NCBI RefSeq assembly: GCF_020745735.1
Contig: NC_083423.1
Coordinates: 50,902,001-50,966,000, forward strand
Length of the DNA stretch: 64,000 bases
Origin: Hemiscyllium ocellatum
Taxonomy: Eukaryota
Reading direction: 5' to 3'
The notes under the pieces were generated by a model. That model did not search any database. It saw only the letters and a list, made by a program, of their open reading frames with translations, and was not told the origin of the DNA. Position numbers and translations under genes: made by a program. Positions 1 to 64,000 of the stretch are shown piece by piece (the stretch's first letter is position 1; each line of letters opens with the position of its first letter).

Positions 1-280
1 AACATTAAAGTCCCCTCCCACTCCCTTCCATCGAACGGAAGATACAAAAGTTTGAAAACACGTATCAACAGACTCATGAACAGCCTCTTCCCAATTGTTA
101 TCAACTTCTGATTGATCTTTGTCTGCATGTACTTTGTAGCTATAACACTATATTCTGCATTCTGTTCTATTACCCTGATGTACTTAAGTAAGGTATGATA
201 TGTCCGGTTAGCATGCAAACAATACTTTTCACTGTAACTCAGTACACGTGACAATAATAAATCAAGTCAAATCAAATCAA
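1..280 (+). mobile_element. 3' end of a non-LTR retrotransposon (Rex1/Babar-like) with (CAAAT)n tail
   Basis: Translates to ...LPSNGRYKSLKTRINRLMNSLFP..., resembling the LPSGRRYRS..RT.RF.NSFFP C-terminus of Rex1/Babar RTs. Ends in AATAAA plus tcaaatcaaatc. Confidence 0.5.
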
Positions 281-572
281 AAGTTGTACAACATTCTGAC
301 TTGGAAACGTTATTGCAGCTCCTCCATGGTCACTCAGTAAAATGCTGGAACATCTTTTCCAAGAACACTGTAGGTGTCCCTATGATACATGGATTGTAGC
401 AGCTCAAAGAGGCAGCTCACAACTACCTTCTCAAGTCCAATTAGAGATGGCCAATAAGTTTACCCACCTAGTGATGCTGATATTCCACGGATAAATAAAA
501 ATTATGAGTCTTTCCCTCAATCACCTAAAAAGCTCCTATCTCCTTGCTCTAAATTGACAGCTGGATAACTGG

Positions 573-721
573 TAAAAAATGAGGTCTGCAGATGCTGGAG
601 ATCACAGCTGAAAATGTGTTGCTGGTCAAAGCACAGCAGGCCAGGCAGCATCTCAGGAATAGAGAACTCCTGAGATGCTGCCTGGCCTGCTGTGCTTTGA
701 CCAGCAACACATTTTCAGCTG
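573..721 (-). mobile_element. PLE-derived fold-back (hairpin) element, family 1
   Basis: Perfect 54-bp inverted repeat (605-658/668-721) plus unpaired tail 573-604. Sequence matches the 3' end of the PLE at 31330-31418. Flanked by direct repeat CAGCTGGATAACTGG (558-572/716-730). Confidence 0.9.
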
Positions 722-894
722 GATAACTGGGTCTTCCTGTTCACACTTCCATCATGGCACCCAACTCTTGTGCAATAAAAGACAAGGGAACTCTTTGACT
801 GTGGAACCAGGAGTAGTGTGTGATGACAACAGTGAATGAAAGGGGGAGGTTGCGTGAACAATATTACCACCTCTCCGTTGGCCGAGACTCAGAT

Positions 895-1430
895 GTCATA
901 GATGTACAGTACAGAAACAGGCCCTTCAGTTCAACTTTATGCTGACCAGATATCCTCAATTAATCTCTTCCCATTTGCCAGCATTTGGCCCATATCCCTT
1001 TAAACCCTTCTTTTTTCATATGGCTATCCAGATGTCTTTCAAATACTGGAAGTGATCCAGCCTCCACATACCCTCTGGCAGCTCGTTCCATTCCCTGCAT
1101 GGAAAAACATTGTCCCTTAGGTCCCTTTAAAATCTTATCCATCTCACCTTAAACTTATGTCCTCTAGTTTTGGACTCCCCTACCTGAGGGCAAAGACCTT
1201 GATAAATCACCCTATCCAAGCCAGTCATGATTTTATAAACTTCTGTAACATCATGCCTCATTTTCTGACATTCCTGGAAAATAGCCCCAGTCTATTTAAC
1301 CTCTCCCTATAGCTCAAACCTTCCAGCACTGGCAACATCCTTGTAAATTTTTTCTGAACCATTTCAAGCTTCACAACATCTTTCCTGTAGCAGGGAGACG
1401 AGAATTGAACACTCTATTCCAAACATTGTC
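895..1430 (-). mobile_element. CR1-type LINE 3' end fragment
   Basis: Same sequence family as 27010-27530, 47290-47830 and 52590-52875 (RT C-terminus FKRHLD plus tail ..tctatgact). Confidence 0.75.
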
Positions 1431-1459
1431 TAATTTTGCAATACTCATTTACAATAGCA

Positions 1460-1670
1460 ACAGAAACTGATGGAGAAACATTAGCAGATATGGCAGCATC
1501 ATGGAGAGAGAATCTGAGTTAATGTTGAGTCCAGCATGATTCTTCTCCAAAGAAAAGGAGTCATAGGGACCAGAAATATTAAGCAATTTTCTCTCCATAG
1601 AATCCGCCAGACCTGCTGAGATCTCCAGTACTTTCTGTTTTTATTCCAGATTTCCAGGATCTGCAGTATT
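1460..1670 (+). mobile_element. Old, degenerate PLE-derived fold-back element
   Basis: Imperfect inverted arms (~1460-1547 / ~1550-1640) followed by the tail ..tttccaggatctgcagt, homologous to the tail ..tccagcatctgcag of younger PLE ends. Confidence 0.55.
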
Positions 1671-1674
1671 AAAC

Positions 1675-2215
1675 TGTTATGAAGTCAAAGCATGCACTGT
1701 ACCTTTGAGAGAGAGTGAATGCTGTTCTGAACTGAGAGATTACAAGCACCCGTGTATATGACTAGCTGGCAGTTCCACAGTATACTGGAAAATTGAAAAT
1801 ATGTCACGTTTGACTGTGAAATGGATACCTGAGTTTTGGTTGCTGTTTAAATTCAAGTTGTTGTCAACAATAATCAGTTTGAATTATGCCCCACGATACT
1901 AAAACCCAATCAAGTTTGAGTTTATTGTTTTGCCAACATCGAGACAATCCAATGTTGGGGATATAAAAATGCAGACATTTTGAAAATTGGAGAGAGAGCT
2001 ACTGCCAATGAGACACATCCAAGAAATTAGGGAACACTCTCTATCAAAGGTACTTTTTCATATAAAACATACTCGCATTAAAAAGAAAGACAACGACTCA
2101 GGGAATTCAGCAGCTGGAAGAGTGAAGTCACAGAAGATGACAGCAGCTGTATGGCTTTCAAATTCAGTTGATGTAAGCTTAATAAGTGTCTTATTGGAAC
2201 AGTATATTGTTATAC
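1675..2215 (+). mobile_element. Truncated LTR related to the solo LTR at 28022-28726
   Basis: Starts TGTTATGAAG. Shares collinear blocks with 28022-28726 (ctgtacctttRagagag, aatcagtttRaatta, agtttgaRttt, TATA, aaggtac, attggaNNagtatatt). Confidence 0.55.
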
Positions 2216-2219
2216 TGTC

Positions 2220-2470
2220 GGACACGTTACTCACCATCTAACACTCTTGATCACCTGGAAAGACTTATGATCAGATACTCCATTCACACCAATTGTACGA
2301 TCTTTTGATCTCTCTGCCTACACACTGTGTGCTCTTCTCTCCCTTTGCACCTAATTTTGGTGGGTGGGGTGTGCGCGCGCGCGCGCTTCCAAAAGCTTGT
2401 GATTTCAAATAAACATGCTGTCATGTGCCTCCTAGTTTTGGCCAGTCCAGCACCATCACCTCCACATCAT
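2220..2470 (+). mobile_element. Decayed PLE 3' end/pLTR related to the element at 37119-38880
   Basis: ..ttccaaaagcttgtgatttcaaataaac..ccagtccagcacc..cctccacatcat resembles the reverse complement of 37115-37210. Confidence 0.5.
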
Positions 2471-2475
2471 CTGGT

Positions 2476-2787
2476 GGGCTGCACGGTGGCACAGTGGTTA
2501 GCACTGCTGCCTCACAGCACCTGAGACCCGGGTTCAATTCCCGACTCAGGTGACTGACTGTGTGGAGTTTGCACGTTCTCCCCGTGTCTGCGTGGGTTTC
2601 CTCTGGGTGCTCCGGTTTCCTCCCACAGTCCAAAGATGTGCGGGTCAGGTGAATTGGCCATGCTAAATTGCCCGTAGTGTTAGGTAAGGGGTAAATGTAG
2701 GGGTATGGGTGGGTTTCGCTTCGGCGGGTCGGTGTGGACTTGTTGGGCCGAAGGGCCTGTTTCCACACTGTAAGTCTAATCTAATCT
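2476..2787 (+). mobile_element. tRNA-derived SINE (HE1/V-SINE-like)
   Basis: Pol III A box TGGCACAGTGG (2487-2497), B box GGTTCAATTCC (2531-2541), conserved central core and (TCTAA)n tail. At least 7 copies in the window. Confidence 0.9.
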
Positions 2788-2907
2788 CAAGTTTTCCAGG
2801 GAACTGCACTCAGTGACTGGCTCTGGCCTGTCCATCATCAGTGGTGCTCACCACAATGCTGCCCTGCCCTTCAGAAGCTCCATTGTCTAACTGTAACTGA
2901 ACGTGGT

Positions 2908-3195
2908 GGACAGCAAGGTGGCACAGTGGTTAGCGCTGCTGCCTCAGCGCCAGAGACCCGGGTTCAATTCCCTGAGGCGACTGTGTGGAGTTTGCACATT
3001 CTCCCCGTGTCTGCGTGGGTTTCCTCTGGGTGCTCTGGTTTCCTCCCACAGTCCGAAGATGTGCGGTCAGGTGAATTGGCCATGCTAAATTGCCCGTAGT
3101 GTTAGGTAAGGGGTAAATGTAGGTTACGCTTCGGCGGGTTGGTGTGGTCTTGTTGGGCCGAAGGGCCTGTTTCCACACTGTAAGTAATCTAATCT
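2908..3195 (+). mobile_element. tRNA-derived SINE (HE1/V-SINE-like)
   Basis: Close copy of 2476-2787 with A/B boxes and taatctaatct tail. Confidence 0.9.
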
Positions 3196-3299
3196 TAAAA
3201 AAACTGTGGCCTCATCCTATTCTCCAGAGACACATCAATTTAACTGGATCCATCAATCACTTACAGATGCAGGGATCAACCTGACTCCCACTGCCCATT

Positions 3300-4430
3300 T
3301 GCCAATCAGCATCCGGGTCTCTCGCTATTGGTCAACAGGCAGCCAATCACACTCAGAGCGCCTTTCCATGATGTCATGCGCCGACAAGAGCTACGTTCCG
3401 TTTTTATTTGAAATTCATACTCCCGCTTGCTCTATCAACGCAGCTCCGCCATCACCGACAGCAACGAGCACAGCGCGGGCCGGGTTATTATTGCGGTGAC
3501 ATTACCGGCCGCCTGAGTCTCTACACATGGTATTCATACCGGAGATGAAAGTGACTGCGGCTGCTCCTGGTCCGGCTCCCGCGACTGACGCACCCACAGT
3601 GAGGAGGCGGGACATCCTCCTGTCGATCATGAGAACGGCTCACCTCCTTCTCCAATCAGAGGCGGGAACATCACGCATCCGTTCCAGAGGCGCGGCGCAG
3701 AGCCAATAGAAACGCGGTCCGTCCCCCGACACTCAAATGGCATCCCGACTGTCCCCCAATCAAAGACAACAATCAGCCGACCTCACGTGGCCCCGCCCCT
3801 TCTCCAATCAGAGGCGGTCCTCCCCTGTCAATCCCAATACGAAACGCTGTCAATCATGCCCCTTTCCCCCTACCCCGTTCCACCTCGAGAGTCGAAGCCA
3901 CAGTGAAGAGGCGGGGCCTGTCCTGCAGTTCGGGCTAGCCCCGCCCAAAAGGATTGTGCACTCCCGTCAGTCACATCCCGACCCCACCCCTTGAGGGGCG
4001 GGGAAGACCTTTGTCAATCATTGATTGCCGCCAATGTTGTCCCGCCCTCGGAAGTGATGTCACCTCGGTTTCTAGGGGGCGTTGTTTTTGTGCGAGGGAC
4101 GTGTGACGGAGGTGCGTCGCTTCCGGCAGACGTGGCGGCTGATGTGGATCTGGAGAGGCCGATGAGAATCAGCCGCCGTCAACATGATTTCCCTCACGGA
4201 CTCGCAGAGTAAGTGACCCTGCCCCGGAGTGGGGTGGGCCCTGGGCAGGTCGGAGCCGCCGTGGGACCGAGCTGTAAGGGGGAGGCCCTTTGGAGGATCC
4301 CCGGTGCCTGCGGCCTGGGCTCGGGCCCAGCCCGGCTCCAGGAAACAGCTGCATCCAGCTCGGCGCCGGGCACTTTGATGGCCTTGTTAAAGCAGGAGGC
4401 TGTCTCCGTGTGAGCACCGGGGGCTACTCC
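3300..4430. promoter_or_regulatory. CpG-island promoter of GOLT1B (possibly bidirectional)
   Basis: CpG-rich block around exon 1 in an otherwise CpG-poor window. CCAAT at 3302, 3343, 3652, 3703, 3756, 3804, 3834 and 4031. GC boxes (~3791, ~3940, ~3996), ETS sites CGGAAGT (~4049) and CTTCCGG (4120), E-box CACGTG (3784). Confidence 0.8.
4184..4208 (+). CDS. GOLT1B: GOLT1B coding exon 1 (MISLTDSQ)
   Basis: ATG in context gtcaacATGa; donor A|gtaagt at 4209. Confidence 0.93.
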
Positions 4431-4976
4431 TAGGAGAGCTCTGGGTTTTCCAGTGACTGCCCTGTAATACTGTGGTCACCACTGAAAGAAATCCATCCCC
4501 ATAGCAGGGTTTCATTAACGGAGTCCATGTGATGACCACGTCTGGTGTTCAAATCAGTCAGTCACACAGTGCCAGTACGTTGCAGATCGCCTGGGGAAAC
4601 CTCTGCTGCTCTCTGAATTAATTATTGTCAATGTCCTGATGTACAACGGGCTGGGGAAACCATATACCAGTAAAAACCTACTCCTGGGAATCAAGAAAAA
4701 TCTTAATATCAAATCTGTCGTGTTACTGTTTTGTTGGATTTCGGATTTTTTTTTAAAAAGTTATTCCTTTGAGCTGTATAATGTGAGAAGATGCATTGCA
4801 TTGAGACTTTATGCTTTTCAAAAATTACTTGAATGGACAGTTGCAATAGATTGTTAAATTGCTTGATTAATGCATGGTTTTGAGCAAAATAAACAGCTTT
4901 GAAATACGTTTCAGGTATAATTGCAATGCAATAAAACTACTAATAATGGTTAGTCTACAGACTGTTACTGAATGGT

Positions 4977-5630
4977 ATGGTGGCTCAGTGGTTAGTGCTG
5001 CTGCCTCTTAACACCAGGGACCTGGGTTCCATTCCACCTTTGGGCAACAGTCTTCATGGTGTTTGTGTGTTCTCCCTGTATCTGTGTGAGTTTCTGCTGG
5101 GTGCTCTACTTTCCTTTTGCGGTCCAAAGCTGTGCAAGTTGGGTGGATTGGCCATGTTATGTGCAGTCAGAGATATGCAGCATGGACACAGAGCATTTGG
5201 TCCACCTTGTCCATGCTAACCTGGTATCCTATGTAAATCTAGACTTGTTTACCAGCATTTTGCCCATATCTCTCTTAACCCCCTTCTATTCATATACCCA
5301 TCCAGATGGCCTTTTAAATGTAATTGTAGCAGCTTCCACCACTTCCTCTGGCAGCTCATTCCACACATGCACCACTCTGTGTGAAAATGTTGCCCCTCAG
5401 GTTCCTTTTTTATATCTTTCACCTTAAACCCATGCCTTCTAGTTTTGGGAAAAGGCCAAAAGTCTGATAGTGTTCAGGGCTGTGCAGGTTAATAAGTTAG
5501 CCATGGGAATGCAGGTTTACAGGGATAGGATAAGGGAATGGATCTGGGTGGGATACCCTTCAAAGGATTGGTGTGGATTTGTTGGCCTGAATGGCCTAGT
5601 TCCATACTGTAAGGATTCTATTCTATTCTA
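4977..5630 (+). mobile_element. tRNA-derived SINE interrupted by a CR1 3' tail fragment (~5165-5455, minus strand)
   Basis: SINE head (tggctcagtggttag..gggttccattcc) and core to ~5160; SINE 3' half resumes ~5470 and ends ttctattctattcta. Confidence 0.7.
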
Positions 5631-7835
5631 AAACTACTCCTACCTGGAAGATGAAAACTCTAAATGACAAAAAACCTTGCATTTATAAAGCACTTTTTGC
5701 TACCTAGGACATTCCAAAATGCTTCACTGTCAGCTTACTACTTTTCTAAAATGTTGTTGTGATGTTGTATACTTAAAACATGCAGCATTCTGTCTACCCT
5801 GAAGTAATGTTTTATAACAAAGTGTGCTATATATTTCCTTAAGCACTATGGAAATTCAACATAATACTTTGTTTAATCAAGCTTAACACCAGACTAGGAT
5901 TGCATCTTCTTAAATTCAAAGTCTGAATAATCTGGAAGAATTAAGAAATCTCTTAGTACATTGCGCTAAGTGTCAGATTAGAGCTGAAGTTATATGAAAA
6001 CTTGGACATGGTTCATCTGAAAACACTTAACTTTGAGAAATTGACCATATATCTCCAGCCTCACACCCATGATGGTTGAAATAATCTAATCAGGAAGTAA
6101 AAATATTCTCTTGGAGGTTACCTACCAAAAATATATGCAAGTCTCAGAATTGCAGTATCCTTTTACTGCTATGCTTCAAATTTCCTCTAATTTTTCAGTT
6201 GCAATGAAAAAGTAAACAAAATATGTTATTGTACTTGATAATTGTCATGGACAGTGCCCAACCATGGCCTTTTGATGCATGTCAAAGTTGCTGGATAGTT
6301 TAATGAAGCTTTTGGTCCTCTGTAATTTTCATTCTGACTAGAAGCTTCTTTTTATGGATATAAATGTTTGGCTACATGATATGAAAATGGTAATATAACT
6401 TGAGCCTTCATCTCACACTGAGTGTAATATGTTAAGGGATGTGACAGTCTTGCCAGCTGGCATTTCAAGCTGTTTGGTGTGTATTGAGGATAAAGAAAAT
6501 ACTTCTCCTATGCAAAAAAAATCTATATCTTAATTGTTTTGCAAATGTTACTTTTATTGTAGTATTACCAGAAAAAAAACCTCTTAGTGCAGAATTTGAT
6601 TTACCTGCCTTGTGGGCTGACAATATTGTCAGTGTAATGAAATTCTTCATGTTTATGGCACGTTATCCATTAAATTACGCTCACTTACTTCAATATTACT
6701 GCTATTTCCAAATATGTAACGTGAGTTTCTCTGCTTGTCTGTACCATTCACTTGGGAAGTTGCCAAGAAGATGCTGTATGTTTTAATTTGAATGAGGTCT
6801 GACTGTTCAATGTTTTGGAAAATTGAGTGACATGTGGCCAATATTGAGTGTTACTGCCAACACATTATGTTAAGGCTGAGAAATGTTCAGATGCTTTGGT
6901 AGAGATGGGCTTGTTTTTTTTTTGTTGTTTGAGATGCAAGTAAACATTTATTGCCTGCCTCTAGTTTTCCTTTCAGAAGGTAGCACTGAGCTGTCTTGAG
7001 CAGCTGCAGTTTGTCTGGTAAAATCACTACCACAGTATGTTTAGGGAATTTTTGAGCCAGTGACAAGTCAGGAAAGTGAATGGCCAGGAAGGAAAGACTG
7101 TGTTATTGTTCTTTGTGCCTACTGCCTATCTTGTTCTAGGTGATTTGCTGTCATAGTTCCTCAGTTGCCTACATCTAAGCAACTTTGATTCACCTATCAA
7201 ACAGTTGGCTGCATTGTTGTATGAGGGTGGAAAGGGTTTGGGAAATCGCCAGGTGAGTTACATGCTGCAGAGTACCCAGCCTGTAACCCCCTTGTTCATT
7301 GCTGTATTCACGTGACTGGTCAAAGGTGATTTCCCCCAAGATATTGATGGTCTCAGATGTAACAGTAGCAATGTCATAGACAGTTAGGTGGTGGTTAGAT
7401 TCTCTCCTTTTTTAAATCAGAAATTGCAACCCATAGGATACATTGTCAAATGTCACTATTATCACTTAATAGTGAAGCATGAAAGTGTCCATATCTTGTG
7501 TGTGGGTTTAGCCTCATTAAATGTCAGCTAAAAGAATTGCATAAAACTTTTATAACCATACATTACAACAGTGATGACAGTTCAAAACTACTTCATTGGA
7601 TGTCCTCAGATTATGAAAGATATTCTACACTCAATTCGTCTTCTGATTTTTTTGTTACATTTTAGAGCTTGAGATAAGAATTAAATTGCACATTTTATTT
7701 TGAAATTTGGTAGTTACATAATGTATATTTCAAAGGTTAGCAATATATATCATGTTATTCTCCTATGATAGTATTTGTCTCTCAGTTCAGATGGTGGAAT
7801 CTGATTGTAACAAATCTGTACTCTTTGTTTTGCAG

Positions 7836-7927
7836 AAATTGGAATGGGATTAACAGGTTTTGGTGTGTTTTTCCTGTTCTTTGGTATGATTCTCTTCTTT
7901 GACAAGGCACTTCTTGCGATAGGAAAT
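7836..7927 (+). CDS. GOLT1B: GOLT1B coding exon 2
   Basis: Acceptor ttttgcag|; encodes [31 protein letters not shown]; donor |gtaagt. Confidence 0.96.
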
Positions 7928-8619
7928 GTAAGTTTAAATTAGCAAACTTCTATGCTTCTCTAAAGCCTCATTTATCCCTGCCTTGACAACCTAATTATTT
8001 TGATGTATAGACATAGCTTACTATTCAGATGATAAGCATTTTACATCTTTTAAAATAAAGTGGACCATTTTTTATTAGTGCTCATGCCTGTTGCTTGTTC
8101 TTCCAAAAGAACTTCTGTTCTTTTATGATGGCTGATAGATGGCAGGAAAGCCATTTGCAAGAGTTTCAATTCCTGTCTTTATAAATGCATAAGCTAATTA
8201 TATGGAGGAACACAAGGACAGGAACATGGAGGGGGGGGGTTGGAGAGAGGAGGGAGGAAAGTGTGTTATGGGCTGCTGCTTAACTAGGCAAGTATAGAAC
8301 CTTGACAGTGAAACTGACACTTTCTAGTAGAATGCAATGAGCTGCTTGTGTGTTGTCTTGAACATTACTTGTAATGTCCCCCATTCCTGCCACTACCTGT
8401 ATTTCATAGTCTTTGTTGCATGATCCCTGTTCTTTTGGCTTGCTCTTATTCTGCACAAAACCTGTCTTAATGCATAGCCTAAGTGGGAAGGAGAAAATGC
8501 AATTGGAACTGCTGGATATATTTTTAAGTTCACGTAATACAATAAGTTTAAGGAGCCACTAATTCATTGAAATCCTACTGACAGTGCTCTAAGTGATGCC
8601 TGTTTTGTAAATGTTCAAC

Positions 8620-9485
8620 TAAACCTTTTGAAAACCAGGGAATTACAGAACAGTGAGCTCCACATCACAGATCGGGAAAACTATTGGAGAAAATAATGAA
8701 GGTGAAAATTAATCTCCACTTGGAGAGGCAAGGTTTAATCAGATACAGGCTTTGTCAGAGGAGGGCAAAAGTGAGGACTGGATGCTGGAAACCAGCATTT
8801 AGATCAGAGTGGTGCTGGAAAAGCACAGCAGGTCAGGCAGCATTCGAGAAGCAGGAAAATTAATGTTTTGGACAAAAGCCCTTCATCAGGCTGTATTCCT
8901 GATGAAGGGCTTTTGCCTGAAACATCGATTTCCCTGCTCTTCGAATGCTGCCTGACCTGCTGTGCTTTTCCAGCACCACTCTGATGTAAACTTTGTCAGA
9001 GGGAGGTTCTATCTAACAAAGTTGAATTTTCTGAGGTGACCAGGTGTGTAGATGAGGATAGTGCTGTTGCAATAGTTTATATGGATTTCAGCAAAGCTTT
9101 TGACAAGTTCTCAGACGAGAAACTGATTCAGAAGGTAAAGCACATGGGATCCTGGGAAATTGGATCCAACATTGGTTTAGTGGTGGTAGGTTTTTGTACA
9201 ACCAGAGGATGGTATCCTATGTCATACCACAGGGATCATTGCTGGGTCCCTTTTATTATTTATGATACATACAAATAATATGGATGTGAATGTCGGGGAG
9301 AGGGTGATAAGTAAGTTTGCTGATGACACAAAGATTTGCCGGGAGGTTGATAGTGAGGCAGAAGGTCTTGGCTAACAGCAACATGTAGAAGAATTGGTCA
9401 GATGGGCAGATCAGTGGCAGATGGAATTTAACCTTGATAAGCGCGAAATGATGCAGTTTGGAGGAAATAACGAGGCAATGGAATA
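8620..9485 (+). mobile_element. CR1 LINE ORF2 (RT) fragment, decayed, interrupted by a PLE hairpin
   Basis: Motifs GFVRG.., VYMDFSKAFDK and ISKFADDTKI with stops and frameshifts. Confidence 0.8.
8765..8990 (-). mobile_element. PLE-derived fold-back element, family 2, with two back-to-back hammerhead motifs
   Basis: Inverted arms ~8798-8890/8898-8990, 7-nt loop, tail ~8765-8797. Target duplication CTTTGTCAGAGG(G)AGG at 8750-8764/8991-9006. CTGATGA core at 8899-8905 (+), mirrored on the minus strand. Confidence 0.88.
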
Positions 9486-9822
9486 GTCTTCAGAATTATA
9501 TGATCTAAGATATTTGCCCATAAGTGAGTTGCTTTCCTTTAGAAGTTTTAAAATAGTCTAGTTGCTAAGAAATCTTCAAGTATGCCTAAGTTGCAGAACA
9601 TTCATCTAATATCCTATTTAACATTGCAAGAATGATTATGCTTAGGGTAAATATATATTCCACTTGATAGAGCTTGCAGTTGGTAAGAAATAGACGTTAG
9701 GTCGATTCAGAATACAAATTTAGAACATGGGTTTCTAAACTGCATACAAGGTATTATACATGTACGGTTTTTTAGTTACTTCAGATCAGTCCTTTAAGCA
9801 ACCTTATTCTTTCTTTTTCCAG

Positions 9823-10001
9823 ATTTTATTTGTGGCAGGCTTGTCTTTTGTAATCGGCTTAGAAAGGACTTTCAGGTTCTTCTTCCAGAAACACAAAATG
9901 AAAGCTACAGGCTTCTTTCTGGGTGGTATTTTCGTTGTGCTGATTGGCTGGCCAGTAATAGGCATGGTTCTTGAAATTTATGGATTCTTCCTTTTATTCA
10001 G
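9823..10001 (+). CDS. GOLT1B: GOLT1B coding exon 3
   Basis: Acceptor tttttccag|; encodes ILFVAGLSFVIGLERTFRFFFQKHKMKATGFFLGG...YGFFLLFR; donor AG|gtaagg. Confidence 0.97.
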
Positions 10002-10414
10002 GTAAGGGAAATGTGAACTCTTACTGAGTTTATTCACCATGTGACTGTCCATGAAACTGTTCTCACGTTATGAATAGTTATTTTATTTTGAATAATTTAA
10101 TACTTAAAAAAATAATCTTCTAGTTCCAACAATAATTGGATGAACATTTAAAAGACTGGAAATTAGCATTTGAAGACTTGGGAGTTAGAATTCTTTGTTC
10201 AATTTAAATGACGTTGTTCAGCCAGGACTCCAATGCTAACCGCTTTTGTTTTGTTGCTTAGCAATAACTGTTATCTGGTCTTAGTATCTTTAAAGCAACC
10301 AATGTATTTTTTCAGATGTGTTCTTTCATAGGATCTGGATATCGCTGAATGAGTCAGCATTATTTATCCATCTTTCATTGTCCTTGCGAAAGTGTTGTTA
10401 ACTGCTTTCTTTGA

Positions 10415-10826
10415 AAGTCTTATGAGGAAAGGCTGAGAGACTTGAACCTGTTCTCATTGGAAAGGAGAAGGCTATGAGGGGATTTGGTAAAGACATACAA
10501 GATGATCAGAGGGTTACATAGGGTAGACAGTGAAAGTCTTTTTCCTAGGATGATGACGTCAGCGTGTATGAGGGGGCATAACTACAAATTGGTAGATTTA
10601 AGACAGATGTCAGATGCAAGTTCTTTACGCAGAGAGTGGTAAGGGCATGGAATGCCCTACCTGCTAACGTAGTCAACTCAGCCACATTAGGGAGATTTAA
10701 TCAATCCTTGGGTAAGCACATGGATGATTTGGGGATAGGGTAGGGCGACGAGCTGAAAATAGTTCACAAGTCGATGCAACATCGAGGGCCGAAGGGCCTG
10801 TTCTGCGATGTATTGTTCTATGTTCT
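10415..10826 (+). mobile_element. CR1 LINE 3' end (second family)
   Basis: YEERLRDLNLFSLERRRL.GDL..TYK motif; tail tgttctatgttcta. Confidence 0.75.
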
Positions 10827-10829
10827 AAC

Positions 10830-12200
10830 CACAGGAATCCCTGAGAAGTAGGTACGTACAGTGCTGTTAGGAAGTTAGTTCCAGCATTTTGACTCAGCGA
10901 CAGAGAAAGAATAACAGTATATTTCCAAGTCAGTATGGTGTGTTGCTTGGACAGGAACTTGCAGTTGACGTCCCCATTCATCTGCTTACCTTGCTCTTTA
11001 GATTTAGAAAGTGCTGTTAAAAGAGCTTTTGTGAATTTCTGGAGTGCTTTTAAATAACGCCCTCTGCTGCCACTGTGTGTTGACTGTAGATGGAGTGAAT
11101 TATTGAAGGTGATGGATGAAGCGCCAATCAATTGGGATGCTTTTTCAAGCTTCCTGAGTGTTGTTAGAACTACACTCCTCCAACAAGTGTGAAGTAATCT
11201 ATCACACCCATGACACATCCCTTGTAGATGGTGGACAGACTTTGGGGAGTCAAGCAGTGATTTATTTGCTGCAGGATTCCCAGCATCTGACCTACTCTTT
11301 GTCCATAATATTTATATGGATTATTAAGTTCAATTAATTGTCAATAATAGCCTCTAAGATGTTGATTTCACTCATGGTAAGGCCATTGAATGTCATAGGA
11401 GGTGGCTAGATTCTTTGGGAATGGGCATTGCCTGACAATTGTGTGGTGTGAATATTACTTAACATATATCAGCCCAAGCCAGGGTATTATCTAAATCTTG
11501 TTGCACATGGAGATAGATGGCTTAAGTATCTGAGAAGTTGTGACTTACGCTAAGTGTTGTGCAGTCATCAATGAACTTCCCCATTTCTGAACTTTTGATG
11601 GAGGGAAGGTAATTGTAGTAGCTGAAGATAGTTGGGCCTAGGATTCGAACTTGAGAAATCACTGTTATCCTGGGACGGAGGTGATTAAGTTTCAACAGCT
11701 GCTTGCATCACCTTTTGTGCAAGGTATGACTTCAAACAAAGGCGAGTCTTCCCCTGATTCCTGATAACTCAAATTGTCCTTGATGTCATGCGCAGTCAAA
11801 TGGTGCCTTGAAGTCAAGGGTAGTCATTCTCATTTCATCCATGGAGTTTAGCTTTTTGTCCATGTTTGGACCAAACCTGTACTGAGATCAGGAACTGAGT
11901 GGCCCTGGTGGAACCCAAACTGAGTATCAGTGTATAGGTTATTGCTAAGAAAGTGCTGTTTAATTGTATTTAACACCTTCTTCCATCACTTTGCTAATTT
12001 GGACTGATGAGGCAGTGATTGGCCAGATTGGAGTTATCCTGTCTTCTGCATACAGGATGTGCATGGGAAACTTTCTGCATTGCTGAATAATTGCTAATAT
12101 TACAAATGTACTGGAACAGCTTGGTTAGTGGCACACCTAATTCTGGAACACAGACCTTCAGCACAATTACTACTATATTGTCAGGGCCCATTTCCTTGGC
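10830..12200 (-). mobile_element. Decayed LINE (CR1/L2-group) RT and 3' region
   Basis: Minus-strand GPDNI..IVLK.C.PEL..PL.KLFQ...NL.N...IS is the classic pre-RT segment. Related fragments lie at ~285-500, ~6930-7500 and ~36220-36610. Confidence 0.7.
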
Positions 12201-12277
12201 AGCATCTGGTTTTTTTTCCCTTAATACCCAAAGTTACATTTTTTAAAATTCTGTTTCTTTCCCTTTTTCTCTGCTAG

Positions 12278-12359
12278 GGGTTTCTTCCCGGTGGTGGTCG
12301 GCTTTATTAGACGAGTACCTATATTAGGCTCTATTCTGAATTTACCTGGAATAAGCTCT
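12278..12359 (+). CDS. GOLT1B: GOLT1B coding exon 4
   Basis: Acceptor ctctgctag|; encodes GFFPVVVGFIRRVPILGSILNLPGISS; donor |gtaagt. Confidence 0.96.
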
Positions 12360-15300
12360 GTAAGTATTTGTGGTGTTCAGTGCATGTTAAACTACAGTCG
12401 TATCATTTTAAAGACCTTTTGTTAAAATTCAGAACTCTTAGTGGTGTGTTTAACAGATGGCTGTTCCAAAGACTACAGTCAGTAACTGGCGATGAATTAC
12501 ACAACCTATTGCTTAGTGAAACCATATGAAGTGGACTCTTAACTGCAAGGCAATAACTTAAAACAAACATAAATTGAATAAATATTATGTTATATTATTA
12601 AATATGTATAAAGTTGGAATTTACGAAGGATTTTACTGTATTCTAAGATTGGGATCTAAGATGTAAAAGTGTGTTGGTACATTTGAAAATAAGAGTCAGG
12701 GGAAGATGGCCCACAAGCTTATCCCATACTGTGATAGAGCAATCAATATCTTCACCATCAAATTCCTCCATCAACAATCATATCATTACTACAATAACAA
12801 ACAAGAGATTTATTTTTTTAAAACACAAATGAAATGGGAACTATGTTGAGGAAATTATTGTTGTATACCTTTTCATCTACAACAAAAATCTCTAATCTAA
12901 ATTTTATAACTAAGTGCATTTTGACATGAGTCTATTGACTCATGTCTACCCTTTGAAAGTCAAATGTATCACCCTCCATAAGAGGGACTGAAAACTTGGC
13001 CAAAAAGAACGAGTAAAGATTTAGCATGAACAAGGTCTTAAAATAAAAATATAGTGCTGTATTTTTTTTCTTTCAGTCAACCTAGTAACACATCTACATG
13101 TTTCACTTGCTTTTCTTGGGTAGTGGCATACATCAACATGTCCTTCTAAAGGTATCCCAAATAAAACTAGTTCTTTTGATGTGAGGTATCAAAGATTTAG
13201 GACCGATGTAGCAAAAGGTTTTGAGGTTTACAAAGTGTTGTAAATATGCGGAACAAAGACACCTAAATAGAGTAGTGGATGTGAGATTCTTTGCAATAGT
13301 TTGAGAAAAATTTCACCCTCCAGAAATCTCTGTGGTCAAGTACTCTGTTTCACACAGAAAGAATGATAACATAGCTGAGTTACTGAGAACTACCCATCCA
13401 TAAAACTACATTATAACTTAGTTGTATCTTTGAAGGTTGTGGTGTTTTTTTTCCCTTCTGGTATGGTTAAGTATTGTTGTCAACAATTGAATCTTTTACC
13501 TTAACTATGGCATCATTCTCAGGTAAATTTTGTGTATAAGTGGTTAATGGTGAAAGCAATTAAGAAAATGAGTATTTTAATATTTGTGGTTACTTTTTCA
13601 ATAGGAATCTCTTTCAGTTTGAGAGAATTAAATAGGTTTCATTTTTGAGTTATGTGAAATTAGATTATGGCTAGTATTGATCGGTTTGTTCCAGTGTTAA
13701 TTGACCTTCAAGCTCTATAATGGTGTTAGTAGGAGATAGAATTGTCATTTGAGGAAGCTGCTACAATCTTTGAAAGAAATTGTTTTTCATAGGTAGTAGA
13801 TGAGCTGAACTTTCTGATGTAGGTTGGAGTGCACAATTGTGATAAAAATGGAGGTTCCACAGCTGTCATCTATTTATCAAGAAAACTAGTATGTGACTTT
13901 GGTGCAGAATTTCAAATAGTCATCTTAATCTCTGGGATTTGGCTACAAACAGGTGGATTTGTTATTAGTGCTGTGGAAACGTTTAAAGTTGATTCTGCAT
14001 GAATGCTTGAAGAGATAGCACTTTAAACTTGTGGGTCCAGATCAGCTTTGTATTTTTGCTTTTGGCAATGCAATTATATAATTTATAATAGAATTACATA
14101 ATATGCCCTATCCAAAGAATTACCTAAATAACTGTGAGCTGCAAGTTAGTTAGAATTGACACAATGAGCCACAGTTTTTGGCAGTATTTATTTTGATATG
14201 CTGGTAACCTCTATAAAAGATTTGAGCATCCTTTACATCATTGATCCGAGTAGCTGGTCTTATTATTTTAGATAGGGGATTGAAGAATTTATGGCTGCAA
14301 ATTCATATTGAAGAGTTTTCAGATTTATAAAGTGAATTGTTCTAATGGAATATTGCTTTTCCACTTCTCTAAGTGTGTTTGACTCGTATCAGTAAATATT
14401 AAGGAACACCAGTCCTTCAAACGAAGAATTACATACACCTGGTAATGTCTAAACGTGAAAAATGTCCAAAAATTGAAATATTTCTTATGCATCAATAGTA
14501 CCCGGCTTTGTGTGTTGTGCATCAGCTAGTACTTATCATTAAGCTGCTTATTTAGTTGCGCACAGAGTTCTGTATTAACTATTACTTGGATGATAGTCAT
14601 ATTTTCAGGCATGTTAAGGATAAGATACATTAACTAAAATACAACTTCATTTTATTTTCTTTAAAGTGTAGTGGGCCCTCTCCGACTAATAGGAGTGCCC
14701 ATAGACTCTAATTCGAGAGTAGGTCTTGTTTGCTTCTACAACTCTGTTCCACACATGTGCTATATAATGGCAGACAGTTGGGCAAATTCACAAGAACAGA
14801 GAGACTGCCTGGACAGTGACTGCACAATGAGGAATTATTGAAAAAGCAAATTTTAAAGCGTGCCAATTACTCCAGATCAGCATCAGGGCTGGGACAGGGG
14901 GAGATATTTGAATGAAATCGAAGATGAACTTCAGTTCAACAATAAGGAAGACATGCCTAAGCTAGGTAATGATGATTCATTTATGTTTAATATGCCTTAG
15001 GATTGACATGCAAAAAGACAGAAGCAATGCAATTAAGCATTCTGAGCAGTTCACTTTGAAAGGAATTAGTGTTTTCATTCTTTACTATGCATTAGAGATC
15101 ACAAGTTAATTTGGTAAGTCAAGAAAGCCCTCAGAACTTTGACCTGCGTTCATCCTCGGGTTCAGCAGTTCCAGTTTGAATGTCATTGCTGTGCATCATC
15201 TAGTGCCTAGAGACAGATTAAAATATGAATCAAAGCAGAGATCCCATAGTGAATCAATTCCCAGTGGTTTTGAGGCGAAATTCAGAATGTAACGAGATGA

Positions 15301-15904
15301 TTGATGGGGAAAATACAAATGAAACATTAGTGTCGTCAACGGAGTACTGAGAGCGTACCTTTTTGGAGCAGAGTAGAAAGTGCATTTGGTCTGCATCTTG
15401 CCCATGTCATTCATGACTTTACATTACAAAACAAAACTTGCACTTTCTGCTACTGGGGATTGTTACTTTCCTGACCAAAGAGAAGCATTTTGTTAAACTA
15501 ATAGCATTAGAGCAGATTTTCTGTGTTTCTCCCACAACAATTACCCCATTCTTTAATAATTGAGTAAACTTTGTAGTACGCCTTTGCTTGTGGGTTTTCC
15601 TCCTGAATTTTCCAGCTCGTCTGATTTTCATGTTCTGTGTACATGTTTAATTATATGTATTTAAGCCATCCTGAAGTTGTACCTTGTGTGGATTACTTTT
15701 ACATTTTACTTTCTTCTATGCAAAATACAAATATAGTTTACAGGAGATAAATGTGCCAGAATGTGTTTACATAATAAAGCCATCAAAGCTTTTGAATAAT
15801 TAGTGTGTTTAATGAAAGTACATGTCTAAAAATGCAAATACAAGGTGCAACAACAAAATTCCAGAAATACCCTGCAAGTTGGTCAGCTTCAATAAAAAGA
15901 GCAT

Positions 15905-16180
15905 AGAGTCATAGAGATGTACAGCATGGAAACAAACCCTTTGCTCCAACTCATCAATGCCAACCGGATACCCTAAATTGATCTAATCCTTTTTGGCATA
16001 TATCTCGCTCAACCCTTCCTAAACACATACCCATCCAGATACCTTTTAAATGTTGTAATTGGACCAGCCTCCTTCTCCTCCAACTCATTCCATACATGCG
16101 CCAACCTCTTCGTGAAAAAGTTGTCCCTTAGGTCCCTTTTTAAATCTTCCACCTCTCACCTTAATCTCTGTCTCCTATCT
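15905..16180 (-). mobile_element. CR1 LINE 3' tail fragment
   Basis: Begins agagtcatagagatgtacagcatggaaac, the reverse complement of the tail at 27500-27530. Confidence 0.75.
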
Positions 16181-17755
16181 TCCCATTTGGTTCTGAAGGA
16201 TTCCTGTCCAAAATATAAACTGCCTTTTCCCTTCAGAGGCTTTTGTATGTCCACTGTTCCCAACATTGCTTGTAATCATTTTTGTAGTGACTGACACACA
16301 TTGGGAAATAGAATTAGATTTTATTGTCACGTGTACTCAAGTCCAGGGATACAAAATGTACAGTGCACAAAGTCACCATTCCTGGCACCATCTTAGGCAC
16401 AGAGGTAATTAGGTAGGAAATCTAAGGTAAATCTGCCATGGTTTTACTGTGGACGTTCAGCTACTTATTGGCAGACTGGTGCATTTGAGAAAACTTCTAC
16501 TTGATCTTAAAAGATGTTTTGAATTGTAACAAATTATAATTTAGTTTATTTGATAGCACTGTTGCTTTGTGCCAGAAGTTGTGTACTTAAATACCATAAC
16601 ATGATTTTCGAATGGGTTAGATATTCAAGTGCAATGTTGTATTAAGTGAATGTTGAATTAAAACTACCGAATGTCTGAAGATAATTAAAGTAAGATTGTA
16701 TCTTCTATTGTAGCATATTTAAAGATCTGTGATGCTGTTTGAGATTGAAATATTGGTTAGATTACAATCAAAAATACCAGAAATGGATAATTGATCATTC
16801 ATCTTGTTATTTCCAATATCTTGCTGTGTGTGATTGACTGCTGAATTTGACAACAGAACAGCAACACTGACCATACTTCAAATATAATTTGTTGTTTGTG
16901 AAGTGTTTTAGAATGTGGTGAAGGTGTGAACTTTTACGCAGTTGCTAATCTTTTCCTTGTACTGCAGTGTTCTCATCTGCCTTTATGATATTCAGCATTC
17001 TGCATTTTAATAACTTTCCATTCATACAAATGAGGGGAAAATGAGTTGTGAATGATCACCAAGTGGAAATACAGTAACCAGCTCTGCATTATGATAGTCA
17101 AATGCTGCAGTAGGTTGAAATGGTATCGGTTAAAGTAGAAGAATTAATCACTGCAAAAAACATTTTTTAAATAAGAGTGACCTTTCTAATTGGAGTAATC
17201 CAAACCACACAGCCTTTGACTGATCAGTAACATATTGACCTTATCAGAATTTCTGCTATGTAGTCAGACAAAGTGTTTTACACTGAAATCCAATTTATAT
17301 TGACTTGATTGTGTTCTACCATTGCGTGGTAATCCACATTATCTTCCCTACACCTTTGTAAAAAGCCCTTCTAAAATGATAGTTTCTGGAGGTCCACATT
17401 TAAAATCTCAAACTCTCAGTTCACAGCTCCTTTTATGTTTAAACCATCCACTGCTATGCATTCTGTTAATTTTTGCCTTTTGTTGAAATGAACCTGCAAG
17501 AAAATGTGTTTACATAATCAAGCCATCTAACACTTTTGAATAATGAATTTACTGGTGCTATGCGACTTGTTAATAATTGTTCCGTTAAATATCTTTAAAG
17601 CTGACGATATCATAAAGGAGGCTGAACATGAAGTACGTATCTTGTTATATTTTCATAATGGTCTTGTTTGCGTAACCTGGAGGAAAGACTGCTACCTAAA
17701 ACAGTATAGTTTAGCTTTCTTTTTAAGTAGTGATATGTTGTGATCTTAAAAATGT

Positions 17756-17959
17756 AAATGTGTTGCTGGTCAAAGCACAGCAGGTTAGGCAGCATCTCAG
17801 GAATAGAGAATTCGACGTTTCGAGCATAAGCCCTTCATCAAGGGCTTATGCTCGAAACGTCGAATTCTCTATTCCTGAGATGCTGCCTAACCTGCTGTGC
17901 TTTGACCAGCAACACATTTGCAGCTGTGATCTCCAGCATGTGCAGACCTCATTTTTTAC
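17756..17959 (+). mobile_element. PLE-derived fold-back element, family 1 (young)
   Basis: Perfect 80-bp inverted repeat (17756-17835/17840-17919) with 4-nt loop and tail 17920-17959. Arms identical to the pLTR of the intact PLE. Target duplication ATCTTAAAAATGTA at 17743-17756/17962-17975. Confidence 0.93.
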
Positions 17960-19517
17960 ATATCTTAAAAATGTAGGCAAGATAAGAAGTGGTACATGGA
18001 GCAATGACCTAGGTCCTTTGCCTCTAGTTGGAACTGCCTCACAATAGGTAGTTTATAACAGAATTGCAAAGAAGCTTTGTCTGCAGTCTGCCATCTATTG
18101 AAATTAATAATAGAAAATAGCCATTGGCACACCCACAATTTTCCAACAAGCTACATGCTGGATTAACCCCTCCGAGCCCCAAAAAAAGCAGAGACTGGTC
18201 AAAAATTTAGGTCCTGGTTCATTAAAGTATGGATTTTTAAGGTGAAAATACCATGACCTTGATTTTCATTGGACTGGATGATATATCCCATGTACTCTTC
18301 TTTGGGATTTGTTTCTGAAATAGTTTTTTTTTAAATCCAATTGTAAGAGCTGGTCTCAAAGTCTTTACTGTTTCTAACTGAAATGAATTTGCTTTCCCAA
18401 TCTATGCCTGGTTTCAGCTGTGATAACAGTATTGGAGTACTTTAGCTTTTAGATTTTAGTGCAGAAGGGTTAGTAACAAATTTAAATACCAATGATGTTC
18501 ATTTTTAATGCTTAGTGCAAGTATTAGTACCACTGCCAGTTTCTTCTAATAAGCAATTCAGCACTTAACCTATTAATTTGAAATGTATGGGCTGAGATGC
18601 TTGACCGAAGTATCCTTGAGTCATACATCTATCTTGATCTGGAAAATAGGCTCGAAACCTTAGGGATGTTGTTTACTCTAAGCTGTTGGGAATTGCACTG
18701 TAATTCCCCTTTCTATCTTCCCCTACTATAGATTAGATCTGAAAGCTTACTGTGCAGAAAATAATGAATAAAGGTCTGTCCTGTTGTTCTAATCAAGCTT
18801 GTGACAGTCTTTTTATCTTTGTTGCTGTTACATTGGATTATGGATTTCTGTACTTTTACATTTTTAATTTAAAATCTGAAGACTAACTACTTGAAAGCAA
18901 TTGAGAAAAATTGGTGGGGATTCATCAAAGAATTCAACTAGCTTCTACTTTTGTAAGATTTATTATCATGTGGGAGGTTAAGTACAATTCAGTAAAGGAG
19001 GAGACCAATGTTTACAAAGTGAAAGATACTAACCATAGAGATGAATTGCTTGAGAGGTGTACTATGGCTGTCTAAGATATTAAGAATGAGAATAATGAGA
19101 ATAGCATGAAAACAAAAGGGAACCATCTGGAAATAATCAGGTCAGGCAGCATCGATGGATAGAAGAACAGAATTAACGTGTCAGATTAATCTGACATACT
19201 AAAAATGCAGGAAAGTGAAATCAGTCACTCCTTCAAAACTTTTAAATTACTTAATATTAACAGTTCAAATAAGGCTCAAGGATATGTTTTGGATTTAACC
19301 TGCTATTGAGATCATTACATGCAAAGAGCTCCCATTTGGAAAGTGAGTTAATTGTATTCATTTGATATTAGACAGCGCAACAATGAGAGCTTTGGATATG
19401 CATTTTAATTGTCACTGATTTAAGCCAACTGTCACAAAGTCTTTAAATATTAAACCAAATAAATTTTCAGCTCTTGGTTGTATTTTAGCTAATTACAGTT
19501 TCCTTTTGTTTTTGCAG

Positions 19518-19556
19518 TTTGTAGATAAAGCTGGCGAGAGCAACAGCATGGTATAA
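19518..19556 (+). CDS. GOLT1B: GOLT1B coding exon 5 (FVDKAGESNSMV*)
   Basis: Acceptor ttttgcag|; matches the GOT1B C-terminus; TAA at 19554-19556. Confidence 0.95.
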   Translation, partial: FVDKAGESNSMV

Positions 19557-20427
19557 CAGAGACTGGATGGACAACTGCTACAGAAACATACTGTATAATA
19601 TATTTATAAGGTTTACCTAAGGAAAACATTTCTAAATTTATATTTTACTGAGTTACCTGTGTAGGAACAAATAAAACTTGATAACATTCTTTGTACCAAA
19701 ATATTTTGTCAGAGAGGAAAGGTGGTCTTGGCATTGAATTCTACTCTCTCTCAACCTTTCCTCCCCTCCCAGTTGTTCTAAATGACTTTTCACGTGGAAT
19801 GCTTGGCGCCACAGCCTCCAGCAGAGAGGGCATGGTCAGCTGGACTGTGGACTGAACCACTACCACCGTCAATGCTGCTCATTGATCAGCAGGGAAGAAG
19901 TGAGCCTTAAACTTGCTGAGTTGGACTGGATAAGACCAACTGAAAAGAAATGTCTTTATTTAAATCTTGTTTGACAATGGCAAGCAATTTTTGAAATATT
20001 AGAAGGACTCTGACTCACCTGGCCATTTTTTTGGTTTCTTTGTCAAGTAATACAACACTTGAGTGGGCAGACCTTATCCTGTTTATCACTTAAAGATACA
20101 CATGTGGCTGATCTTGATCTTTTAGATAAAAGTAAACAGTTTTCATTCCCAATTGTCTTATCCTCAATCGTCTGTCTCTCTCTGCAGTTATGTTTGATCA
20201 CTTCGCCGTCTTTTGTGTTATACTTATATCTTTTTATGTGAAAGATCAGGTTAATGATGAGTTTTTATCTTTTGAGACTGCCTCACTTGGCAGGGATTTT
20301 GTGCAAACTAACATGTCTGATGTATTATGTACCTTTAGCAGATGGTGATTACAGTTATTAAAGCAGATTTTTTTTAAGAAAGTGTCTTTTCAAACATGAG
20401 CATTTTTCTTGGTGTTAAACTAATGTA

Positions 20428-20433
20428 AATAAA
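20428..20433 (+). terminator. Candidate polyadenylation signal for GOLT1B
   Basis: AATAAA followed by T-rich sequence. Alternatives at 19670 and 22373 cannot be excluded. Confidence 0.4.
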
Positions 20434-21589
20434 TGTTTGAAGCAAATTATTATCACTTTTTTTTAACAAAATGTTTCCTTAATATGACCTCACTTGTGAC
20501 TGTGAGTTGCTAAAACTGAATACCAGTATGTTTTGCTTATTCATGTAGGTTTGTGTAAACCCTGTACTTATCTGCCAATGGGAGGAAAGTTTTTTTTTAA
20601 TAAGTTCTAAAAATAACACTGTCTTCAAATGGCTTAGGTATTGTCCTTGACAAAAAAAGAAATTATTTAATGGAAATTAAACTTTGTGATCTTTTTAGAG
20701 ACAGAGATTAGTATCATCCAAACTGGTTATCAGAACTTCTGAAATATTGGAAAGTCTAATGTTAAAAATTATATTGAATCTTTGTCATAAGAATGCCTGT
20801 TGCCCCCCTAATTTCTAAAATGAGACAGTATGGAAACACCAGAGTTGCTGGTCTAATGTTCATAATCTAAAGTAGAATTTATGCATATGCTTTCATGAGG
20901 AACTGCCTAAGGTGCTAATTTGACCTGAATGCAGCCAAGATAGTGTACTTCATGGGGGGGAAAAAAAATCATTTTTTCTTTATTCTTTTAAGAAGAATTC
21001 AGGTTGATTATGATTCTGTACAATATACCAAAAAAGTACTGCAATTTATAGTACTCATTTCAGCCCAACGTTCATGGAATATATTGGCAATGTTTAGGGC
21101 AGCTGCTGAACATGTTAAGAATTCCATTTTTTTTTGTACCCTGCTGCTGGTCTTGAGAGCAGAAGTAACAACATTGTGCATCCTTTGTGACTGTGCCCAG
21201 ACTTAGAAGTTCTGTCATTTTTCTAAATTGCGGAAAGAAAATTTTTAAAAAATTATGGGTTTCCATTATTTTCTCTTGTACTGAAAAGTTTGCATCTATC
21301 TATTATACCAATCCTTCCAAACATATACTTCCCACTGAACAATAATTTTTTTTGCATTGATTTTTAATAGATTGTTGATCAGAAGTCAGGAAACGTTAGT
21401 ATGAATATTGTTTCCCATTTTATGACTCTGCAAGTCTTGCTGCTGTGTCACTGTGTTTAAAGAAATCTTCAACTCGGAAGACAAAAGTTATCCTGACTTA
21501 TATGCACTGTTAAATTTAATGTCACCAGGTTTCTGGAAACATAACTCTCAGAGCCAGCTCATCATCCAAATTCATTTTAAAAATCATTT

Positions 21590-22240
21590 AGAGTCATAGA
21601 GAAAAACAGCACGAAGACAGACCCTTCAGTCCAACTCGTCCGTGCCAACCAGATATTCTACATAAATCTGGTCCCATTTGCCAGCATTTGGCCATATCCC
21701 TCTAAACTCTTATCTATTCATGTACCCATCCAGATACCTTTTAAATGTTACATTTGTACCAGCCTCCTCCATTCCTCTGGCAGCTCATTCTATATATGTA
21801 CCACTCTCTGCATGAAAAGTTGTCCCTTAGATCCCTTTTAAATCTTCCCCCTCACACCTTAAACCTATGGCCTCTGGGTTTTGACCCCCCCCCCCCCCCC
21901 CCCAATCCTTGGGAAAATCCATGGCCCTCATGATTTTGTACACCTATACAAGGTCATTCTTCAGCCTCTGACACTCCAGAGAAAATAGCCCCAGGCTACT
22001 GTCTGTAGGTCAAACACTCTAACCCTGACAATTTTCTTGTAAATCTTTTCTGAACCCTTTCTAGTTTCACAACGTTCTCCCTATAGTAGGGAGGCCAGAA
22101 TTGCACACTGTATTCCAAAAATGGCCTAAACAATGCCCTGTACAGCAGCAGCATGACCTTCCAATTCTCATATTCAATGCACTGACCAATAAGGCAAGCA
22201 TCACAAATGCCTTCTTCACTACCCTATCTACCTGCAACTT
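21590..22240 (-). mobile_element. CR1 LINE 3' end fragment
   Basis: Tail agagtcatagag..; minus-strand QVDRVVKKAF.ML-type RT C-terminal motif. Confidence 0.78.
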
Positions 22241-24564
22241 GAGAATCAAGCATTCTTGTCTCAGCAAGCCTTGAGGAAGGTGGATACTTGTGTAAATTTG
22301 TGTTGCAAATTTGTATAGATTTTCGAAGGTCTTGAATAGAACTGTGCTGAACTGTTTTGCCATGTTAACTAGAATAAATATTGACAAAGGTATGAGTCTG
22401 CAATATTTTAATACCAGGTGAAAATATTTAATTATGAAGTGGTATTCTGAAAATACTTGAGTCCAATTTATGTAGCTGGCCTATGGAGTTTGTCACCTAA
22501 AGATGGGATTGATCACTAACGAGATATTGTAACTATAATACAGCTTGACAAATTGCTGAACACGTACGGAGAAAAAAAGTGTTGCAATATAACCATTTAA
22601 GAAATCCGTTTAACCCCAAGCCACTGCTCTTCATCTGTTAATTAGGTCTGGATTTAAAGCAAGCATGATAATTTTTGAATACGAGCAATACAATTTTTCC
22701 GGTTGATGATTAGATTCTGTAGAAGTCTGTTGTGTGATTTGGATTTTTTTGTAGTACAATTCCTAGGCCTGTCATCTTGTTGTCTACTTGTACTATAAAA
22801 CAGCAACTTGCTCCATGGTGGGACTGTCAAAGTAGGCAATTGCAAGTGGTGTTAGGACCATCGGCCACAGTCATGATGCTGAAGAGGATGTTATTGGATG
22901 TTTTTGGAAGTTAGGAGATGGAAAGTGTATTAGAACCGTTTAACAAGAACTCCTATGTATGGGAGACTGATGTCTGAATGCTGAACTATTGATTTGAGAG
23001 AGATGTGAGTACGGTAAGTCAAGTTGAGAAGGAGGAGAATGCAAACCGGAACACCGATTTGCAGCAGGCTGCATAGGAGACACCTTTAAGTGTGAGTAAG
23101 GATTTGGCAATCTCTGGGGTGCCGTGAGGCAGTGGAGGTTGGCAAGGACAGTTTAATGAACTTTAGTACAGGACTTGTTTACAGGATAGGATGAAATTGG
23201 TGGAGTAATAAAGGTGGAGGCCTTTGAGAACTTAAACCATAGGAAAGGATAAAGACTGAGATTCAGCAAGCGTGAAGTTAGGACAGAGGGACGTGAGGTT
23301 GCAGAGGATATCTCAGGTCAGATGTTGAGTTTATGCACTATTCAATCTAAATTCAGAATACATGCACAAATTATGGAACTCTAATTCAATTTGACCAGAC
23401 TGAAGCAGAAGGCTTTTATCTTGCCATTGTTTGATCTGTAGAAAATACATAACTGAGACAAAAATGTAGGATTACATTTTAAGGTTATGGCAGAGGTAGA
23501 AAGTTGACTGATTAACTCCAGCTACCTGACCCATAGACTCTCGAAGTCTCATCCTAAGTATCTCTGCCTCTCTACCTCTTCTTGAAGATCAGTCCATGTC
23601 TTTGACCAAGCATTTGGTCACATGTCCTAAGAGTTCTGTAGTTCCGTTCCAAATGTTGTGCTTTAGGCAATTTTTTTCTTGTTAGAAGTGCTATGTAAAT
23701 GTCATTGTTGTATGCAGACATGCCAACTTGGAAAATTGGCAAATGCTGACAGAACAAACAAGGCAGCCACCGGTGAAGCGTCAGGGATCTATGTAGATAA
23801 ATCAGAGCGAAAATATAGATGACCTCGGCTGATCATCATTTCAGATTTAATAATATCACCATTTCATTCCCTTGACTTCTACATGGAATAAACTGATTGC
23901 TTCAAAATAATAGCAGTGATGAATTTCGATGTAAATCATTTTTTTCGGCCAATTAGCAACATTTGAAATTTGGAAATAAAAGTAGGTTGGTAAATGTGAG
24001 CTGAACTACATCGCTTGGATTTGTGAACCAAAAGTTTTGATAATAGTCTGACAACATACACAAACGTCTGCATTGCCAGTCTCTGCCCTGACCCAACTGC
24101 AGCCTAGGGGCAGATGTGTGATGATCTACATTGAAAGTATGCTGATTTTAACAGGTATTACTCCTGGATATATTTTGGAGTGATTAAAGGAGTTTGTATG
24201 ACTGAAATAATTGTATGATGGATTACTGATGAAGGGTCATCCACATGCTTTAGCCTGTTTATTTTTCACACTGAACATGTTGCTGTATTTTTCAGTAGTT
24301 TTCTGATGTGAGGCTAATAATTATTGATTATAGCATACATCACATGCACCTCTTATATTCCTCCATTATTTTAATGAGGTTAGTCTATTTGAAATGAAAC
24401 CGAGGATATGTCAGTAGATATCATTAGTAATTTCTGTCTATGATTCCTCTGACTGGAAATAAACATTTGAATTGAATTCTTAATGTGTGAAATCTTGATT
24501 TGCAAGAATAAATGGGGGCTGCATTTTAATGGTCTTTAAATACCAGATTGGAGATAAAGTTCTT

Positions 24565-24860
24565 AGAATCCTACAGCGTGGGAGCAAGCCATTCAGCCCA
24601 TTGAGTTCACACTGACCCTCTGAAGAGTATCCCACCGAGACCCCCACCCAATCCCCGTAACCCTCCATTTTCCATGGCTAGCCCATCTAGCCTGCAGATC
24701 CCTGCAGACTATTGGCAATTTAGTACGGCCAATCCACCTAACTTGCACAACTTCAGACTATGGGAGGAAACTCTCACTGACAGGAAGAACGTGCAAACTC
24801 TACCCTGACAGCCACCCGAAGGTGGAACTGAACCCCTAGTGCTGTCAGCACCGTGCCATC
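24565..24860 (-). mobile_element. tRNA-derived SINE, diverged
   Basis: Reverse complement of the SINE core (gagtttgcacgttct, ggattggcc..ctaaattgcc). Confidence 0.7.
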
Positions 24861-25278
24861 CCACCTCTTCGTATGATAATGTAGTGGTTGTTTTACATGC
24901 ATTTCATAGGAGTTCACATCTCAGTGACCATTTGAAAATTTAAATTCTGTTTTTAGATTAAAAAGTCATAAAAGCTGTAAAATTGAATACCAGCTGTTTT
25001 ACTATTGTAAAAATCCTAGCTACCCTATTAATTCATTCAGGGTAGGAAATCTGTCATTCCTTTCCCTATCTGGCCTCTGTCTCTTGTCCAACACTCTAAT
25101 CTATTTAACTTTGCGCTGTTCTCCAAAGTGGCCTAGCAATTTAGAATGGGCAGGAGATGCTGAGGATACATTTTCACAAAAACTATGACCCTGTCTTTCC
25201 CCATCATTGTTTATAGCTTTACTAAAGATTGTGGTTCTCTCCCTCATGAAAGGATGGTAACAAAAGGATTATGAGAAC

Positions 25279-26414
25279 ACGGCTACAATAAATGATATTA
25301 GTGGATGTGCAGGTAAAACCCTCCAACGCATCTCGTCCCACAATTTCCCTTCCCACGTGGTTAAAGATGCCCTCCAAGCATCTTGTCCACATCCCGCACC
25401 TCCGCCCTCAGACCACACCCTTCCAACCATAACAAGGGCAGAACGCCCCTGGTGCTCACCTTCGACCCTACCAACTTCGCATAAACCAAATAATCCGCCG
25501 ACATTTCCGCCACCTCCAAAAAGACCCCACCACCAGGGATATATTTCCCTTTCCACCTTCCGCAAAGACCGTTCCCTCCGTGACTACCTGGTCAGGTCCA
25601 TGCTCCCCTACGACCCACCCTCCTATCCTGGCACTTTCCCCTGCCACCACAGGAACTGTAAAACCTGTGCCCATACCTCATCCCTCACTTCTATCCAAGG
25701 CCCTAAAGGAGCCTTCCACTTCCATCAAAGTTTTACCTGCACATCCACTAATATCATTTATTGTATCCGTTGCTCCCGATGCAGTCTCCTCCTCTACAGT
25801 GGGGAGACTGGGCGCCTCCTAGCAGAGCGCTTTAGGGAACATCTCCGAGATACCCGCACCAATCAATCACACCACCCCGTGGCCCAACATTTCAACTCCC
25901 CTTCCCACTCTGCCGAGGACATGGAGGTCCTGGGCCTCCTTCACCGCCGCTCCCTCACCACCAGATGCCTGGAGGAAGAACGCCTCATCTTCTGCCTCGG
26001 AACACTTCAACCCCAGGGCATCAATGTGGACTTCAACAGCTTCCTCATTTCCTTTTTCCCCACCTCATCCTAGTTTCAAACTTCCAGTTCAGCACTCTCC
26101 CCATGACTTGTCCGAACTGCCTATCTTCTTTTCCACCTATCCACTTCGCCCTCTCCTCCCTGACCTATCACCTTCATCTCCTCCATCTCCTCCCCCACTC
26201 ACCCATTGTACTCTATGCTGCTCTCTCCCCTCCCCACCCACCCCCCTCTAGCTTATCTCTCCATGCTTCCAGCTCACTACCTTTATTCCTGATGAAGGGC
26301 TTTTGCCCGAAACATCGATTTCGCTGCTCGTTGGATGCTGCCTGAACTGCTGTGCTCTTCCAGCCCCACTGATCCAGAATCTGGTTTCCAGCATCTGCAG
26401 TCATTGTTTTTACC
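25279..26414 (+). mobile_element. 5'-truncated Penelope-like element (family 2): GIY-YIG endonuclease region plus pLTR
   Basis: ORF 25357-26073 contains PCHHRNCKTC, IIYCIRCSRC..YSGETGR.L.ERFREH and HPVAQHF. Hammerhead core CTGATGA at 26289; tail ends ..gtttttacc. Confidence 0.9.
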
Positions 26415-27009
26415 TTGTACTAACCAGTGGCAGGAATGGTGGTGTCATAAAAACTCCTACTCTGAAGGCCCACGTTAACTAGCTGGTGGTGTGGGTTCAA
26501 ATGGCAGCTGGTGAAATTTAAAAATGAATATATCTGCAATATAAATATAGTAACAGCAATGGTGTCCATGAAATATCATCAATTATTGTAGAGGCCCAGC
26601 TGGTTCATGCGTATTTTAGGGAAGAAAATCTGATGTTACCTCATCTGCTCTACATGTGGCTCCAAACCCACTACAGTAGCCAAGCTACTAGATCATATCA
26701 AGGCCAACAATTTATAATCCCATGAAATCAAATAAGGATTGATTTGTATTTTAATCCTGTTAATCTCCCATTTAAAGCAATAGTCTAAATTATTGCTGGA
26801 AAACAAAATTTAGAAAAACCAAATATAGCTAAATTCACATCAATCTGAGTCAGAAGGGAAAACTGCAAGGACTAATCTCTGATTTCTTTGTTGAAATTAT
26901 GTCTGAAGTGGACTGTGGTAAACCTTCACCAGTTTTTCCAGACCTCTAGCAGGCATTTGACAAACTGACAGAAAAAGTTATTGTTTAAACTCAAAAAAAA
27001 TTCTACTCT

Positions 27010-27530
27010 CCTTCCTATTGGAAAGATGTTGTGAAACGTGAAAGAGTTCAGAAAAGACTGGCAAGGATGTTGTCAGGGTTAAAGGATTTGAGCTATCAGG
27101 AGATGTTGAATAGGCTAGGACTGTTTTCCCTGGAGCGTCAGAGGCTGAGGGGTGACCTTATAGAGGTTTATAAGATCATGAGGGGCATTGATAGGATAAA
27201 TAGACAAAGTCTTTTTCCCTGGAGTGGGTAAGTATAGTATAAGAGGGCATAGGTTTAGGGTGAGAGGGGAAAGATGTAAAAGAGACCTAAGGGGCAACTT
27301 TTTCATGCAGAGCATGGTACATGTATGGCCAGAGGATGTGGTGGAGGCTGGTACAATTGCAGCATTTAAAAGGCATCTGGGTGGGTATATTAATAGGAAG
27401 AGTTTGGAGAGATATGGGCCAGGTGCTGACAGGTGGAACTAGCTTAGGTTGGGATATCTGGTCGGCATGGACGGGTTGAACTTGAAGGGTCTGTTTCCAT
27501 GCTGGATGTTTCTATGACTCTGTGACTCTA
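27010..27530 (+). mobile_element. CR1 LINE 3' end
   Basis: ERVQKRL.RML.GL..LSY.E.LNRLGLFSLE..RLRGDLIEVYKIM; tail tctatgactctgtgactcta. Confidence 0.85.
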
Positions 27531-28021
27531 CATAATGGGACCTGGGTCTTCTCATGGGCTGATCATTGAAAGCAGGCAGAGGTGCAGCAAACAGTTAGCA
27601 AGACAAATAGTGTGTTGGCCTTCATTGCAGAATAGTCTTACCATATCTGTACAGGGCCTTGTTTTTTTTAGTACCAAGTTTGGTCTTCTACCAAAGAGGG
27701 AAGAAAGCATGGCATTAAAGAACTCCAGTAAAGGTTTCCCAGAATGATCCCTGTGATGGTGTATGAGAAGGGATTGGATTGACTGGGTCTGGATTTACTG
27801 GCACTTAGAAGAATGAGTGGACCTCATTGAAACATATGGCTGAACATATTGAGGTAGTAATAAGGTTTCCTCTGCCCAGGGGTTCCAATCGCTTATGGTT
27901 TCAGGATTCTTTGTATGTCATTTCTGATTGAGATGGGGAGAAATGTCTTCAGAGTGGTGAATGTGTGAAATTTTCTATCCAAGGCCAAGTCACTGGATAT
28001 ATTTAAGAAAGAAATAAGCTT

Positions 28022-28726
28022 TGTTTTAAAGATGTGGGCGTACTGTACCTTTAAGAGAGTTAAAAGCTAGCAGTGACAGCACCAGGTGTTCTCATTAAGA
28101 TACAATGTAATATGTACTCCAGCTATTTGGGTAGTTAGTTGCCTGGAAACAACAAAATAGATTTGAATTAAGCCAATCAGTTTAAATTACACCCCAAAAA
28201 ATGTCAAACTCCAGTCCAGTTTGAATTTAGTATACTGACAATCTTAAAAGCCATTGACACAATTCGATGCTTTGGGAGGTATAAGACTGAGGAAAATTGA
28301 ACAGTTGGGAGGAGAACTGCCAAGCTACCAGCATGTAAGGACTGCCTGAAAAGTAGCTCTCAGAAAGGTACCTTTATTGATCAGTAATCTCTGAAGCAGA
28401 ATCCCTAAGTAGAAGAAAAGAAGACAGGAATACCGAGAAAACTAAAAGCTGCCTGGTTTTAAGATAAAAAGTTTTGTCTCGTGAATCTTAATTGGGTGTT
28501 TCATTGGACTAGTATTATACAGGGGAAAATAAAACATAGGTTAGAGGAAGGAGTTGTAAATGGTTGTTAGTTAGTTATTCTCTGTTATACTTAAAGAAAT
28601 AAAGTTGTTAATTTTTACTTTAAATAGTTCTTGAACTTTTGAATTTTCACAGATTACTGCATAGGATAAATCTTTTCTGTGTTGCTGGTTTTAAATAAGC
28701 AGGAGGGTTTACTGTACATTGTAACA
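28022..28726 (+). mobile_element. Solo LTR (~705 bp) inserted in a decayed CR1 fragment
   Basis: TG...CA termini (TGTTTTAAAG..TGTAACA), near-match 4-bp flanks GCTT/GTTT, TATAA near 28280, AATAAA at 28598. Related copy at 1675-2215. CR1 sequence continues on both sides. Confidence 0.7.
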
Positions 28727-28896
28727 GTTTCTAGGGGCTAAAGGTGGCAAAGGAAATGGGGACAGAGAAGGAGTATGATGTTGAGATAGCGAATCAGCCA
28801 TGATCATGTTGAAATATGAAATGGGCTCGATGGGCTGAATGCAAATGTGTTGCTGGTCAAAGCACAGCAGGTTAGGCAGCATCTCAGGAATAGAGA

Positions 28897-28932
28897 ATTC
28901 GACGTTTCGAGCATAAGCCCTTCATCAGGAAC
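28897..28932 (-). ncRNA. Minimal hammerhead ribozyme motif (inverted pLTR copy)
   Basis: Exact reverse complement of 31290-31325. Confidence 0.75.
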
Positions 28933-29026
28933 AAGAGAGAGAGAGCCAAGCCGGCTGAGATAAAAGGTAGGGAGGAGGGACTAGGGGGAGGGGCGATGGA
29001 GGTGGGATAGGTGGAAGGAGGTCAAG

Positions 29027-31156
29027 GTGAGGGTGATAGGCCGGAGTGGGGTGGGGGCGGAGAGGTCAGGAAGAGGATTGGACTCCTCCACCGGCAAGCC
29101 GCCCGAACCAACCAACCCAATCACCCCGTGGCTCAACACTTTAACTCCCCCTCCCACTCCACCGAGGACATGCAGGTCCTTGGACTCCTCCACCGGCAAG
29201 TCCACCCCTCTCACCCACTCCAACCTCTCACCCTCAGAACGTGCAGCCCTCCACTCCCTCCGCTCCAATCCCAACCTCACCATCAAACCCGCAGACAAGG
29301 GAGGCGCGGTGGTAGTTTGGCGCACTGACCTGTACACCGCTGAAGCCAAACGCCAGCTCGCGGACGCCTCCTCTTATCGCCCCCTTGACCACGACCCCAC
29401 CTCCCACCACCAAACCATCATCTCACAGACCATCCAGGACCTCATCACCTCAGGGGATCTCCCATCCACCGCCTCCAACCTCATAGTCCCACAACCCCGC
29501 ACCGCCCGTTTCTACCTCCTGCCCAAAATCCACAAACCTGCCTGCCCCGGCCGACCCATTGTCTCAGCCTGCTCCTGCCCCACCGAACTCATCTCCCAAT
29601 ACCTCGACACGGTCCTGTCCCCTTTAGTCCAAGAACTCCCCACCTACGTTCGGGACACCACCCACGCCCTCCACCTCCTCCAGGATTTTCGCTTCCCCGG
29701 TCCCCAACGCCTTATTTTCACTATGGACATCCAGTCCCTGTACACCTCCATCCCCCATCACGAAGGACTCAAAGCCCTCCGCTTCTTCCTTTCCCGCCGC
29801 ACTAACCAGTACCCTTCCACTGACACCCTCCTTCGACTGACTGAACTGGTCCTCACCCTGAATAACTTCTCTTTTCAATCCTCCCACTTCCTCCAAACTA
29901 AAGGAGTTGCCATGGGCACCCGCATGGGCCCCAGCTATGCCTGCCTCTTTGTAGGATATGTGGAACAGTCCATCTTCCGCAACTACACTGGCACCACCCC
30001 CCACCTTTTCCTCCGCTACATCGATGACTGTATCGGCGCTGCCTCGTGCTCCCACGAGGAGGTTGAACAGTTCATCAACTTTACTAACACCTTCCATCCC
30101 GACCTGAAATTCACCTGGACTGTCTCAGACTCCTCCCTCCCCTTCCTAGACCTTTCCATTTCTATCTCGGGCGACCGACTCAACACAGACATCTATTATA
30201 AACCGACTGACTCCCACAGCTACCTGGACTACACCTCCTCCCACCCTGCCCCCTGTAAAAACGCCATCCCATATTCCCAATTCCTTCGTCTCCGCCGCAT
30301 CTGCTCCCAGGAGGACCAATTCCAACACCGCACAACCCAGATGGCCTCCTTCTTCAAGGACCGCAGATTCCCCCCAGACGTGATCGACGATGCCCTCCAC
30401 CGCATCTCCTCCACTTCCCGCTCCTCCGCCCTTGAGCCCCGCTCCTCCAACCGCCACCAAGACAGAACCCCACTGGTTCTCACCTACCACCCCACCAACC
30501 TGCGCATACAACGTATTATCCGCCGCCATTTCCGCCACCTCCAAACGGACCCCACCACCAAGGATATATTTCCCTCCCCTCCCCTATCAGCGTTCCGCAA
30601 GGACCACTCCCTTCGTGACTCCCTTGTCAGATCCACACCCCCCACCAACCCAACCTCCACCCCCGGCACCTTCCCCTGCAACCGCAGGAAATGTAAAACT
30701 TGCGCCCACACCTCCACACTCACTTCCCTCCAAGGCCCCAAGGGATCCTTCCATATCCGCCACAAGTTCACCTGTACCTCCACACACATCATCTATTGCA
30801 TCCGCTGCACCCGATGTGGCCTCCTCTATATTGGTGAGACAGGCCGCTTACTTGCGGAACGCTTCAGAGAACACCTCTGGGCCGCCCGAACCAACCAACC
30901 CAATCACCCCGTGGCTCAACACTTTAACTCCCCCTCCCACTCCACCGAGGACATGCAGGTCCTTGGACTCCTCCACCGGCAGAACACAACTACACGACGG
31001 CTGGAGGAGGAGCGCCTCATCTTCCGCCTGGGAACCCTCCAACCACAAGGTATGAATTCAGATTTCTCCAGCTTCCTCATTTCCCCTCCCCCCACCTTGT
31101 CTCAGTCGGTTCCCTCAACTCAGCACCGCCCTCCTAACCTGCAATCCTCTTCCTGA
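29027..31156 (+). CDS. PLE reverse transcriptase + GIY-YIG endonuclease; genuine PLE coding sequence starts ~29201 and the N-terminus is missing
   Basis: Motifs IKPADKGG, FYLLPKIHK..GRPIVS, TMDIQSLYTSIP, GVAMGTRMGP, LRYIDD, LPFLDL, YYKPT, Cys linker PCNRRKCKTC, and IIYCIRC..C..LYIGETGR..ERFREH. No stop codons. The first ~58 codons come from the inverted pLTR and rearranged sequence and begin at GTG. Confidence 0.9.
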   Translation: MRVIGRSGVGAERSGRGLDSSTGKPPEPTNPITPWLNTLTPPPTPPRTCRSLDSSTGKSTPLTHSNLSPSERAALHSLRSNPNLTIKPADKGGAVVVWRTDLYTAEAKRQLADASSYRPLDHDPTSHHQTIISQTIQDLITSGDLPSTASNLIVPQPRTARFYLLPKIHKPACPGRPIVSACSCPTELISQYLDTVLSPLVQELPTYVRDTTHALHLLQDFRFPGPQRLIFTMDIQSLYTSIPHHEGLKALRFFLSRRTNQYPSTDTLLRLTELVLTLNNFSFQSSHFLQTKGVAMGTRMGPSYACLFVGYVEQSIFRNYTGTTPHLFLRYIDDCIGAASCSHEEVEQFINFTNTFHPDLKFTWTVSDSSLPFLDLSISISGDRLNTDIYYKPTDSHSYLDYTSSHPAPCKNAIPYSQFLRLRRICSQEDQFQHRTTQMASFFKDRRFPPDVIDDALHRISSTSRSSALEPRSSNRHQDRTPLVLTYHPTNLRIQRIIRRHFRHLQTDPTTKDIFPSPPLSAFRKDHSLRDSLVRSTPPTNPTSTPGTFPCNRRKCKTCAHTSTLTSLQGPKGSFHIRHKFTCTSTHIIYCIRCTRCGLLYIGETGRLLAERFREHLWAARTNQPNHPVAQHFNSPSHSTEDMQVLGLLHRQNTTTRRLEEERLIFRLGTLQPQGMNSDFSSFLISPPPTLSQSVPSTQHRPPNLQSSS

Positions 31157-31289
31157 CCTCTCCGCCCCCACCCCACTCCGGCCTATCACCCTCACCTTGA
31201 CCTCCTTCCACCTATCCCACCTCCATCGCCCCTCCCCCTAGTCCCTCCTCCCTACCTTTTATCTCAGCCGGCTTGGCTCTCTCTCTCTT

Positions 31290-31325
31290 GTTCCTGATGA
31301 AGGGCTTATGCTCGAAACGTCGAAT
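31290..31325 (+). ncRNA. Minimal type I hammerhead ribozyme motif in PLE pLTR
   Basis: GUUC-CUGAUGA-A-GGGC(UUAU)GCUC-GAAA-C-GUC^GAAU: intact core, 4-bp helix II, 4-bp helix I, helix III reduced to the palindrome ACGU, as established for PLE minimal hammerheads. Confidence 0.82.
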
Positions 31326-31560
31326 TCTCTATTCCTGAGATGCTGCCTAACCTGCTGTGCTTTGACCAGCAACACATTTGCAGCTGTGATCTCCAGCATC
31401 TGCAGACCTCATTTTTTACTCGATGGGCTGAATGGCCTAATTATAGTCATAAAGATATACAGCACAGAAAAAGACCCTTCGGTCCAACTCAGCCATGCCA
31501 ACCAGATATCCTAACTTAATCTCATCCCATTTGCCAGCACTTGGCCCATATCCCTCTAAC

Positions 31561-32547
31561 TCAAGATTACAGTGGTGCTGGAAAAGCACAGCAGATCTGG
31601 CAGCACCCAAGGAGCAGGAAAATCAACATTTTGGGCAAAAGCCCTTCATCAGGAATGAGACTGGGAGCCTTAGGGGTAGAGAGATAAATGGAAGGGTGTG
31701 GAGCTGGGGAGATGCGAGCTGACAGTGCAATAGATGGACGGAGGTGTGGGTGAAGGTGATAGGTCAGAGGGTGGAGTGGATAGGTGGAAAAGAAGATTGG
31801 CAGGCAGGACAGGTCATGAGGACTACCAAACCAGCGCCCACACCTCCCTCCTCACCTCTGTCTAAGGCCCCAAAGGAGCCTTCCATATCCATCAAAGTTT
31901 CACCTGCACTTCCAAACATGTAATTTATGTATCCATTGCTCCCGATGCAGTCTCCTCTACATTGGGGAGACGGGATACTTCTCGCTGACTAGGTCAGAGA
32001 ACATCTCCAGGATATCTACACCAATCAACATCACCGAATATTTCAACTCCCCCTCCCACTCTGCCAAGGGCATGCAGGTCCTGGGCCTCCTCCACTGCCA
32101 CTTCATCACCACCCGATGCCTGGAGGAAAAATGCCTCATCTTCCGCCTCAGGACCCTTCAACCTCAGGGCATCAATGTGGACTTCACCAATTTCCTCATT
32201 TACCCTCCCCCCACCTTATCCCAGTTCTAACCTGCAGCTCAGCATCGTCCTCATGACCTGTCCCACCTGTCAATCTTCCTTCCCACCTATCTGCTCCACC
32301 CTTCTCCCTGACCTATCACCTTCACCCCACCTCCATCCACTTCTTGCATCTCAGCTACCTTCCCTCCAGGCCCACCCCCCTCCCATTTATCTCTCCACCC
32401 CTGAGGCTTCCAGCCTCACTCCTGATGAAGGGCTTTTGCCCGAAACATCAATTTTCCTGCTCCTCTGATACTGCCTGACCTGCTGTGCTTTTCCAGCACC
32501 ACTCAAATCTTGACTTTAATCTCCAGCATCTGCAGTACCCACTTCTG
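31561..32547 (+). mobile_element. Truncated PLE (family 2-like) with inverted pLTRs, nested in a CR1 tail
   Basis: Inverted arm 31561-~31823, decayed GIY-YIG fragment, then 3' pLTR with CTGATGA at 32422 and tail 32514-32547. Duplicated target ccatatcc(ct/tc)ctaa at 31546-31559/32548-32561. Host CR1 tail spans 31445-32645. Confidence 0.87.
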
Positions 32548-33189
32548 CCATATCCTCCTAAACCCTTCCTATTCATATACCCATCCAGATACCTTTTAAA
32601 TGCTGCAATTGTACCAGCCTCCACCACTTCCTCTGGCAGCTCATTTCACCTCACTATTGTAGATTTACAGCAAGGCTACACTTAAAATCTATTCACTTAC
32701 CTGTCTCTGTGCTGTGATCTCTCTCACACAGGTTCTCCAAGATCAGTTGTGAATTTCACTGTTTGTTAAGTTTTCCTAGATGCACTCCAATATCCAGTGA
32801 TACATGAATTCAGCAGCAAAGGCAGTAACTGCACAAGTTCACTGCTGTGTCAATTAGTAGTATAGGTTTCTTTCTCTCTCTCTCTCTCCTGCACTAACCA
32901 TATGCTGCCTATTGTCTGTCCTTCTCCCTTTTAAAAGTGCCTTTGTTTTGACTTTTTTCTCCAAAGTTCCAAAACAATGCAACAGCATATAAATGAGCAA
33001 TTGCTGCCCCTGGAATTCCAGAAAATCATCTCCAACACCTAAAATACCTCAAAAAAGAAGCAACTCTTAAAGCCAGAATTTTTTTCCCATCCTCCATCTT
33101 GAATTGCCTTCTACTCCTAATTCCAACATTCCTAAGTAACCAAAAGTATTGTTATTTACTTTAAAGCTTAGGTATGGACAAAAAATTAG

Positions 33190-33500
33190 GGCGGCACAGT
33201 GGCTCAGTGGTTAGCACTGCTGCCTCACAGCCCCAGGTTCGATTCCAGCCTCGGGCGACTGTCTGTGTGGAGTTTGCGCGTTCTCCCTGTGTCTGCGTGG
33301 GTTTCCTCCGGGTGCTCCGGTTTCCTCCCACAGTCCAAAGCTGTGCAGGTCAGGGTGAATTGGCCATGCTAAGTTGCCCATAGTGTTAGGTCCATTAGTC
33401 AGAGGGAAATGGGTCTGGGTAGGTTACTCTTCGAAGGGTCAGTGTGGACTGATTGGGCCAAAGGGCCTGTTTCCAAACTGTAGGGAATCTAACCTAATCT
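33190..33500 (+). mobile_element. tRNA-derived SINE (HE1/V-SINE-like)
   Basis: A box tggctcagtgg, B box ggttcgattcc, core, tail aatctaacctaatcta. Confidence 0.87.
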
Positions 33501-34611
33501 AAATAATAGACATATATATATTTTTTCCATGTTGGGATGAGAAGATGTAATACTGAGCGAGGTTCCTCCATGGATTGGTGTTGAGACTACTGCTGTTTCT
33601 AATTTATGCCTGAGGCATGGTCTCAGAAGTCCATTAGAAGTTGTTCAAAATTGTGATGGAATTAATTAGAGTTTGTAGGGGTGGGGACTGGGAAAAAGGA
33701 GACACCTCAAAATATGTTAGACAAAACGTGTAAGTGGGAAGGCAAATAAAATGAAGTGCAGAAATGTGCACATTGGAAAGAAAATTTTCAGAACAGCTAT
33801 ACTCAAATGGTATTGAAGTAACAAGGAAATGTTGAAAGGCATCCAAGAATTTTAGACTTGATGCTCAATGTCCCCAGCCAATGTACAATAACAGTCAACA
33901 GAATTAATGGAACTCTTGTATCATCTATAATTATCTTGTGTTAATCCTTGTAGTCTGTGGAATTACTAGTGGGTTAGACTGAGCAGAATAACATGAATGT
34001 GAGATGGTAACATATGAAAGATGATGAATCAAGATGGAAATTGTGATGGTAATTTCCATTCATTGAAACATGGAATGGTCAATGCTAACTTGGCTCAAGA
34101 GAAGTGAGATTCTCTGTGAATTAAGAGTTTTGCATTGATGGTGCTGCAGTGAGTGAACTATGTTATTCACAATAAAACTTTATATTTGGGATATTTTAAA
34201 TTATTTTGTCTTTTGGCACATTACTGACAGTTCCCTTATCTATGTTTTTAAAAAAAGGTCAAAGCAGTTCTGCTGTAGGGAAAAGTTCCATTTATCCTAA
34301 TAGCAGTTGACATTTTTGATTTCTGAACATTGCAAATACCTCCCTGCTTCCTCAGAATGTGCAATTATAGCCACAATAAAAAAAAGTTATTTGTTTCTCT
34401 TCATCAATGGATGTCTTAACCTGTCCTTGTATCTTAGTGGACCAGCATAGTCCTGCATTCAGTAAAGTTCAATTTGCCCTTTATATAAAGATTATTATTT
34501 TAAATTCAAAATTTGCCTGGGAATTTGAGTATGATATTGCAAAGAGTTGGTCCTGGCTGACAATATGACCAACTCAATTGTGCTCTGTGGTAAAGGGGTG
34601 GTGATCAACTT

Positions 34612-34740
34612 GGAGAAAGTGAGGACTGCAGATGCTGGAGACCAGAGTTGAAAAATGTGGTGCTGGAAAAACACAGCAGGCCAGGCAGCATCCGAGGAGC
34701 AGGAGAATCGACGTTTCGGGCATAAGCCCTTCTTCAGGGA
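34612..34740 (-). mobile_element. Solo PLE 3' end with hammerhead motif (CUGAAGA variant)
   Basis: Minus strand reads CTGAAGA-A-GGGC(TTAT)GCCC-GAAACGTC (34737-34710) followed by the usual pLTR end and tail. Degenerate direct repeat at 34594-34611/34741-34757. Confidence 0.8.
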
Positions 34741-35559
34741 AGAGGTGGTGCTCACTTTATGCTTTACTGACTTTCACTGAGTTTGTCCATGAAAGATTCT
34801 TTTGTTTCAGCATCAGTTGTAGTGTGGCACACTTGACAAATAAGTTAGACTCCAAACCAGGAGAATAAAGCAGGAAATTTAAATTTGATTGAATTGGTGT
34901 GCAAAGCAGGATTACGATGGCATAATGCAAATGAGATTTGCGGAAAAATGTATCAGAGAAGCTAAGAAAATGTTACTTACTTTAAAAAACTTGATTAATT
35001 CTTCTGAAGTATTGCAATTCTATACTTGTAACCATTATTGTCTATGGCTCAAGAGGTTATTCATTTGTAATTGTCACTTATCACATCATTAAAATTTCCA
35101 TGCCTTAGCCCAAATTTTTCATATTTTGAAGTGTGGAAAGAGTGAACAAATACAACAATTTCATGCTATTTCAGACAAAATCCCACGGCAATTAGAAATA
35201 AAAGCAGAGGTGGCCTGTAAATCATTTCAAGCATGTTCCGACATTCAATAAAATCATAGTTGATCCTTGGAATTCAGCACTACTTACCTGTCTGATTCCC
35301 ACATCTCTATTTCTTTCAAGGCCAAAGTTCTAATGATCCCAATTATGAATGTGTTTGATAACGTGCTTCCTCTAGGGTTGACAATTCCAAAGATTCACAA
35401 GCTGCTGAATAAAAATTTATTTTCCTCAACTCAGTCTGAAACAGATGATCCCTTTCTCCAGAACCTGTGTCTGTAGTCAGGGAAACATCCTCTTAACTTT
35501 TACCCAGTCAAGCCTTCCGAATCATGATGTTTCAATTAGTTTTCTTCTGAAAGTATATA

Positions 35560-36220
35560 GATTCATTCTAAAAAAGGCAGGTGGATGAGTGACCTCCAGG
35601 AAAAGTAGGAGAGGGAGGCAGGTAGTGCAGGATTCTCCTGTGGTTATCCCCATCTCAAAGAAGTTTTGGAAAGTGTAGGGGGTGGTGCACTGTCGGGGAA
35701 ATGTAGCATGAACAGCCAAGTTTCTGGTACTGAGACTAGCTCTAATGTAACAAGGGGTATGCCAGGTTCCAAGTGATCGATTGTGATAGGGGACGCTCTA
35801 GTTAGAGGCACAGACATACGTTTCTGTGGCTGACAGTGAGAAATCAGAATGGGGTGTTGCCTCCCTGGAGACAGGATCAAAGGTATCTCGGAGGGGGTGC
35901 AGAATATTCTCAAAGGGGAGCGAGACCAGCAGGAGGTCACTGTACACATTGGAACTAATGATGACATAGAAAGTGAAAAAGACAAGATTCTGAGGAAAGA
36001 ATATTGAAAGCTAGGCAGGAATTTAAAAAGTAGGTCCTCGAGGGTGGTAATATTTGGATTACTCTCAGTGCAATGGGATTGTGAGAGTAGGAATAGGAGG
36101 ATAGAACAGATGAATGTGTGGCTGAGGACCTGGTGCAGGGGAGATGGATTCACATTGTTGGATCATTGGAATGTCTTCGAGAGTAGAAGTGACCTGTATA
36201 AGAAGGACAGATTGCATCTG
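35560..36220 (+). mobile_element. CR1 LINE ORF1 esterase (SGNH-like) fragment, pseudogenised
   Basis: VIGDALVRGTD.RFCG, CCLPG.RI, VHIGTND, VVIFGLL.V, WLRTWC..GF..LDHW, LYKKD.LHL, with in-frame stops. Confidence 0.78.
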
Positions 36221-37196
36221 GGGCAAGTGGGGAGAACTCTGTCACACCCCTGATTTGTGCCTTGCAGAGGATGGACAAGCTTTGGGGAGTCAGGAGGTGA
36301 GTTCCTCACTGCAGTATTCCTAGCCTCTAAACTGCTCCTCCAGCCATTGTATTTATGTGGCAAATCCAGTTGAGTATTTCTGGTCAATGCAAACCCCCAG
36401 AATGTTGATAGCAGGGATTCGGGGACGTTGATCCCATTGAATTTAAAGGGGTGGTGGTTAGGTTTTCTTTTCTTGAAGATGGTCGCTGCCTGGCATTTGT
36501 GTGGCATGAAGATTACTTGCCACTTTTAGCCCAAACCTGAATATTGTTCAGGGCTCGTAGAGGAGATAATTGAATTGACCAGTTATAAATAGGAAAAAGG
36601 TGTTACTGTATCCTTTCAAGTAAGTGGATTTATTACCCATCCTTAATTGCTTTTTGATAGCACTTAGGAGTCAGTCATGTTGCTGTGGGTCTGAATTCAC
36701 ATATAACCCAGACCAGGTCAGGGCAACAAATTTGCATTAATAATCATTCAGTAGTACAAAACTTGAGTATTTCTGATAAGGACATACTTTATTGAAACTT
36801 TTGTATCCTGAAGAATGAACCAGAATTTGGCTGTCATCTATTTTGTGGAGTTGGAACAGACAATGTGATGTCTTTCTGTCTACAAAGAACGTGGCCCAGT
36901 GTATTAATATTTGTAAAAATTAAAGGTAAAGTTGTCATGATCCTACTGGACCACAGAACTAATCTCTCATTAAAGAGAAGCAACAAGTGGTAGATTAAAC
37001 CGAGGGTCACCATCTCAGGCAAGGGGAAAGGTTGAAAAGGAAAGTTCTTCTGATAACATCAGCAGGTACAGGAATTGAACCCACCCTGTTGGCATCATGC
37101 TGCATTGATTAATACATGATTTGGAGATGCCAGTGTTGGACTGGGGTGTACAAAGTTAAAAATCAGGTTATAGTCCAACAGGTTTAATTGGAAGCA

Positions 37197-37231
37197 CACT
37201 AGCTTTCGGAGCGACGCTCCTTCATCAGGTA
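37197..37231 (-). ncRNA. Minimal hammerhead ribozyme motif, family 3
   Basis: UAC-CUGAUGA-A-GGAGC(GUC)GCUCC-GAAA-G-CUA^GUG: intact core, 5-bp helix II, palindromic helix III AGCU. Confidence 0.78.
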
Positions 37232-37708
37232 ATAGTGGAGGGCTCGATCGTAACACAGAATTTATAGCAAAAATTTACAGTGTGATGTAACTAAAATTAT
37301 ACATTGAAAAATTGATTGTCTGTTAAGCCTTTCATCTGTTAGAATACAATGATCGTTTCACTTCTTTCATGTGTAAATCACAAAACCCTTCTTTTTAAAG
37401 TTGCATTCTTGGGTTAGCTGCTAACAATGGTGATAGCTAGACAATATGTTGAAGGTGTTGGCCCCCCGTGTTCTCTGTCTAAGACCTGATGTTTAGATTG
37501 ATTCTAATCTAATAAGTGAGATAACAGTGTTTTACATAAATTCATGCAGTTTTTGAGCTCAGAGTTCTACATGAATGTATGCAGTTTTTGAGCTAAGTGC
37601 AATGTAACTCTGCAATAAAAATTCACCCCACAAAATATATGTGTGCATGTGGGTTTTTGTCTGTCTGTGTCTGTCTGTCTGTCTGGGGTGGGGGTTGTGA
37701 GTGTGAGG

Positions 37709-37710
<2 letters not shown>

Positions 37711-37782
<72 letters not shown>
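37711..37782. repeat. (GT)n microsatellite, ~36 units
   Basis: Pure GT run inside the PLE 3' region. Confidence 0.97.
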
Positions 37783-37786
<4 letters not shown>

Positions 37787-37907
37787 AGTGTCTTAAGTCT
37801 GCGAGGGGGTGCATGTGTGAGCGTGGGAGTGTGTGTGTCTATAAGGGTGTGTGTGGGTGTCTGTGTGCACATCTGTGTGTACCTGTGTCCGTGTGTATGT
37901 GAGAGAG

Positions 37908-37910
<3 letters not shown>

Positions 37911-37954
<44 letters not shown>
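37911..37954. repeat. (GT)n microsatellite, ~22 units, preceded by (GA)n
   Basis: Directly visible. Confidence 0.95.
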
Positions 37955-37956
<2 letters not shown>

Positions 37957-39953
37957 TGCAATGGTGATCACCTGTAATGTGACATGAACCCAAGGTCCTG
38001 GTTGAGGCCCTCCCTATGGGTACCGAACTTGACTGTCAGCCTCTGCTCGGCTACTTTCCTCTGCTGTCTGTCCTGAAGTCCACCTTGGAGGATGGTCACC
38101 CAAAGGGCCGAGGCTGAATATCCTGGACCACCGAAGTGTTCCCCAACTGGGAGGGAACCCTCCTGTCTGTTGATTGTTGTGCGGTGCGCATTCATCCGTT
38201 GTCGTAGCCTATGTTCGGTTTCCCCAATGTACCATGTGTCCAGGTATTCTTGCCGCAACGTATAAGATAGACAACGTTGGCTGAGTCACATGAGTACCTG
38301 CCATGTACAAGGTGGGAGGTGTTCCCAAGCGTAATAGTGGTATCTATGTCCACAATCTGACATGTCTTGCAGCGTCCACCATGACAGGGTTGTATGGAGT
38401 TGTCCTGAGAGCCGGGCAGTTTGCTACAAACAATGATATGTTTGAGGTTTGACTGTTGTTTAAAGGCAAGTAGTGGAGGTGTGGGGAAGGTCTTGGTGAG
38501 GTGCTCATCCTCATTGATAATGTGTTGCAGGTCATGAAGAACATGGCGTAATTTTTTAGCCTCTGGGAAGTACTGAACAACAAAGGGTACCCTGTCAGTT
38601 GCAGCACGTGTCTGTCTCCTGAGGAGGTCATTACGGTTCCTTGCTGTGGCACGTCGGAACTGGCGGTCGATGAGTTGAGCATCGTACCCCGTTCCTGTGA
38701 GGGCATCCTTGAGTACTTCCAGATGTCTGTCACATTCCTCCTCATCTGAGCAGATCCGGTGTATGCGTAGGGCTTGTCCGTAGGGAATGGCTGTTTTAAT
38801 ATGTTTTGGGTGGAAGCTGGAAAAGTGTAGCATTGTGAGGTTGTCTGTGGGTTTGCGGTAGAGCGTGGTGCTGAGATGTCTGATTAATACATGTAGCTTC
38901 ATTTTAAATCTTAAATTTGTTGTCAGTGTAATTCCTTGCTCCAATTAGAGAATAATGTTAGAGACTATGTTGCAGATTTTGCAAGCACAGGATGCTTGGT
39001 ACAATCACTACTTTACTTCTGCAAATATCTGAAAGGATATGCTGTTTGCTACAATGTTCAGACCATACCTAGTATAACACTGGCAATGAAATTCATATAC
39101 CACATTGCTCATTTAGGGGATAAGTAGAGCATCTTTTTAGCTTGACTGCTTTAGAATTGTTGCTTTTCCCTTTGAATTGGTATTCTTCTGAATTGTCCCG
39201 ATGAGTATGAGATAAAAACATTTTGACAAAATATATATATATTTTTAGCAGTGCTCAAATTTCCATTAGTGAATCAGATATTGCCTGTGATAATTGATGG
39301 TAGTTGTGGTCTTTTACTGAATTAGCTTTTCATTCCATATTTTCCTTTTGGTTAATTCATTGAATTCAAATTCCACCAGACTTGAACCTCTCTCCCTACT
39401 TCATTAATTAATTGGCTGCAAAGATCTTTGAGACGCCCTGCAGACATGGAAAAGTACTATACATGCAAGTTCTGGGTTACTGAAATATCAGAACCATACA
39501 CACAGAAGGGAAAAGAAGTAGCTTTAAATGAAGCCACAAATATTGCCGTACAACAACACTCACATTATACAAAGCGAACTTGTTGAATTAAAAGCTATTT
39601 GTCACAGGAAGAATTAGGTTAATAGAAATTTGACAGTAAATTGGAAAGTAAATAGATCAGACTATAATATTTTTACAGGGGACAGAATAAATACATAAGG
39701 AAGAAGAGTAGCAAACTTAGTAAATGAAACCAGATACTGTTGAAAGTATAGAAGAATAAATTCAAATAAAGTCACTTATTAGAGAACAAAAAATAATAAC
39801 GAAATATTTTTAATAGTGGGGTTTTGCTACAGATTTCACAAAGGAGAGAAAGTAGATTAAGACTAATTATATTGCTCTCAGAGATTTTGATTACTAACAT
39901 TGATTGGGAAGGGAGTAAATAGAAAAACTGGAATGGAACGCCTACAATAGGCA

Positions 39954-40607
39954 CAAGGCCCCAAGGGATCCTTCCATATCCGCCACAAATTCACCTGCAC
40001 CTCCACACACATCATCTATTGCATCCGCTGCACCCGATGTGGCCTCCTCTATAGTGGGGAGACAGGCCGCCTACTTGCGGAATGCTTCAGGGAACACCTC
40101 TGGGACGCTCGGACCAACCAACCCAACCACCCCGTGGCTCAACACTTTAACTCCCCCTCCCACTCCACCAAGGACATGCAGGTCCTTGGACTCCTCCATC
40201 GCCAGAACATAACAACACGACAGTTGGAGGAAGAGCGCCTCATCTTCCGCCTGGGAACCCTCCAACCACAAGGGATGAACTCAGATTTCTCCAGTTTCCT
40301 CATTTCCCCTCCCCCCACCCTGTCTCAGTCGATTCCCTCGAACTCAGCACCGCCCTCCTAACCTGCAATCTTCTTCCTGACCTCTCGCGCCCCCACCCCA
40401 CTCCGGCCTATCACCATCACCTTGACCTCCTTCCACCTATCACATCTCCATCGCCCCTCCCCCAAGTCCCTCCTCCCTACCTTTTATCTTAGCCTGCTGG
40501 ACACACTTTCCTCATTCCTGATGAACGGCTTATGCCCGAAACGTCGAATTTCCTGTTCCTTGGATGCTGCCTGACCTGCTGTGCTTTAACCAGCAACACA
40601 TTTTCAG
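39954..40607 (+). mobile_element. PLE family 1 3' fragment (GIY-YIG + pLTR, no tail)
   Basis: Highly similar to 30731-31383; embedded in decayed CR1-like sequence. Confidence 0.92.
40514..40549 (+). ncRNA. Minimal hammerhead ribozyme motif
   Basis: AUUC-CUGAUGA-A-cGGC(UUAU)GCCC-GAAAC-GUC^GAAU; one mismatch at the base of helix II. Confidence 0.65.
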
Positions 40608-43409
40608 ACAAGATTCTTCCCTCAAGGAGAGTGTTCAATGGTAGAGGATTTGTCCAGTAACATGTAAAGAAACATGATAGATGAGTTACATTTAGGCAAA
40701 GCCTCAGGGCTAATGATCACAATATGGTACAGATTGATATTCAAGTAAAAAGGGAAAAGGTTAGCATACAAGCAAGGGACCTCCATTGCAATAGGACAGA
40801 TTGCAGCAAAATATGAAAAGTAAATTATTTGAAATTAGGTGGAAAGAGAAATGGATGTGCAGGACTACAGCTTTACATGTTTTATAAAGGAAGTGAGATG
40901 TTTGCATGTTATTTTAGCAAAGAAGACTACTTCAAGTCTTCAGAATACCATGGATAAGTAAAAAAAATTGAAAATGAAATTGAAAAGGGCATAATGGGCC
41001 TATAAGTTCCATAAAAGTTTGAAAGAATACAATAGAACAAAGAAATTGATAGAGAACTAGGGTTTTTACAAGGATAAAAACTCATGAAGATGAATTATAA
41101 AATTAAACCTCAACTGAATACCAATCTATACAATAACTGTCAGATGTGCTGATCAAATTAAGGAATTTTTTATTTAAAGTATTATTTTTAAAAAAGTTTA
41201 CAGTAAGGAAATGTTAATAATTCAAACGAGAAGAACGAAGGTACGGTGTCAGATACATTTTGTTTTTCTGATCTACTATGAAGAAAATGTATTTTCTTTA
41301 CAGTTTCAAGTACCTTTGTCTTGTTACTCATAGTGATTTTCATTTCTGAACAAACCTTTCTGATCTATTTACTAATTGTCCATATTCTGTTTATTTATAT
41401 ACATAGAAAAACAAAAGGTGCAGAAGATTTGAATGTTCTCTGAGCAGTAAAGTGTTCCAGATTGTTTATATTGCCAACGTAAACTGTCAGATTCTAGGCA
41501 CATCACAACCATTATCCTTTAGGGATCTGCAAAGGTCAATCCTAATTGTATTAGCTTCAGAAAAATACATTTCTGTCAAAACATGAATTGGCTGCATAGT
41601 TTTTTTTAAATCAGCACTGACGACCTTACAAAGTTACGCAAGTACCTCTGTGTCTGATATTTAATGTTATATGATGGATATGTTTGTCAAATATGTGGGC
41701 TCATTTACAGGATCAAAATTGCAAGCAGACTGAAGTAGTTCATGCATAGAAAGAATGTTAAATATTCTTTAGTATTGCTTTTAACAAATTGCTGGTTAAT
41801 AATGGTGAAGTATTAAGTTTTTTTTTATTCAGCTTTGCCAATGGCATTTGTTTTTCATAAAGTGAGGAATAATTTAACCATAATTACCTGGCATAGCTTA
41901 GCTCTTTGTGCCGTTCTAGAAAGGAAGGAAAATCTTGAGGTGTTACAGCCAATAAAGTGTTGTACTTTCAAAATACCACCATTACTAGCATGTGTTATTC
42001 TAATTTGGGTAGTCCATTGTCACCAATCCTCCTTTTTCTATGTGGAAACTAGGACCTGACTAATTGTCAGTGGTAGAGAATAGACCACTGGTGAGATTAG
42101 ATGTCGGATCCAATTGTCTTACATAACATTGTTGCATGACAGTAATAGGTACATATTACACTAACATGCTAGGCATAATTATTTAAGGGGGTTGGTTAAC
42201 TCAGTTAGCTGGATGGCTGGTTTGTGATGAAAAGTAATGCCAACAGCATTGGTGCAATTCCCAATCTGTTGAGGTTCTCAACTTCACTCCTCACCTGAGG
42301 CATGGTGAATCGTCAGTTAAGCCACCACCATTCTTTCTAGTGACAAAGCAGTGCTGTACTCTTCTGGTACAATGCAACTTTTATAATTACTCAGGACTCT
42401 GAGAAGCTATGCAGAATGTATTTGATCCCTTCAGGTAGTCTTACAGAACTCAACTATGTCTGTATTATGTATCGTCATCAGTTTGGCTAGAGCTCAGTAT
42501 TATGTGAACATTAGTCCCTAGAGAAACATGACCTTATGTGACAGAAAGGCATTCATTTACATATCACATTTAACACTGAAAAACATCCCAAGGTGCTTTG
42601 GGCTAGAATTATTAACAGAATTTAGCAGCATGCCACAATGTAAGGTGACAGCGCAGATGATCAAAAGCTTGGTCAAAGAGATAGGGTTTAAATCTTAAAG
42701 GATGAAATGTAAAAATTGGATAAGACGCTTTTGGTGAGGAAATTCCAGAGCTCTGGGGCCTAGGCAACTGAAATAAATGTGCCAATGACACAACATTGAA
42801 AGCTGGAATGCGCAATAGACCTGAGTTTGCAAACACCAAGGATCTTGTGGTTTGCAAGTTGGAGGAGGTGATGGATACAAGGTAATGGGGGGATTTCAAC
42901 TGAGAAATTCATTTCGTCAGGAAGCAGGAAACCTTGCCTACCACCTCCTTGCATTGCCATGGGATCTTTTGAATCTCCCTAATAAGACAAACTCATTGGA
43001 CACCTCTCCCAAACGATAGCATTTTCAACAGTTCAGCACTGCTTCAGTACTTTTTTTGAATGTCTGTAATGAAGACCAGGAGCCCTGGTCAATTTTCCAT
43101 AACTGATCAGTGGCCTTGAGGTCAGCTGTCGTGTCCCTAATAACATCAACTAACTCGGTATCTCCCAGAAATCACGCCTATGACTCAGTGATTCACAGGA
43201 CCATCACAGGAACTCCTGAAGTTTTCTTGTTTGGAATAGTGCAATTTCTGTCCAACCTTTTGACTTCAGAGGATGCAACATAGTTTACCTGTACACCTCA
43301 GCCAAGAGCTGCAGAATACATTCAACAGACTCCGATTATCAGAGCACCATCAATCTCAATTCCCCTAGTTAGCAAGTCCAGCTTCCAGTATAACTGGTAA
43401 TAATATTTT

Positions 43410-43935
43410 CCCAAAATGCAGCGCCTCGCATTTATCTGAATTAAATTCCAACTGCCACTTCTCAACCCATTGGCCCATCTGGTCCAGATCCTGTTGTAAT
43501 CTGAGGTAACCCTCTTTGCTGTCCACTACACCTCCAATTTTGGTGTCATCTGCAAACGTATAACTGTACCTTTTATGCTCACATCCAAATCATTTATGTC
43601 AATGACAAAAAGTAAAGGACACAGCACCGATCCTTGTGGCACTCCACTGGTCAAAGGCCTCCAGTCTGAAAAACAACCCTCCACCACCACCCTCTGTCTT
43701 CTACCTTTGAGCCAGTTCTGTATTCAAATGGCTAGTTCTCCCTGTATTCCGTGAGATCTAACCTTGCTAATCAGTCTCCCATGGGGAACCCTTGTCGAAT
43801 GCCTTACTGAAGTCCATATAGATCACATCTACCGCTCTGCCCTCATCAATCTTCTTTGTTACTTCTTCAAAAACTCAATCAAGTTTGTGAGACATGATTT
43901 CCCATGCACAAAGCCATGTTGACTGTCCCTAATCA
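43410..43935 (-). mobile_element. CR1 LINE RT fragment
   Basis: Minus strand encodes [33 protein letters not shown] and FADDTKIGG. Confidence 0.85.
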
Positions 43936-44947
43936 ATTAAAAGAACTACTTTTAAAGTTAACTGTACCTCTTTCCATTGACCTCGCACAGTAATTTGGTG
44001 CTGCAATGTTATTGATGTGTGACTGAAACCAGATGTCAGTGCCTATGCTGCCAATGGGTGTATGTGTAGTGCCATTGACATCATTGCTCACATATCTTCA
44101 ATCACTGCCCAATCACCACTCTGCTTTCTGCTTGGTTCTTGCCCGCATTTGCTTCCTTCCTGTTTTGTAACCTTAAACCTCGCATCCCTATGTTCTTCCC
44201 CCTCACTGAACAATCTCCCATCCAAAGTATAATAGTTTGCTCTAACTACCATCTAAAATTTACTGTCATTGACTTTTATTTGGAACTTCTTTCGTCCGTT
44301 TGTTATGTCCTTGCAGCTATTATTTACAGAACGTTTTACAATGTCTTCTATCGAATATAATCTGGAAATCTGACCATCTTCCCCCCACAATCCAAATCAG
44401 TTCCGGCAGACACTGGCAAACCACCTATAACCCCTACTCTCTGTTTCACTACTTCTAGCCGTTTTAATCCAAATTTATAACTCCTTGGTTTTCTTCCTGC
44501 ATGTTTCTTTGTCAAAGTATTTCTGAAATCCATTGTTGGGATTTTCATGGATACTGATAAGTTTTAAAATGCTATAAATTTCCCAGCAATTGACTCAAAT
44601 AATCTTTGGTAAAAATTTCACATTTTAAGATATTTTCAGTAACAAATAAACTAACAACATTGACTAGACATTACTTAGTAAGCAATGAAGGCAACAAACT
44701 ACAGAAGAGGCATTTTCCCCATTAACCAATTAAAAGAATCAAAAGAAAAAAGCCCATCTTCCCAACAAGATAACTTCTTCTAATTTTAGGGGGTTCACCA
44801 TCTCAGTTAATTAATATAGGCAGTCATTAATTTGTAAGTAATTACCTGATAGTTTATTGATTTTGTTAAGAAGTAGCAATTTAGATTTGATGCACTATTT
44901 GACCAGACAAAGTATGTAACTGTGACCGTTGAGGATGAGTCACTAAT

Positions 44948-45257
44948 GGGGTTACACAGTGGCTCAGTGGTTAGCACTACTGCCTCACTGTGCTAGGGAC
45001 CCAGGTTCGATTTCAACCTCAGCTGACTGTCTGTGTGGGTTTCTTCTGGGTGCTCTAGTTTCTTCCCACAGTCTAAAGATGTGTAAGTTAGGTGGAATGG
45101 CCATGCTAAATTGTCCATAGAGGTCAAGGAGGTGTAGATTAGGTGCATTTACCGTGGGAAATGCAGAGATGGAATGGGTCTGGATGGGATGTCCTTCAGA
45201 AGGTCGGTAAGGATTTGTTGGGCCAAATGGCCTGTTTCCACACTGTAGGGATTCTAT
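44948..45257 (+). mobile_element. tRNA-derived SINE
   Basis: A box tggctcagtgg, B box ggttcgattt, core and 3' end ..ccacactgtagggattcta. Confidence 0.82.
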
Positions 45258-47289
45258 GAATCTTCTTTTCTATGGGATACCAGAGGACATGCATGCTGTC
45301 AGTACACAATGTTTTGGTCTTGTTAATTTGGTGGCAGGGAGCATCCTGTTGCCTCAGGGAAATGTTAGCGAGCTCTTCCCTTGGTCTTCTTTCACTTCTT
45401 CTAGTCTATCTTCCATCTGCCTGGTGAAGACTGCTCATTGAAGGCTGTTGTCTGAGGACTGACCTGATGAGAAAATGCTGCTTACAAGGTCTGCTTGATG
45501 AGAATTCCCCAAAAAAGAACTCGCCTTTTTCCCTGATCACATATTGTTGTAACACATTTCTAGCAGCAGGGTATTTTCTCTGGGTCAATTAATTTCCTGA
45601 AATCATTTGGCCAATTTCAGTGGGACAACTACACTTGACGTCGGATGACCATTATCTCCTTGCCCACCTCCATTTGAAAAATTCCTTCTAAGAAAAGGAT
45701 CCTTAATTTTGAAAACAGCACACCAGTAATAGGGTACGTTCAGCACCAGTTAAGCTGCTGACACTAGTTAAATGGTCATTGTGACTTCCACATTTCTTAT
45801 AATTCTTCCCTTTGTTTTCACATGCTAGAACTTCGGAAAGTATATTACTGCTGTCATAAATGTTCAAAGAAATCTCATGCTACATTGTAAATTCTGGAAA
45901 AACTCAGTTTTTAAAGAAGCCTAATATTCAACACTTCTTACGACACTAGGTTGAATTCTTTCTAATGTCCTTTTGAAAATCTCTGCATTCAACTTCCTGA
46001 ATTATGTTGAACAAACTTCCAGTGGGAAAACATTCTTTTGTGACTATTCGCTCTTTAAGTTCCTACAAGTTTCATCTTTTCCAAGGCAAAGCTCTTTTAA
46101 AAATTAAAACTGCTGGTCTCTTCTGCAGAGTATACTCAACTTGAGAAATTAACTTTGTCCCTATCCCTACAGATATTGTCAGACCTGCTGAGTATCTCCA
46201 GCATTTTATGTTTTTATTTCAAATTTTCAGTATTTTTTTGTTTTTATTTTAGGAGTCCCATTCTCACTAGTACTCTGTCCATTAGTTAATACACCAGGTC
46301 TATCTGTCTGAGGGCCTCTATCCAATGTCTTCTGTATCATGCATCTTTTGCAACTGATACATGAGAAAACACCTGTATGAAAGCAGTTTCTGTACTGCCT
46401 GCCTTGCTCCTCAATCAGAATTCTAAGTAACATGACATGATTCATGAGGTTCCAAGAGTGACACTCTGCCAACATCCTCAACCTATGGAAGAATTTCTAA
46501 CCCAGCCCGCTGACATCCCTATTGATTTGACCTCAGATGATTAATACAAGAAAATTATTTGAAAAATGCCAACCTGTTGTCGGCGTAGTTCATTAATCTG
46601 CACTGACGAAGAGGAAAAAACTGAATCAATATAAGACGTGGAGCAACTAATTATGTCTGTCTTCACTTCCAATTTGAATAGTTACTCACATCCAACACAA
46701 ATACATCCAATGTCCTGAACTTTTACTTAAGTGCAGTCAACTTAACCCTTTAGCGGCTTTGCTGTTTGATGAGTACTTTCATTTTGACAGTCTGCTCATG
46801 TGATCCATTCGATAGTCATTCTCAAATACGTTTCTTATGGAGAATAAATGGATCATTGGAAAATATGAGTTATACCCAATCAGTGCACTGTGGTATTAAT
46901 CATTTTCAATCCGAAATCAAGTCTGAAGATGTAGTCCCATTTTTGAGAATTTTGAACTCTTGAACATAACAACACAACAAAAAAGAGTTAAAGTATATTT
47001 TGAAACAATACCATTATTCCGATACAAAAACAAAAAGTGCTGGAGAAACCCAGCAGGTTTGGAGATAATTCTTCAGTTCTGAGGCTCAGTAGCTCGGTAT
47101 GCAAATAGGTCCAATAAAATTCACCATTGTCCACAAGACTCCAGTCAAGCCAACTTTCTCTCAGTGCTGCCATTGAATAGTTTCATAGTTTGAGTTCTGT
47201 GGAATCAGGGCAGTTCATTAAAGCATTATTGTTGTAACAAATGAGAAGAATAACATGTAATAACAATGTATAAAAAGATTACAGCAATA

Positions 47290-47830
47290 ATTATGAGCGA
47301 ATTCTGGTCTCCCTGGTATAGGAATGATGCTGTGAAGTTGAAAGGAATTCAGGAAAGATTTACAAGGTTGTTGCCAGGGTTGCAGGGTTTGAGCTACAGG
47401 AAGAGGCTAAAATTAGGCTGGGGCCATTTTCTCTGGAGCAATGGAGGCTGAGGGGTAACCTTATACATGTTCATCAAATCATGAGGGGCATGGATTGGGT
47501 AATTAGACAAAGTCTTTTCCCCAGGTGAGGGGTGTCCAGAATTAGAGGGTATGGGTTTAAGCTGAGAGGGAAATGATTTAAAGAATCCTAAAGGCAATGT
47601 TTCATGCAGAGGGTGGTGTGTATATGGAATGAGTGGCCAGTGGAAGTGGTGGAGACTGGTACCACACAACATTTAAAAGACATCTGGATGGGTACATGAC
47701 TGGGAAGGGTTTAGAGGGATATGGGCCAAATGCAGACAAATGGGACTAGATTAATTTAGAATGGCTGGTCAGCATGGATGAGTTGGACCGAAGGGTCTGT
47801 TTTCATGCTGTACAGCTCTATGACTCTAAG
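47290..47830 (+). mobile_element. CR1 LINE 3' end
   Basis: FWSPWYR.D..KL..IQ.RFTRLLPGL.GLSY; tail tctatgactcta. Confidence 0.83.
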
Positions 47831-47839
47831 ACTTTAATC

Positions 47840-50320
47840 TTCATGTTGATGAGGTAAATCAAACTGGAAAGGGTAGCAGCGTCAACAAATTCATAGAGTT
47901 TGGTATCGTTTCCCAGAGCAAAATGTATGGAGCCAACCAAGGAGCAGGTAATTTGGATCTGGTAAGGGGTAATGAGGTAGGTTTAATAAATGACCTCTGA
48001 GTAAAAGATCCCTTCAGAAATTGTGATCATAAGTTAATATTCAGTCTGACAGTAATAAATTTAGGTCAGAAACAGTCTCATTTAACTTAAATAAAGGAAA
48101 TTACAATGAAACGTGACTAGAGTTAGCTAAAGTGAACAAGCTGATAGATTAGTAGGAATGACAGTAGGCAGGTAATAGCAGGCATTTAAGGAAGTAATTT
48201 GTGACTGTCAGCAAAGATACATATCAGTAAAGAGGAAAGATTCTAAGAGAGGGATAAATAACCATGGCTAATCAAGGAAGTTACAAAGAGTATTAACCTG
48301 AAGAAAAAGCATATATGGAGGCCAAAGTCAATGTTAGCCCAGAAGATTGAGATAAATTCAGAATTCAGCAAAAGGAGGCCAAAAAAAAATATAAAGACAG
48401 ACAAAACTATTTAGTCGGTTTTGAGAAGATTTGTAGCTCAGGTTGAGGTACTGGATGTAAGCTTGCTTTCTGAGCTGGGAGGTTCATTTTCAGCCATTTC
48501 ATCACCATACTAGATAACATCATTAGTGAGCCACCAGTGAATGAAACATCTGAAAACAAACCTTCCAGCTCAGCGAGCAAACTTACATCCAGCCAAAACA
48601 TTAGTGAGGAATATAAAAACTGACAATAATAGCTTTTTTAGATATATAAAAAGGGAGCGAGATCAAAGTGAATAATGGCCCCTTGGAAAATAAATCTGGG
48701 GTCCAATTTGACAATGCCGACCAGATATCCTAGATTAATCTAGTCTCATTTGCCAGCATTTGGCTCATATCCCTCTAACCCTTTCCTGGTCATGTACCCA
48801 TTCAGATGTTTTTGGGTAATAAGGAAATGGTAGAGGAATTGAACAGATATGTTGCATCAGTCTTTATGGTGGAAGATACTTTGAGCATTCCATTAATACT
48901 GAAGAGCATTGGGGAGGAATTAAGTACTCACTAAAGAAGTGGTATTAGAAAAAAACTAACTGGCCTAAAGGCAGATGAGTCACCTCACCCTGATCGCTTG
49001 CATACTAGGATCCGAACAGAGCCAGCTACAAAGATAAGGGGATGCATTGATTGTACTAGAGAATTGGAAAACTGCCAAGGTGACACCCCTGTTCAGAAAG
49101 ACAGTATTGTTGGAAAAGTATTGAATTCAATTATTAAGGAAGTAGAACATTTAAAAAATCATAACTAATCAGAGTTAACATGGTTTCATGAAAGGGAAAT
49201 GGAGTCAGACAAATTTATTAGAGTTTCTCGAGGAAGACTCAACCAGAGTCTACTAAGGGGAACCAGTTGATGTGCTGCATTTGGACTTCAAGAACGTGTT
49301 TGACAAGACACCTCACAAAAGGTTCAATCATATGATAAGAGCCCCTGGTGTTAGAGATAGTACATTGGAATGGTTAGAAAATTGTAAAATGGATGGGAAG
49401 GAGTTCTTTTTCAGTTTGGCAACCTGTGACCAGAGGAGTTCCACAGGTTTCAGTTCTGGGATCACAACTGTTTACAATGTGTGTTAATGACTTGGATGAA
49501 GGGAGTGAATGTACTGTTGCCAAATTTGTAGACAACACAAAAAATAGGTGGAAAGGCAGGTTGCAGGAAGGATGCGAACCATTTACAGAGAATGGATAGG
49601 TTAAGTGGGCAAAATGTTGGCAAAGTATAATGTGGGAAAATGCAAAGTTGTTCATTTTGGAAAGTAGAACAAAAGAACAGAATATTACTCAAATGGAGAA
49701 AAACTGCAGAAAGTTGCAAAACAAAGGGACTTGGGTGGAATTATGCACAAAACACTAAAAGCTAGCACATGAAATGTTCGCCCTTCTTCCAAAGAGATTG
49801 AAGTATAATAGTAGGAAGTCTTACTACAATGTACAAGGTGCTTGTGAGACCACATCTGTGAGCAGTTTTGCTCTCCTTATATCATTTCATTGGAGGCAGT
49901 TCAGAGAAGGTGTACTAAGATGATCCCTGGCATGGAGGGATTGTCCTATGAGTAAAAGTTAAACAGGCTGGGATCCTACTCACTGCAGAATGAGAGTCAA
50001 TTTGATTGAAACCTACAGGATTCTTAAGGGGCTTGGCAGGTTAAAAGATGGGAGGATGTTTCCCCTCATGGGGTTGTCTAGAACCAGAGGGGAAAAAGCG
50101 GCATTAATTTAAGACTGAGATAAGGAGGAATTTCTTCTTTCCTAGGGTTGGGAGTCTTTAGAATTCCTTGCCATAGAGAGCTGTGGGGGAGGAGTCCTTG
50201 TGTATATTGAAGGCTGAGACAGATTCTTGATCAGTGGGGAATCAAATGTTGGGGGAAGGACAAGAAATTGGCCTGAATGGTGGAGCAGGTTAGGGGGCCA
50301 TATTTCTTATGGTCTTATGA
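47840..50320 (+). mobile_element. Long decayed CR1 ORF2 with nested insertions
   Basis: Collinear remnants LDLV, PWL, WK.A.VTP.F.K, HGF.KG, LDF.N.FDK, GVPQ.SVLG, KF.D.TK and QRR.T.MIPGM.GLSY, then a 3' tail. Nested PLE hairpin at 48417 and CR1 tail at ~48700-48810. Confidence 0.8.
48417..48592 (-). mobile_element. Fold-back element from an unrelated PLE family (Poseidon-like end) with decayed hammerhead motif
   Basis: Inverted arms 48451-48502/48541-48592 and tail 48417-48450. Minus strand reads caCTaATGA-t-gttatc(tagtat)ggtgat-GAAA. Degenerate duplication caaaac(t)att(t)agt on both sides. Confidence 0.72.
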
Positions 50321-50559
50321 TTCAGCACCATATTTTTTTTATTTGTTTTTCTCTCTCTTTCCAGACGGGCTTCCAGCTCCGATATTGTTGCGGCTGCAGC
50401 TGGAGATACCTGGCACTGACAACATACCTCTCTGAACAGTTCGACATGGAAAATATCTTTGAAGTTTGAGGATTGCTGAGCTGACATTGCAGGGCGGGCT
50501 CTGACTCTGAGGAGTCTACAGGCTTCCATCCCCCACCACCGCTGTCCTGCAGCTAACTC

Positions 50560-50727
50560 CGCGGGGGTCCTTCAACTCGTCCAATCACCGAGACTGACAT
50601 GTGGCCCCTTTGGGACCAGACGTCCCGCCGGAGGGACCTGTCGGAGAGCATTTAAAGAGGCAAAGACTAGCGCATAACGCACACATACACACACTTTGCC
50701 TGCAAAGTGGACATTGAGGAACAGGAG
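50560..50727 (+). promoter_or_regulatory. Putative SPX proximal promoter / 5' UTR
   Basis: CCAAT at 50581, CRE-like GACGTC near 50619, TATA-like TTTAAA at 50651-50656, ~75 nt upstream of the ATG. Confidence 0.5.
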
Positions 50728-50733
50728 ATGAAG
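50728..50733 (+). CDS. SPX: SPX coding exon 1 (MK)
   Basis: gagATGAAG|gtgag; the two-codon first coding exon is typical of spexin genes. Confidence 0.82.
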
Positions 50734-51074
50734 GTGAGAGAGAGAGAGAGATTTACTATGTTGTCCTTCCTGCTTCACTGTATTGGATTACAGACTGATT
50801 TAAACGGTTTGGGAATATCCCATCTCCAGCACGGGCAGATTCTGAAGGGGGTCTGCTCCTTTGGAGAGATCAATGACTTTCTTCAGAATGTGTACCAACA
50901 AGCGCCACTCTGGGCTCAGACTTAATTGTAAAAGTTTTTTTTCCCCCAGACAGAGAAAGTGAAAAGGAATGTTTCTTCCTTTTTAGTTGCTTTGAGAATT
51001 ACTTTTTGACAGAACAGCACTGCAGGAAGTTGCCCGGGACATTCACTGAGCTGTTCCCTCTCTTTCTTGTGCAG

Positions 51075-51155
51075 GGTCTGGGAGTTGTCACCGTTCACAC
51101 TCTCCTGATGCTGCTTCTAACTTCATTCCTGGTGCAAGCTAGGGGCGCCCCGCAG
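51075..51155 (+). CDS. SPX: SPX coding exon 2 (signal peptide)
   Basis: tgtgcag|GLGVVTVHTLLMLLLTSFLVQARGAPQ|gtacac; hydrophobic core ending in APQ as in human spexin. Confidence 0.92.
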
Positions 51156-51270
51156 GTACACCCCCATTCAGCGGCTCTCTCAACCCTCAGCTCGTTTAAC
51201 GCGTTCACACTCCGCACTCCACACTCTTTGCAAACAAACACTGACCAGTTGATGCTTCTTGTTTGTGTAG

Positions 51271-51328
51271 GATCGCTTTCAGAGACGTAACTGGACACCG
51301 CAGGCAATGCTGTATTTGAAAGGAGCAC
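51271..51328 (+). CDS. SPX: SPX coding exon 3 (RR-NWTPQAMLYLKGA)
   Basis: gtgtag|DRFQRRNWTPQAMLYLKGA|gtaagt; contains the diagnostic mature spexin sequence. Confidence 0.98.
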
Positions 51329-52184
51329 GTAAGTGAACCCTGAATTAAACTGGCCTCTTCACAGCGCTGCTCCAAGTTGGATTTTGGATTTGTACAGTAT
51401 TTATTTCTTAAATACTTGCTTTAACAGGGGTTCAAACATTGACATTTTGCCTAGTCCTCGTTTCTGAATGCAGAAATAAGCTTCGACAGATGCTGCCTGA
51501 CCTGCTGAGTTTTTCCAGCAGTTCCTGATTTCTATTATCCGTGGGTCTTTCTTTCTAAGGGTCTACTGAACTTGAGGCGTTAACCGGTTTTTCTCGCTCT
51601 CTCTCTCTACTGATGCTGGCAGATCCACCGAGTTTCTCCAGCACTTTCTGTTTTCTGTTTGTGATAGGCTAGTAAGGATTGGAACAGTAATATTTTTATG
51701 ACTGCCCGGAGACTGCAGAGTTCTGTCGCATTAATTATTATAAAATTTATCATATAAATTACGAATATCATGTTTTGGTATAACTATTGCATAACTGTGT
51801 GCATTATCATAGTGGGTTAAACCTAATAGTTTTGGTGTTTTTTAAACAATGAAATCTAAATACCGTTGATCCCATAATAGTTGATGGACTGATTGAGCTT
51901 TATTAACTTCCTCGCGTTCATATGCGATAAATCCTTCCGATAATAAACCATCTCAGGTCTGTTTAGTTTAGTTTTAAACTGTGGAGGACAAATGGAATGC
52001 CCCCTCAACTGACCGAGGTTGAGAAGTAATGAGTCAACTGGGAGGTGGGTTTGGAAAGGCCGGGAAATCGAAAGGGCACAATTTTAAATTCATTTGCGCT
52101 GGTCTTGCCTGACTACAACTGCCGAGTGTGTTTGATAATGGGAATTAAAGATTTCCCATTTCCGGTGAGCCAGCCAATATTCCT

Positions 52185-52325
52185 AAAGTCCGGATGAAGG
52201 GTCATCTCGACTCGAAACGTTAGCCTGCTCTCTCCCCACGGCTGCTGCCTGACCTCTTGTGATTTCCAGTACTTTTTGTTTTTGTTTTTTTAGTACAGAT
52301 TCCAGCATCTGCAGTAAGTTGCTCC
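52185..52325 (+). mobile_element. PLE-like 3' end with mutated hammerhead motif in SPX intron 3
   Basis: CgGATGA-A-GGGTC(ATCTC)GACTC-GAAACGTT at 52191-52221, followed by gctgcctgacct..ttccagcatctgcagt. Older related fragments at ~51485-51660. Confidence 0.65.
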
Positions 52326-52472
52326 TAAAACTCGTGGTTAGCAGAAAAATTCACAAAATGAAAGGCTGCCGGTTTAAACAAAGTCACCCTGGGTAGGATT
52401 GTGAGACTTCTACAGAGAAACATGTTTGAAAAAAATAGCATTTCAAATGTCCCTTTACAATTCTCATTACAG

Positions 52473-52538
52473 AGGGACGTCGGTTCATCGCGGATAATGG
52501 TGACGATGGTGGTGACCTCTTTGAAAATATAGATATTG
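52473..52538 (+). CDS. SPX: SPX coding exon 4 (QGRRFIAD...)
   Basis: cattacag|; completes Q-GRR, the amidation/cleavage site; donor G|gtaaga. Confidence 0.95.
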
Positions 52539-52589
52539 GTAAGAGATAAAATTAGATGCATATTCGGTTAGAAATGTCTTAACATCCTG

Positions 52590-52875
52590 GTTTAGGGTGA
52601 GAGGGGAAAGATATAAGAGAGACCTAAGGGACAACTTTTTCACACAGAGGGTGGTACGGGTATGGAATATGAGCTGCCAGAGGATGTGGTGGAGGCTGGT
52701 ACAATTTCAACATTTAAGAGGCATTTGGATGGGTATATGAATAGGAAGGGTTTGGAGGGATATGGGCCGGGTGCTGGCAGGTGGGACTAGATTGGGTTGG
52801 GATACCTGGTCAGCATGGACAGGTTAGACCGAAGGATCTGTTTCTATGCTGTACATCTCTATGACTCTGACTCTA
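52590..52875 (+). mobile_element. CR1 LINE 3' tail in SPX intron 4
   Basis: Near-identical to 27253-27530. Confidence 0.88.
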
Positions 52876-52973
52876 TCCTTGCTGCGCCCCTATACTTGTA
52901 TAGCTGTGATTCATGTTATTTTTAACCCAGTAATCCATTGTACAGAGATAATCGTTCTATTGTCTGTTGTCAG

Positions 52974-53060
52974 AAACCAGAAGCCAAAACACCAACCCAT
53001 TAACTCTATCGGAAGCCACAGCGATGCTCCTGGCTTCCATCAGACAGGCACAGCAAGAAG
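52974..53060 (+). CDS. SPX: SPX coding exon 5
   Basis: tgttgtcag|ETRSQNTNPLTLSEATAMLLASIRQAQQE|gtaagt; similar to human ERRSPNPQLLTIPEAATILLASLQK. Confidence 0.93.
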
Positions 53061-53536
53061 GTAAGTGTTTTTTTTTAAGGTAGATGATCAAATGTTTATT
53101 GTTCACGGGGCATGTAGACTTACAAACCTGCAACATAAATGAGTGGGAAGACCAACGGTCATTCATTTGCTTGTCTCACTGCCTGTGCTCCCCAGCCTGC
53201 AGTAATGTTAACCCGTGAACAGTTCAGATTCTGTTTAACCACATTGTGAGGTCACTGCAACAGCTGCAAGGAAATCTATGACTAAAGTGAATCCAGCAGT
53301 TTGCTGTTTTCCTGTGTCATTAGCGTGTTCAGTATGAAGGGATAAGGTTTCAGGTCGAAGTTTGCACCAGGGATTCTAGATTATACTGGAAACTTACTGT
53401 TCAGTTATGTACCATGTGTCAGAACACACGGAGTGTGGATAGGTCCTTTTCTGATTTTACTTCTGTTGGAAATAGACTACCACAGCCAGACTCATTTAGG
53501 GCCAAATGAAGCAACACAGTAAACCCATGATCCCAT

Positions 53537-53836
53537 GGGCACAGTGGCAAAGTGGCACTGCTGCCTCACAGCATCAGAGACCTGGATTCAACTCCCGCCT
53601 CAGGCTACTGACTGTGTGGAGTTTGTACATTCGCCCCGTGTCTGCATGGGTTTGCTCCAGTTTCCTCCCACAGTCCAAAAATGTGCAGGTTAGGTGAATT
53701 GGCTATACTAAATTGCCTGTAGTGTTGGGTGATGGGGTATATGTAGGACAATGGGTCTGGGTGGGTTGCTCTTTGGAGGGTCGGTGTGGACTTGTTGGCC
53801 CGAAGGGCCTGTTTCCACACTAAGTAATCAAATCTA
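53537..53836 (+). mobile_element. tRNA-derived SINE in SPX intron 5
   Basis: B box ggttcaactcc, SINE core, tail taagtaatcaaatcta. Confidence 0.85.
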
Positions 53837-55213
53837 AAAGGAGGAACTGGATAGCTATAATAGGTTCCCAACCTTCTCTATCCTGTACTCCCTTCAAATA
53901 TATATTCATAGGCAATCAATAGGGGAGGATTTATCCAATGTTGCCCACTTTTAATTGTAATGTGGCAGCATTTACTAAAACATTCATTTCACTACTGCCA
54001 TGAACCCTCTATCATCCCACCCTCCAAATATGAAAGTAAGAGAATGTTATCAAACTCTTTGACAACAGTAGGCATCACTGCAAAGCTTAATTTTTGTCTT
54101 CAGGAACATATTCAGAGAGTTAGAAAATATCAAATTTTCTACTAATATTATTCCCTATCCACTTCCACGAGAGCAAGCCTGGTTATTTATGACACCAACA
54201 CCAGGGGCCTACAAGTAGCTCATCGCAGACCAGAATTAAACCTGACAGCGTCTTGGTCAGTAAGGCAGGCATGACGCTAGTCAGTACATTCCACTCACTG
54301 ATGCATTAGGACATTCATACACAGGTATAGAATTAAAAAGACCACATGGTATGATTTGAGAAAGAGCAAGGGAGTGATGCCATGTCAAACCAGCTCACCA
54401 AAGCACATTAACTGCTTATGGATCTTATTTGCTGTTTTGTGGGCCCTTGTCACATACTCGTTGGCTGCTACACTTTCCTTTCAAAATAATGGACTTCAAC
54501 ATTCGTTCATGGGTTGTGGGTTGGTTTGGTACAGCGAGGTGCTACATCAGTTCAAGTCAATTTACAGTCATTGCTCATATAGAAAAGTGGAAGCCTGCCT
54601 GACCTGAAGGTGGAGGAGCAAGTAGTACAAGTGAAATGCTTAAAAGTCAGTAAGAGGTACCTTTAACCTGTTTGTTGCTTTCTTTACATAAGTTACTTAA
54701 TAAATTGCAAGATACAGGGATAATGCCAAAGGCGTAAAGATTCTGCAAATGTTATATTTTTACTTATATTTTTCCAATATCTTATGATATCACTGAAGCA
54801 GGTGAGACTTGAATCCATGCCTCCTGGCCAGAGGTGGGGCATTACCACTGCACCAAAAGATACCTCTCAGCAAACCTTATTTTTTATTAATTTAACCTAT
54901 TTCTCTAATCAATCTGTTCAGAGATATTATTACATAGCTCAGGGGCAGGTGGAATATGAACCTGGGGCCCTGGTCCAGGGGCACTGATACTACTACTACA
55001 CCACAGAGATCCCCTCTGCAGACTTTATACATTTGTTTGAAGAAATAGGTAAGCTTAGCAGTCAATTTAATATCATCAACACAATATCCTTTGGAAAAAA
55101 AATCTAGGAGAAATTAACAGACACACACGGATATTAAAACAGCTTTCCACTAGCTTTTTAAAAACAACAATCTAACTTGATTGGAGATTTTTGACAAGGT
55201 AATAGAGGAAGGA

Positions 55214-55422
55214 GGAGAAAGTGAGGACTGCAGATGCTGGAGATCAGAGCTGAAAATGTGTTGCTGGAAAAGCGCAGGTCAGGCAGCATCCAAGGAGCAG
55301 GAGAATCGACGTTTCGGGCATGAGTCCTTCTTCAAGAAGGGCTCATGCCCGAAACGTCGATTCTCCTGCTCCTTGGATGCTGCCTGACCTGCTCGCTTTT
55401 CCAGCAACACATTTTCAGCTCT
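55214..55422 (-). mobile_element. PLE-derived fold-back element (CUGAAGA-type family) in SPX intron 5
   Basis: Inverted arms 55246-55332/55334-55422 with a 1-nt centre; tail ~55214-55245; partial duplication TAATAGAGRAA at 55200-55210/55422-55432. Confidence 0.88.
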
Positions 55423-56299
55423 AATAGAGAAACTAGACAAATGCAATGTTAAAATGGTGTTTGACAAGGAATCACATTAGCCTTTTTAAGAGGTCTTGTG
55501 GTGCTTTCAAATTAGAGCTATGCAGGTTTATGTTAGTCGAGGAATTGTCCTGAAGGATCAATGAACCAAAGAATGGTTGTTACTTTCCATTTGCAAAAAT
55601 AGGTATGTGTACACACGTGGCACCTGTTGTTTCAACTGATCAAAGTGAGGAATAGCCAAAATGTTTTTCATTTTCAGCAATGCTCAAGTTTTGCACTACC
55701 AAATGACAATCTGTAGTATGAAAAAACAAATTGGTGGGGTATGGGAAATGAGCCAGCAAAAGGACTAGCTAAATTGCTCATTAGCCAAGACTGTGCAGAC
55801 TTGAAGGGATGAATGGCCTCTTTCTGTATAATCCTGCTGTACAGCTTAATTTGTGGCCTTCTCCATCCTGGATTTACCTTACCCTACTAAAAATTGGCTT
55901 TATCACAACTTGTTTGCTGTACTTAGACAAAGATTTATCGTAATCACAGTAATGTTTTTAATAAGATCCATTTTAATGATAGCCAAATGAATTCTATTAC
56001 CTAAAGTCTTCATGGTAATGCAGATAGGTACCAAATGTTGTTTGAGTAAGTCGAACAGAAATCAAAAACTCAAAAGATGTTGTTTCTCTTCAACTAGGAC
56101 AGGGACAAAATGGGAGGATGGACACTTAAATAAATCAGTAGCAGGAATAAGTGAGGTTTTATTGTAGGGTGCAGTTAATATGAGGAATCCTTCAGATACA
56201 AGTTGAACCTAAAAATTAGCAAATACCTAATTTGCTCATTCTAATGGATTTGAACAATAACCTCTATGAACTGTCACACACTTTTTGTTTTAATTACAG

Positions 56300-56370
56300 G
56301 TGAGAATGAGGAAAGGGCACAACAGCATTTTTGGCAAGAGAACCCGAATTGGAGAAAATTACTCTTCTAA
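56300..56370 (+). CDS. SPX: SPX coding exon 6 (terminal)
   Basis: taattacag|; phase-compatible; encodes GENEERAQQHFWQENPNWRKLLF*, retaining the C-terminal NW of spexin precursors. AATAAA at 56741. Confidence 0.8.
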
Positions 56371-56740
56371 CCTTTTGACATACTTCTACTCACTTGGGTT
56401 TTCTCACTTCTACCCACTAGATTTCATCTATGTGCACTGTGACTCTGTACCACTTGGTTACCAAAAATGTCTAAGTTACTGATGCATTGTACATGACAAG
56501 GTATAGTTTTCATAACCTCTCTGAAATGTAGAATTGTTTAATGAATTAAAAGTCCTTGAATGTTAATCATTACTGTTGAGAGTTAGGATTTCGAAAATTC
56601 CATTTAGCTCAACATTAGCTAAATTTAAATCATACCCAGACTAATTAGGAAGAACAAAAAAATCTTTTCTTCATCGAATGGTCAGCATTTTTGATACTTT
56701 TTCAAATTACACAAGTCTTAAAATATGTAGATCACTGTAT

Positions 56741-56746
56741 AATAAA
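56741..56746 (+). terminator. Candidate SPX polyadenylation signal
   Basis: First AATAAA seen after the stop codon, ~370 nt downstream. Confidence 0.45.
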
Positions 56747-59700
56747 TAATCCGGGAACATGCACAAACAGCTATTTTAATGTAGCATACCTATGAAAAGT
56801 GAAAGGTAGGAGACTAGCTTTTAGAATTATTTGCTTCTGTGTATATTTACTTCACTTTGGCTTGAGTGCATATTGTACACCCAAGACCACTGTAAAGTTG
56901 GTTGGTCAGTCAAGTTCATATCACTCCTGTCAAGATCAGGGTAACCGAAAACCGAAGAAATTGGTTACTGCTGAGACAAAAGAAAACTTGGGTTTGGACA
57001 GTGAAAAAAGGAGATAATGACAAGAACAGCTGCCCTTGTTGGAGAGGGATAATGATCATTAGGAGGATGCTTGTGGTGCAGTTGTAATGTCCCTATCTCT
57101 GGACCAGGAGACCAGGTTCAAGTCCCTCTTGCTTCAGAAGTGCGTAATAACATCTCTGAACTGGTTGACTCATTTCAACCAGGTATTTTTTTTGTGCTGG
57201 CTGACCAGGATACGGAGGAAAACTGCTCTCCTCTTCTTTGGATTTGCCATGCAATCTTTACCATTGGTAAATAAGAATATAAAAACAGAATATTATTCAA
57301 ATAGAGGGGTCTGGGAGTTGTCCGACATCAATTACAAATGGCTAACACTGGAGATACAGCCAGTAACAAAAGGAGATAGTTCAGAGAAGGTTCACACGAC
57401 TGATTCCTAGGAATGAAGGGGCTAATTTATTAGGAAAGATAACTCTAATGGATGTAGGCCCAAACTGCTTTAAGAGTAAGAAAGATGTCCTCATTGAAAC
57501 ATAAGAACATAGAATATTACAGTGCAGTACAAGCCCTTCGGCTCTTGATGTTGCACTGACCTGTCATACCAATCTGAAGCCCATCTAACCTACACTATTC
57601 CACGTACGTCCATATGCTTGTATTTGACAGGGTATTTGCTGAAAGGATATTTCCCTCACAATGTTCCAAAATGAGGGGGCGGAGTTTCAAAACAAAGGAA
57701 TTCTTATTTAAGCTGGAGAGAAGGAATTTCCTCTGAAGCCATATTTGCCAACTCTATTCTGCAGAGAGCAGTGGAGGCTGGTTCATTGCATGTGTTCAAG
57801 GCTAAGCTAGCCAGGGAAGTCAGGCATTATAGGAACCAACAAAAAGTGGAGTTAATGTCAGATCAGAACCACCATAATCTGGATGGCTGGTGGAGCAGAC
57901 TCGAGGGCTGGTATAGATTATCCCTGCTCCTGTCACTTATGTCTCACATGTAGCTGCAAAGGGCAGGGTGTTTGGTTCTGCAGTAGTTATCAGTGAGTGC
58001 ACGCTTGTGTACTTGAAATGGAATTTAAAAACTTAATTTACAGGGGCAAGGGTACTACTCACTGAGCCACAGCTAATGCCTATCATGGGTTACCAAATAT
58101 CCTCAGGGAAGACTGGGAAAAATATGATTAAAAATACCATCATGAAAAAAATGTCAGCAACTTCAGGATTTCATGACACTTATTGCACAGTGAAGTAACA
58201 TGGGAATAGATTGACATGAATCAGGTGTAGATGACAATCTAACAAACAATACAAGCCTAGATATTGTGTTTTCAACAGAATATATTAAAAGTAAACCATA
58301 TGGCTTCTCCACATTCTAGTAATATTTAGTAGTAACTGAGGTATCGATTGGGTATTTCAGTGTTAAAGGCATTAATATTAGATTAACTTAATGTTAAAGG
58401 CCAATTGGAAAAGGCATCAAACCTGTTGTTCTCTTTTAATCTAATATCCCAACATCTGGGAAAAAAAATGACCTTTGACACAACCTATCCAATCTGAAAA
58501 ATCAAAAGAATTCCAAACCACTAGTTTGCTGCCATTTATGCTCTCAAAGTAATTATTATTGGCAGTTAACTGTAACTGAATTAAAAACAGTGAAGATGGT
58601 GCTGATGGTACCACAGTTCACTTGGGGAGTTCTACATTGCTGTGGTAACATATACCTTTTGCATGCATGTTGGATTCTAGAGCCATGGATAGTGAGTACA
58701 AAGGGTAAAACATTCCTTCCATCAAATGGCTGGCCAGGAATGTTTGTTGTTCTTACTGCCTACCATTAACATTGGAAGATTTTCCAATTGGTAACTTGGA
58801 TGGAAAGGTTGATTTGTGAACGCACCCTGTCATTCAGTCCTGGGGTTTACACTCAAACCTGCAGCTTCTGATATACAGGCTGAGAAACTATCCATTCTGC
58901 TACAAGACCTTTGCTCTTCAGAATCTCTAGGTGAACTTAATTGCAAAACAGCAAAGAGATTAAACTAGTGCATTGGGCGTATTAAATGATGCTTGCAAAT
59001 TAAATCAACAGCCAGTCACCATGACTACTTCTGTGCTGAAACTTGATTATGCTATATGGATCAATTAATGTTGCAAATATAGAAAGTTCCCATTAAAAGC
59101 AATCTGTGAAGACCATCTGTATGTTAATCACATTCATTCCAAAATCACCTTTGGATTTTCATAAATCAGTCAATTCCTAGGAATGGAAAAGTTATATTTG
59201 CTCCATTGATTATATGGCTCATTAAGACTTCTATTGTCCTTTGCCCTGACCACAATATAGTATCACATTTGGAATCTAAACTTTGCAATAGGTATCTGGA
59301 GCTTCAGACAATAGTTGAGCCTAGGGCTATGACTGTGCTCAAGACATCTGGCCCACTAACTTGCGGCTGATCACATTTCCCTATCTACCCTTCACTAACA
59401 AAGTGATTTTCTGCTTTATTCCTGTCTATTATTACAAACCTCTGTTGCAAATTTTGGAAATAACTTTCTTGCCAAGCACGTTCGGTAATAATCAAGCCAA
59501 AAAATATGTCTCTGTTCAACGCTGACTCAGGAAGATATAAACCAAGGGTTTACTGGGTCTTTGCTTTTTAAGATGACGACAATGCACAAAACAAAGCTTT
59601 CTCACTCTCTTGTGGTCTTGCCACAAAAGTAATCAATTTCTTGCACTATTTCACCTTCACAGTTTCACATCAGACAGCAGTGGAAATCTACTGAATGTCA

Positions 59701-61739
59701 CCTATTTCCCTTCCCAATGCCATTCCACTAACACTCTCCCAGCAAACTCACGGTAGCTGATAACATCAAGTTCCACCCAATGAAGAGGTGCGCATTATGT
59801 AAGAGTTCTGAATAATTTTTGACAAAGCAGGTCATAGCTGTTGCATTATTCTTCCAATGAACAGTCTGTAAATGTGGCATTCAGTACTTTTCAGAGATCA
59901 TGTTTATAGAGAAAATTCTTCACTGAATACGGTCTTATGTCAGACATTGAGCACAAACCTACTGTACATTAGAGCCAAATTGCATGTATCCTGACAGCAC
60001 ACTTCTTTCGAGATAGTCAGGTCATGCCAACCAAAAAGAGGATTTTCATTTGTCCAGTAGTAATTATACTGTGACACTGCAAGGTGATTCATTCTATTAG
60101 TTCCAATTTCAGAGGTGGCAATGGACTTCCTCCACTACAACATCCCTCTTCTACAGTCAGTGTTGATTTTTGCTTCTTACAAAAACAGAATCATTGCAGC
60201 ACAGGCCGCCTTTATTAACCAGTGGTGTCCATGCAAGAGCGACTCCTTGCTTTCTCCATTCAAACAATGACCCAATTCCCCTTTAAAAACCATTACTAAA
60301 CGTGTTTCCAGCACAATCACAAAATATGCATAACCATCCACTTCTCCAGGAGAGTTCCAGCTTCTCCAATTTATCTTTAACCGAAATAATTATCCTCAAA
60401 GCCAATTTTCAAATCTCTCAGCACAATTGAGCTTTGTGGTGACCAATCCACTATGGTTCAGATTGAGTTGGAAGACACTTCTTTCAAATCAGATGACTTT
60501 CTTCTTGAAGCTGCTTTAATTGAAATTTCACAAGAGGATATATTATCCTAAAAGCATGCATTTGAAATAAATAGCTGTCATAAACAGATGTACCTCAGTA
60601 AAAGCATTAGAACAAACAGCTCATTGGACTGAAATATTTTACTTGGTCTTAAAGAACTAAAGTTACATCATTCAGTTTTGTAATAACACAATCATCTTCC
60701 AACAATTTTGCTGCATTTTTCCCTAAACCAAGTGCTATATATTCCACAGTTTTCAAGCTTTAGTTCCCAGTTGGAAAGTGGATCCCTGAGGTTAAAAAAG
60801 TGAAACATTTATGTCACTATCTTTGTGGATGGCAGCAACTGCAAAGTTACAAGGTAACTTATTTCAAATTTGATTACCCTCTTTCCTATGCATGGTAGGG
60901 TGATGCACACGTACGGTTTCACAGTCCGTACAAAGAAAAATTCAGGGATGAAAAAATATGGCAAAACCAAGAGCACATGGCCTGCCATGAATAATATAAC
61001 TAGTACTCAAACCAGTGTTTTTACTTATTTAAGCATTCAAAAATAATAGTGTTCCAAGTCACATGATTACAATCTGGCAATATTTTAGGAGGATTACGTG
61101 TCAAAAAAAAAACACATGGAGATGCACTCTAAATTCAATGACAAGTTCAAACATCAGCTACTACAGATTCCTTCATGCACTGGGACCAAAACTTAAGAGT
61201 TTTTTTTTAAAAAAAGTGTTATCCACTATGCCTTTATTTCTGAAACATTAAATCACCGATATGATACCCAATAAGAATCACGAATTGAATGTGACTCAAT
61301 TATAAAATGCCATAAATATTCTAATAAAATAACCCTCATTTATAGAAGAGGTCAAGTGCATTACAGAAATCACAAGGGTGGTTGTCTTGTAAGTTTATGA
61401 CACTCAGACTCAAAATTACTAGAAATAAGTTCATTTGGTTTTCAAACCTTTAGAACTGATCAGATGCACTACAGGAAGAATTGATTAAATCTTTTCAAGG
61501 GAATATTTAAGTATCTACCAGGCTATGGAAATTACCTAATATTCATAGGACTCATCTTTTCTTTAGCTACTGGAAATCATTTGCAAGTTTATATAAGCTT
61601 CTAATACACATTTGACATTGGAGTATGAGAGATCTTCCTAGTCTCCATCTAACTTGTAACCAGGTCCCCCTGCATTTGCTATCCATGTACATAAGTATTG
61701 TAATTATAGATTTTCCAAATGGTAAAGCTAGCTATCTAT

Positions 61740-61958
61740 TCAATTTTGATATTCCAAATCTGACTGGCTCTTTCCTATAGGAACTGGACCAGAGAAAGCT
61801 GGAGTTTTAATATTTCTTCGATCCTTTTCTGCTTCTTCATCCTCATCATATCGCTCATCATCATTATCCTCCTCATCACTCTGATGTGGGCTTGAATGCA
61901 GTGACACTGAAGGGGATGGGGGCACAGATGCTGGCCTGGGATACTTGAACCCCTCAGT
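61740..61958 (-). CDS. GYS2: Glycogen synthase, terminal coding exon
   Basis: Acceptor tacaatag|; encodes [72 protein letters not shown]. Short C-terminus ending EY.N and position next to SPX indicate GYS2. Confidence 0.93.
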
Positions 61959-62096
61959 CTATTGTAGAAAAAGAAAATTAATTTGTGAATTAATTTTGAT
62001 TTTAAAACACGATGTTTGGAAAGCAGGTATTTCTTATAATTCTGCCTTAATACAAACTTTAAGCAGCATGCAACAATACAAAACAAATCAGCTTAC

Positions 62097-62177
62097 CAAT
62101 GGGGGAATGATTGGGTCCATTTGGAATTTTTCTGGGAAGGCTTTGCTCAGTGCAAGGTGGCGGGCATACATGTAGTA
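62097..62177 (-). CDS. GYS2: Glycogen synthase, penultimate coding exon; gene continues beyond the window
   Basis: tatttag|YYMYARHLALSKAFPEKFQMDPIIPPL|gtaagc; 81 nt, phase 0-0. Confidence 0.93.
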
Positions 62178-63324
62178 CTAAATATGAAAAAAAACAGAAT
62201 TAAAATTAACCCATATAAAGATCCAGCAAAATGATGGAAACAAATACAAGAGTTGTACATGTTAACTTCACATCTTGGTATGAGCTTTTTTATAGAACTT
62301 ACAGGAATACCAAATAATACTTTGAAAAAACCCTACTTACAATAAGTGTATTTGGGAATCAGCTATATTTAAATTTTAAAGACTTGGTTTAAAACCATTT
62401 TGGAAGGCAAAAATAATTTAATTTCCTACTAAATAAAAGTTGGTTTTCTCTCTTCCCATCACATTAGCTTCTTGAGTCAGGAATTAAACTATCAAACTAA
62501 TCTCCATTCGAAATTCTTGAAAGGCTACAGTAGCACTCCAACAATATTTTTTTCTCTCTTCCAAAAGGCATCACCAACATCAGTAACTTTCATGATCATG
62601 AACCAATGTCCTCTCATCTTCCTGCCTTTCATATCTGAAAGCTGGTTTCAGATGGTTTCCCCAAGTTGGTGGATCTTTAGAATCTTGTCCACTTCACTTA
62701 ACATCTCTTAACAATTAAAAAAAAACTCAAGCCTTGTGCTGGAACTATTTCCCCTCTGATATCAAGGATCCTTTACACTGCCTTCCTCTATACTGTCTCC
62801 AGGGCACGAATGGATGATCAGTACTCTAAGCAGTACTTCAAGCTGTGGCTTGGGGGAAGAAAAAAAATACCATGCAGCTTTAATGCAGTTTTCAGGAAGT
62901 GATCTCAAATGGATTTGCCCAGTCAGTGAAATGTTTAAGGCAACAAGTGGAAACTTTTCACAAAAATCAAATGGTGTCTCAAATTGACCCACTCATTGTT
63001 TTTAGTAATCACTTAATAGCCACGATGAATGCTCAGTGCTTGTCTGGAGATCTGAACTTATCAAAGAACACACAAACATGATGGAAGAACTTTCAGAAGT
63101 GACCACTGAAATTGATGTTAGACAATCCGAATCAAAGCAACTCTGACACAATTAAACAACTAAATAAGTGTTCACTAATTTAAAAAAAGCGCAGAAAACG
63201 TGTGTCTGGTCTTTGCTATAAAAACCAAATCCTACCAGGTCTTCCCACAATTTATGAAATACAAGTGTGATGCAATTAACTAACTGACCCCAAAGAAGAT
63301 TTGGAACAAATAGATTACAGGAGG

Positions 63325-63597
63325 GAGTTGAGAGTGGGGTGCTGGAAAAGCACAACAGGTCAGGCAGCATCCGAGGAGCAGGAAAATCGATGTTTCAGGT
63401 ATAAGCCCTTCATCAGGAATGAGGATCGTAGGCCGGATTGATTGAGAGATGAATGGATGGGGAAGGTAGCTGGAAATGTGTTCGGTAGATGAAAATGGAG
63501 GAGAAATGCGTTAGGCTGGAGTGAATAGGTGGGAAGGAAGATGGACAGGTTAAGAGGGCAGTGCCAAGTTGGATGCTTGGGACCGGGATAAGGTTAT
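63325..63597 (-). mobile_element. PLE pLTR fragment (family 2-like) in a GYS2 intron
   Basis: Homologous to 31561-31823; decayed hammerhead core (tcatcag at 63410-63416). Confidence 0.8.
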
Positions 63598-64000
63598 GAG
63601 CCAGGCCAATATCTCAAAAACAAAATCAACTATGCAAATAATTGAGAACTAGATGAACTCAATCTGATAAATATGATTGATGGATATCAATACAAAATGT
63701 AGAGTGCAGTAGACCTTTCACTTTTATTCCATATCTTAGATGTGCATTTTGCAAAATACAATACTTGATTATATCATGAAATCATATCTGTGCAAACCTT
63801 TTATTTTGCCATGTATTTTTATCTTAATGACAACAACAGTTATATACAATAAAAACTGTGTGCCACCACAGTTTAGCAACAAATAACATTTATTGGACCA
63901 ATTAGTAATGATAAAAAATCCCTTGGGAAGGGGAAAGGAATGTCCAAATCATATTTGCTTTGCTGCCACTGCATGGCATTTGGCCATACAAAGGGACACG

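Follow-up and report, generated by a model that had tools for sequence, protein, structure and literature searches.

The canonical insertion of a Penelope-like element (PLE) combines an inverted, 5'-truncated copy of the element with a one-sided tail of 30-40 bp (Evgen'ev and Arkhipova 2005, cited in PMC8557442; PMC3846280). Minimal hammerheads have been described as dual motifs, 100-700 bp apart and on opposite strands, in Schistosoma mansoni (PMC4209133), and in vitro work published in 2024 on Poseidon of Anolis carolinensis (PAc) demonstrated that its protein cleaves and extends both strands and that the tail is the stretch between two internal reverse transcriptase (RT) start sites (PMC11167929). 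We found no explicit description in the open-access literature of hairpin-only PLE insertions as a class. Here we describe such hairpins in a 64,000-nt stretch of Hemiscyllium ocellatum DNA (the window), and suggest that each is probably the end product of a single PLE integration event, the staggered double-strand cut having supplied a primer at either end for reverse transcription of the element RNA, such hairpins being dead-end by-products.

The hairpin at 17743-17975 (hp17) has the architecture that the initial annotation had given it, with inverted arms, a tail on one side and a target duplication. A repeat search placed the arms at 17753-17835 and 17840-17922 (83 nt at 99%), flanked on the + strand by an exact 14-nt direct repeat, ATCTTAAAAATGTA, which forms the left (17743-17756) and right (17962-17975) target-site duplications; these are the only two copies of the 14-mer in the window, with 0.09 expected elsewhere. 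The single arm mismatch falls within the overlap with the target duplication, so the true arms are 17757-17835 and 17840-17918 and are 100% identical. hp17 is therefore a perfect 79-nt inverted repeat with a 4-nt loop and a tail of ~41 nt on one side only (17919-17959, + strand), followed by two extra nucleotides (AT, to 17961). As single-stranded DNA it has a predicted fold of -110 kcal/mol (z = -25.6). As to the AT-rich target preference of endonuclease-positive PLEs, the hp17 target is AT-rich, which is not clearly the case for the targets of the 0.6-kb, 8.8-kb and 28.8-kb insertions.

By blastn, the hp17 arms match a longer element in the window with 100% identity at 28844-28927 and with 98.4% identity over 123 nt at 31297-31419, and the hp17 tail shows one mismatch to the last ~40 nt of that element, which end at 31419. 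This young PLE of the hp17 family (28842-31419, + strand) consists of a tail-less inverted arm (28842-29080), a sense body, a hammerhead (31294-31321), a tail and a 15-16-bp target duplication. Its open reading frame (29027-31153) matches RVT_1 and GIY-YIG and shares 54% identity over 636 residues with a relative of 889 residues. The element had been called intact; the identity between its ends and the hp17 arms holds, but its homology to full-length relatives begins at their residue 257, so the copy is 5'-truncated and lacks the N-terminal ~250 residues. A second long two-ended PLE insertion (31572-32548, + strand) has an inverted arm at 31572-31804, 23 nt of filler and a sense part with tail at 31828-32548. 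In both long elements the inverted arm ends at a position homologous to 31138-31142, and their inverted pseudo-LTR terminal repeat (pLTR) is ~240 nt, compared with which the copies in the hairpins are cut to 55-125 nt.

An unbiased inverted-repeat scan of the whole window recovered four further sites from the initial annotation: 605-658/668-721 (100%), 8798-8890/8898-8990 (90%), 55243-55332/55334-55425 (97-98%) and 48451-48502/48541-48592 (83%). The first belongs to a 0.6-kb hairpin (573-721, - strand) with its tail at the left (573-604), a 9-nt loop and a 15-bp target duplication, CAGCTGGATAACTGG; relative to the predicted cleavage site of the ribozyme, its inner ends lie at +4 and +12. The second, hp8.8 (8765-8990, - strand), has its tail at 8765-8797, a 12-bp duplication, CTTTGTCAGAGG, and a 7-nt loop made up of 4 nt of filler and 3 nt that continue the tail-less arm. 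The third, hp55 (55214-55425, - strand), has its tail at 55214-55242, a 1-nt loop inside the CUGAAGA box and a short, ambiguous duplication of 8-11 bp, TAATAGAG. Local alignment also found the arms of the oldest hairpin, at 1.5 kb (1453-1668, + strand; family B, a second end lineage), which are 73% identical over 75 columns (1453-1526/1575-1645; none of 500 shuffles was as good); its tail spans ~1646-1668, and no target duplication was seen at its flanks. In the five PLE hairpins the tails measure ~41 (hp17), 32, 33, 29 and 23 nt, on one arm only in each, and hp17, hp55 and the 0.6-kb copy have a truncated ribozyme core or none. Target duplications of about 14-16 bp had been reported; they measure 14 bp in hp17, 15 bp in the 0.6-kb hairpin, 12 bp in hp8.8 and 8-11 bp in hp55, with none in the oldest copy.

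That the arms derive from PLE ends of differing lineage and age is borne out by at least four end lineages among the five hairpins and by arm identities from 100% to 73%. No two hairpins in the window have a common junction. Judged from these sequence features, a repeated de novo origin would fit the distinct junctions, the different lineages and the spread of identities: hairpins would have been made repeatedly by whichever PLE families were active, and would not be copies of one another.

The hairpin at 48.4 kb (48410-48609, no strand assigned) had been counted with these five under one architecture, and it is the one that does not follow the rule. Its arms (48451-48505/48537-48592) are 82% identical, with extra sequence at either side (41 nt at the left, 17 nt at the right), and it is flanked by a 22-nt direct repeat at 82%. 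Blastn found no match elsewhere in the window, neither the PLE-end profile nor the hammerhead descriptor scan gave a match, and a comparison by eye with the divergent PLE at 37 kb revealed no evident likeness to its 3' end. It is a hairpin, but its derivation from a PLE is not shown. The claim that the hairpins resemble MITEs and are retro-derived thus stands for five of the six, whose arms can be aligned with the 3' untranslated region at the end of RT+GIY-YIG elements in this window.

Could the hairpins nevertheless be DNA-transposon MITEs, or palindromic assembly artefacts? Their size, terminal inverted repeats and flanking duplications are MITE-like, and Rfam returned only weak matches to microRNA precursors, far below threshold, which we read as generic hairpin similarity. 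However, the arms correspond to the 3' end of a retroelement with RT and GIY-YIG, the termini are made asymmetric by the tail, the duplications range from 8 to 16 bp, the ages are wide-ranging, and a hairpin of the same build is present in the assembly of another species, the zebra shark. These findings already contradict this reading for five of the six, with 48410-48609 the remaining candidate, and we give it next to no credence.

One line of evidence for two-ended integration is the order of parts around the loop. On either strand of each hairpin, the first sequence after the target duplication is the PLE 3' end in antisense. We read the tail-less antisense arm of hp17 (17757-17840, + strand), aligned without mismatch to the 28.8-kb element, as a cDNA primed from the + strand nick, and the sense arm (17840-17918, + strand; repeat search and alignment) as the complement of a second cDNA. 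The tail-less arm enters the loop, CATC(A), which is the antisense continuation found at 28926-28930, and reaches as far as U4 of the CUGAUGA box. The loop is thus an extension of one arm while the tail belongs to the other, and two separate cDNAs, primed on opposite strands, are required. Because the sense arm begins with the final A of the box, the hp17 ribozyme core is incomplete; the two arms begin at U4 and A9, so both lack C3.

In each hairpin, one copy begins at the distal start site and with it has the tail of ~30-40 nt, and the other begins at the proximal site and is tail-less. From there we suggest the following course of events. Both cDNAs would stop early, mostly in a zone of ~11 nt where the hammerhead has its 5' edge. 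The 3' ends of the two would be joined with an overlap of 0-2 nt or a few filler bases, and each cDNA would then be completed on the other as template. The outcome would be two head-to-head sub-pLTR copies with nothing between them. In favour of this scheme, the source family encodes RT and GIY-YIG, the arms are PLE 3' ends, and the long elements at 28842-31419 and 31572-32548 obey the same rule. Two-ended integration, as the initial annotation had proposed, is supported by loop polarity, by these long elements and by the in vitro data on PAc (PMC11167929).

A different origin would be a single cDNA that folds back, primes itself and copies itself, its end then being captured at the opposite side of the break. 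Such an origin would automatically account for near-perfect symmetry and for small loops, and palindromes at inverted junctions have been interpreted in this way in a self-priming proposal for rotifer Penelope (PMC3846280). In the 0.6-kb hairpin the 9-nt loop is an extension of the tailed arm, which is what fold-back needs, and that copy, being equally compatible with fold-back of a tailed cDNA, counts against the two-ended model. Loop polarity nevertheless excludes an origin from one folded-back cDNA in three cases. In hp17, in hp8.8 and in the hairpin of the zebra shark, which has a spacer of 28 nt, the loop or spacer continues the tail-less arm, whose fold-back cannot yield a tail. For hp17 the contradiction stands unless the 4-5 loop bases match the antisense continuation by chance (~1 in 256 to 1 in 1024). 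Moreover, nothing would make a fold-back copy terminate precisely at the proximal start site, and the two asymmetric long elements are incompatible with it, as is the PLE of an unrelated eukaryote (L004), in which a short tailed inverted arm of 148 nt joins a sense body of 3.2 kb. We therefore consider fold-back very unlikely. Two further points weigh against two-ended integration: it requires a shared stop in the four hairpins whose two cDNAs stopped 1-8 nt apart, and start-site choice in vitro is equal on both strands (PMC11167929), which alone does not predict a strict one-tail rule.

A fold point of its own had been ascribed to each hairpin. The exact fold nucleotides do differ, but in alignment four of the five PLE hairpins fold inside one zone of ~11 nt at the CUGAUGA box, so their fold points are not mutually independent. 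It is in this zone, and not at the ribozyme cleavage site, that the cDNA ends cluster, and the junctions of the zebra-shark hairpin and of the PLE of the unrelated eukaryote fall in the same zone; 21 kb of the whale-shark locus contained no hairpin. The tailed and tail-less boundaries align at the same two positions in hairpins, long elements and solo copies, and exactly one tail was present in each of the nine two-ended insertions examined. The one-tail rule and the clustering of cDNA ends at the box are regularities beyond the original observation.

The family ends carry the motif CTGATGA, a 4-bp helix II, GAAAC and GTC (descriptor scan and alignment). Rfam matched no hammerhead, either at the gathering threshold or at E <= 10, as expected of minimal motifs of the dimer type. 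Two further ideas were tried and rejected. The ordering rule that the tail-less cDNA is always the longer held in four cases but failed in three or four. Joining of the cDNAs by self-annealing through the helix II palindrome does not work either, since helix II is complete in each arm and the fold is a further 6-12 nt away.

Loss of the interior after insertion, from longer PLE copies with inverted arms, would draw on material that is at hand, as such copies are present in the window and palindromic DNA is prone to deletion. It would, however, have to leave symmetry within 1-8 nt in five independent cases and to hit the very zone where solo, never-inverted copies end, and hp17 is as young as the coding copy of its family. 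This explanation is highly improbable.

The solo copies bear on another alternative, in which the arms are unit-length mini-elements: short RNAs starting at the CUGAUGA box, from any pLTR, solo copy or hairpin arm, would carry the RT binding and start sites and be mobilised in trans by PLE protein, in the manner of a SINE. The hairpin would be rebuilt at each two-ended integration, so that the class could propagate itself even though every junction is unique. A tailed solo copy of 128 bp (34612-34739, - strand), 5'-truncated 2 nt upstream of the CUGAAGA box and with a 15-bp duplication at 87%, shares its 5' boundary with two zebra-shark solo copies of ~130 bp that have target duplications (797-926 and 18416-18542), and the same boundary marks the start of the upstream direct pLTR in the full-length PLE of the unrelated eukaryote. 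The minimal template in vitro likewise begins a little upstream of the hammerhead cut site and extends to the start sites (PMC11167929), and rotifer pLTR sequences suffice for trans-mobilisation (PMC3846280). Against this, there is no evidence of transcription starting at the box, and in Drosophila virilis Penelope transcription begins farther upstream and an intron has its end at helix I (PMC4209133). The two long elements also have inverted arms that end elsewhere, and hp17 is identical to the coding copy of its family, so a coding source is sufficient for it. We think mini-elements unlikely. Solo copies at 40.5 kb and 63.3 kb, whose BLAST alignments end at the hammerhead, were considered as truncated there but left uncounted, since a full alignment and the raw sequence run on upstream.

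With two-ended integration as our preferred reading, the clustering of junctions allows a more speculative extension. The 5' edge of the hammerhead might be a programmed hand-over point, at which a dimeric ribonucleoprotein that primes one distal and one proximal cDNA would run both to the CUGAUGA box of an uncleaved ribozyme and have their 3' ends joined there, the hammerhead acting as a structural stop or docking element and not as a cutter. We regard this as possible, with the chances well against it. If it were true, hundreds of thousands of hairpins in the shark genome, extrapolating from the density in the window, would form a natural record of the process.

If two-ended integration is correct, the hairpins are in vivo fossils of the step left open in vitro, in which two extended strands become an insertion. 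They would indicate that real integrations prime both strands, with one start site per strand, and that most abortive cDNAs end at the 5' edge of the ribozyme and not at its cleavage site, so a genome-wide table of junctions could test the role of the PLE hammerhead. Hairpins occur about once per 10 kb here; structure-based tools would probably call them MITEs, and homology tools would split each into two opposite Penelope fragments. Perfect 80-bp stems in transcribed regions could be sources of double-stranded RNA.

Among known systems, PAc in vitro has in common with the hairpins the cleavage and extension of both strands and the two internal start sites that bracket the tail. Hammerhead cleavage is dispensable for PAc, which agrees with most cDNA ends here lying upstream of the cleavage site. 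In those experiments, however, the joining of cDNAs was not followed and there was no strand bias, whereas the genomic two-ended insertions examined here use one site of each kind (9/9). Metazoan non-LTR retrozymes are likewise short, non-coding, hammerhead-bearing and derived from PLE pLTRs (PMC7229834; bioRxiv 10.64898/2026.07.22.740005). They are, however, direct tandem repeats with a complete type I hammerhead in each, and yield circular RNA, whereas the hairpins are inverted, sit at single sites with target duplications and, in hp17, lack C3.

Inversions by L1 twin priming, reportedly described by Ostertag and Kazazian in 2001, resemble the hairpins in that both ends of the break prime RT and the 5' part is inverted. 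The second primer in twin priming, however, anneals at an internal site of the same RNA, and the inverted segment is another part of the element, whereas both arms of the hairpins are the same 3' segment, begun at two dedicated start sites. MITEs are similar in size, terminal inverted repeats, flanking duplications and hairpin potential, but the hairpins are retro-derived, their ends are asymmetric and the length of their duplication is not fixed.

The closest likeness is to canonical endonuclease-positive PLE insertions, which have head-to-head arms of the pLTR region, a hammerhead motif in the arms, a tail at one end, a target duplication of variable length and heavy 5' truncation. Of these, a minimal hammerhead in the pLTR, the one-end tail and the variable duplication were found here, and the source of hp17 encodes a PLE-type RT with GIY-YIG, which does not hold for the 48.4-kb hairpin. 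The hairpins differ from canonical insertions in being without an ORF and without a direct pLTR pair. They are the smallest extreme of the known PLE insertion pattern, and not a new kind.

The insertion at 17743-17975, a hairpin of two head-to-head PLE 3' ends (hp17), is bounded on both sides (17743-17756 and 17962-17975) by the 14-nt sequence ATCTTAAAAATGTA, repeated directly without a mismatch; this 14-mer occurs twice in the whole window, at these two flanks, against 0.09 occurrences expected by chance. The inverted repeat as reported has 83-nt arms (17753-17835 and 17840-17922, 99% identical, 4 nt between them). Its sole mismatch falls where the arms overlap the target duplication, and once trimmed to their true extent (17757-17835 and 17840-17918) the arms match perfectly. 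Between the right arm and the right duplication are a ~41-nt tail, 17919-17959, and two further bases, of which the left side has no counterpart. As single-stranded DNA, hp17 folds with an energy of -110 kcal/mol (z = -25.6). The left arm is a 100% match to 28844-28927, and the right arm with its tail a 98.4% match to 31297-31419, bearing out the observation in the initial annotation that the arms are identical to the PLE at 28842-31419 (the 28.8-kb element).

A search of the whole window for inverted repeats (minimum arm length 30 nt, maximum spacing 400 nt) returned seven pairs. Six correspond to hairpins listed in the initial annotation, two of these pairs coming from the 55-kb hairpin (55214-55425). 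In the remaining pair, one arm is the 3' end of the 28.8-kb element and the other is the inverted arm of the next element. The hairpins reported in the initial annotation are real. The 1.5-kb hairpin (1453-1668), an old copy that called for local alignment, has arms at 1453-1526 and 1575-1645 that are 73% identical (none of 500 shuffles was as good), and both were detected in the correct orientation by a profile of family-A ends, the PLE-end lineage that includes hp17. It belongs to a second end lineage with further members at 46140-46240 and 52180-52316; short PLE-end fragments of this lineage lie at these two sites and at 51483-51520 and 51600-51651. The 52.2-kb copy has TCCTAAA at either flank and apparently starts at its own degenerate CGGATGA box.

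A PLE origin had been claimed for all six hairpins. It holds for hp17 and the 0.6- (573-721), 1.5-, 8.8- (8765-8990) and 55-kb hairpins, but finds no support in the 48.4-kb hairpin (48410-48609), which matches nothing else in the window, nor the family-A profile, and shows no hammerhead in a descriptor scan. The target duplication of the 55-kb hairpin is ambiguous; a TAATAGAG repeat abuts the hairpin and a second exact repeat lies farther out (TTTGACAAGG, 10 nt, at 55190-55199 and 55460-55469, 10-35 nt beyond the hairpin). Four hairpins gave weak, sub-threshold matches to unrelated Rfam microRNA-precursor models (600-726, 8867-8921, 48469-48574 and 55284-55383). We read these as generic hairpin resemblance; they show how such hairpins could pass wrongly for microRNA genes.

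An alignment of PLE ends put every family-A end in register. Each carries a minimal hammerhead (CTGATGA, then a helix II of 4 bp capped by a 4-nt loop, followed by GAAAC and GTC), the same dimer-type motif described for PLEs (PMC4209133), which was recovered by the descriptor scan; no Rfam hammerhead model matched these ends. In the alignment, tail-less arms end within a window of ~8 nt directly past a CACATTT/CACTCTG stretch, and tailed arms at one precise point 30-40 nt beyond. Both boundaries are common to hairpins, long elements and solo copies.

The other ends of the cDNAs were numbered from the predicted cleavage site; on this scale the first base past GTC is +1 and the box (CUGAUGA, at the hammerhead 5' edge) lies at -28 to -22. 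The tailed and tail-less arms end at -22 and -27 in hp17, about -26 and about -25 in the 55-kb hairpin, -29 and -32 in the 8.8-kb hairpin, and +4 and +12 in the 0.6-kb hairpin; a solo copy at 34612-34739, with a 15-bp duplication and no second arm, has its tailed arm ending at -30. The fold point of the 1.5-kb hairpin occupies the equivalent position within its own end lineage. Most cDNA ends thus lie upstream of the cleavage site, and ribozyme run-off accounts for a minority of them at most. The stop zone could reflect a trimmed RNA end, a transcription start, or a block that depends on protein or on folding. We think it rather unlikely that RNAs spanning box to start site, from any pLTR (PLE pseudo-LTR) or hairpin arm, serve as mini-templates that propagate themselves.

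On either strand of hp17, the antisense PLE-end copy adjoins the target duplication, as target-primed cDNA would give. Read in antisense, the left, tail-less arm runs on into the loop, CATC, and the next A (compare 28926-28930); the tail is on the opposite arm. Fold-back of a tail-less cDNA could not have produced the tail, and fold-back of a tailed cDNA predicts the reverse loop polarity. Since both routes fail, we conclude that hp17 arose from two cDNAs primed on opposite strands, one from the distal and one from the proximal of the two start sites bracketing the tail, which were probably joined with an overlap of ~1 nt. Polarity is the same in the 8.8-kb hairpin, where 3 loop nt extend the tail-less arm and 4 are filler. 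In the 0.6-kb hairpin, 8 loop nt extend the tailed arm, so fold-back is also a possible origin for that hairpin alone. Exactly one tail was present in all nine two-ended insertions examined. Had start sites been picked independently on both strands, the probability of this outcome would be no higher than 0.5^9.

The ORF of the 28.8-kb element (29027-31153) encodes RVT_1 and GIY-YIG domains and is 54% identical across 636 residues to an 889-residue relative; its top database matches are proteins from Chiloscyllium punctatum, Rhincodon typus and Stegostoma tigrinum. These matches place the window in an orectolobiform shark, and the element is a canonical endonuclease-positive PLE. It is flanked on both sides by a 15-16-bp duplication, its first 239 nt are the perfect reverse complement of 31142-31380, and the last ~40 nt of its right end (to 31419) have no equivalent at the left. 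Contrary to the initial annotation, it is not intact: full-length relatives are homologous to it only from their residue 257 onwards, which leaves this young copy without the N-terminal quarter. The apparent 709-codon ORF is partly spurious, its codons 1-48 being read from the inverted arm, which ends at 29080, and from a 101-bp duplication within the element (29098-29198 = 30881-30981). Fold-back was ruled out for this element and for 31572-32548, as their inverted and sense copies are very unequal in length (239 nt and >2.2 kb; 233 and 720 nt, respectively). The inverted arms of these insertions, which are ~70% identical, finish (at 29080 and 31804) at one homologous base, 31138-31142, ~12-18 nt short of the stop codon of the ORF. 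It makes a third distinct cDNA stop, which probably marks the canonical pLTR boundary. A divergent-lineage PLE (36980-38944, minus strand; protein ~30% identical to that of the 28.8-kb element) has its hammerhead at 37200-37228, with the helix III palindrome AGCT, not ACGT.

At 3802-4001, a zebra-shark (Stegostoma tigrinum) locus has a hairpin whose 75-nt arms are 80% identical, with a ~38-nt tail on one side and a 14-bp flanking duplication (86%); its 28-nt spacer is the tail-less arm extended across the hammerhead. The locus also has two solo PLE copies of ~130 bp starting at the box. At 18390-18430, the 5' junction of a solo ~130-bp copy flanked by a 15-bp duplication, CACCTGACTGTGCCT, is the hairpin junction in miniature: 8 nt of the hammerhead box in antisense and 8 nt of filler precede the sense copy, which starts at U4. 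A 21-kb whale-shark locus has PLE ends, with no hairpin found. In an unrelated eukaryote (ENA ERZ25067862), a young, apparently complete full-length PLE at 9313-12662, whose protein shares 53% identity with the shark ORF, has a perfect 149-nt inverted repeat, a 12-bp duplication, ATTATGATAGTG, and a 55-nt tail confined to the inverted arm; its head-to-head junction is at U4 of its CTGACGA box.

In the open-access full-text literature we found no paper treating hairpin-only PLE insertions as a class, and dual minimal hammerheads on opposite strands, 100-700 bp apart, are mentioned in passing (PMC4209133). The cDNA end zone and the one-tail rule could make it possible to test, from genome data, what the PLE hammerhead does and how PLE integration is resolved. 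The interpretation of the hairpins as the minimal product of a two-ended PLE integration is largely right, given the loop polarity of hp17 and the 8.8-kb hairpin, the 0.6-kb hairpin alone also allowing fold-back. PLE insertions are strongly 5' truncated and are frequently accompanied by a neighbouring inverted copy, itself 5' truncated, and by a one-ended tail of 30-40 bp (PMC8557442, PMC3846280), and palindromic inverted junctions have been taken as self-priming (PMC3846280). With a purified PLE protein, both strands are cut and extended, reverse transcription begins at two internal sites with the tail as the stretch between them, and ribozyme cleavage is dispensable in vitro (PMC11167929). 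From this published architecture and two-strand extension in vitro, the hairpins emerge as the most reduced version of an arrangement already known, the minimal extreme of ordinary PLE biology.
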